Part shown: one piece after another, positions 1 through 24,000 of the stretch | Layout: every line of letters begins with the position of its first letter | How positions within the stretch are numbered: position 1 is the first letter of the stretch | Assembly (NCBI GenBank): GCA_947475175.1 | Contig: CANJLN010000001.1 | Location: 24,305 to 48,304 of the forward strand | Origin: Alphaproteobacteria bacterium | GTDB taxonomy: Bacteria > Pseudomonadota > Alphaproteobacteria > Paracaedibacterales > CAIULA01 | Length of the DNA stretch: 24,000 nucleotides | Direction: 5' to 3' | The notes under the pieces: model-generated | What the model was told of the DNA's origin: nothing | Database searches by the model: none | The model's input: only the letters and a program-made list of their open reading frames with translations | Position numbers and translations under genes: made by a program

Positions 1-1420
1 TCATGTGGGTGCTGTTCCATACCTGTGGCCCTTATTGCGTTGCCCTATTTATGCAACGCCTTTTACAGCAGCAATTGTCAGACAAAAAATTTCTGATAAA
101 CCCTGGAAGGATCAAGTTAAATTAATCGAAGTTCCTTTGTCAGGAAAAATAAACATTGGCAAGTTTGGCATAGAATTTATAACACTGACGCATTCCATTC
201 CTGAACCCAATGCTTTGGCCATCACTACACCGCTTGGGACTATTGTTCATACGGGTGATTGGAAGATTGATCCAATGCCGCTGGTTGGCGAGAAAACCGA
301 TGAATCACGCTTGATAGAGTTGGGAGACCAAGGTGTTTTGGCCATGGTTTGTGATTCAACCAATGTATTTACAGAAGGCGAGTCTGGATCAGAGCAAACC
401 GTTAGAGAAGAATTAATCGAGCTTATTGGTGAATTTCCAGAGAACCGTATTACTGTGGCGTGCTTTGCTTCAAATGTTGCCAGGCTAGAAACAGCTGCCC
501 TTGCTGCAAAACATCATGGCCGAAAGGTTGCGCTCGTTGGAAGATCTTTGCATCGTATGGTTCAAGCCGCTGAATATGCTGGTTATTTAAAGCATCTGCC
601 TGCCTTTATTAGTGATACGGATGCGATGAATTTACCACCTGAGAAAGTCTTAATTATTGCAACAGGTTCTCAAGGAGAACCAAGAGCGGCTTTAACACGT
701 ATCGCTTTTAACCAGCATCCTGTTGTTAAAATGGGACCAAAGGATGTTGTGTTCTTTTCTTCACGCGTCATTCCCGGAAATGAAAAGAGCATCAGTTTAT
801 TGCAAAACAGGCTGGCTCTTAATGGCGTTGATGTGATCACAGCTCATGAAGCAGATATTCATGTATCTGGGCATCCTGCACGCGATGAATTAAAACAAAT
901 GTATCGTTGGTTGCGTCCGCGTATTGCAATCCCCGTTCATGGAGAAGCACGTCATTTACAAGAACATGGCCGACTTGCCGAAGATGAAGGTATCAAAGAA
1001 GTCATTATTCCTCAAAATGGTAGTCTTATCAAAATTGAAGCAGGTAAATCCAAAGAACTAGAGTTGGTTCAAGCTGGACGTTGGGTTTTAGATGGCAATC
1101 GAATGATTGAATCCACGTGTATAATGCTAAAGGATAGAAATAAGCTTTCCGTTCAGGGGGTTATCGTTGCCAATTTAGTGATTGATAACATGGCAAGACT
1201 CCTCGGGGTGCCGCAGTTCACAATGATTGGTATTGCACAGGCAGGTGATGAAGAGGATATCTTAACCCGAGAATTACACCGAACAATTCGTGAAACACTT
1301 TTGAAAGATTATAGGGATGATAAGGCTCGGTTAGAGGCTGTCAGATCTGTGGTTCGTCAAACGGCCAATAAGATTTTTAACAAAAAACCGATTGTTGAGG
1401 TTCATTTTGTGCAGGTCTAG
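1..1420 (+). CDS. rnj: RNase J family beta-CASP ribonuclease (metallo-beta-lactamase fold), 5'-truncated by the window edge
   Basis: ORF 5..1420 stays open back to base 1. Codon 2-4 is His, and the following VGAVPYLW continues the HxHxDH-IGAxPYL motif of MBL/beta-CASP enzymes. Later motifs appear in RNase J order: HTGDWKIDP, MVCDSTN, HVSGHPARDEL, IPVHGEARH. About 80 N-terminal residues must lie upstream of the window. Confidence 0.85.
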   Translation, partial: HVGAVPYLWPLLRCPIYATPFTAAIVRQKISDKPWKDQVKLIEVPLSGKINIGKFGIEFITLTHSIPEPNALAITTPLGTIVHTGDWKIDPMPLVGEKTDESRLIELGDQGVLAMVCDSTNVFTEGESGSEQTVREELIELIGEFPENRITVACFASNVARLETAALAAKHHGRKVALVGRSLHRMVQAAEYAGYLKHLPAFISDTDAMNLPPEKVLIIATGSQGEPRAALTRIAFNQHPVVKMGPKDVVFFSSRVIPGNEKSISLLQNRLALNGVDVITAHEADIHVSGHPARDELKQMYRWLRPRIAIPVHGEARHLQEHGRLAEDEGIKEVIIPQNGSLIKIEAGKSKELELVQAGRWVLDGNRMIESTCIMLKDRNKLSVQGVIVANLVIDNMARLLGVPQFTMIGIAQAGDEEDILTRELHRTIRETLLKDYRDDKARLEAVRSVVRQTANKIFNKKPIVEVHFVQV

Positions 1421-1449
1421 TTTGATTTTCACCCAAAATAAACACTAAA

Positions 1450-1478
1450 TTGAAGCAAACGTTAAAAATTAGTTAAAT
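1450..1478 (+). promoter_or_regulatory. Candidate sigma70-type promoter (TTGAAG-17 nt-TTAAAT) upstream of the Pro/Gln-rich membrane protein gene
   Basis: TTGAAG at 1450-1455, a 17-nt spacer, then TTAAAT at 1473-1478, in the AT-rich rnj-downstream spacer about 70 nt before the GTG start at 1551. This is a by-eye hexamer match only. Confidence 0.25.
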
Positions 1479-1550
1479 TTAATTTAAAAAACTTGTACAC
1501 TATCCTAGAACAATAGAAACTGCAGAAATCTAAAAGTTCTAGGAGTAGAT

Positions 1551-2546
1551 GTGATTTTTAAAGCCAAAGGAAACAGCCAAAGTGCTCAGGCTGAGTACGA
1601 TCAAACCGATATTTATGAGCAATTTCGGCCGGCTTGGTTTCACTTTACCTCCGGGTCTCCTGAACAACAGAGAGCCGCAAATACTTTTCATTCTAAACGC
1701 ACCGAAGAAGTGGTTCTGGACGTTCATCCTTCCAAAGTAAGATCATCAGAATCGAAAAGAGTTTATACAGCCCCTCCAAAAGGGGCGACAAAATCCACAT
1801 CTTATACAAGAGACCAATCTTTTTTGGCTTTATGCAAACGTCTTTGGATTGACGAGGAGTTATTTTTTTCTATGAGTAAATTATCTTTATTAGGCATGGT
1901 TATTGGTCTTATGTTCTTAGGAGCTTTGTTTTTCCTGAGTGGGTTTTTAATGGCCGTCAATTTATACGGGATTGGCGCGCCAAAAACGGAAGCACACCTT
2001 GCTGCTCAAGGTCAGAGTTTTAATCCACAACATATGCCAACACCAGGATACACTCAAGGGCATGCGCAAACTCATAACCCAGCAGGTTTTCAGGCAAACA
2101 GAGATATTAATGCCTCTGTTCATCCTCATTATGCTTCTGTTGGAGGCGTGGCAATGATGCCATCACAACGATTACCAAGCAATATGAACCACCATCAAAA
2201 ACATGCTTCTGTGCCTTCTTATGCACCAACAAGAGGAATGATAGCAGGTGTGCCACAACAACAAGCTCGTCCCTACTATCCACCACCTCCGCAGCCCTTA
2301 GTTCAACCAACTGCTTATCCTTCTTATCCGCAACAACAGGGAGCTCCTGTTTATGGAAATCCCCCGGCTGGTGTCGCACCAATAGGGCATCCTGCAGCTC
2401 CATCGGCTGCTATGCCCACTGCACCATCAGTCGGTACGCCAGCTGTTCCAGCGGTTGGAATACCAGTTGTGCCGTCAGTCGGCATGCATGCCCCTCGAGC
2501 ACCATCGGTTGCTACACCCGCTACGCCACAGCTTGTTCATTATTAA
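1551..2546 (+). CDS. Hypothetical single-pass membrane protein with a long Pro/Gln/Ala-rich low-complexity C-terminal region
   Basis: GTG start preceded by AGGAG (1541-1545) at 5-nt spacing. One clear hydrophobic helix (LSLLGMVIGLMFLGALFFLSGFLMAV). The C-terminal ~190 aa is P/Q/A-rich with degenerate PS(V/A)G-x-P-A/V-VP repeats. I recognise no family. Confidence 0.6.
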   Translation: MIFKAKGNSQSAQAEYDQTDIYEQFRPAWFHFTSGSPEQQRAANTFHSKRTEEVVLDVHPSKVRSSESKRVYTAPPKGATKSTSYTRDQSFLALCKRLWIDEELFFSMSKLSLLGMVIGLMFLGALFFLSGFLMAVNLYGIGAPKTEAHLAAQGQSFNPQHMPTPGYTQGHAQTHNPAGFQANRDINASVHPHYASVGGVAMMPSQRLPSNMNHHQKHASVPSYAPTRGMIAGVPQQQARPYYPPPPQPLVQPTAYPSYPQQQGAPVYGNPPAGVAPIGHPAAPSAAMPTAPSVGTPAVPAVGIPVVPSVGMHAPRAPSVATPATPQLVHY

Positions 2547-2555
2547 GTGTGAACA

Positions 2556-3347
2556 TTGCTAAAACTACCACCTCTTATCTTCGGCACATTCATCAAACGA
2601 TATAAACGATTTTTTGTGGATGTGCTGTTAGAGGATGGAATTGAAGTCACAGCCCATTGTCCCAATCCAGGCGCAATGTTGGGCGTTTTAGATCCTGGTA
2701 ACCGAGTAGCCATCACCCATAACAGCAATCCGGCCCGAAAATTATCCTATACCTGGCAATTGGTCGAGGCCGAGGGGACATGGATTGGCGTTAACACACA
2801 TTTGACCAATGAAATTGCGGCTGCGGTTTTGGAACAGCAATTAAGGCTGTCATCCTCGGACTTGTTCCGAGGATCTAAAGATTCTCGCAATAAATGCGAG
2901 AATGACACTATAGGCGGGGTGTGTAGAGGCGCTCTAACTGAACTTTCTCTCTATTCAACCATCCAACGTGAAGTCAAATATGGGATTAATTCTCGCATTG
3001 ATTTTTTGTTAACGGGCGAAGGTTTACCACCCTGTTATTTAGAGGTGAAAAACGTTCATCTGAAACGAAATGGTGTTGCTCAGTTTCCTGATTGCGTGAC
3101 AGCCAGAGGAGCCAAACACATGGCTGAATTAACATTGATGCGTCAGCAAGGCGTGCGATGTGTGATTTTGTATATTGTGCAGCGAAATGATGTCAAAGAA
3201 TTTGCCTTGGCTGCCGATATTGATCCTGCTTATGCCAAGGCCTCAGAAATTGCCAAAGCCAGCGGCGTTGAAATGCTAGCCTTGGGATGTGAGTTTGATT
3301 TAGAAAAAGATTATGTCTCCTTTTTCAACAGACTTTTAGTGAGTTAA
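2556..3347 (+). CDS. sfsA: Sugar fermentation stimulation protein A (SfsA) homolog carrying an in-frame ~30-aa insertion
   Basis: TTG start. The N-terminus LPPLIFGTFIKRYKRFFVDV...HCPNPGAM matches E. coli SfsA ([20 protein letters not shown]...HCPNTGAM). Later blocks are REVKYG-NSRIDFLL, YLEVKNV and FPDCVTARGAKHMAEL. The length is 263 aa against ~234 aa for E. coli (recalled), and the excess maps to the repeat at 2847-2907. Confidence 0.9.
   Translation: MLKLPPLIFGTFIKRYKRFFVDVLLEDGIEVTAHCPNPGAMLGVLDPGNRVAITHNSNPARKLSYTWQLVEAEGTWIGVNTHLTNEIAAAVLEQQLRLSSSDLFRGSKDSRNKCENDTIGGVCRGALTELSLYSTIQREVKYGINSRIDFLLTGEGLPPCYLEVKNVHLKRNGVAQFPDCVTARGAKHMAELTLMRQQGVRCVILYIVQRNDVKEFALAADIDPAYAKASEIAKASGVEMLALGCEFDLEKDYVSFFNRLLVS
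2847..2907 (+). repeat. Double-hairpin palindromic element (TGTCAT...ATGACA termini), copy 1, inside sfsA
   Basis: The sequence is CTGTCAT-CCTCGGActtgtTCCGAGG-ATCT-AAAG-ATTCTCGCAataaaTGCGAGAAT-GACA. It has two 9-bp stems and TGTCAT/ATGACA terminal inverted repeats. The first 30 nt are identical to 4148-4177 and to the reverse complement of 13800-13829. It is read in frame as LSSSDLFRGSKDSRNKCEND. Confidence 0.9.
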
Positions 3348-4106
3348 GTCGTACGTGACTACAACTCGAGGAGCATTATAAAACTTCTCGAATTCAGGAT
3401 TTCTATCAACTGACCAACCCATAGATTCCAACAATCCCAAATCTCTGAATTTAGGATCTAACAGCATGACCACATGATTGGGCAAAGCTGCATCCGTACA
3501 TTCGAGTTTGTGACTGTTCTCGAGAGGCATTAATTTTCCTTGAGCTCTTAAAGCTTTTGCAAGATCCACCATGCCCGTATAAATTTCTCTTCGCGCATCA
3601 TCTGTCAAAGTTGAAGGGATCAATGGTACAAAATTGAGAAGACCAAAGTTTCTAACTCTCTCATCATGTGCGTCATCTGTTCCTTCACCTACAGTTTGAC
3701 GAACGCCTAAACTTTTCCATTTGGCAATAATGGCAGCATGTTCTAATGGATCATAACCTTTACCAGCGGCAGCACCAAAAACAGGCATACGCCCCTGGAT
3801 AACCACTGGAAACAATGTTTCTCCTGGAACCATAAACACCATCATGTGATAAGAGTTGTTCTCTTTTTCTCGTCTGATGACATGAGCATCAACCGCACTG
3901 ATTCCAACCGATGGATTTGTTGGATCTTTTTTTAGATCATCTAGAAGAACTCCAAAAGCATCTTTATCACGCGACGTTATAGAACGCATGTGAAGCGAAT
4001 CTGTTTGACCATGTATCATGTTAAAATCAAATTGGGTTGTCGGTGCCGCTGCCATCGCTGGTATCCAGCTGAGGCATAGGGCTAATAGTAGAATTTTTTT
4101 GATCAT
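3336..4106 (-). CDS. Hypothetical exported protein (Sec-type signal peptide)
   Basis: 256-aa ORF with an N-terminal MIKKILLLALCLSWIPAMAAAP signal-like sequence. I recognise no domain. Its 3' end overlaps the sfsA 3' end by 12 nt (convergent). Confidence 0.55.
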   Translation of the reverse strand: MIKKILLLALCLSWIPAMAAAPTTQFDFNMIHGQTDSLHMRSITSRDKDAFGVLLDDLKKDPTNPSVGISAVDAHVIRREKENNSYHMMVFMVPGETLFPVVIQGRMPVFGAAAGKGYDPLEHAAIIAKWKSLGVRQTVGEGTDDAHDERVRNFGLLNFVPLIPSTLTDDARREIYTGMVDLAKALRAQGKLMPLENSHKLECTDAALPNHVVMLLDPKFRDLGLLESMGWSVDRNPEFEKFYNAPRVVVTYDLTH

Positions 4107-4147
4107 TTTTATTCCTTTAGTTGTTGCTTAAGTATCTTTCAACGCTA

Positions 4148-4233
4148 CTGTCATCCTCGGACTTGTTCCGAGGATCTTTTGAAGTTTGTTAACCCCTTCC
4201 TGAGATTCTCGGAACAAGTCCGAGAATGACAAG
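4148..4233 (+). repeat. Double-hairpin palindromic element, copy 2, full-length and intergenic
   Basis: The left arm CTGTCATCCTCGGACTTGTTCCGAGGATCT (4148-4177) is followed by a 25-nt spacer. The right arm AGATTCTCGGAACAAGTCCGAGAATGACAAG (4203-4233) is the near-perfect reverse complement of the left arm. The two arm differences (C to T and G to A) are compensatory within the right hairpin. Confidence 0.9.
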
Positions 4234-4350
4234 AGCAGATTCGGGAATGATAATATGCTCATTCTTATGCCCACTTCATCTGTGGAAATCAAGCCGATTT
4301 TTCTCTTATTGCCTTTGATCCATTGGATCGCTTATATTGTTGAGTATGTT

Positions 4351-4427
4351 CGGAACGTAGCGCAGCCTGGTAGCGCACTATTCTGGGGGGATAGGGGTCG
4401 TGGGTTCGAATCCCGTCGTTCCGACCA
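4351..4427 (+). tRNA. tRNA-Pro (anticodon GGG)
   Basis: Hand-folded cloverleaf. Acceptor stem CGGAACG/CGTTCCG is perfect. D arm is GCGC-AGCCTGGTA-GCGC. Anticodon arm is CTATT-CTGGGGG-GATAG, with U33, GGG and G37. T arm is GTGGG-TTCGAAT-CCCGT, discriminator A, encoded CCA. It is very similar to E. coli proK as I recall it. Confidence 0.9.
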
Positions 4428-4431
4428 TTTT

Positions 4432-4662
4432 TCAAAAAATATCAATCAGATTAAACTGAATCACCACAAAAGCAATCACCCACAAAATAGCAGAAATTTT
4501 GGTTGTCAGAATAACCTTTTTTCTAATTTCAGGTTTGACAGGTGCACTTGTGGCGAACCCTTTTTCGGGGTTTTCATCAACTTGGACACCCATGGGAAGT
4601 ACCGCCATAAAGACTGTCCACCAAATGACCTGAAAGGCAACAAAACCTGTAAAAATGTTCAT
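4432..4662 (-). CDS. DUF1467 family small membrane protein (alphaproteobacterial conserved)
   Basis: 76 aa with two hydrophobic helices flanking a charged loop. The pattern [16 protein letters not shown]...[15 protein letters not shown] matches my recollection of DUF1467 (..WW..lFavLPfGvr...P...P.l..K...tt). Confidence 0.7.
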
Positions 4663-5001
4663 TTTAATTCCAATTCATTTTTTTCTTTCTCTTTTCTGAC
4701 AGTATGGAAAAAACTGTCCGCTGTATTTTGAGAATCTCGTACACTTTAAAAGCTCTGACCCTCAAGAGTTGGTTTTAAAGGGAGGGGATAATTGTAGCTT
4801 ATACCCTTGTCGCTGGTTGTTTCTATGGCTCACAACAGCCTGCCTTAATCTGACACTGATCCTTTTCTCCATTAACTGGCGAAGTTCTCAAAATCCAGCG
4901 GACCAAACTTTAAGAGGGCGATGATCAGAATGGCAATGTCAAGTTTTGCGCTGCTTCCTGTTTAGGTTCGCTACTACCCATAAGGAATCTTAACTTTGCC
5001 T

Positions 5002-5046
5002 AAAACCAGGGGGAAGAAAAGAATTATGTCCGTCCCTGGTTTTTTT
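5002..5046. terminator. Hairpin flanked by an A-run and a T-run (possible bidirectional intrinsic terminator)
   Basis: The sequence is AAAACCAGGG(5002-5011)...CCCTGG(5034-5039)TTTTTTT(5040-5046). The stem can extend through GGA/TCC, but the loop is long (~20 nt). It lies ~215 nt downstream of the AlbA_2 gene stop on the minus strand. Confidence 0.4.
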
Positions 5047-5262
5047 GTTGCCTTGAGCTTGAGAGGTAAGAGAGTTCTGCAGATGTACTCTCTATGTTTC
5101 TTTTGCTTTTTGGCTCCTGATTATCTCTTCATTTTCAGAATAACAAAAAGGGTTAAGAAAACGCAAATTTTAAGAAAGCCCAGGACTTTTTAGTGCTATT
5201 TTCGAAATGTGATATAATTCCTGTTTTTTTAATTACGGCTTGGTTGGCAGATACGAAGAAAT

Positions 5263-6954
5263 TTACCTATAATCTTTTTCTAGAAAATCCTTCGGCTGAG
5301 TCTGGTACTTAGCAATTTGTCTTTTTTCAAAAGCTTCCTTAACCTTTTCATCAGCCAACGCCTTTAAGAGAACTTCACCAAATATAGGATCAGAACCAAC
5401 AATATCTTTTACTACTATCTTAGCTTGCTCTCTCAAAGTAGAGCCTCCCCCATCTAGAAAGTAATCGTCAATTGTATTTCTACTAAAAACAAAATCAATG
5501 CAATTCTTTCCTATCTCTAACCGAACCAAGAGGTTTCCAAGATGATCCATGCTGTTGTGCCATACAGTTTCTTTAACAAGATTCATTTTTTGCAGCTTTC
5601 CAGTATTTTCTCTTAAAGAGTATTTTTTCTTGGGATCATTTGGGCTTTGAGATAGTTCTATTATTTGTCCTTTATCTGCCATCCCAGAAAGCCTATTAAT
5701 GACAGAACGTTTACTAATACCAACACAACTGGTAATTTGGTGTGTGGACAGAGGCCCACAAAAAGTCAAAAGACCAAAGATAAATTGATCAAGATCATTC
5801 ATAATAAATTGACTCACCTTTTGCTTATAAAAGGTGACCCGAATGCGAGGGCCAATTTCTTCAAAATAGGGAGCTTCTAAGCCTGCTTCTAAACAAGCAT
5901 TAGTCATTCTTGTAATACCGCTGCCCCATTGCTCAATTAATCCTAACTCATTAAAAACACGAGCTATTATTGGATTGCGTAGTTTTGAAACACCCGCTTT
6001 CAAATCCTCAAACGTTAACCCCCATGGTAAAAGAGCACTATTTTCTATCTCAACTCGATCTTCAAAAACAGCAACTTTAATGGTAGCCCCTAAAGAATAG
6101 TCTGTATGGACAACAGCATTGATAATAGCTTCTCGCAAAGCCACTTTAGGAATTTCCCAGACTTCTTGATGCTGGATATTATTAATTTCCAACCCAACAC
6201 GCAGATTTCTTTTAACAAAGTTAAGAGTTTCCTCAACTGCTTGAGGAAAAAAAGTTGTAATTTTTTGAGTGTCTAAAATTTTTGTCTTTTCAAATCTCTC
6301 AAAAGCACCAACTTGAATCCAAGCATCAGGGAAAAACTTAAGACGGTCCTTTCCAAACAAAAGAATTCCGCCAACAGTTGGCATTAATTCTTTACCTTGC
6401 TTTACAATGATTCCAAGTGACACAAAATCACTTTGTTGTAGTTTCCTATGAGGTTCAAACAACTGTGTAGCAGCTGTGAAATCAATATCTTCACAGCTTG
6501 TTTCATAGCATGGCTCTTCATCAAAAGTTTTAGCGATGGTTGATCTTTCAATCACTTTTAGTAAAGCTGCATCAGCTTGCCGTGTTGTTGACCCTATTCG
6601 AACATATGTTGAGGTTTCTCTACCTTTTGATTTTATATAATGGGGCCTGACAGAACTTGGGTAAACCTCTACTGATATCAAATGAGTGTTTCTATAAGGA
6701 ATAACTTCTATATTGGGTAAAATTCTAGGCTCTATCATTTCATGAATTTTGTTGGAAAGTACCTCAGTGACTTTATGAGGATCTTCAACACCTACAATAT
6801 GTCGTGTTTTATCCTGCACCCCTATAATCACACGACCTCCAGAGGTATTAGAAAAAGCAATCAGTGTTGAGATAATCTTATCTTCAGATTTTATGTTCTC
6901 TTTAAATTCTAGGGTAGTTCCTTCATTTCCTTGAAGAATCTCATCAATTTTCAT
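5263..6954 (-). CDS. Schlafen/AlbA_2 (divergent AAA_4) plus HATPase_c_4 plus winged-HTH protein with an extra ~110-aa C-terminal domain
   Basis: The AlbA_2 signature is EGTTLEFKE...IAFSNTSGGRVIIGV...VRPHY...YVRIGSTT. The HATPase_c_4-like block is REAIINAVVHTDYS...NPIIARVF...WGSGITRM. An HTH-like segment (LSTHQITSCVGISKRSVINRL) follows, then an unassigned tail. The ORF track starts at a TTG at 7020. The ATG at 6954 (MKIDEILQGNEGTTLEFK) fits family N-termini better, so the start is uncertain. Confidence 0.75.
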   Translation of the reverse strand: MKIDEILQGNEGTTLEFKENIKSEDKIISTLIAFSNTSGGRVIIGVQDKTRHIVGVEDPHKVTEVLSNKIHEMIEPRILPNIEVIPYRNTHLISVEVYPSSVRPHYIKSKGRETSTYVRIGSTTRQADAALLKVIERSTIAKTFDEEPCYETSCEDIDFTAATQLFEPHRKLQQSDFVSLGIIVKQGKELMPTVGGILLFGKDRLKFFPDAWIQVGAFERFEKTKILDTQKITTFFPQAVEETLNFVKRNLRVGLEINNIQHQEVWEIPKVALREAIINAVVHTDYSLGATIKVAVFEDRVEIENSALLPWGLTFEDLKAGVSKLRNPIIARVFNELGLIEQWGSGITRMTNACLEAGLEAPYFEEIGPRIRVTFYKQKVSQFIMNDLDQFIFGLLTFCGPLSTHQITSCVGISKRSVINRLSGMADKGQIIELSQSPNDPKKKYSLRENTGKLQKMNLVKETVWHNSMDHLGNLLVRLEIGKNCIDFVFSRNTIDDYFLDGGGSTLREQAKIVVKDIVGSDPIFGEVLLKALADEKVKEAFEKRQIAKYQTQPKDFLEKDYR

Positions 6955-7063
6955 TTTTACAATCTTAAAAAACCTCAACATACTATGCATTTTAGTGTGA
7001 ACATACTGTGAAGTCAACAAAGATTTCAGTCGTTTTTATGGGAGTTTATAGCGACAACAATGT

Positions 7064-8914
7064 TTACGCATGCTTTTTCAAAAAAGGATTCATTCCCTGA
7101 CTTAAAGCAACCGAGTCCGCAAATTGCAGCGTTGCCAAACGGCGATAAAGACCATCTTGCGTAATCAATTCAGCGTGCGTTCCAACAGCCTTAATTTCAC
7201 CTTGATCCAAAACCACAATTCGGTCCGCATTCAATACTGTTGCTAAACGGTGTGCGATCACAATTGTTGTGCGGGTTTTCATCAGGTGCTTTAGGCCATT
7301 TTGAACCGCATGTTCGCTTTCAGCATCCAAAGAATTGGTCGCCTCGTCCAAAAGGAGAATGCTTGGATTTCTTAGGATTGCACGGGCAATCGCAATGCGC
7401 TGTTTTTGCCCACCAGATAACCGAATGCCTCTCGTACCAACAACAGTATTAATGCCATGAGGAAGAATGGATAAAAAATCACCCAACTTAACAACCTCAG
7501 CCGCGCCCCATACTTCTTCTTCGGACGCGTTTGGCCGTCCATAGAGAATGTTTTCATAGATGGTTGTCGAAAACAGAGCAGGTTCTTGTGACACGATTCC
7601 AATTCGATTCCGCAAATCCTGCGCAGATGCATCTTTTATATCCATGCCATCTACATAAATGGACCCAGATTGCGGATCGTAAAAACGTAATAATAGAGAA
7701 AAGATGGTGCTTTTTCCCGCACCAGAGGGGCCAACAATGGCTAAGTTTTCGCCAGGAGCAACTGATAAAGTGGCCCTCTTTAAAACTTCACGCTCTGGAT
7801 GACTTGGGTATGCAAAGGAAACATTGTGCATCGCCAAGATCCCACGTGATATCACGGGCAGAGGGCGTTTTTGTTGATTGGACGCTGAAATCGGGAAAGA
7901 GAATAATTCTAAAAGGCGCTCTGTGGCACCCGCGGCCCTTTGCAGATCAGCAAAAAGTTCACTAAAAGAACCCGCAGAGCCGGCAGCAACCACCGCATAA
8001 AATACAAACGCTGATAATTCACCTGCTGTCAGTTGTAGGCTTGCAACATCGATAGCGCCTAACCATAGAACAACGCTGACCGCTGTAAAAACAAGGGTCA
8101 TGACAATACCGGCCATCAAAGCACGAGCGCGACTGCGTTTAACAGAAGCAGCAAAAGCATTTTCTGAATAATTGCGAAAAATTAATTTATCGATGCCTTC
8201 GTGATTAAAAGCCTGAACCGTTCGAATTTGATTGAGGCATTCATCTATGTAACCACCAATATCAGCGAGTCTGTCTTGAGACATCTTTGAATGATGACGA
8301 ACACGACGCCCCAATAAAACGATGGGAACAATAACAAGAGGAACAACCGCCAGGCAATATAAACTGAGTTTGGCTGAAATAGAGATCATCATAATAACCC
8401 CACCCACAAGCAAAAGTAGATTGCGAATAGCAATTGCAACTGATGTTCCAACCAAAATTTGAATCAGGGATGTATCTGTTGTCAGACGTGAGATAAGCTC
8501 ACCAACACGGATTTGTTCATAAAAACTGACTTCTAACTGCAGGATGTGTTGAAAAGCTTCACGCCTTAGATCATTCGCAACTCTTTCACCCAACCAAGCT
8601 ACATAATATGTTCTGCCAAAACTACCCAGAGCCAAAAGAACGACAGCAATACCAAGAGATGTTAGAATTGTTGGGAGTTGTTCAGCGCTTTGCCCAACAA
8701 AACCACCATCTATTAAATAACGAACACCAGATCCGAGGGCCAGAACCATACTTGAGGCAAGTAACAAGGAAAATAGAGCGAGGGTTATTTTGCCCTTATA
8801 GGGTGATAAAAAATGCTTTAAAAGACCAAATTCTTTAAGCGAGCGCAAAGGATGGTTACGTCCTGGTGGCCGTTTTTCGCCGATTGCAAAATCATGTTCA
8901 CTTTTTTCACGCAT
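7064..8914 (-). CDS. ABCB-type exporter, fused transmembrane domain and ATPase (MsbA-related/Mdl-like)
   Basis: The N-terminal half has six predicted TM helices and the GERVANDLRREAF...GELISRLTTDTSLIQ block typical of ABCB exporters. The C-terminal half has Walker A (GPSGAGKST), the ABC signature (LSGGQKQRIAIARA), Walker B (ILLLDEAT) and the H-loop (IAHRL). Confidence 0.9.
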   Translation of the reverse strand: MREKSEHDFAIGEKRPPGRNHPLRSLKEFGLLKHFLSPYKGKITLALFSLLLASSMVLALGSGVRYLIDGGFVGQSAEQLPTILTSLGIAVVLLALGSFGRTYYVAWLGERVANDLRREAFQHILQLEVSFYEQIRVGELISRLTTDTSLIQILVGTSVAIAIRNLLLLVGGVIMMISISAKLSLYCLAVVPLVIVPIVLLGRRVRHHSKMSQDRLADIGGYIDECLNQIRTVQAFNHEGIDKLIFRNYSENAFAASVKRSRARALMAGIVMTLVFTAVSVVLWLGAIDVASLQLTAGELSAFVFYAVVAAGSAGSFSELFADLQRAAGATERLLELFSFPISASNQQKRPLPVISRGILAMHNVSFAYPSHPEREVLKRATLSVAPGENLAIVGPSGAGKSTIFSLLLRFYDPQSGSIYVDGMDIKDASAQDLRNRIGIVSQEPALFSTTIYENILYGRPNASEEEVWGAAEVVKLGDFLSILPHGINTVVGTRGIRLSGGQKQRIAIARAILRNPSILLLDEATNSLDAESEHAVQNGLKHLMKTRTTIVIAHRLATVLNADRIVVLDQGEIKAVGTHAELITQDGLYRRLATLQFADSVALSQGMNPFLKKHA

Positions 8915-9227
8915 GGGATAACTCTAAATTGTAACCAAGTTGATGTTCTAATTCTGCAGCAAGTAAAGTATTTAATCCAGTTTTATTACGTGTCGATTGC
9001 CAATGTCCTTCTTCAAAACTGAAATGATGCGCTCCTGAAACAGGAGAAGAAAGCCAGAGTTGATTCATGGGTTCATGATAGTTGAGCAGGTAAACTTGGT
9101 CTGGACTTAGTTCAATGGACAGCATCTTTCCATCATAATCCACGTCGATGGCGTCGCAAGATTCCAGCTGATCTGCCAATGACTCTAGCGTTGCGAATGC
9201 TGTTTCTTTGTGGGAAGTAATGACCAT
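8907..9227 (-). CDS. cyaY: Frataxin homolog CyaY (iron-sulfur cluster assembly)
   Basis: 106 aa. The blocks DVDYDGKMLSIEL...YLLNYHEPMNQLWLSSPVSGAHHF...W match the CyaY/frataxin pattern. Its stop overlaps the ABC exporter ATG (ATGCGTGA, 8-nt overlap). Confidence 0.8.
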   Translation of the reverse strand: MVITSHKETAFATLESLADQLESCDAIDVDYDGKMLSIELSPDQVYLLNYHEPMNQLWLSSPVSGAHHFSFEEGHWQSTRNKTGLNTLLAAELEHQLGYNLELSHA

Positions 9228-9259
9228 TTTATATATTTAAATTTCGGAAAAGAAAAATC

Positions 9260-9335
<76 letters not shown>

Positions 9336-9350
9336 TTATATTGTCCCAAT

Positions 9351-9953
9351 CTACCCTGATCGTTTAGAGCTGGCAAGTGGAAACGATAAAGGCGCACCAA
9401 TGTCTTTATCGAGACCAACCTTTGTAGCGAGCACGTTCAACTGATACCACGCCAACGAATCATTTGACTGCAAGAGGGTAATCTGTTTCTTTATTCCGTC
9501 ATCATCTTTGTTAAAAAGTGTTTTTGCGAATGATAGAATATGTGGTTTATCAAGGAACTTAATAACGTTCTCGACGGTTTTAATATTTAAATCACTTGCA
9601 CTCTTAATACCAAGCTCTTTTGCTTCATCTAGCATAGCTTGACTGTCTGGAATAACATCAAAATATTGAAGCTTTGATTTCAGCTTAGACCATGCCTCCG
9701 GATCATCCTGCTTTAAAAGAACAATATGAGCCTCTATTTTCTCTTTGCTTACATAATGGTCAGCCGCGAATTTTTGCGCCACTTCACTATTAAGAAAATT
9801 AACAACGCTCTCAATGTTTTTAATATTTAAATCCGCGGCGCTGTAGATGCCAAAAGCCTTTGCTTCATTTTTAAGTGCGTCTGATGCAAAGCAAGAGCCT
9901 GTGATTAAAATTGTCGAAAGAGTAATGGCAACGATGAATTTTATGAGCTTCAT
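9351..9953 (-). CDS. Hypothetical exported protein made of two tandem ~80-aa repeats
   Basis: Signal-peptide-like N-terminus (MKLIKFIVAITLSTILITGSCFA). EAKAFGIYSAADLNIKNIESVVNFL... is repeated as EAKELGIKSASDLNIKTVENVIKFL... In the DNA, TTTAATATTTAAATC recurs 240 bp apart (about 9582 and 9822). Confidence 0.6.
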   Translation of the reverse strand: MKLIKFIVAITLSTILITGSCFASDALKNEAKAFGIYSAADLNIKNIESVVNFLNSEVAQKFAADHYVSKEKIEAHIVLLKQDDPEAWSKLKSKLQYFDVIPDSQAMLDEAKELGIKSASDLNIKTVENVIKFLDKPHILSFAKTLFNKDDDGIKKQITLLQSNDSLAWYQLNVLATKVGLDKDIGAPLSFPLASSKRSG

Positions 9954-10025
9954 TGATTTTGTCCAATGACTTTTTATTATTTTTAGTATTTTATTTAAGA
10001 TTATTACATTTTTATTAATATCAAG

Positions 10026-11018
10026 TTAAAAGCCCACCAACTGATCTTGAAAACCCATCAATGTCAAGCCACCACCGGAATGAACAATCAGATTATTGCC
10101 ATTCAATCCTTGCTCTTTGATGATTCGCCGAGCCTCTAAAAATAACTTTGCTGAATAAATGGGATCTGTCAGAAAGCCCTCTGCCCTAGCGATCTCAGCA
10201 ACTTGTTGCATGATTGTTTTGTTCACCGATCCAAATGATTTTGCTGTGATTGGAATGTGAAGTTGAAATCTTTTTCCCACCTCTTCCCATTCTAAGTCTT
10301 GTGAAGTCAGTCGTTCAAAATGCCTCTTAAAATTCTGAAGTTTGCTGATAAAAATGTCTTTATCGTCAGCTAATAAAAACACATGAACACAGGTTTGTTT
10401 TTCTAGATAAGCAAGAGTGAGAATCGTCGCAATGGCTGTTAAACCGCTTCCAGCCTCTGTAAAAATATGGCTAAAGCTCAACCCGAGGTTTTCTTCATTT
10501 CTTAAAATATCCAAAGGCAACGTGATCGCTCCCGGGAAAGCCTCTGGCATTAAGGCCCCTTCTGGAATAACGAACGCACCTCTAGGTTTGGCATATTTTT
10601 CAGCCAGACTTTCAACCTGTGGCCATTCTTCTCTTGGAACCCAATGAATGGAAGATTCAGGAACAAAAAGAGACGTCAAAAGGTAGTTTCCAATTTTCTC
10701 TGACGTGCCATCACCCAATAAAAACAAGGTTGGTTTGATGGATTGCTCAATCAATAATTGGCTTAATCCCAAGACATTGTTGGAGTATGAGCTTCCTATG
10801 ACAACAGCTTCTTGTATTTTTTTTTGTTTAAGATGTGGAATCAGCGATACATATTTTCTAAGTTTTGAACCGGAAATTCCAAAACCAAGCTCATCATCTC
10901 TTTTAACAAAGCAATTGGAACCAAATGACCGCAGTGAATGGACGCGTGAGCTTTGGTTATAATCGCTTAGAGAGCTAATCTTTTGTTTTAGATGAGTAAT
11001 CTTGAGAGATATCTTCAT
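10026..11018 (-). CDS. PLP-dependent 1-aminocyclopropane-1-carboxylate deaminase / D-cysteine desulfhydrase family protein
   Basis: 330 aa with the family N-terminal motif VKRDDELGFGISGSKLRKY (PLP-lysine context) and a C-terminal SGGGL glycine-rich loop. Confidence 0.75.
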   Translation of the reverse strand: MKISLKITHLKQKISSLSDYNQSSRVHSLRSFGSNCFVKRDDELGFGISGSKLRKYVSLIPHLKQKKIQEAVVIGSSYSNNVLGLSQLLIEQSIKPTLFLLGDGTSEKIGNYLLTSLFVPESSIHWVPREEWPQVESLAEKYAKPRGAFVIPEGALMPEAFPGAITLPLDILRNEENLGLSFSHIFTEAGSGLTAIATILTLAYLEKQTCVHVFLLADDKDIFISKLQNFKRHFERLTSQDLEWEEVGKRFQLHIPITAKSFGSVNKTIMQQVAEIARAEGFLTDPIYSAKLFLEARRIIKEQGLNGNNLIVHSGGGLTLMGFQDQLVGF

Positions 11019-11025
11019 AAGGCTC

Positions 11026-11325
11026 TTATGAAATTTGTATGCGATGGGTTCCTTTTTCTAAAACAAGGTGATAGCCACAAGCTTCTGCAATATTAACAAA
11101 GTTTTTCATTTTTAAGTCTTCTTGCTTGCCGGTGCGAAGTTTTTGAATGACAGCGGGGGATAATCCCACCTCATCTGCTAATCCTCTAACTGTTTTTTGC
11201 CCCTCTTCCATCAAGTCAACCAACAACTCTGACCACAGAAATTCTTTATAGCCCTCTTCAAAATCCTTTTTAAAGATAGGGTCTTTCATCTCTTGGTCAA
11301 ATGTCGATATTTTTTTTCTATTCAT
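11026..11325 (-). CDS. XRE/HTH-type antitoxin (HigA-like)
   Basis: 99 aa with an HTH segment (TVRGLADEVGLSPAVIQKLRTGK). It overlaps the upstream toxin gene by 8 nt, in the toxin-first order typical of HigBA/Gp49 modules. Confidence 0.7.
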   Translation of the reverse strand: MNRKKISTFDQEMKDPIFKKDFEEGYKEFLWSELLVDLMEEGQKTVRGLADEVGLSPAVIQKLRTGKQEDLKMKNFVNIAEACGYHLVLEKGTHRIQIS

Positions 11326-11704
11326 AATACGTCCCCTCTTTTAGTCGCCTTTGATAATTTTCTCTACAGGCTAAAGCCCGTTCTTTTTCACCCTGAGGCA
11401 ATTTCTGTTGTTTTTTTCTAAAGCCATTGGTAATGATAATTTTACTGTCCTGTATGAAAAAACACAGAAATCTCTCTGGATGAGGCTTAAAAGCGTAAAT
11501 TTGGTCACCCTCGTAATTAAATTTAGTTTTGTCACTAATTCTGCCGAAATCACCCATCCTCTTTGCCAGAAAAAGAAATTTCTTACGCTGACCAGTATCA
11601 AGACTTTGATAATAGTCTAAAGCTAAACTTTCTCCATTTTCAGAGACATACCATTCAACGGTAAAAGAATGGCCTTCGTAAGCGATGTATTGTTTTTCTT
11701 TCAT
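11318..11704 (-). CDS. Gp49-like (DUF891) RelE/HigB-superfamily toxin
   Basis: 128 aa. The pattern KFLFLAKRMGDFGRISDKTKF...YAFKPHPERFLCFFIQDSKIIITNGFRKKQQKLPQGEKERA matches the phage Gp49-like toxin family (...RilyfF...kiillthgF.KK..ktP..Ei..A). Confidence 0.75.
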   Translation of the reverse strand: MKEKQYIAYEGHSFTVEWYVSENGESLALDYYQSLDTGQRKKFLFLAKRMGDFGRISDKTKFNYEGDQIYAFKPHPERFLCFFIQDSKIIITNGFRKKQQKLPQGEKERALACRENYQRRLKEGTYYE

Positions 11705-11712
11705 AACCTAAC

Positions 11713-11732
11713 TGTACTATAAAAGTAGTACA
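11713..11732 (-). promoter_or_regulatory. Perfect 7-bp inverted repeat (TGTACTA-N6-TAGTACA), candidate operator of the toxin-antitoxin operon
   Basis: TGTACTA (11713-11719), spacer taaaag, then TAGTACA (11726-11732), lying 9-28 nt upstream of the toxin start codon at 11704. Type II TA operons are typically autoregulated at such palindromes. Confidence 0.4.
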
Positions 11733-11885
11733 ATTTCAACGTTTTTCTGGGAACATTGCACGCATGAATAAAATTAATGTAAAAACAGTAAATGATTTAC
11801 AGAAAATACACAATACTGTTAATAGAACGTTAATACAAAAGAACTATACTGTTAAGTAAGATTAATGCAAACCAAGAGCTATTAG

Positions 11886-12758
11886 ATGGATTTTCTTAAC
11901 ACACGCTCTCATTCAGCAGATTTAAGTTACGTTCGAGAAGCGATGAAAATGCCATTACTAGACAGAGAAAAAGAGATGAGCCTCGCTCGTGCTTGGTCAG
12001 AGGATCAAGATGAGAAAGCTTTTCAAGAACTGGTATGCGCTTACACGCGTCTTGTGGTCAGTGTAGCTTTGCGTTACCGCAACTATGGATTACCTGTCAG
12101 TGATTTAATTCAAGAAGGAAATATAGGGCTTTTACAAGCGGCTATTCGTTTTGACCACACTCGAGACGTGCGTTTTTCTACCTATGCAAAATGGTGGATA
12201 CGAGCTTGTATTCAAGAATTTATCTTAAGAAATTGGTCAATTGTGCGAACGGGTTCAACTTCAGCTCATAGAAACCTATTTTTCAATCTGAATCGCCTTC
12301 GCAATCAATTGCTTTCTCTCACAACAGACACCATGACATTACAAGACCAAACCGTTATTGCAGAACATCTTCATGTGACCATTCGACAAGTAGAGGAAAT
12401 GGAATACCGACTTGCTGGCCATGACCTGTCTTTAAGTCATCCCATCAGTGAATACGGAGAAGAAGATTGGCAGGATCTTTTACGTGATGTTCGACCAAAT
12501 CCAGAAGAAACAAGTGTTGAAGAACATTCAGAACAAAATCGTCTGCACTGGATTGAAGAAGCGATGGGCTGCCTGAATCCAAGAGAACAATACATCATCA
12601 CACAAAGACGTTTGACTGATTCTCCTTTGACTTTAGAAGAGCTTGGTAAAAAACTTTCCATCACCAAAGAGCGAGTTCGTCAACTTGAGGCAAAAGCTCT
12701 GAGACGCATGCGGTATTTCTTTATGGAGAGTATGTACGAGGTTCGCCAGACTCTTTGA
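11886..12758 (+). CDS. rpoH: RNA polymerase sigma-32 (heat-shock sigma factor RpoH)
   Basis: Sigma70-family regions are present: 2 (DLIQEGNIGLLQAAIRFD, STYAKWWIRACI) and 4.2 (LEELGKKLSITKERVRQLEAKALRRMR). The diagnostic RpoH box is also present (HRNLFFNLNRLR). Confidence 0.9.
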   Translation: MDFLNTRSHSADLSYVREAMKMPLLDREKEMSLARAWSEDQDEKAFQELVCAYTRLVVSVALRYRNYGLPVSDLIQEGNIGLLQAAIRFDHTRDVRFSTYAKWWIRACIQEFILRNWSIVRTGSTSAHRNLFFNLNRLRNQLLSLTTDTMTLQDQTVIAEHLHVTIRQVEEMEYRLAGHDLSLSHPISEYGEEDWQDLLRDVRPNPEETSVEEHSEQNRLHWIEEAMGCLNPREQYIITQRRLTDSPLTLEELGKKLSITKERVRQLEAKALRRMRYFFMESMYEVRQTL

Positions 12759-12888
12759 TACACCCTTCACCTTTCAAGAACCCTGTTCGTCAAAGTTCGG
12801 AAATCTTCGGTGCTCATGTATTTCCATATACATTCCGCTCCTCGACCCTTGTTTTCCTGCAGGTTTCTTGAAATTCATTGGGTATATA
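12758..12888 (+). repeat. ~130-bp palindromic-ended repeat element, copy A, intergenic
   Basis: It aligns by eye over its whole length with the reverse complement of 21688-21817, at roughly three-quarters identity with long identical runs such as AATCTTCGGTGCTC and CCGCTCCTCGACCCT. Its imperfect terminal inverted repeats are cACCCttcaccTTTCAAGAA and TTCTTGAAAttcattGGGTa. Confidence 0.85.
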
Positions 12889-12889
12889 A

Positions 12890-13504
12890 TTATTTATTTC
12901 TTTTCCAGGCGGCCCAAGCACCTATCATAATAATAATAAGCAGAATAACGCTTAGAAAATATTTCTGAACCGTTTCGAAATTCTCAATGATGCTGATCAT
13001 AACGTCCCCTAACAAATAACCGCTGATGCAGCTGACAAGTGTCCAGATGATCGCTGATAAAATATTTAGAGGAATATAACGCTGGGGGGAGATTCCAGCT
13101 GCACCAATCACAACGGCACTACTAATTCTAATACCATAAATAAAACGTGAAAGAATAATAAACCAAATATCGTATTTGTGAAGAAGTCTAAAAGCTTTCT
13201 CTGAAGATTTTTTTAAACTTGGAAAACGTTCAAATATTGCAGGCCCATAAGCACGCCCCACAAAATACAACACTTGATCAGCGATCAATGTACCAAAAAA
13301 CGCAATAATCATAATTTTGTAAAGGGAGAGATAACCAGCGTAAGCCATAGAACTCGCCGTTAAAATAACAGACTCGCCTTCGATTAAAGATCCCAAAAAA
13401 ACTGCCCAGTATCCCCATTCTTGTACAAAGGCAATAAACTGTTCCAACTTTTTATCCTGATTTTGGGCGTTTCCACCTAAGGAGAATAGCAAAGATTGAA
13501 CCAA
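12890..13504 (-). CDS. dedA: DedA/SNARE-associated family inner-membrane protein
   Basis: Family blocks are GYWAVFLGSLIEGESVILTA, YFVGRAYG and LSRFIYGIR, with multiple TM helices. The annotated ATG overlaps the ccmF/H 3' end by 53 nt, so the true start may be further downstream. Confidence 0.75.
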   Translation of the reverse strand: MVQSLLFSLGGNAQNQDKKLEQFIAFVQEWGYWAVFLGSLIEGESVILTASSMAYAGYLSLYKIMIIAFFGTLIADQVLYFVGRAYGPAIFERFPSLKKSSEKAFRLLHKYDIWFIILSRFIYGIRISSAVVIGAAGISPQRYIPLNILSAIIWTLVSCISGYLLGDVMISIIENFETVQKYFLSVILLIIIMIGAWAAWKRNK

Positions 13505-15656
13505 ACAACAACGCCCAAGGCAGCAACCACAAAGGAATTGTGTGCAATTTTAAAGGAGGTTTCAAAGTGATATTTTCTCCATATTTTTTTATTAAGTCCT
13601 GAAGGACACCTTCTTCTGATTGTCCTTCTTTTAGAGATTGAAAAATATCTTGTTTCATAAGGATTGCTTGATCACTTTGTGAATCCTCTAAGACTTGCCC
13701 TGCGCAGACTGGGCAAATGATTTTCTTATAAAGAGAATGTGCTGTTTCTTCAGTATTGCTTGCATAAGAAGCCCCCCCTATAAGCAACAGGCAGATGACA
13801 GATCCTCGGAACAAGTCCGAGGATGACAGAGTAGAGTTAGAGGATGATAAAAACGAAAACCGTTTGATTGCCCCTAAAGCACCCCCTACAACCATTAAGA
13901 TAATCCCGAACCATAATAAATTCATAAAAGGTTTATAATGAACTTTAAGTTCTATAGTTTCGTTTGAATCATCAATAAGGGCTGTATAGATGTGTGAAAA
14001 AAGAGTGGAATAAATCGCTGTTTCATTGTGAATGATTTTCTGCGTTTCGTAATATCGTTTTTCTGGAACCAACTGCGTTATCTCTTTTCCTGAATGGGAG
14101 ATGTTTAGAACAGCTTGATGAGCCGTATAATTGGGACCTTGTTTTATTTGTAAATTTTTAAATGCGCCTGTGTAGCCTGCAATATTAAAAGACTCCTCTT
14201 TTTTAAGAAAGACATGCTGTTCAATTTCTCCATAAGTGGAGCACACCATGCCCAAAACACATAAACCCAAACCAAAATGAGCAAAAATCATCGAAAGAGT
14301 TTTAAGATTGATTGGATGTGATTTCAGATAAAGAAGAGTACTGATCATTACCCAAACTGATAATCCTGTGGCAAAGAAAGCAAGAAACGAAGGATGTGGT
14401 AATAACCACCAACACAACAAGACGGAAAGAAGCGAAGCACTAAAAGCCGACAAAAGCTTTTCGTAATGTTTCCAAATGCCGACCCCCATCAATCCTAACA
14501 AAGGCAGCATCAAAGGAATAAACGTTGCTTGAAAATAAGGTGTGCCGATTGTAATGCTTTTTCCAAAATAAGAGAGAATCAGCGGATAGAGAATGGATAT
14601 AAAAATGGTCGCCGTGCCACAAAATAAAAATACGTTATTAAGTGCTATCATGCCGGGGCGTGACCAAGGTGAAGAGATGGGTAAGCCTTGAAAAATAGAG
14701 AATCTCCATATCCACAAAACGATAGAGGGAAGCGTGAAAGTACATAAAAGAATGAGCAACAAGACACCCCGTTCAGGATCAACGGCAAAACTATGGACTG
14801 ATGTTAAAAGTCCAGAGCGAACAAAAAATAGAGAAAAAAGACATAATCCAAAGGTGAGGATGCCTAACAAAAGAGATACGCGTGTCAAAGTTTGCTGCTT
14901 TTGAGCGCAAATAATACTGTGCAAGAAAGCCGTTGCTGTTAACCAAGGAAGAAGGGCCGCATTTTCAACCGGATCCCAGAACCAAAACCCACCCCATCCC
15001 AGTTCATAATAAGCCCAAAAACTGCCCAAAGCTAAGCCCGCGGTCATAAAACTCCACGAAACAAGCATCCAAAAACGAAGCGCTGAAATATGATTTATCG
15101 AGAGAGTTCCCTGCAACAAAGCAACTACACATAAGGCAAAGGGGACGCTGCAACCAACATAACCCGCATAGAGAATGGGGGGATGGATAGCCAAGCTTGG
15201 GTCTTGCAGCAAGGGGTTCAGATCATTGCCCTCTAACAAAGGAATTTCTAAGGTGATAAACGGATCGCTAGCAATCAGAACAAAAATAAGAAATCCTAAA
15301 ATAATCGAGGTTAAAATGCGACCCGTTGGTTCTTTGAGATTTTGAGGGAGGAAATAGGAAGAAAGACTGGTGTAAAAGCTTAAGATCAACACCCATAGAA
15401 GCATTGATCCCTCGTGATTTCCCCAAACACCACTGATTTTATAGAGAAGGGGTTTTGATGTATGAGAATGCTGAACAACATTCAGATACGAAAAATCTGA
15501 GGTGACATGCGCCCACATAAGTGTCCCAAAGGCGATGGCGATCCAGAAAAATATGACATGAGAAAATACTGGTCTGAATTTTTTTAAAAGGATGTGACTG
15601 ACGCAAAACAGCGAAGCTATGAGTAGGCATGCTTGACCGAAGAGAGCGGAGGTCAT
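13452..15656 (-). CDS. ccmF: Cytochrome c-type biogenesis protein CcmF (heme lyase subunit) fused in one ORF to a CcmH/CycL-like C-terminal module
   Basis: The CcmF hallmarks are WGNHEGSMLLW, the WWD-type motif GWGGFWFWDPVENAAL and many TM helices through about aa 600. Residues ~620-734 carry a signal-like segment (VICLLLIGGASYA), then the CcmH pattern IICPVCAGQVLEDSQSDQA...KKYGENITLKPPL plus a terminal TM helix. The joint is encoded by the repeat at 13795-13829. Confidence 0.85.
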   Translation of the reverse strand: MTSALFGQACLLIASLFCVSHILLKKFRPVFSHVIFFWIAIAFGTLMWAHVTSDFSYLNVVQHSHTSKPLLYKISGVWGNHEGSMLLWVLILSFYTSLSSYFLPQNLKEPTGRILTSIILGFLIFVLIASDPFITLEIPLLEGNDLNPLLQDPSLAIHPPILYAGYVGCSVPFALCVVALLQGTLSINHISALRFWMLVSWSFMTAGLALGSFWAYYELGWGGFWFWDPVENAALLPWLTATAFLHSIICAQKQQTLTRVSLLLGILTFGLCLFSLFFVRSGLLTSVHSFAVDPERGVLLLILLCTFTLPSIVLWIWRFSIFQGLPISSPWSRPGMIALNNVFLFCGTATIFISILYPLILSYFGKSITIGTPYFQATFIPLMLPLLGLMGVGIWKHYEKLLSAFSASLLSVLLCWWLLPHPSFLAFFATGLSVWVMISTLLYLKSHPINLKTLSMIFAHFGLGLCVLGMVCSTYGEIEQHVFLKKEESFNIAGYTGAFKNLQIKQGPNYTAHQAVLNISHSGKEITQLVPEKRYYETQKIIHNETAIYSTLFSHIYTALIDDSNETIELKVHYKPFMNLLWFGIILMVVGGALGAIKRFSFLSSSNSTLSSSDLFRGSVICLLLIGGASYASNTEETAHSLYKKIICPVCAGQVLEDSQSDQAILMKQDIFQSLKEGQSEEGVLQDLIKKYGENITLKPPLKLHTIPLWLLPWALLFGSIFAILLRWKRPKSG
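13795..13829 (-). repeat. Single-hairpin copy of the palindromic module, copy 3, at the ccmF/ccmH junction
   Basis: The minus strand reads CTGTCATCCTCGGACTTGTTCCGAGGATCTGTCAT. The first 30 nt are identical to 2847-2876 and 4148-4177, and the hairpin core is bracketed by a direct CTGTCAT repeat. It is translated in the same frame as in sfsA (LSSSDLFRGS). Confidence 0.9.
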
Positions 15657-15720
15657 ACTGGGAGATCCGGTTTGTTATTGCGAAACTCGCATGGCTGCGA
15701 CCAACCGATCATATGGTTTT

Positions 15721-15791
15721 TGGATCGGCACGCTTCGCTCGCGATGACGGTAGGGGCGTCTTTGCGAGGAGCGTAGAGACGTGGCAATCCA
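15721..15791. repeat. Imperfect ~30-bp-arm palindrome (REP-like)
   Basis: TGGATCGGCACGCTTCGCTCGCGATGAC-ggtagggg-GTCTTTGCGAGGAGCGTAGAGACGTGGCAATCCA. The arms are complementary at both ends (TGGAT.G.CACG / CGTG.C.ATCCA and GCGA.GAC / GTC.TTGCG) with internal indels. Confidence 0.6.
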
Positions 15792-15842
15792 AGTATCTTG
15801 AAATGTCGTGGGTATACCAAGGTGTCACAACTTAAAAAAACA

Positions 15843-15992
15843 CTGTCATCCCGGAACCTAGTCGAACTGCGACTTGCCGCTAGTGAGATTTGATATCCGG
15901 GATCCAGAAAAACTATAAAAATGGCCTGGATTCCTGATAAGTGGCTCGTTCTCCAAGCTAAAGCTTGGACTCGCCTACTTTCTGGAATGACA
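15843..15992. repeat. ~150-bp MITE-like element with CTGTCATCCCGGAA / TTCTGGAATGACA termini and a nested inner palindrome
   Basis: The outer imperfect inverted repeats are at 15843-15856 and 15980-15992. The inner inverted repeat is ATCCGGGATCCAG (15895-15907) / CTGGATTCCTGAT (15926-15938). It shares the CTGTCAT terminus with the hairpin family. Confidence 0.65.
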
Positions 15993-16330
15993 ATAGGCAT
16001 ACAAATATTTTTGCAAAAATTATCCATTTGTTAACTATTTTGCATTATTGTTATAATTACAGACGTTTGTATTGGCGCCCACAGAAAGGTACCCGCCCTG
16101 TTTTTTTTCGACAGGTTTAGCGGCATGGGGGAGGATTTTATCCAATTCCAGCCGGAGTCTGGGGTAGTGGGTGGCCCCGCCCTTCTGAGGGTGGGGGACT
16201 GTATAGGAAAAGTTAATTTTTGGTTAATTTCCGATACAATTTTAGTGAATTTCTTCTTGAGTCCACAGAAGCTGCTCTCATGCCTATCCTTGTTCTTGCA
16301 ATATTGTGTTTTATTCCAAATCATCATGCT

Positions 16331-16762
16331 TTAGCCCTGTCTTTTCAGCCCATCAGCAACTTCTTTAGGCATATAATTTTCATCATGCTTGGCTAAGATT
16401 CGTGTCGCCTTAAAGCTGCTATTCGCTTCAAAGTTTCCCTCGGCCACAACGCCTTGGTCCTCTCGGAAAAGATCAGGCAAAACCCCTTGGTAAAAAACAT
16501 TAATAGAATGTTTGCCATCGGTGATTTTAAAAGTAATTTGATCGCGTTCTTTAATCAGGCTTTGTTTTGCAACCATACCGCCTAAACGCATCATCTTGGT
16601 GCTAACAGGGGTATTATCTTTTTGTTTTTCAATCCATTCAGAGGGCGTTACAAAAAAAACCACGTTTTCTCTAAGAGCTCCCAGAATAATCAGCGCAACA
16701 CCCGCGGCACACATCAAAAGAGCAAGAATCGTCCAGCTACGGTGTTGGGCTTTTGGGTGCAT
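16331..16762 (-). CDS. ccmE: Cytochrome c-type biogenesis heme chaperone CcmE
   Basis: 143 aa with an N-terminal membrane anchor, VVFFVTPSEW, LPDLFREDQGVVAEG and the heme-binding His context LAKHDENYMPKEV. Confidence 0.92.
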   Translation of the reverse strand: MHPKAQHRSWTILALLMCAAGVALIILGALRENVVFFVTPSEWIEKQKDNTPVSTKMMRLGGMVAKQSLIKERDQITFKITDGKHSINVFYQGVLPDLFREDQGVVAEGNFEANSSFKATRILAKHDENYMPKEVADGLKRQG

Positions 16763-18881
16763 GAGTCTTTGGCTTTTTTGTCTCTTCTCGTTTTTTCTTT
16801 TTTCGCTCCAAAGCTTGTTCTCGATAATGCATCCCTATGTCTCGATTAGAAACGCCCTTTTTCCGCTCAAATCCCTCTCGAGGACTGAAACTCTTTTCTG
16901 ACTTAGAAGAATCTCTTCCTTTTGGCATACTCTGTCCTGTTAATGAAAAAGAAATGGAACACGTTATGGGATCAGCGGCATCCAATAAGACTGTCAGAGG
17001 TTGCCCCAGTTGATAAACTTTCTTTGTGCGCGACCCTATATAACGATGAAGGTTGGTGTCAAAAACATAATAATCACCTGGCAGACGGCTTTTGGGAACA
17101 AACCCTTGTGCACCGTTATCGTCCAAACCAATAAAAAGACCCGCACTGCTAACGCCAACGATGCTGCCCTTGAAAGAAGATCCAACTTGATTTTCTAAAT
17201 AAGAGGCGAGATAGCGATCCATCACTTCTCGCTCTGCCGTTGCTGCGATACGTTCCGTTGCTGAAATATGATCGCCAATCATTTCCAAAACTTCTAGCGG
17301 GAGAGATTCTTGACCTCCCTCACCCAACTCCAAAGCCTCTATTAAAGCGCGGTGAACAACCAAATCTGAATAACGTCGAATAGGTGACGTAAAATGGCAA
17401 TATTGGGCCAAACTTAAGCCAAAGTGCCCAATATTTTGAGGAGCATAACGTGCTTGAGCTTGGGAACGCAAAACCAAATCATTAATAAGACGCATGTAAG
17501 GAGACGCAGACGACTCTGTTAAAATTTGATTGAACTGGATAGGAGAAAGTTTCTCAGCCTTAGGAATAGTGATCTTAAACGATTTTAAAAGCGTCCTTAG
17601 GTTTTCAACGCGCGCTGCATCAGGTATGTCATGAATACGGAAAAGAGTTGGCCAATTTTTAACAAGCAATGTTTTAGCAGCAGCCACATTAGCTGCAATC
17701 ATCATCTCTTCAATAAGTTGATGGCTATCTAATCTTTCTCTTGGAACAATATCTTTAACAAATCCTTTTTCATCAAATTTAACCTGACGTTCAGGGATGT
17801 TTAAATCCAATGTTCCGCGTTTATGTCGCGCTTTTAAAAGTGTTTTGTAAGCGCCATACAAGGGTTTAATCACCCCTTCATAAATAGGTTTTGTTACGTC
17901 ATCAAGTGTTCCATTGATGGCATTTTGGACTTGTGCATAGGTAAGCCTCGCACACGACCTCATGAGTCCACGTTTGAACCGATGTGATTTAATTTTGCCA
18001 TAGCTATCGATAACTATTTCAGCGACCAAGCATGCTCTATCTTGATGGGGTTTTAAAGAACAAAGATCGTTCGATAAAGCCTCAGGTAACATTGGGACAA
18101 CGCGATCAGGAAAATAAACAGAATTCCCTCTTAGATAAGCTTCACGGTCCAAAGCATCAGCAGGGCGTACATAATAAGAAACATCAGCGATGGCAACAAT
18201 CATTCTCCATCCGCCTACGTTTTGAGGATCAATATCAGCTGCGGCCCATACGGCGTCATCGAAATCTCTGGCATCTTCGCCATCGATAGTCACAAGCGGA
18301 ATGTTTCTTAAATCAACACGATCTCCAAGTGGGGGAACTTTACCCTTTGAAGCCAAGTCCAAGGCATCTTGATTATAGTCATAAGGGAGTTTGTGAGCAT
18401 AAACAGCCATCAAACTAAAGACTTTTGGATCAGTGATTGACCCCAATCTTACATCGATATGAACTTTTTTTCCTTTTAGGTGATAAAAAACAACATCACC
18501 TTCGGTCAGAGTATCTGCTAGATCTTTTTCGCAAAACACACCCGGAAAGGTATCTTTTCTGTGGCAAGGGACCAAACTTGAACCATTATGTTTTCTTTGA
18601 AAAAGACCCAAATGAAATTCTGTTTCATCCTTTTTATAACGAAACTTCTCTTTATTCGTTACTTCAGAATTAACTGGTGGCTCTTTTTTTCTAAGTTTAG
18701 AACCATAACCTTCTTCTTTTAATTCAGCAAGAATGTGCTTCAATAGCCTGCGACGCGCTCCCTTAACTCCCAAAACTTTAGCAATTTCATGCTTGGTTAC
18801 CAAATGATGGCTATTGGTGATAAGTTTTAAAACGGCTTTTTTCAGGTCTTCTGCATCTCTGTCTTGAATGTCTTGGCTCAT
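16737..18881 (-). CDS. rnr: Ribonuclease R (RNB-family 3'-5' exoribonuclease)
   Basis: RNB catalytic motifs are present (TIDGEDARDFDDAV, YFPDRVVPMLPEALSNDLCSL, HFGLSLAQYCHFTSPIRRYSDLVVHR). There is also a C-terminal S1-like domain (FKGSIVGVSSAGLFIGL) and a Lys-rich basic tail. The 3' end overlaps the ccmE start by 26 nt. Confidence 0.9.
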   Translation of the reverse strand: MSQDIQDRDAEDLKKAVLKLITNSHHLVTKHEIAKVLGVKGARRRLLKHILAELKEEGYGSKLRKKEPPVNSEVTNKEKFRYKKDETEFHLGLFQRKHNGSSLVPCHRKDTFPGVFCEKDLADTLTEGDVVFYHLKGKKVHIDVRLGSITDPKVFSLMAVYAHKLPYDYNQDALDLASKGKVPPLGDRVDLRNIPLVTIDGEDARDFDDAVWAAADIDPQNVGGWRMIVAIADVSYYVRPADALDREAYLRGNSVYFPDRVVPMLPEALSNDLCSLKPHQDRACLVAEIVIDSYGKIKSHRFKRGLMRSCARLTYAQVQNAINGTLDDVTKPIYEGVIKPLYGAYKTLLKARHKRGTLDLNIPERQVKFDEKGFVKDIVPRERLDSHQLIEEMMIAANVAAAKTLLVKNWPTLFRIHDIPDAARVENLRTLLKSFKITIPKAEKLSPIQFNQILTESSASPYMRLINDLVLRSQAQARYAPQNIGHFGLSLAQYCHFTSPIRRYSDLVVHRALIEALELGEGGQESLPLEVLEMIGDHISATERIAATAEREVMDRYLASYLENQVGSSFKGSIVGVSSAGLFIGLDDNGAQGFVPKSRLPGDYYVFDTNLHRYIGSRTKKVYQLGQPLTVLLDAADPITCSISFSLTGQSMPKGRDSSKSEKSFSPREGFERKKGVSNRDIGMHYREQALERKKKKREETKKPKTHAPKSPTP

Positions 18882-19273
18882 ACTAGCTTTAACTTATGTC
18901 CTTAGTTGTTCAACTCCAACATATCATATATTCAGAGAATCAACAAATAGACCAAAAGGGCAGCAACAATTCCCGAAGAGGATTAGGTGTAATTTTTGGT
19001 TAAGGTTCAGTGAATAACACCCACTAAATAGCTGGGGCAAAAACAAGAACGGGTTGCATACATAACTTAATAACACTGGGTTTAGTCGAGACTTGCAAAA
19101 AATTTATCACAAAACCCTCTAAATTGCTCGCTTTATCAACCTTCCGGGAATTGATGATCTTTTGATTTGACGTTTTTTAAACACTTCAACAATTTGAAAA
19201 TGAACCCTCTTGATTTCTTCCAGAGTTATTGCCTAGGTTATATCGTAAGGATTTTTAAATTTAGTTATTTCAT

Positions 19274-19957
19274 ATGCCTCAGTCAGGTCAAAAAACAATC
19301 ATTGCGCCATCGCTCCTCTCTGCGGATCTTTTGAATCTACAGACAGAAATTGATCTTATTACCAAAGCAGGTGCTGACTGGCTTCATCTTGATATCATGG
19401 ATGGGCATTTTGTGCCCAATCTAACTTTTGGTCCTGAATTTGTAAGGCAAATTAAAAAGATTTCTCAATTGCCAATCGATGTACACTTGATGATTTCGCC
19501 TGCAGATGCTTTTATTGATGCCTTTGCCAAAGCCGGCGCCAGTTACATAACGATTCATCCTGAGGCTGATTTTCACCCGCATCGAACGTTGCAAAAAATT
19601 AAAAGCCATGGTGTTAAAGCTGGCATCGCTTTGAGTCCGGGGACACCCATTGAAACGGTGTATCCTTTGCTAGAAATAATCGATCTCATTTTAATTATGA
19701 CTGTTAATCCAGGATTTAGCGGACAGAAGTTTATAGCCCATCCTCTTGAAAAATTAAAAGCCTTAAGAAAGTTAATTGATACACATAAATATCCTATATT
19801 ATTAGAAGTCGATGGCGGTGTTGATAAAACAACAGCCAAAGAAATTACCTGTGCGGGCGCTGACGTTCTTGTGACGGGTCAGTATGTTTTTTCAAAGGAT
19901 ATGCCTGTATCTTCTGACGTTTATAAATCTCGTATTGAAGATCTAAGGAAACAATGA
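19274..19957 (+). CDS. rpe: Ribulose-phosphate 3-epimerase
   Basis: Motifs are APSLLSADLLNL, HLDIMDGHFVPNLTFGP, MTVNPGFSGQKF and EVDGGV. Confidence 0.92.
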   Translation: MPQSGQKTIIAPSLLSADLLNLQTEIDLITKAGADWLHLDIMDGHFVPNLTFGPEFVRQIKKISQLPIDVHLMISPADAFIDAFAKAGASYITIHPEADFHPHRTLQKIKSHGVKAGIALSPGTPIETVYPLLEIIDLILIMTVNPGFSGQKFIAHPLEKLKALRKLIDTHKYPILLEVDGGVDKTTAKEITCAGADVLVTGQYVFSKDMPVSSDVYKSRIEDLRKQ

Positions 19958-21606
19958 GTCAACATCCCGTCTTGTCTCAGTTCAGTTATTTTTTGCATCG
20001 ACTGGCGCAAAAGTATCGTCTGTATGGGGTAACTCTTTTAGGGCGGTCTACTTCTGAATTATTAACGATCCCATCAGATCCCTGGCCTGGGAATTTTCAA
20101 GTGGCTCACACAATACTCGAGGGAGCGTTTCCTTTTCGTGGGCAACTGATCCCTCTTAAAGATTGTTTGGATTATTTAGGGCGGCCTGATCGGTGCCCAA
20201 GTCCTCTTCTGCCCAGATTGCACGGGTTTGAATGGCTCAAGGATTTGCGTGCTATCAGTACGAACCCCAGCAGGAAAAGAGCACGTCAACTGATTATGCA
20301 CTGGATCAATCAGAATCATTCTTGGTCTACAAAGAGCTGGCTATCTCCTGCTTGGCGCCCTGACATTACAGCCAATCGCCTATCGAGCTGGATTTCTGTT
20401 TATGATTTCTTTGGAGCCAGTGCGGATGATTTTTTTAAGCAAGCCTTTTTTAGAAGCTTGATGAAGCAGTACCGCTATTTGCGTCGCATTTACACAAGCA
20501 TCACCGATCCTTTGCAGGCTTTCATCGTCTTAAAAAGCCTCATTGCTTGTGCTTGCACTTTACCAAGACAAAAAGGGAGGATCCCTTCTTTTGTGAACAG
20601 TCTTCAAAAAGTTCTAAAAGCGCAGATTTTGGCTGATGGAGGGCATGTCAGTCGATCCCCAGCTTTGCAGCTCATTATTTTGCGAGATCTGATTGATATT
20701 CGTTCCCTTTTAAAAAATATAGAAGCTGAAGATCCTCCTTTTTTACAACAAGCCATTAATGTGATGGCGCCTATGGTCAGACTCTTCCGGCATGGGGACG
20801 GGGGATTAGCTGATTTTGCAGGCAATATCGATCCCTGTTCTCTAAGCTTTGATCCTGAAAATATTTCACCTGCCGTTGTTGATATGGCTTTGTCTTTGGC
20901 CGATGTACGAGGGCGTCCTCCTGGTCGTGCGCCTTATATGGGCTACGAAAGATGCATAGGGAAGTCAGGGTTGATTCTACTGAATGTCAAACCTTCTTAT
21001 AATGAAGTGCCGCTTTTAACAACAGAGGGAGAGCCAGGCGTTAATATTTTAGATTTCGAATGGAGTGTTGGCAGGCAACGAATTCTTAGACGTTCTGATC
21101 TGATCGTTCAGCTTTCCGATCATTCCTGGCTTAAGATTGATAATGACCAGGGAAGTCTTGCGCTGAAAAGACACAGCAAAGATGGAAATGGCTATCTTTC
21201 AGCTGACTTTGATCAGTTCATTCGAGGCGTTTCTTATCGACACCAGCGACAACTTTATCTAGGCGGAGAAGAAGGGGACTTTAGAGGACATGATATCTTT
21301 ACTCTTTCTCAACCAGCAATGGCCGCAGTCCGGTTCATTTTTTCTAGGAATGTCGAAGTTTTATCGCAAACCACAAAGAAAATTAAAATTAAAGTCTATC
21401 CATCTGCTGCAATTGCAGGAAAAGGAGAGTCAAAAAAAACAGTGCAAACATGGAGTTTTATCACAAAAGGAGCGAGCGATGCCCTTTGGCAACATTGCAA
21501 AGAAACAGGGTTGCCGTATTTGATGCTTTTGACACCCCTTGTAAAAGAAGAGGCGCAAACGATCAAATGGGCCTTTCGTTTGGATGAAAATATTGAGAAA
21601 AGGTAA
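19954..21606 (+). CDS. Heparinase II/III-like family protein (conserved alphaproteobacterial protein of unknown role)
   Basis: 550 aa. The start overlaps the rpe stop (ATGA). The blocks ADGGHVSRSPALQ and FRHGDGGLADFAGN resemble the heparinase II/III-like family as I recall it from alphaproteobacterial annotations. This is recollection, not a verified match. Confidence 0.5.
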   Translation: MSQHPVLSQFSYFLHRLAQKYRLYGVTLLGRSTSELLTIPSDPWPGNFQVAHTILEGAFPFRGQLIPLKDCLDYLGRPDRCPSPLLPRLHGFEWLKDLRAISTNPSRKRARQLIMHWINQNHSWSTKSWLSPAWRPDITANRLSSWISVYDFFGASADDFFKQAFFRSLMKQYRYLRRIYTSITDPLQAFIVLKSLIACACTLPRQKGRIPSFVNSLQKVLKAQILADGGHVSRSPALQLIILRDLIDIRSLLKNIEAEDPPFLQQAINVMAPMVRLFRHGDGGLADFAGNIDPCSLSFDPENISPAVVDMALSLADVRGRPPGRAPYMGYERCIGKSGLILLNVKPSYNEVPLLTTEGEPGVNILDFEWSVGRQRILRRSDLIVQLSDHSWLKIDNDQGSLALKRHSKDGNGYLSADFDQFIRGVSYRHQRQLYLGGEEGDFRGHDIFTLSQPAMAAVRFIFSRNVEVLSQTTKKIKIKVYPSAAIAGKGESKKTVQTWSFITKGASDALWQHCKETGLPYLMLLTPLVKEEAQTIKWAFRLDENIEKR

Positions 21607-21664
21607 CTGCTCTTAATCTGTTCATGCTTCTTGATAAAAATGCTTTTGCCCTTTAAATATAAAA

Positions 21665-24000
21665 CATGCAAACATCTTCATCTCCATTTATACCCAATAA
21701 GATTCAAGAAGCTGGGCAGGAGCTCGAGGGTCGAGGAGCGGAGTGTATAGATGATACTCGAGCACCGAAGATTCCCGAAGAGCGACGAACCCAGAGCTTG
21801 AATCATGAAGGGTATATACATTTACGCCTGCATAGTGCTTATTCGCTAGCAGAGGGAGCTATCCACACCAAAAACATCGCAAAGCTTTGCCAAGGCTATC
21901 AAATGCCCGCTATTGGTATTACAGACACAAACAATTTGTTTGGCGCTCTTGAAATTGCGATGGCTTGCGCGGAGGAGGGAATTCAACCCATTATCGGTTG
22001 CCAGATCCAAATGCTTTTTAGTGACAAACATCCCGTCCGTCCCATTGTGCTTCTTGCGCAAAGTGAACAGGGATATAAAAACCTTCTCAAACTTGTCAGT
22101 CATTTCTATTTGAGGCAACAAAATTTAAATGAACCGCATATTACACTCAGTGAATTAGAAGAACGCAATCAAGGGCTTATTTTATTAACAGGGGGACATC
22201 TTGGTCCTGTGGGACATCTTTTGAACGCTCAAGAGAAAGATGAAGCAATTGATCTTTTAAAAACGCTTCAAAAAATATTTGGAGACCGTCTTTATATTGA
22301 ATTGATGCGTCACGGTCTGGTTGAGCAAAAGCGGATTGAACCTCAGTTCTTAGAGCTTGCTCTTGAATACAATATTCCAATCGTTGCAACGAATGATGTG
22401 TTTTTTGATAAGCCGAGTATGTATGAAGCTCATGATGCGCTTTTATGCATTGCTGAGGGAAGCTATATCAGTCAGGACAATCGTCGTCGTGTGACACCGC
22501 ATCATTATTTCAAAAACAGTGAAGAGATGAGCAAGCTATTTGCTGATCTGCCTGAAGCTATTCAAAACACAAGCGTTATTGCTCAGCGTTGTCATTTTAT
22601 GCCGCTTCCCCGTAAACCGATTTTGCCTCCTTTTCTAACTGAGTCAGGTAGAAGTGAGACAGATGAATTGCGAGAGCAAGCTCACCTTGGGTTGGAAAAA
22701 CGCTTGGAAAAAGAGGTTTACCCTCTGCATACCGATCAAAGTCAGCATGAAGCACTCAAAAAAAACTACTTTGAACGATTAGAATATGAACTTGAAATTA
22801 TCGAAAAGATGGGCTTTCCAGGTTATTTTCTGATTGTTGCTGATTTTATCAAATGGGCTAAAAACCAAGGCATTCCCGTTGGTCCTGGTCGTGGATCCGG
22901 CGCTGGGTCATTGGTTGCATGGGTTTTAACGATCACAGATATGGATCCAATACGTTTTAACCTTCTCTTTGAGCGTTTTTTAAATCCAGAACGCGTCTCT
23001 ATGCCTGACTTTGATATCGACTTTTGTCAGGATCGCCGAGATGAGGTGATCAGTTATGTGCGGGATAAATATGGCGAGGATAAGGTTGCGCACATTATCA
23101 CTTTTGGTAAATTGCAGGCTCGTGCTGTTCTTCGTGACGTTGGTCGCGTGATGCAAATGCCATACGGACAGGTGGATCGCATTTCCAAGCTTGTGCCTAA
23201 TAACCCAGCCAATCCGGTAACTTTAGAGCAGGCTTTGGAGCTGGAGCCCGCTCTAAAACAACAACAAGAAGAAGATGAAACTGTTGCAAAATTAATTGAT
23301 ATCGGCATGAAGCTCGAAGGGCTTTATCGTCATGCATCAACTCATGCTGCAGGTGTTGTGATTGGCGATCGTCCTTTGGATGATCTCGTTCCTCTCTATA
23401 AAGATGAGAAATCAACATTGGCAGCGACGCAATTTAGTATGAAATATGTAGAAGCTGCAGGTCTTTTGAAATTTGACTTTTTGGGCTTGAAAGCTCTGAC
23501 CGTCATTCAAAAATGCTGTGATCTAGTACAAAAAACTGGAATTGATCTTGATATCAGTACCATTCCTTTAGATGATCCAAAAACATTTGAGCTTCTTTGT
23601 CGCGTCGAAGTGGTTGGTGTGTTCCAGCTTGAAAGTGCGGGCATGCGTGATGTTTTGCGCAAACTAAAACCAGATCGTTTTGAAGATTTGATTGCACTTG
23701 TGGCTCTTTACCGTCCAGGGCCGATGGACGACATTCCAAGATATCTTGCCTGTAAGCATGGGGAAGAGGCCGTTACCTATTTGCAGCCCGCTCTACAACC
23801 AATTCTCGAGCCAACTTATGGTGTTATGGTTTACCAAGAACAGGTTATGGAAATTGCTCAGGTGTTAGGAGGGTATACACTTGGCGCTGCTGATTTGTTG
23901 CGTCGTGCGATGGGTAAAAAGATTAAATCAGAGATGGATGATCAGCGGGCTTTGTTTACAGAGGGAGCCGTTAAAAATGGCGTTGAGCCCTCAGTTGCCA
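21665..24000 (+). CDS. dnaE: DNA polymerase III alpha subunit DnaE, 3'-truncated by the window edge; the start codon is ambiguous (ATG 21665 or in-frame TTG 21797)
   Basis: The frame is open from 21665 to the window end. It is not in the ORF track because no stop is reached. The PHP domain is YIHLRLHSAYSLAEGAI...ITDTNNLFGALE...IQPIIG, followed by GFPGYFLIVADFI, PVGPGRGSGAGSLV, PDFDIDFCQ and HAAGVVI. Confidence 0.92.
21688..21817 (-). repeat. ~130-bp palindromic-ended repeat element, copy B, inverted relative to copy A and inside the open 5' end of dnaE
   Basis: The reverse complement aligns end to end with 12758-12888. It encodes PFIPNKIQEAGQELEGRGAECIDDTRAPKIPEERRTQSLNHEGY in the dnaE frame without a stop. 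Confidence 0.85.

Follow-up and report, generated by a model that had tools for sequence, protein, structure and literature searches.

We found that the sfsA gene of an alphaproteobacterium carries an in-frame insert that is very probably a head-head heterodimer of CGTC-tagged REPs, which landed in sfsA in a recent ancestor of this Paracaedibacteraceae species. The phenomenon is already described, and the insert is a fresh example of it, not a new kind of element. Our source for the superfamily is the survey by Di Nocera, De Gregorio and Rocco (2013, BMC Genomics 14:522, PMC3733652).

We analysed a 24,000-nucleotide stretch of DNA, called the window here, from an amoeba-symbiont-like alphaproteobacterium of the Paracaedibacteraceae. 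The sfsA open reading frame occupies 2556-3347 (+) and encodes 263 aa counted from TTG; gene callers place the start at a GTG 20 codons downstream of this TTG, which gives 243 aa. The insert and its parts are as follows:

2844-2933 (+): insert relative to orthologs, 90 nt or 30 codons, encoding RLSSSDLFRGSKDSRNKCENDTIGGVCRGA, defined by protein alignment and by codon comparison with the empty sites in L062 and L063
2848-2877 (+): REP unit A, with TGTC at 2848-2851, stem ATCCTCGGA at 2852-2860, loop CTTGT at 2861-2865, stem TCCGAGGAT at 2866-2874 and tail CTA at 2875-2877
2878-2907 (-): REP unit B, with TGTC at 2907-2904, stem and loop ATTCTCGCA TTTAT TGCGAGAAT, and tail CTT
2908-2933 (+): insert tail of 26 nt, CTATAGGCGGGGTGTGTAGAGGCGCT, outside the REP dimer

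The insert is thus made up of 4 nt, a 60-nt dimer (2848-2907) and the 26-nt tail. Units A and B, 30 nt each, are inverted and abut without a spacer, with their tags outside, forming a head-head heterodimer; unit B belongs to the unit A type, as an inverted copy that has diverged (loop/stem variant CGCATTTATTGCG), and is not a separate structure. The dimer ends in perfect 6-nt inverted termini (TGTCAT/ATGACA) and folds as two hairpins, each with a 9-bp stem and a 5-nt loop (z = -6.9 as DNA and -4.7 as RNA). A sequence-only reading had described a double hairpin at 2847-2907 and had taken it as a 61-bp insert; the hairpin pair holds up, but the real insert is longer, at 90 nt. The same reading had noted that the reading frame stays intact, and we confirmed exactly 30 stop-free codons, in which unit A is translated as SSSDLFRGS and unit B, on the + strand, as KDSRNKCEND. 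Three frames are open through the dimer and two through the 90-nt insert, and sfsA uses one of each.

We found no second copy of the 26-nt tail in the window or in ~0.55 Mb of further loci, and it is not found beside the intergenic copy of the dimer in the sister strain L059 (described below). Because the tail and the 4-nt head are non-REP sequence with no other copy, the insertion was not a clean 60-nt dimer event; if CGTC dimers are mobile in this population (see below), the tail may be a footprint of the copying mechanism. The RNA fold showed a weak GU-rich third hairpin, which we judged not meaningful. We also considered a palindromic target, as GCCTATAGGC would be palindromic with the dimer removed, but the other copies gave no support for this idea. 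An intein or intron was rejected, as the insert is only 90 nt long, matches no intron model and has no splicing motifs.

The 30-aa block is missing from 13 SfsA orthologs, some of them ~80% identical to the window SfsA (75-81%), and among the aligned orthologs only P0001 (97% identical) shares it. The same insert occurs in four independent assemblies of this species (ERZ27280227, ERZ27280268, ERZ27280323 and ERZ28612979). Pfam assigns residues 13-79 to SfsA_N and 125-250 to the SfsA RE domain, and the E. coli SfsA structure 4DAP aligns with residues 5-89 and 122-250 of the window protein, flanking the insert. An AF2 model of SfsA has an overall pLDDT of 86, with mean values of 50-66 in the blocks that cover the insert, directly after helix 81-96. 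The model shows the insert as a predicted low-confidence loop just past the helix that joins the OB-fold and nuclease domains. In the protein alignment, the window SfsA retains the family's invariant residues. Its pN/pS against a 98%-identical strain is 0.20, an estimate that rests on only ~19 substitutions and is similar to the 0.28 of the adjoining gene. As judged from these comparisons, sfsA is intact and has been under purifying selection since the insertion. The 30 residues would be part of mature SfsA.

The repeat is not confined to sfsA. As the sequence-only reading had stated of its first 30 nt, CTGTCATCCTCGGACTTGTTCCGAGGATCT (2847-2876) recurs at 100% identity at two further loci in the window, 4148-4177 (direct) and 13800-13829 (inverted), while 100 dinucleotide shuffles gave zero matches of this type. 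The other repeats of this kind in the window are:

4149-4178 (+) and 4202-4231 (-): intergenic head-head dimer of the unit A type with a 23-nt spacer, folding as one long hairpin (z = -9.2)
13797-13853 (-): in-frame insert in the CcmF-CcmH fusion gene (13452-15656, -), with 19 codons FLSSSNSTLSSSDLFRGSV replacing 3 codons (KIT) of the relative L062
15845-15990 (+): larger CGTC-like dimer with long loops, TGTCAT-CCCGGA...TCCGGG-ATCCAG ... CTGGAT-TCCTGA...TTCTGGA-ATGACA

The sequence-only reading had placed one of the two further loci between genes. The dimer at 4149-4231 is intergenic (between an ORF at 3336-4106 (-) and a tRNA at 4351-4424); the copy at 13799-13828 is not, and lies in frame within the CcmF-CcmH fusion gene. 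The insert there, defined by BLASTP and codon comparison with L062 (DAHVSZ01), consists of one full CGTC unit (13799-13828) and a preceding degenerate half-unit (TTATCATCCTCTAAC), and the unit is translated in the same frame as in sfsA, as LSSSDLFRGS. By Pfam, residue 597 is the last of CcmF_C and residue 633 the first of CcmH, placing the CGTC unit in the linker; L062 has the gene fusion too. The larger dimer lies within a ~670-nt non-coding stretch from ccmE to ccmF that is absent from L062, where ccmE directly overlaps ccmF. Spurious ORFs created by repeats were seen at 2747-2908, 4128-4292 and 15653-16027.

Among other relatives, L052 has units A and B paired as in sfsA, and ubiG of L045 has an in-frame CGTC unit. 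The latter is the only verified case from a screen of loci for intragenic units by open stretches, which was mostly uninterpretable. Long stop-free stretches are common in GC-rich genomes and blur such a screen; in gut alphaproteobacterial MAGs, units lie ~50 codons upstream in open frames, which are probably 5' UTRs. The sister strain L059 carries, at L059:12603-12659, an intergenic copy of the ~58-nt sfsA dimer (58/59 nt identical) in which the tag is CGTC. Since the same dimer occurs at this unlinked intergenic site, we take the 58-60-nt dimer, including its junction, to be the unit that is copied. A scan of JGI metagenomes with the dimer junction gave 0 matches, and that collection evidently does not contain this species. 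The empty site in orthologs and the copies elsewhere, including the L059 intergenic dimer, bear out the earlier view that the insert is a repeat and does not belong to the native coding sequence.

We asked how well the insert could be explained by a role in SfsA: the added loop, or the pair of hairpins in the mRNA, might have been co-opted, for example as a longer inter-domain linker, as a translational pause for folding or as a determinant of mRNA stability. Its position exactly at the OB/nuclease domain junction, the purifying selection on sfsA and a peptide frame common to sfsA, ccmFH and UbiG (SSSDLFRGS / D[PS]RNK[SC]E[ND]D) are all compatible with such a role. However, orthologs that are 75-81% identical do without the insert, and the insert itself differs between L059 and the window at 3/90 nt, two of which change amino acids and one of which breaks a stem pair in L059. 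A filter that lets through only hydrophilic frames without stops would also yield a shared frame, and no more can be shown from three or four events. We consider co-option improbable.

We likewise give little credence to a classical MITE, that is, an IS of the DDE-transposase kind shortened by deletion, with TIRs TGTCAT.../...ATGACA, that moves by cut-and-paste with target-site duplication. The perfect 6-nt inverted termini and the movement of the dimer as one unit would suit a MITE, and the window does contain a true one: dnaE has an in-frame 126-nt TA-target MITE, unrelated to the CGTC units, which is polymorphic between 98%-identical strains and whose core matched 1 short locus in a metagenome scan. 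For the CGTC units, inspection by eye of five copies (sfsA, 4149-4231, L059:12603, L052 and R. etli) revealed no target-site duplication. Moreover, single units occur alone (in ccmFH and at many other loci), contrary to TIR-dependent transposition, no IS with these ends was seen, and the transposase associations of CGTC REPs are only fortuitous (PMC3733652).

The identification of the units as CGTC REPs is based on their anatomy. These repeats are defined by a tag, a stem of 8-9 bp opening with complementary A/T, a loop of 4-5 nt and a 3-nt tail that is mostly CCA; they are multi-copy, dispersed and predominantly alphaproteobacterial, and occur mostly as head-head dimers with tags outside, heterodimers being common in CGTC-2/3 (PMC3733652). 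In the window, TGTC precedes 5/5 canonical units; the intergenic copy in L059 and the R. etli unit have a CGTC tag. The stem ATCCTCGGA/TCCGAGGAT has 9 bp and starts with AT, and the two stem positions left free in our search pattern are complementary in 65/67 and 67/67 of the units listed from other genomes. Loops are 5 nt (CTTGT or TTTAT). The window tails are CTA, CTT, CTG and CTC, and elsewhere 44/67 listed units of this sequence type have CCA. Both dimers, 2848-2907 and 4149-4231, have their tags outside, and the sfsA dimer joins two stem/loop subtypes. The window unit therefore has most of the defining features of a CGTC REP and agrees with the tail only loosely.

As far as the family descriptions available from the survey extend, the 9-bp stem and 5-nt loop point to CGTC-3 or CGTC-4. 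The likeness to these families comprises the unpaired CGTC/TGTC tag, the AT-starting 9-bp stem, the 5-nt loop, the 3-nt tail, the tags-outside dimers (mostly heterodimers) and the alphaproteobacterial host, whereas the window units differ in being AT-rich, in their loops (CTTGT/TTTAT), in an A-T closing pair and in their tails, CTN in place of CCA. In-register peptides are VIPGLDPGIH / DGRVKPGHD / MAGPSPAMT for CGTC-3/4 and VILGLVPRI / DPRNKSEDD / ILGTSPRMT for the window type. The sfsA dimer has no spacer, and Paracaedibacteraceae lie outside the survey (PMC3733652). The unit-A 28-mer occurs at no fewer than 58 loci, most of them spread over many alphaproteobacterial genomes and a handful coming from MAGs of Treponema, Marinimicrobia and Dehalococcoidales; its plasmid matches are all in Rhizobiaceae and allies. 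Rhizobium etli p42c has a unit CGTC-ATCCTCGGC-CTTGT-GCCGAGGAT-CTA in a tags-outside dimer between convergent genes, differing from unit A by one stem pair and by a CGTC tag instead of TGTC. Br-REP1/2 of Bradyrhizobium (PMC5082802) are comparable in style but different in sequence.

The sequence-only reading had favoured an independent family without resemblance to RPEs, in other words a new lineage-specific family of protein-invading palindromic DNA. Rfam at gathering threshold returned two tRNAs only for the whole window (at E <= 1, the dimer region gave sub-threshold plant miRNA-precursor and FtrB matches, which we judged to be generic long-hairpin similarity), a literature search for the exact repeat DNA strings found no match, and we found no literature report for Paracaedibacter. 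Against these points, the unit fits the CGTC superfamily in most defining features, its exact 28-mer is widespread elsewhere and near-identical in Rhizobium plasmids, and RPE-4 and RPE-6 belong to the same superfamily, for which in-frame intragenic units are tabulated (PMC3733652). We therefore abandoned this view as very improbable. An assembly artefact, or an sfsA that is a dead pseudogene still free of stops, is hardly credible: every sequence bearing the insert is a metagenome assembly, but four independent assemblies have it, with 3 substitutions between lineages, and the ORF is full-length, with its invariant residues kept and a pN/pS similar to that of the next gene.

We return to the CGTC-REP heterodimer as our preferred explanation. 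CGTC REPs are short tagged DNA hairpins dispersed through alphaproteobacterial genomes, and one dimer would have been copied into sfsA as a single 58-60-nt unit. The element is presumably selfish or neutral, without function for SfsA. Persisting insertions would be those that pass a survival filter, being a multiple of 3, stop-free and placed in tolerant loops, and this filter could explain why the element is seen inside a gene; in intracellular bacteria with small populations it may act less strictly, an argument already made for RPEs. No dedicated transposase is known for CGTC REPs, and no RAYT is associated with them (PMC3733652). Our tblastn search with four RAYT/TIRYT proteins (PMC3733652, Additional file 5) gave no match in the window and ~0.55 Mb of loci, and because no mobilising enzyme was found there, we can only infer how the units spread. 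We tentatively propose, at somewhat less than an even chance, that an enzyme able to recognise a tagged hairpin in ssDNA (RAYT or other HUH-like) does the copying in trans, which would be in keeping with the absence of target-site duplications.

Region 4111-4284 offers a further hint, as a different CGTC dimer occupies the corresponding site in the 98%-identical L059. This swap at one site between such close strains, together with identical dimers at unlinked loci, raises the possibility that CGTC dimers are currently mobile in this Paracaedibacteraceae population by REPIN-like replication, the lineage being a second independent 'Rickettsia-like' case in which at least two unrelated classes of small palindromic repeats have repeatedly been fixed in frame in housekeeping genes. 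We regard this as plausible but on balance doubtful. The classes would be CGTC REPs and the TA-target MITE, and the genes sfsA, ccmFH, dnaE and ubiG.

These results extend the RPE phenomenon, selfish hairpin DNA tolerated within essential proteins, to Paracaedibacteraceae, a further intracellular lineage of the Alphaproteobacteria, by way of an already known repeat superfamily. They favour seeing the invasion of proteins as a general result of REP activity together with weak selection, and not as a peculiarity of Rickettsia. REP inserts lengthen proteins and spawn spurious ORFs, a potential source of error in annotation and alignment. The polymorphisms between strains described above could serve as a handle on the copying of CGTC REPs; if the dimers are indeed mobile, strain-resolved metagenomes could expose the enzyme and the insertion rules of the superfamily.

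RPE-1 to RPE-8, which Ogata and colleagues reportedly described in 2000 and 2002, are said to be palindromic repeats in frame in Rickettsia housekeeping genes that encode short loop peptides and leave the genes intact. RPE-1, the classic protein-invading RPE, is ~100-150 nt long and no simple REP dimer. Our elements resemble RPEs in their in-frame insertion, preserved ORFs and loop positions, seen in sfsA, ccmFH and the UbiG of a relative, so the likeness in behaviour noted in the sequence-only reading stands; they differ in that the host is not Rickettsia. Two of the RPEs, RPE-4 and RPE-6, have the tag and hairpin layout of CGTC REPs, a link that rests on the published equation of R. conorii RPE-4 with CGTC-4 and RPE-6 with CGTC-1 rather than on direct alignment (PMC3733652). 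CGTC singles and dimers have already been tabulated in frame within genes, the dimers encoding 20-30 aa (PMC3733652). CGTC-1-like units (8-bp stem, 4-nt loop, ATTCCCGC-GCAG-GCGGGAAT) are present in sister strains, at L059:11595 and L062:2588/2639.

In REPINs, the subject of work by Bertels and Rainey in 2011, the duplicated unit is reportedly a pair of inverted REPs, which together can form a single long hairpin. The elements studied here resemble REPINs and E. coli BIMEs in that an inverted doublet is duplicated as a unit and hairpin subtypes are paired like BIME Y/Z REPs; unlike the REPIN/RAYT system, with its GTAG tag, they have TGTC/CGTC tags, and there is no RAYT-like ORF in the window and ~0.55 Mb of loci. 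QMITE1/2 of Coxiella burnetii (PMC5896051) are likewise small palindromic repeats of an intracellular host that are sometimes in frame or ORF-extending, but their host is gammaproteobacterial, their sequences are others, and they are described as MITEs.

Positions 2847-2907 read C-TGTCAT-CCTCGGA-CTTGT-TCCGAGG-ATCTAAAGAT-TCTCGCA-ATAAA-TGCGAGA-ATGACA and fold as two 9-bp hairpins with 5-nt loops (DNA -18.2 kcal/mol, z = -6.9; RNA z = -4.7). Two further copies of the 30-mer at 2847-2876, both 100% identical, lie at 4148-4177 (direct) and 13800-13829 (inverted), and 100 dinucleotide shuffles gave no match. Hence, the repeat and its hairpins, described earlier in a sequence-only reading, are real and not a product of chance. 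The 60-nt core comprises two abutting, inverted 30-nt CGTC-type REP units (REP, short tagged DNA hairpin repeat), A and B, inside an sfsA homologue; the window has a G+C content of 41%.

2556-3347, plus strand: sfsA homologue, 263 aa; Pfam domains SfsA_N (residues 13-79) and SfsA nuclease (125-250)
4 nt directly 5' of 2848: insert head, AGGC
2848-2907: insert core, the 60-nt element TGTCAT...ATGACA
2848-2877, plus strand: unit A; TGTC, ATCCTCGGA, CTTGT, TCCGAGGAT, CTA
2878-2907, minus strand: unit B; TGTC, ATTCTCGCA, TTTAT, TGCGAGAAT, CTT
26 nt after 2907: insert tail, CTATAGGCGGGGTGTGTAGAGGCGCT

Fourteen homologues, retrieved by searching 5.8 billion proteins, were aligned with the window SfsA. 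A block exactly 30 residues long, RLSSSDLFRGSKDSRNKCENDTIGGVCRGA(L), is absent from all 13 orthologs at 52%-81% identity, and the 97%-identical protein P0001 is the only aligned homologue that carries it. The sequence-only reading had noted about 30 extra residues, to be checked against orthologs, and an in-frame insertion, all of which we confirm; its size of 61 bp was too small, as a codon-level comparison with empty sites in the sister genome DAHVSZ01 (GCA_027328625.1; loci L062 and L063) places the boundaries at 2844-2933, or 90 nt. A search of the window and ~0.55 Mb of related DNA gave no second copy of the 26-nt tail. The non-REP 4 and 26 nt in the insert show that the event was more than a simple dimer insertion. 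The insert is also found in assemblies ERZ27280227, ERZ27280268, and ERZ27280323, which match the window at 98.4% identity, and in scaffold_3521 of ERZ28612979, which either supplied the window or is identical to the contig that did; finding the insert in four metagenome assemblies made independently excludes an artefact of assembly.

In an AlphaFold2 model of SfsA (mean pLDDT 86, pTM 0.84), the insert directly follows helix 81-96, the linker of the OB fold to the nuclease domain. Mean pLDDT in the 10-residue blocks over residues 101-130 is 55, 50, and 66, versus ~80-97 in the remaining protein. The alignment with E. coli SfsA (structure 4DAP) covers residues 5-89 and 122-250, which flank the insert. 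Three frames of the dimer and only two of the full 90 nt are open; the frame in use is among them in each case. In a comparison of the two lineages, sfsA has 11.5 synonymous and 7.5 non-synonymous differences (pN/pS 0.20; neighbouring genes 0.05, 0.00, and 0.28). This ratio, together with the retention of residues invariant across the family alignment, indicates that sfsA has stayed constrained since the insertion, as judged from few substitutions. The inserted repeat DNA has a length divisible by three and has been kept in a predicted domain-boundary loop of an otherwise constrained gene.

CGTC units occur at further sites in the window and in DAHVSZ01:

4149-4231: intergenic head-head dimer with a 23-nt spacer, folding as one long hairpin (z = -9.2)
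13799-13828, minus strand: third window copy, in the linker of the CcmF-CcmH fusion protein
13452-15656, minus strand: CcmF-CcmH fusion ORF, 734 aa, with Cytochrom_C_asm, CcmF_C (ending at residue 597), and CcmH (starting at 633)
15845-15990: larger CGTC-like dimer with long loops, within ~670 nt of non-coding DNA, ccmE-ccmF
L045:4891-5799 (DAHVSZ01), minus strand: UbiG methyltransferase with an in-frame insert of ~50 aa (...SLDPRNKSEDDMRAPSNTMEKSDDKKIAQKTPLSSSSYMSSSDLFRGSKN...)

The third copy is not intergenic, a location the sequence-only reading had given to one of the repeats. At this site, 19 window codons (FLSSSNSTLSSSDLFRGSV) stand against three (KIT) in DAHVSZ01, and the unit shares its reading frame with the sfsA unit. 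Because the fusion is common to the window and DAHVSZ01, it predates the REP insertion in its linker. The UbiG insert, which separates the conserved N-terminal segment from SAM motif I, holds a pair of CGTC units with their tags inside; in an alignment, E. coli UbiG (4KDC) covers residues 5-51 and 111-285 of the DAHVSZ01 protein. With in-frame units in ccmFH and UbiG as well as sfsA, the proposed analogy to Rickettsia palindromic elements (RPEs), which enter genes and leave the frame intact, holds. Across ~39 kb of contig read, two of four CGTC loci are intragenic.

The ccmFH unit is preceded by a degenerate half-unit (TTATCATCCTCTAAC), a pattern also seen with full units of gut alphaproteobacterial MAGs. 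There, a half-unit (GTCATTCTCGGACAC...) is often found 10-15 nt upstream of full units (L015, L016, L031, L040, L043, L046, L048, and L055). The layout of half-unit plus full unit, in the gut MAGs and at the ccmFH copy (13829-13850), hints at a composite element of larger size or at nested insertions that recurred.

At the intergenic site matching 4149-4231, the ~98%-identical sister strain (locus L059) has a different CGTC dimer, TGTCAT-CCCCGA...TCGGGG-ATCCA / TGGAT-TCCCGC-CTGC-GCGGGA-ATGAC, and an apparent remnant of this type (GATTC..GGGAATGA) lies beside the window's own dimer. Different dimers and a remnant at one site indicate fast turnover at an apparent REP insertion hot spot (4111-4284). 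Window 4111-4284 and L059:11496-11622 form an unalignable stretch between strains otherwise 98.4% identical, adjoining a tRNA gene. An unlinked intergenic site, L059:12603-12659, carries a copy of the A+B dimer including its junction (58 aligned positions, 98.3% identity, one gap) and lacking the 26-nt tail, which shows the dimer to be the copied unit, as with REPINs. CGTC-1-like units (8-bp stem, 4-nt loop, tail CCA) are present in L059 and L062.

The non-coding stretch of ~670 nt that separates ccmE from ccmF (15657-16330) is missing in the relative, where the genes overlap; a 124-aa minus-strand ORF in this gap (15653-16027) is probably spurious. This and two other short minus-strand ORFs (2747-2908 and 4128-4292) are repeat translations (SLDPRNKSEDDS, LSFSDLFRES...ILGTSPRMT), the kind of spurious "hypothetical protein" that CGTC repeats generate.

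Synteny with sister strains breaks from window 5220 onward versus L059:12557 onward. The window has a Schlafen AlbA_2 / HATPase_c_4 gene there (5263-7020) and L059 an unrelated ORF preceded by the sfsA-type CGTC dimer; elsewhere the window is rearranged relative to L059, with 19194-23458 mapping inverted, upstream of the L059 Na/H exchanger gene. Genes for a Gp49-like/HigB-type toxin and HTH antitoxin lie at two contig places, 11318-11704 (minus strand) and downstream of the window (L067 positions 15276-16790). A ~126-nt MITE-like repeat, unrelated to the CGTC units, ends in inverted repeats (TATACCC..GATTCAAG) and has a TA-rich target:

12758-12886: MITE-like copy 1, starting at the stop codon of a sigma-70 gene
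~21694-21819: MITE-like copy 2, inverted versus copy 1, 9 codons into dnaE

Copy 2 is missing in L059, where dnaE starts MQTSSSPFIHLRLHSAYS versus MQTSSSPFI-[42 aa]-HLRLHSAYS in the window. It lengthens the protein in frame by 42 residues, just ahead of the PHP-domain HxH motif (DnaE gene calls of 1188 aa in the window versus 1146 aa in L059), and an in-frame TTG within it could be an alternative start codon.

A scan with TGTCATYCTCGSAYTTRTTSCGAGRATC of one genome per prokaryotic species returned at least 58 loci. Among the matches listed, many are from Alphaproteobacteria (Hyphomicrobiaceae, Kiloniellaceae, Pelagibius, Primorskyibacter, Neomegalonema, Tepidamorphus, Paracaedibacteraceae, and gut MAGs) and few from Treponema, Marinimicrobia, and Dehalococcoidales MAGs. 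Their usual layout is TGTCAT-hairpin-ATCCATG ... spacer ... CATGGAT-hairpin-ATGACA; two stem positions left free by the pattern are complementary in 65/67 and 67/67 units, and the tail is CCA in 44/67. The plasmid matches are all from Rhizobium and allies, in unannotated DNA. A unit on R. etli p42c (CGTC, ATCCTCGGC, CTTGT, GCCGAGGAT, CTA) departs from unit A at just two points, the closing stem pair and the CGTC tag, and is paired with a second unit, tags outside, between two convergent genes. The exact 28-mer is present in MAGs labelled Dehalococcoidales, Marinimicrobia, or Treponema (L004, L024, L036, L047, L049, and L054), which could reflect genuine spread or mis-binned contigs; spread of CGTC REPs to Spirochaetes is reported in PMC3733652.

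Against a DDE-type MITE stand the five copies inspected, none with a target-site duplication, and the single CGTC units that occur alone; we also count against it that no RAYT or TIRYT homologue was found in the window and ~0.55 Mb of fetched loci. We tentatively propose that a hairpin-specific single-strand mechanism acting in trans copies CGTC units, which fits the evidence weakly. The element would be a passenger with no role for SfsA, visible because only stop-free, frame-preserving insertions in tolerant loops would survive. The same survival-filter argument was reportedly made for RPEs in papers by Ogata and Claverie.

Di Nocera, De Gregorio & Rocco 2013 (PMC3733652) describe CGTC-tagged REPs with 4-5-nt loops and 3-nt tails (mostly CCA), predominantly as head-head dimers with tags outside (heterodimers being common in CGTC-2 and CGTC-3), and without an associated transposase. 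Hosts are mainly Alphaproteobacteria, and also Spirochaetes, Bacteroidetes, Chlorobi, and Thermotogae. In several species, whole CGTC and GTAG REPs are contained in ORFs, and more than half of the intra-ORF inserts are dimers or groups coding for 20-30 amino acids. The sequence-only reading, seeing no resemblance to RPEs, had suggested a possible independent family, which does not hold; the anatomy of the sfsA element is instead that of this superfamily as published, the tail being the only loosely matched feature (CTN in this genome versus mostly CCA). A 9-bp stem and a 5-nt loop place the unit in family 3 or 4, and the Rhizobium matches tentatively favour CGTC-3. CGTC-3 peptides in Additional file 3, among them VIPGLDPGIH...DGRVKPGHD (pyrroline-5-carboxylate reductase), VMAGLDPAIH...NPRVKPAGD (DNA polymerase I), and MAGPSPAMT, are in-register GC-rich analogues of this unit's three readings, VILGLVPRI, DPRNKSEDD, and ILGTSPRMT. 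No report of such elements in Paracaedibacter or Holosporales was found in the literature searched. Mildly notable are only four points: how densely in-frame events occur in this lineage, the turnover between strains, the 26-nt tail, and the unrelated in-frame dnaE MITE; otherwise the element brings a new host family and new target genes to a described superfamily showing a described behaviour.

Follow-up and report, generated by a model that had tools for sequence, protein, structure and literature searches.

A REP-bearing joint in a fused ccmF-ccmH gene of a Paracaedibacteraceae-like alphaproteobacterium, and its split counterpart in a sister strain

The closest described counterpart of the gene reported here is the System I heme lyase of cytochrome c maturation, which is known as CcmF and CcmH in E. 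coli and Rhodobacter, and for which structures of CcmF from T. thermophilus (6ZMQ) and of CcmH (2HL7 and 2KW0) are available. The reviews of cytochrome c maturation that we consulted describe only CcmH-CcmI of E. coli and CcsB-CcsA of Helicobacter as natural fusions, and as of a 2023 review there was no experimental structure of CcmF/H; our own search of the PDB returned no solved CcmF/H complex. A literature search for a CcmF-CcmH fusion found no paper describing one, and the databases contain many such fused proteins under automatic names.

Palindromic repeats tolerated inside genes are the second point of comparison. Rickettsia palindromic elements (RPEs) are said to have been described in protein-coding genes by Ogata et al. 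in 2000 and 2002 and by Claverie and Ogata in 2003. The present locus has in common with them that conserved proteins of intracellular Alphaproteobacteria tolerate selfish palindromic DNA, read in frame, in their loops or linkers; RPE-1 is about 100-150 nt long and our unit 30 nt. It goes beyond the RPE reports in that the repeat is polymorphic within a species, with a long form that interrupts the gene and a short form that does not. The CGTC REPs of Alphaproteobacteria, surveyed by Di Nocera, De Gregorio and Rocco (2013, BMC Genomics 14:522; PMC3733652), carry a terminal CGTC, or the variants TGTC or CCTC, and have an 8-9 bp stem opening with complementary A-T, a 4-5 nt loop and a short unpaired tail which is mostly CCA; they are multi-copy and dispersed, and head-to-head dimers with the tags outside predominate (PMC3733652). 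The same survey equated CGTC-4 with Rickettsia RPE-4 and CGTC-1 with RPE-6, and already documented in-frame intragenic CGTC REPs adding some 10-30 residues, including one in ccmF of R. conorii itself, where it is read as VIPAKAGI at aa 26-33 (PMC3733652).

The ccmFH gene and its product

The window (the whole stretch of DNA that was analysed, 24,000 nucleotides in length) contains ccmFH at 13452..15656 on the reverse strand, with an ATG start, a TAA stop and a product of 734 aa which, unlike System I of E. coli and Rhodobacter, combines CcmF and the thiol-oxidoreductase subunit CcmH in one polypeptide. The single ORF and its domain assignments had been proposed by a first-pass annotation, and both were confirmed by the ORF list and by Pfam, which placed Cytochrom_C_asm at aa 78-282 (E = 4e-40), CcmF_C at aa 301-598 (E = 4e-65) and CcmH at aa 634-731 (E = 3e-25). 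NCBIfam matches were to CcmF/NrfE and to NrfF-like families, every one of them under the curated cut-off, and a PDB search retrieved 6zmq (CcmF, E = 4e-55) together with 2hl7 and 2kw0 (CcmH). The domains are thus those of the described System I heme lyase, and the likeness extends to the CxxC of CcmH (here CPVC), the G-W-G-G-x-W-x-W-D stretch and conserved histidines of CcmF, and a neighbourhood of ccmE, ccmC and ccmD.

The CcmF module occupies 13854..15656 of the reverse strand (codons 1-601) and is predicted from Pfam, AlphaFold2 and the hydropathy profile to have 15 TM helices, with a periplasmic beta domain at aa 478-575, N-terminal to TM15. This last helix spans aa 578-605, with the sequence LLWFGIILMVVGGALGAIKR at aa 580-599, and has K598 and R599 at its cytoplasmic end. 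The mature CcmH module, delimited by Pfam and the AlphaFold2 helices, lies at 13452..13760 on the same strand (codons 633-734 plus the stop), with its CPVC redox motif at codons 648-651 (window 13704-13715, from the codon table) and a C-terminal TM anchor at aa 704-729 in the AlphaFold2 model, and so the expectation that CcmF-type sequence would end near aa 600 and be followed by CcmH with its CPVC motif was borne out. The AlphaFold2 model had a pLDDT of 89.2 and a pTM of 0.90. The invariant residues of the CcmF part are G220, W221, G222, G223, W225, W227 and D228 with H158, H246 and H460, and the G-W-G-G-x-W-x-W-D columns (aa 220-228) presumably mark the place of the CcmF WWD motif; all of these residues are kept in the window gene, as are the near-invariant residues of CcmH, the CPVC cysteines included.

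Upstream of ccmFH and in the same orientation is ccmE (16331..16762, reverse strand, identified by Pfam CcmE), and ccmC and ccmD lie near ccmF on a sister-strain contig; the context is that of System I (Ccm) and not of Nrf. On sequence grounds, the ccmFH product is a System I heme lyase CcmF naturally fused to its partner CcmH. The codon table from codon 588 on also agreed with the earlier observation that no in-frame ATG precedes the CcmH module. In-frame TTG codons are present at codon 615, in the loop of the repeat described below, and at codon 624; internal initiation at TTG615 was disfavoured, as no Shine-Dalgarno-like sequence was found upstream of it.

The repeat at the joint and its copies in the window

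The joint between the two modules carries a lineage-specific, in-frame insert of 54 nt (FLSSSNSTLSSSDLFRGS; 13800..13853, reverse strand, codons 602-619), which was delimited by the tail alignment, the codon table and DNA alignment and which lies in the ancestral linker, after R-F-S and ahead of the signal-like segment. Within it, codons 610-619 are a single CGTC-class REP unit of 30 nt (CTGTCATCCTCGGACTTGTTCCGAGGATCT; 13800..13829, reverse strand), built from a TGTC tag, a perfect 9-bp stem opening with AT (ATCCTCGGA/TCCGAGGAT), the 5-nt loop CTTGT and the tail CT, and its RNA fold has an energy of -14.1 kcal/mol (z = -2.97). That a perfect 30-nt repeat encodes the linker, in the frame also used in sfsA, proved correct: the module is 100% identical to copies at 2847-2876 and 4148-4177, and it begins at codon position 1 both in ccmFH (codon 610 = CTG at 13829) and in sfsA ((2847-2556) mod 3 = 0), so LSSSDLFRGS is read in both. 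A search of the window with the 24-nt core gave 4 matches, compared to 0 expected in 100 shuffles. A direct repeat, CTGTCAT, had been reported to bracket the hairpin and is present on both sides, but it was ruled out as a target-site duplication because its 5' copy belongs to the REP itself, being the TGTC tag with the stem-opening AT (found in 5/5 REP units of the window), and its 3' copy combines the tail CT of the REP with a GTCAT that aligns to native sequence (ATCAT in the sister strain, ACAAT in a relative at 76% identity).

In sfsA the repeat forms a head-to-head heterodimer (LSSSDLFRGSKDSRNKCENDT; 2847..2908, forward strand) which is in frame at codons 98-118, after the SfsA_N domain (aa 13-79) and before the RE domain (aa 125-250), and E. 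coli SfsA (4DAP) aligns on either side of an insert of about 30 aa in the window protein. A second head-to-head dimer is intergenic (4148..4232, with units at 4148-4177 on the forward and 4203-4232 on the reverse strand and a 25-nt spacer); it has an RNA fold of -57 kcal/mol (z = -10.3) and sits upstream of a tRNA gene at 4351-4424, which was identified with Rfam. At the gathering threshold Rfam returned two tRNAs only, and the hairpins gave no match.

Set beside the published description of CGTC REPs, all five window units (5/5) begin with TGTC, the stem is a perfect 9 bp with a 5-nt loop, and the units are dispersed (5 units at 3 loci in 24 kb), two of the loci being tag-outside dimers, as is the ccmF locus of the sister strain. 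Copies gathered from many Alphaproteobacteria (94 in all) gave the consensus cGTC-ATYCTCGGACTTGTTCCGAGRAT-Cca; the tails of the window units end in CT(A/T/G/C), and same-stem copies in other Alphaproteobacteria end mostly in CCA. Tag, stem and copies identify the element at the joint as a REP with the CGTC/TGTC tag, one of the small, selfish palindromes of Alphaproteobacteria, and it shares with the CGTC REPs of Di Nocera et al. (2013) the tag, stem, loop, dimers, alphaproteobacterial hosts, dispersed copies and occasional in-frame insertion. It differs from those of that survey in its Paracaedibacteraceae-like host, which was outside the survey's coverage, in its tail of CT and not CCA, and in its reading frame, LSSSDLFRGS here against V-I-x as listed for several genes of R. 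conorii, ccmF among them. No match to a RAYT (Y1/HUH transposase) was found among the ORFs of the 24-kb window. Copies of the repeat are 98-100% identical to one another, which suggests that it was active recently. Horizontal spread of a 23-mer of the repeat, with matches in Clostridia and Eubacteriales MAGs, was also considered and rejected, as the four matches inspected are T-flanked terminator-like hairpins without the GTC tag; judged by these features, the four are chance identities.

Fused relatives, the split sister allele and the history of the joint

Sixty-four of the 120 best homologs (36-79% identity) unite the three Pfam domains in a single protein of some 730-765 aa, and in a tail alignment of 65 fused proteins these 64 relatives have a short homologous linker, RF(S/K)KI, followed by a hydrophobic signal-like segment. 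The ancestral linker is 4-10 residues in length (R-F-S/K-K-I), and neither the repeat nor the 54-nt insert was found in any of the 64 in this alignment (0/64). The relative at 76% identity has the fused gene in the same ccmE-ccmFH-VTT synteny, and there the element is absent. As 64 repeat-free relatives are fused with a homologous linker, the fusion is older than the element: in a large group of Alphaproteobacteria that resemble Paracaedibacteraceae, the ancestral state is a CcmF-CcmH fusion, to which the repeat was added later. A second REP-like insert was seen in a relative at 73% identity (P0003).

A sister strain, about 98% identical to the window over 11 kb by BLAST, has on 4 contigs a separate ccmF (632 aa) and ccmH (127 aa), which are separated solely by TGA-AGA-GGT-TTG and lie in the same reading frame. 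The two alleles differ by an indel at 13799..13800 (reverse strand), between which bases the sister has 84 extra nt (28 codons), consisting of a REP unit 2, of 45 nt with the in-frame TGA, a Shine-Dalgarno-like AAGAGG and the TTG, and of the native codons AAA ATA; in BLAST, window 13771-13799 corresponded to sister contig L001 7858-7970. These AAA ATA codons (K-I) come right after the sister's insert and are also found as K-I in relatives P0002 and P0004-P0008 and as K-M in P0003, and they are absent from the window. The 5' part of the insert is common to both alleles (53 nt, 94% identical), and the window's CcmH module agrees with the sister's separate CcmH at 95/101 positions.

The sister's insert measures 129 nt, and among 81 loci searched only its REP core (insert positions 23-85) recurs, with no other copies of its 24-nt 5' flank or of its 45-nt 3' flank among those loci, and so a single long, RPE-1-like element spanning all 129 nt was unsupported. 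The sister's TGA falls in the 45-nt 3' flank and not inside the REP. Recoding of this TGA was ruled out, as 5/20 window ORFs terminate in TGA, none of the ORFs is interrupted by one in frame, and TGG occurs 86 times; in this genome TGA serves as an ordinary stop codon.

We consider it likely that an ancestral fusion later received an insert with a REP dimer, and that the window allele is an 84-nt deletion derivative of this long form in which the gene was re-fused. By this route the linker in the species lineage of the window would have gained extra DNA, including a dimer of the CGTC/TGTC-tagged REP, and the long form would persist in the sister, where the in-frame TGA and the TTG start after it would give separate ccmF and ccmH. 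One deletion of 84 nt (28 codons), beginning exactly at the tail of REP unit 1, would then have produced the window allele by removing the stop, the start and two native codons along with REP unit 2, and would have restored a single ORF with an 18-residue cytoplasmic insert. The polarity is our inference, drawn from a pair of parsimony arguments and from no more than two alleles. Native K-I is retained in the sister and missing from the window, and therefore the window allele is probably the deletion that re-fused the gene; and as the dimer at the sister's ccmF/ccmH joint is 98% identical to the one in sfsA, it appears to have been copied as a unit, and therefore the lone unit is most simply a truncated dimer. 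The fused state of the window is thus probably a secondary re-fusion by a deletion abutting the REP. No microhomology was found at the deletion endpoints, and the 32-nt junction flank had no match among the JGI metagenome contigs scanned. The 42 nt immediately 3' of the junction are unusually diverged (26 mismatches in the block 13634-13800 against a baseline of <1%), and given this divergence, recombination with a third lineage may have taken the place of a simple deletion.

The opposite polarity, with the single-REP fused allele being the older and the sister having later gained REP unit 2 and 45 nt with the TGA that split the gene, is in our judgement unlikely. REPs do accumulate, forming dimers and clusters, the 5' part of the insert is shared by both alleles, and recombination tracts end at the REP, all of which would suit a later gain in the sister, but such an insertion would need to recreate the native AAA ATA codons that are common to outgroups, and the near identity of the sister's dimer to that of sfsA, as one unit, suggests that dimers arrive whole.

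Far less probable is the history offered by the first-pass annotation, according to which the hairpin inserted into the short junction of separate ccmF and ccmH genes, destroyed the stop and start and so made the fusion de novo. Although the position of the repeat coincides exactly with the joint, the CcmH module has no ATG in front of it and a split arrangement does exist in the sister allele of this species, fusion with a homologous linker is already seen in the 64 relatives without the repeat, at identities as low as 36% (the very observation which that annotation had named as contrary to its own proposal), and the strain with more of the element is the one in which the genes are split. Nor would the stop and start have been removed by insertion of the element, as alignment with the sister points to the 84-nt deletion instead. 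Least credible of all is that we are dealing with an assembly or sequencing error at the hairpin, hiding a stop and start, or with a decaying pseudogene in a reduced endosymbiont genome, since, even if palindromic repeats are easily mis-assembled and the sister allele has a stop at the same position, an identical 734-aa protein recurs on 6 contigs of independent assembly, and 4 contigs, likewise from separate assemblies, carry the split form, the alleles differ in length by exactly 84 nt (28 codons), the conserved residues of both modules, CPVC cysteines included, are kept, the CcmH module is nearly identical between the alleles and the AlphaFold2 model is confident.

The internal signal-like segment and the meaning of the two alleles

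Between the insert and the mature CcmH module lies a signal-peptide-like segment (VICLLLIGGASYA; 13761..13799, reverse strand, codons 620-632) with a short hydrophobic core and an A-x-A-type site that would be cut between SYA and S. The sole positive charge near it is R617, which is encoded by the REP. The segment is below the TM hydropathy threshold, and in the AlphaFold2 model aa 616-635 have a pLDDT <50 and lack a helix. A signal-peptidase-type site is present in 65/65 fused proteins, with A, G, S, C or T at -1 in 65/65 and a small or aliphatic residue at -3 in 65/65. It had been argued that the former CcmH signal peptide must now act as an extra TM helix of the heme lyase; with the site in all 65 proteins and no modelled helix, this is not required. 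Cleavage of the internal segment by signal peptidase I, releasing two proteins, may occur instead, and from the sequence and the model we infer it to be at least as likely as an extra helix.

The predicted topology would have TM15 ending in the cytoplasm, followed by the linker, with the former CcmH signal peptide returning the CxxC domain to the periplasm, and this would put the 18-residue insert on the cytoplasmic side. Cleavage would give nearly the same mature CcmF and CcmH from the fused and the split alleles, and such near-identical products would explain why both alleles are tolerated.

More tentatively, and with rather more doubt than confidence, we suggest that natural CcmF-CcmH proteins could be polyproteins with an internal signal peptidase I site under selection, and that REP clusters could cheaply switch the locus between the split and fused states within one species. 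The internal signal peptide would re-initiate export after the last CcmF helix and would then be cut, yielding CcmF and CcmH in stoichiometric amounts; the joint would be a functional spacer, and the window and sister alleles would be two states of one switch. If the product is not cleaved, it would be a single-chain CcmFH ready for structural work.

Taken as a whole, this case is a tidy example of known processes, in which the fusion is old and common in the clade and the REP is a passenger. Its value lies in having both alleles at hand, the REP-containing insert being associated with the split of an essential gene and a deletion at the edge of the REP with its probable rejoining, and it offers a testable prediction in the processing of an internal signal peptide. 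Single-gene CcmF-CcmH heme lyases are widespread in Paracaedibacteraceae-like Alphaproteobacteria and are undescribed in the literature searched, and such fusions could aid the structural or biochemical study of the CcmF/H synthase, much as work on System II profited from the natural CcsBA fusion.

The age of the ccmF-ccmH fusion

The ccmFH gene (window 13452..15656, minus strand) is a single ORF of 734 aa that runs from ATG to TAA, and its product contains the Pfam domains Cytochrom_C_asm (aa 78-282), CcmF_C (aa 301-598) and CcmH (aa 634-731). PDB sequence searches matched T. thermophilus CcmF (6zmq) at aa 36-536 and CcmH (2hl7, 2kw0) at aa 630-702, and the codon table places the last CcmF helix at aa 580-599 and the CPVC motif at aa 648-651, confirming the first-pass annotation in its reading of ccmF and ccmH as one 734-aa ORF. 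A sequencing error hiding a stop and start at the joint, which had been raised as a possibility, can be set aside because the identical 734-aa protein is found on six independently assembled contigs. The absence of an in-frame ATG ahead of the CcmH module also held from codon 588 onwards, with TTG codons at 615 (in the hairpin loop) and 624.

A homolog search of ~5.8 billion proteins, from which the 120 best matches were examined, yielded 64 fused relatives (~730-765 aa, 36-79% identity, all three domains present) from sources including Alphaproteobacteria MAGs and Candidatus Paracaedibacter. Alignment of their C-terminal 215 residues showed in every case a short basic linker after the last CcmF helix, then a hydrophobic segment of ~12-16 residues and then the CxxC domain; among the matches listed, the linker of the seven closest relatives is R-F-S/K-K-I or nearly so. 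The repeat was absent from the joint in 64 of 64 fused relatives in this C-terminal alignment from the 120 best matches. The closest repeat-free relative among the matches listed, P0002 of Candidatus Paracaedibacteraceae bacterium clean674 (76-79% identity), has its fused gene in the same synteny as the window (ccmE-ccmFH-VTT-domain), and its joint reads ...GVINRFSKITICFLAMLLANTSYASD..., compared to ...GAIKRFS[FLSSSNSTLSSSDLFRGS]VICLLLIGGASYASN... in the window. The earlier proposal that insertion of the repeat created the fusion is thus refuted by the comparison of ccmF/ccmH loci that had been suggested as its test, as repeat-free relatives are already fused through a homologous linker; the alignments indicate that the fusion is ancestral and that the repeat is not its maker. 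The clade also includes some unfused CcmF proteins, such as P0009 and P0045, so the joint has been broken more than once.

Reviews of cytochrome c maturation describe natural CcmH-CcmI and CcsB-CcsA fusions. No description of a CcmF-CcmH fusion was found in these reviews or in literature searches, yet databases contain dozens of such proteins under automatic names, and so the fusion is under-described rather than new.

A CGTC-tagged REP in ccmFH and its surroundings

The 30-nt module CTGTCATCCTCGGACTTGTTCCGAGGATCT forms codons 610-619 of ccmFH (window 13829..13800) and is 100% identical to copies at 2847-2876 and 4148-4177; its 24-nt core occurs four times in the window compared to 0 expected (100 shuffles). 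In ccmFH and in sfsA (start 2556) alike, its first base is the first of a codon, so LSSSDLFRGS is read in both, bearing out the observation that the linker is encoded by a perfect copy in the frame shared with sfsA. The window-specific insert in ccmFH is 54 nt, or 18 codons (13800-13853), and lies within the pre-existing linker.

A structural scan found five units in the window: a dimer in sfsA (2847-2908), a dimer whose units are 25 nt apart, upstream of a tRNA gene (4148-4232), and the lone unit in ccmFH (13829..13800). All five are built of a TGTC tag, a fully paired 9-bp stem that begins with AT, a loop of 5 nt and a short tail, and the tags point outward in both dimers. These features agree with CGTC-tagged REPs as defined in the literature, which have a CGTC, frequently TGTC, tag, stems of 8-9 bp with A-T at the first two positions, loops of 4-5 nt and a tail that is mostly CCA, occur predominantly as head-to-head dimers, mostly in alpha-Proteobacteria, and have no known dedicated transposase (PMC3733652). 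Rickettsia RPE-6 and RPE-4 are the counterparts of CGTC-1 and CGTC-4, respectively, and in-frame intragenic REPs are documented, including a CGTC-1 unit within R. conorii ccmF at aa 26-33 (PMC3733652, supplementary table). The repeat therefore belongs to a described class, and R. conorii ccmF, which also carries an in-frame CGTC REP, is a direct precedent for the window ccmFH. At least 73 loci matched when one genome per species was scanned with the 23-nt stem-loop, and almost all of them lie in Alphaproteobacteria (Caulobacter, Rhizobiales, Hyphomicrobiaceae, Neomegalonema, Tepidamorphus, Azospirillum, Paracaedibacteraceae and gut MAGs), and the consensus over 94 copies was cGTC-ATYCTCGGACTTGTTCCGAGRAT-Cca. 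The four Clostridia/Eubacteriales matches inspected were rejected as due to chance, being T-flanked, terminator-like hairpins without the tag.

In sfsA (ORF 2556-3347, plus strand) the head-to-head heterodimer lies in frame between the OB and nuclease domains. Two segments of the window protein, aa 5-89 and 122-250, align with E. coli SfsA (4DAP), and the ~30 extra residues between them include the dimer, so this copy is an in-frame insertion. Among the relatives, P0003 (73% identity) has an insert of ~26 aa in a short loop at about aa 447-450, between helices 424-446 and 451-475 (window numbering), containing PDPRNKSKDDK, the peptide of the window hairpin read on the other strand, and P0005 (56% identity) has an N-terminal insert with RHCEEQ, a peptide typical of another CGTC-type REP. 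From these peptides at other positions we infer that REPs entered ccmFH independently at least three times.

The intergenic dimer at 4148-4232 (fold -57 kcal/mol) lies ~120 nt upstream of the tRNA gene at 4351-4424. ORF 4255-4731 (158 aa), which lies on the strand of this tRNA and overlaps it, lacks a Pfam match and so is probably not a real gene. Between ccmE and ccmF, ORF 15653-16027 (minus strand, 124 aa, no Pfam match) resembles a string of degenerate CGTC-type REPs (..VIPESRR.., ..LDPGYQ...FRDDS.., ..TVIASEACRSKN..; DNA for example CCGTCATCGCGAGCGAAGCGTGCCGATCCA) and is probably a REP cluster miscalled as a gene; the spacer here is ~670 nt (15657-16330) compared to ~170 nt in the 76% relative, and coincides with a patch of high divergence between the window and a sister strain. 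A second repeat of ~130 nt, unrelated to the REP, has inverted, ~80-85% identical copies 9 kb apart at 12758-12886 and 21689-21817, both intergenic, one after rpoH and the other after ORF 19954-21606. An overlapping pair of a Gp49/HigB-like toxin gene and an HTH_3 antitoxin-like gene (11026-11704, minus strand) lies between rpoH and a PALP-enzyme gene, and ORF 9351-9953 (200 aa, no Pfam match) contains an 81-nt direct repeat (9548-9628 and 9788-9868, 74% identical, 240 nt apart).

A split allele in a sister strain

In three ENA assemblies, sister contigs match 11 kb of the window at ~98% identity and are 84 nt longer at the joint (window 13771-13799 corresponds to 7858-7970 of sister contig L001), where they read ...RFS FLSSSNST LLSSDLFRGS KDSRNKCENDT KE* RG L(TTG)EKTLLNHLA KIIICVFLTWNVSHA NNPEE.... 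This joint holds a complete REP heterodimer, 98% identical to the window sfsA dimer, then 45 nt with an in-frame TGA, AAGAGG and TTG, and then the native K-I codons; the genes are called as ccmF (632 aa) and ccmH (127 aa) in a common frame. TGA is a normal stop, ending 5 of 20 window ORFs and occurring in frame within none of them. The 24 nt 5' and 45 nt 3' of the dimer did not recur among 81 loci sampled; the split is associated with the insert, though its TGA lies in these 45 nt, outside the REP. In the window, the longest ORF of the downstream VTT/DedA-like gene (12890-13504) opens with a TTG at 13504 and shares 53 nt with the end of ccmFH. As the sister gene is called as 186 aa, starting 5 nt past the ccmH stop, the true start in the window probably lies downstream of 13504.

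Sequence comparison makes it fairly likely that the long split form is the older and the window allele an 84-nt in-frame deletion derivative. The codons AAA ATA (K-I) directly past the insert in the sister, with K-I also in P0002 and P0004-P0008 and K-M in P0003, are absent from the window, which favours the split form as older. Moreover, the 98% identity of the sfsA and sister ccmF dimers suggests copying as one unit, and as the singleton is identical to unit 1, the lone unit is most simply a truncated dimer. The deletion would begin exactly at the tail of unit 1 and take out unit 2, the stop, the SD-like motif, the TTG and two native K-I codons, probably re-fusing ccmF and ccmH. On this history the stop and start signals were lost through a deletion past unit 1, not, as previously proposed, through insertion of the element, which could not then have created the fusion. 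Divergence from L001 across window 7846-18949 is mosaic, with a baseline below 1% (0-3 mismatches in most 200-nt blocks) and patches of roughly 6-15% at 15950-15350, 13800-13634 and 13433-12638. Such a pattern points to homologous recombination with diverged lineages, and recombination tracts, one ending at the REP, may have brought in one of the alleles.

Topology and fate of the fused protein

A confident AlphaFold2 model built on a 70-sequence alignment (pLDDT 89.2, pTM 0.90) has 15 TM helices, a beta domain at aa 478-575 and a last CcmF helix, TM15, at aa 578-605. As the beta domain is periplasmic in CcmF, K598, R599 and the 18 REP-insert residues would be cytoplasmic. The model shows coil over residues 606-636 (pLDDT below 50 at aa 616-635), and the hydrophobic segment VICLLLIGGASYA is too short to reach the 19-residue hydropathy threshold; the only positive charge beside its core in the window allele is the REP-encoded R617.

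In 65 of 65 fused proteins, A, G, S, C or T stands at the position of A632 and a small or aliphatic residue at -3, which is the signal peptidase I pattern. Our preferred reading, to which we give about an even chance, is that the hydrophobic segment still functions as a signal peptide inside the protein, its cleavage giving separate CcmF and CcmH; the alternative, that of the first-pass annotation, is that it is an uncleaved sixteenth helix. Under either reading the CPVC domain lies in the periplasm, anchored by a helix at aa 704-729. The mature CcmH modules of the fused and split alleles are identical at 95 of 101 positions, and if cleavage occurs, the two alleles would yield nearly identical mature proteins, which would account for the persistence of both.

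Follow-up and report, generated by a model that had tools for sequence, protein, structure and literature searches.

The dnaE gene at the end of the window, the 24,000-nt stretch of DNA analysed here, raises the question of how an essential gene came to hold a repeated palindromic element in its reading frame, and at which codon its translation begins. The frame is open from an ATG at 21666–21668 to the window end, and the conserved YIHLRLHSAYSL of DnaE begins at 21813. The original prediction had recognised this ATG and a second in-frame candidate, a TTG, both of which exist but lie one base further on than had been given (21666–21668 instead of 21665, and 21798–21800 instead of 21797); the N-terminal peptide that it quoted is reproduced by our translation. 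It had left two readings side by side, namely a repeat-encoded N-terminal extension of DnaE, or initiation at the TTG with the element serving as 5′ UTR. A sigma-70 promoter scan of 21300–22000 found no promoter. On a 71-kb scaffold that contains the window (ENA ERZ28612979, MEHR18-2_SAMN08331103_METAG-scaffold_3521), the gene caller predicted a DnaE of 1188 aa starting from ATG 21666, and the complete protein comprises the PHP, pol3_alpha, finger, HHH_6 and OB domains. The part encoded in the window matched the NCBIfam DnaE equivalog NF004226 with 1080 bits (cutoff 1002) across residues 48–776, the profile alignment beginning at profile position 4, which corresponds to residue 48.

Look-up of a neighbouring protein led to contigs of a sister strain (strain B; L009, L017, L018 and L019), in which dnaE lacks the element and encodes a DnaE of 1146 aa beginning MQTSSSPFIHLRLHS. 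The strain B gene has the identical ATG, the identical 59-nt upstream spacer and the identical first nine codons, and reads MQTSSSPFIHLRLHSAYSL. Alignment against this empty allele revealed that the window dnaE has near-identical flanks and exactly 126 extra bases, with CDS lengths of 3567 vs 3441 nt and proteins of 1188 vs 1146 aa. The extra bases make up 42 stop-free codons, composed of a 124-bp imperfect palindrome plus an apparently duplicated TA, at TATAC after codon 9. Outside the insert, 1131 of 1139 residues are identical between the filled and empty forms, which fall in one 90% protein cluster; the DNA identity between the window strain (strain A) and strain B is 97–98.5%, and their dnaE genes differ by 59 synonymous and 7 non-synonymous changes (dN/dS = 0.032). 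Both alleles recur, the filled one as an identical 1188-aa product on 4–6 independently assembled contigs of up to 113 kb (NCBI, ENA) and the empty one on three contigs, which rules out a one-off misassembly.

Because the sister strain lacks exactly these 126 nt, the open frame of dnaE is not a random run-on. Given that the empty allele starts at the identical ATG behind the identical spacer, ATG 21666 is the native dnaE start. By the same comparison, the repeat is a recent, strain-polymorphic insertion that adds 42 codons in frame inside the gene, after codon 9, and is neither an extension nor primarily a 5′ UTR. The extension proposed earlier was thus right in that the repeat is encoded in frame, but wrong in its position, which the empty allele places inside the gene. 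The gene model is thereby fixed: dnaE runs from ATG 21666 with an internal 42-codon insert, and has no extension and no long leader. As the orthologs carry no insert at all, the event would have been an insertion in strain A rather than a precise excision in strain B. The two alleles provide a rare before-and-after pair, from a single species, for a mobile element inserted in frame into an essential gene. They also show that metagenomic gene calls with odd N-terminal segments can conceal mobile repeats.

The empty site reads CCATT-TATAC-ATTTA with a single TATAC, which stands at both ends of the insert in the filled site (Table 1). The symmetric solution would be a duplication of TA (21689–21690 and 21815–21816), and anything from 0 to 5 bp within TATAC fits alike; across the five known copies of the element, TA flanks 8 of the 10 ends. 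Another candidate for the target duplication, CATTTA (21685–21690 and 21819–21824), was rejected, since its excision breaks the frame and the empty allele shows TATAC to be the repeated sequence. The predicted inverted copy of the element elsewhere in the window was recovered by blastn (21689–21818 against 12757–12886, 75% identity over 130 nt, E = 8e-19). This copy, termed copy 2 (copy 1 being that in dnaE), occupies the space separating the stop codons of the convergent genes rpoH (TGA, 12756–12758) and dedA (12890–12892), and is identical in another sample (L028). Three short-read Logan contigs end inside it; such repeats fragment short-read assemblies. The predicted hairpins have energies of –51.7 kcal/mol (z = –7.8) for copy 1, which matches the covariance model of the element with 145 bits, and –40.4 kcal/mol (z = –4.6) for copy 2. 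In both copies of this genome the unit length is 124 + 2 = 126 bp. No further copy was found in the 24-kb window, and within about 62 kb of the scaffold the number of copies is likewise two.

Table 1. Features of the dnaE insertion and of related element copies (window positions; strand; what each assignment is based on).
Feature	Position	Strand	Basis or remark
ATG, the native dnaE start, with native codons 1–9 (MQTSSSPFI)	21666–21692	+	match to empty allele; gene call
Left TATAC target copy	21689–21693	+	empty-site alignment
Copy 1: 124-bp imperfect palindrome, TACCCAAT...GAAGGGTA, in dnaE frame	21691–21814	+	absent from empty allele; hairpin; covariance model
Extra 126 nt relative to empty allele, 42 codons PNKIQEAGQELEGRGAECIDDTRAPKIPEERRTQSLNHEGYI; boundaries slide within the repeated TATAC	21693–21818	+	alignment; CDS and protein lengths
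Core block 1, GGGTCGAGGAGCGGAGTGTA	21728–21747	+	five-member alignment; invariant but for one R position
Core block 2, GAGCACCGAAGA	21760–21771	+	five-member alignment; preceding codon CGA in dnaE copy
In-frame TTG borne by the element; as a start codon unlikely, though possible	21798–21800	+	absent from empty allele; stem-paired
Right TATAC target copy	21815–21819	+	empty-site alignment
Rest of dnaE, from PHP domain onwards, past window end	21813–24000	+	NCBIfam NF004226; F column at residue 50
Copy 2: 124 bp, TA on both sides	12761–12884	–	blastn; covariance model; length
Element inside a long ORF (L001)			JGI metagenome contig
Element copy (L020)			ENA contig
Element exactly filling the aspS–ruvC gap (L025)			uncultured alphaproteobacterial MAG

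Besides copies 1 and 2, relatives of the element were found in three other places (L001, L020 and L025), giving a family of five members. They have in common a core, GGGTCGAGGAGCGGARTGTA ... GAGCACCG, which is invariant except for one R position, and their termini are similar: the TACCCAAT / ATTGGGTA-like ends (the right terminus is also given as GGGTA) form inverted repeats and are conserved in four of the five copies. The arms differ between copies yet stay complementary, with compensatory changes in 11 of 40 stem pairs, and the element has no transposase coding. On the strength of this alignment we regard the element as a genuine repeat belonging to an undescribed MITE-like family. Rfam searches with the element, at the gathering threshold and at E values up to 10, returned only tRNAs and noise; scanning 129 kb of retrieved loci with the covariance model yielded no additional copy, and the two-block core pattern had no match in genome contigs and matched one metagenome contig. 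Exact matching of the 20-nt core against 185,579 species-representative genomes (GTDB) gave four matches, one of them in an uncultured alphaproteobacterial MAG; those in Desulfuromonadaceae, Streptomyces and Prevotella have no element around them and were discarded as chance. By the same exact matching, the core was absent from the Rickettsiales among these genomes, and it was absent from viral contigs too. A peptide search with all open frames of copy 1 hit a single small unrelated ORF (P0125), in another frame, whereas the core peptides of the other copies hit nothing; exhaustive HMMER searching returned P0125 again together with P0126, a tandem-repeat junk ORF regarded as spurious. The ORF halves flanking the element copy in L001 had no Pfam match. 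The in-frame repeats that the original prediction had pointed out in sfsA and ccmF/H are indeed present, but belong to a repeat family distinct from the dnaE element.

The open frame by itself is modest evidence for coding, because copy 1 is open in three of the six frames partly as a matter of composition; most copies are open on their pyrimidine-rich strand. The probability that an element of this kind offers 42 stop-free codons by chance is of the order of 0.1–0.5. More specific is the comparison between copies in the frame equivalent to that of dnaE. Each of the other four copies has two or three stops in it, and only short core words (such as GRGAEC) are common to them. In four of the five members a TGA immediately precedes the GCACC of core block 2; the dnaE copy has CGA at this position, a change that also converts a G-U pair of the stem to a G-C pair. 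If this frame is translated, a survivorship filter would be expected to leave just such a copy without the TGA.

We propose that a MITE-like element inserted at a TA of dnaE and that read-through from the native ATG yields the 1188-aa DnaE, a reading to which we assign a probability of about 0.8. A non-autonomous, MITE-like palindrome of 124 bp with a conserved central core would have entered the TA within TTT-ATA-CAT (dnaE codons 8–10). Its mobilisation probably occurred in trans, via a TA-targeting transposase of the IS630/Tc1-mariner type; this is our best guess and the weakest step of the model, and the ~62 kb of scaffold surveyed showed neither a transposase nor a parent IS whose ends match. 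The dnaE frame stayed unbroken because 126 bp were added and the copy is stop-free in the frame in which it landed. Afterwards, ribosomes would initiate at the native ATG 21666, with its AU-rich unstructured leader unchanged, unwind the hairpin and produce a DnaE in which residues 10–51 are encoded by the element, hydrophilic and disordered, lying just ahead of the first PHP β-strand. In an AlphaFold2 prediction covering 400 residues (61 aligned sequences, mean pLDDT 86.9), pLDDT stays below 50 across residues 1–45 and exceeds 90 in the PHP fold, which begins near residue 51; the 42-residue insert is thus predicted to be disordered. The junction Y50–I51 is encoded by the element end and the apparently duplicated TA (TAT-ATA), so that Y-I-H-L replaces F-I-H-L; at least 90% of homologs have F in the column to which residue 50 aligns. 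This rebuilt aromatic-Ile-His-Leu junction probably explains how an essential polymerase tolerates the insert. Since only stop-free insertions of a multiple of three survive in such a gene, an open frame would be expected here, and we infer that a functional DnaE carrying the disordered segment is made by read-through from the ATG. The tryptic peptides predicted for the insert are IQEAGQELEGR, GAECIDDTR and TQSLNHEGYIHLR.

Orthologs bear on the choice of start codon. Among the best 120 homologs, identity to the window protein does not exceed 56%, the protein's own DnaE cluster, present in the same collection, not being among the returned matches; the top matches, with 55–56% identity, come from MAGs labelled Rhodospirillales or Micavibrio. 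None of these 120 covers the first ~45 residues of the query, and the HL[RH]xHS motif starts 6–12 residues from the ortholog N-terminus. Aligning orthologs had been suggested as a check on the start, and the outcome fits both candidates. A start at the TTG, which lines up with the first position of both the DnaE profile and most orthologs, would yield MNHEGYIHL and a DnaE of typical ortholog length (73 of 115 orthologs have H at index 7, the commonest length). With the repeat removed, the native N-terminus MQTSSSPF-IHL resembles those of the orthologs MSASPAPFIHL and MKKSPFIHL.

Functional DnaE might accordingly be made from the TTG, leaving the element and the old nine codons as a structured leader or a short upstream frame; the loss of these nine residues, which are poorly conserved among orthologs, should be harmless. 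We nevertheless consider this unlikely. The TTG was brought in by the element, as it is absent from the empty allele, whereas the native ATG and its leader are untouched and ribosomes from there read through. The bases of the TTG are fully paired in the predicted hairpin of copy 1 (P(unpaired) ≤0.01); around ATG 21666 the mean P(unpaired) is 0.58 in both the filled and the empty allele. Neither an SD motif nor an AU-rich leader accompanies the TTG, which is preceded by GC-rich sequence, unlike the other starts of this genome. Among 37 called genes, 30 start with ATG and a single one with TTG, and SD-like motifs occur at only nine starts, so that ATG 21666, whose AU-rich leader lacks an SD motif, fits the usual pattern here. 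Translation from the TTG would also leave unexplained why the dnaE copy lacks the TGA present in the other members. Initiation at the TTG with the element as 5′ UTR, the second of the readings offered originally, is therefore disfavoured; some initiation there alongside the ATG is possible.

A still less probable view is that the element is removed or processed as RNA, for example by an RNase III cut, its real role being in the stability of the dnaE mRNA and its coding content irrelevant. The very stable hairpin, with its pairing kept by covariation, would suit such a role, as would the ORF of L001, which keeps one frame on either side of the element despite two stops within it; L001 is, however, the only such example and could represent a split gene or a pseudogene. 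An essential gene would lose its message if the transcript were cut 24 nt past the start, and we know of no means by which bacteria re-join an mRNA after hairpin cleavage. The element also has no match in Rfam. The notion that the insertion is an assembly artefact, or sits with a merely fortuitous open frame in a decaying or redundant dnaE, draws on the metagenomic source of the scaffold, on the tendency of repeats to break some assemblies and on the chance estimate given above, but seems very improbable in view of the recurrent identical product on independent contigs, the exact 126-nt unit with its apparent target duplication, and 1188 codons that are all intact at the dN/dS given above.

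Insertion at a TA followed by read-through from the native ATG, as preferred here, invites a broader idea that we put forward tentatively and regard as rather doubtful: "protein-coding palindromes" may be more than a relic confined to Rickettsia and may still be arising today, in an uncultured freshwater alphaproteobacterium, from an active family whose 126-bp unit and hairpin would be shaped to make genic insertions survivable, essential genes included. In that case, the pair of filled and empty alleles would amount to a natural experiment in which a replicative polymerase has to tolerate, or can exploit, 42 additional residues.

Among known systems, the Rickettsia palindromic elements RPE-1/2/3 come to mind (Ogata et al. 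2000 Science 290:347; 2002 Genome Res 12:808; PMC10969869, PMC3767692). RPEs are palindromic repeats of 100–150 bp that lie inside genes with the frame intact (PMC10969869, PMC3767692, PMC1458961), and their insertions are ancient, being common to orthologs across Rickettsia species (PMC3767692). Insertions so old and so widely shared do not reveal when they took place, which site was hit or what they cost at first. The dnaE element resembles RPEs as a palindromic repeat of 100–150 bp in an alphaproteobacterium, found in both intergenic and intragenic positions, whose insertion preserves the frame and adds a hydrophilic peptide where the fold tolerates it; the host genome also has a second short palindromic family in frame, in sfsA and at the ccmF–ccmH junction. 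It differs in that the family has no conserved peptide across copies, in that the dnaE insertion is polymorphic between strains about 98% identical, and in its host, an uncultured alphaproteobacterium from a freshwater metagenome; scans by exact matching of the core detected no sequence relationship.

REP/BIME sequences are associated with RAYTs, which are IS200/IS605-like and act on single-strand hairpin substrates; REPs are 20–40 nt long and extragenic, and have no target duplication. Like them, the dnaE element is a hairpin repeat whose pairing is kept by compensatory changes, which would suit a single-stranded intermediate. It is distinguished by its length of 124 bp, its apparent TA duplication and its terminal inverted repeats, and neither a RAYT nor a TnpA gene was found in the ~62 kb of scaffold surveyed.

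MITEs of the ERIC/Correia type are about 125–150 bp long, have a TA target duplication and are mobilised in trans. The dnaE element is comparable in several respects: it is a full-length imperfect palindrome of about 124 bp with TA on both flanks, lacks transposase coding, is polymorphic in its insertion between strains, and has copies packed exactly between gene ends. Its sequence is distinct, however, with the centre rather than the termini most conserved, and no parent IS with matching ends appeared in the ~62 kb surveyed. Intragenic ERIC copies with ORFs are also on record (Delihas 2007, as cited in PMC10969869). Taken together, the dnaE element is closest to the RPEs in its behaviour and is built as a MITE of the ERIC/Correia type.

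In the contig of an uncultured alphaproteobacterial MAG (L025), the space from the aspS stop codon to the ruvC ATG is occupied exactly by a member of the 124-bp family, the imperfect palindromic element that also lies in dnaE of strain A. The GAAGGG at the terminus of this element precedes the ruvC start codon by 5 nt and could act as the ribosome-binding site of ruvC. In the window and its flanking scaffold (L007, L008, and L021), a Shine–Dalgarno-like motif was found at only 9 of the 37 called gene starts, most of which are preceded by AU-rich sequence. In the JGI metagenome contig L001, the element resides inside a long ORF that runs in the same frame on either side, and it carries two stop codons in this frame. 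This may represent a split gene or a pseudogene, among other possibilities; a Pfam search yielded no match for either of the ORF halves beside the element.

Comparison of strain A with the approximately 98% identical strain B revealed a large rearrangement around rpe, a 550-aa gene, and dnaE. In strain B, the Na/H exchanger gene adjoins these three genes, with a unique sequence of about 265 nt at the junction. In strain A, they are separated by about 28 kb that extend from the Na/H exchanger to RNase R. The 550-aa gene, upstream of dnaE, showed no match in an NCBIfam search; in Pfam, it matched only the N- and C-terminal domains of heparinase II/III, in both cases below threshold. Several toxin–antitoxin-type genes (Gp49/HigB-like, with HTH partners) are present around the region. 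Just downstream of dnaE, the lengths of the HigB-like gene (63 vs 92 aa) and the Gp49 gene (101 vs 49 aa) vary by strain.

Coordinates of repeats, genes, and the rearrangement (window positions unless a contig is named)
Feature	Position	Remark
Rearrangement, strain A intervals compared	about 18881-19274; L008 5343-5532
Rearrangement, strain B interval compared	L017 7201-7609
30-nt-unit family	2847-2907; 4144-4236; 13800-13829; L021 20515-20576
124-bp-family member	L001 984-1112	Ga0116230_10185061
124-bp-family member	L025 6270-6396	CAIULA010000008.1
550-aa gene	19954-21606
Toxin–antitoxin-type genes	11318-11704; L007 15276-16790

The 30-nt hairpin units (CTGTCATCCTCGGACTTGTTCCGAGGATCT) constitute a second repeat family, unrelated to the 124-bp palindromic family. 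In sfsA, the repeat is in-frame and interrupts the SfsA profile match at about residues 97–126; at the ccmF–ccmH junction it is likewise in-frame, and the resulting fusion protein has 734 aa. The peptide LSSSDLFRGS is encoded by each of these two copies. Strain comparison further revealed a copy upstream of rplM that strain A carries and strain B lacks. The units end in GTCAT/ATGAC, as described for RPE-4/6/7 and Wolbachia elements (PMC3767692).
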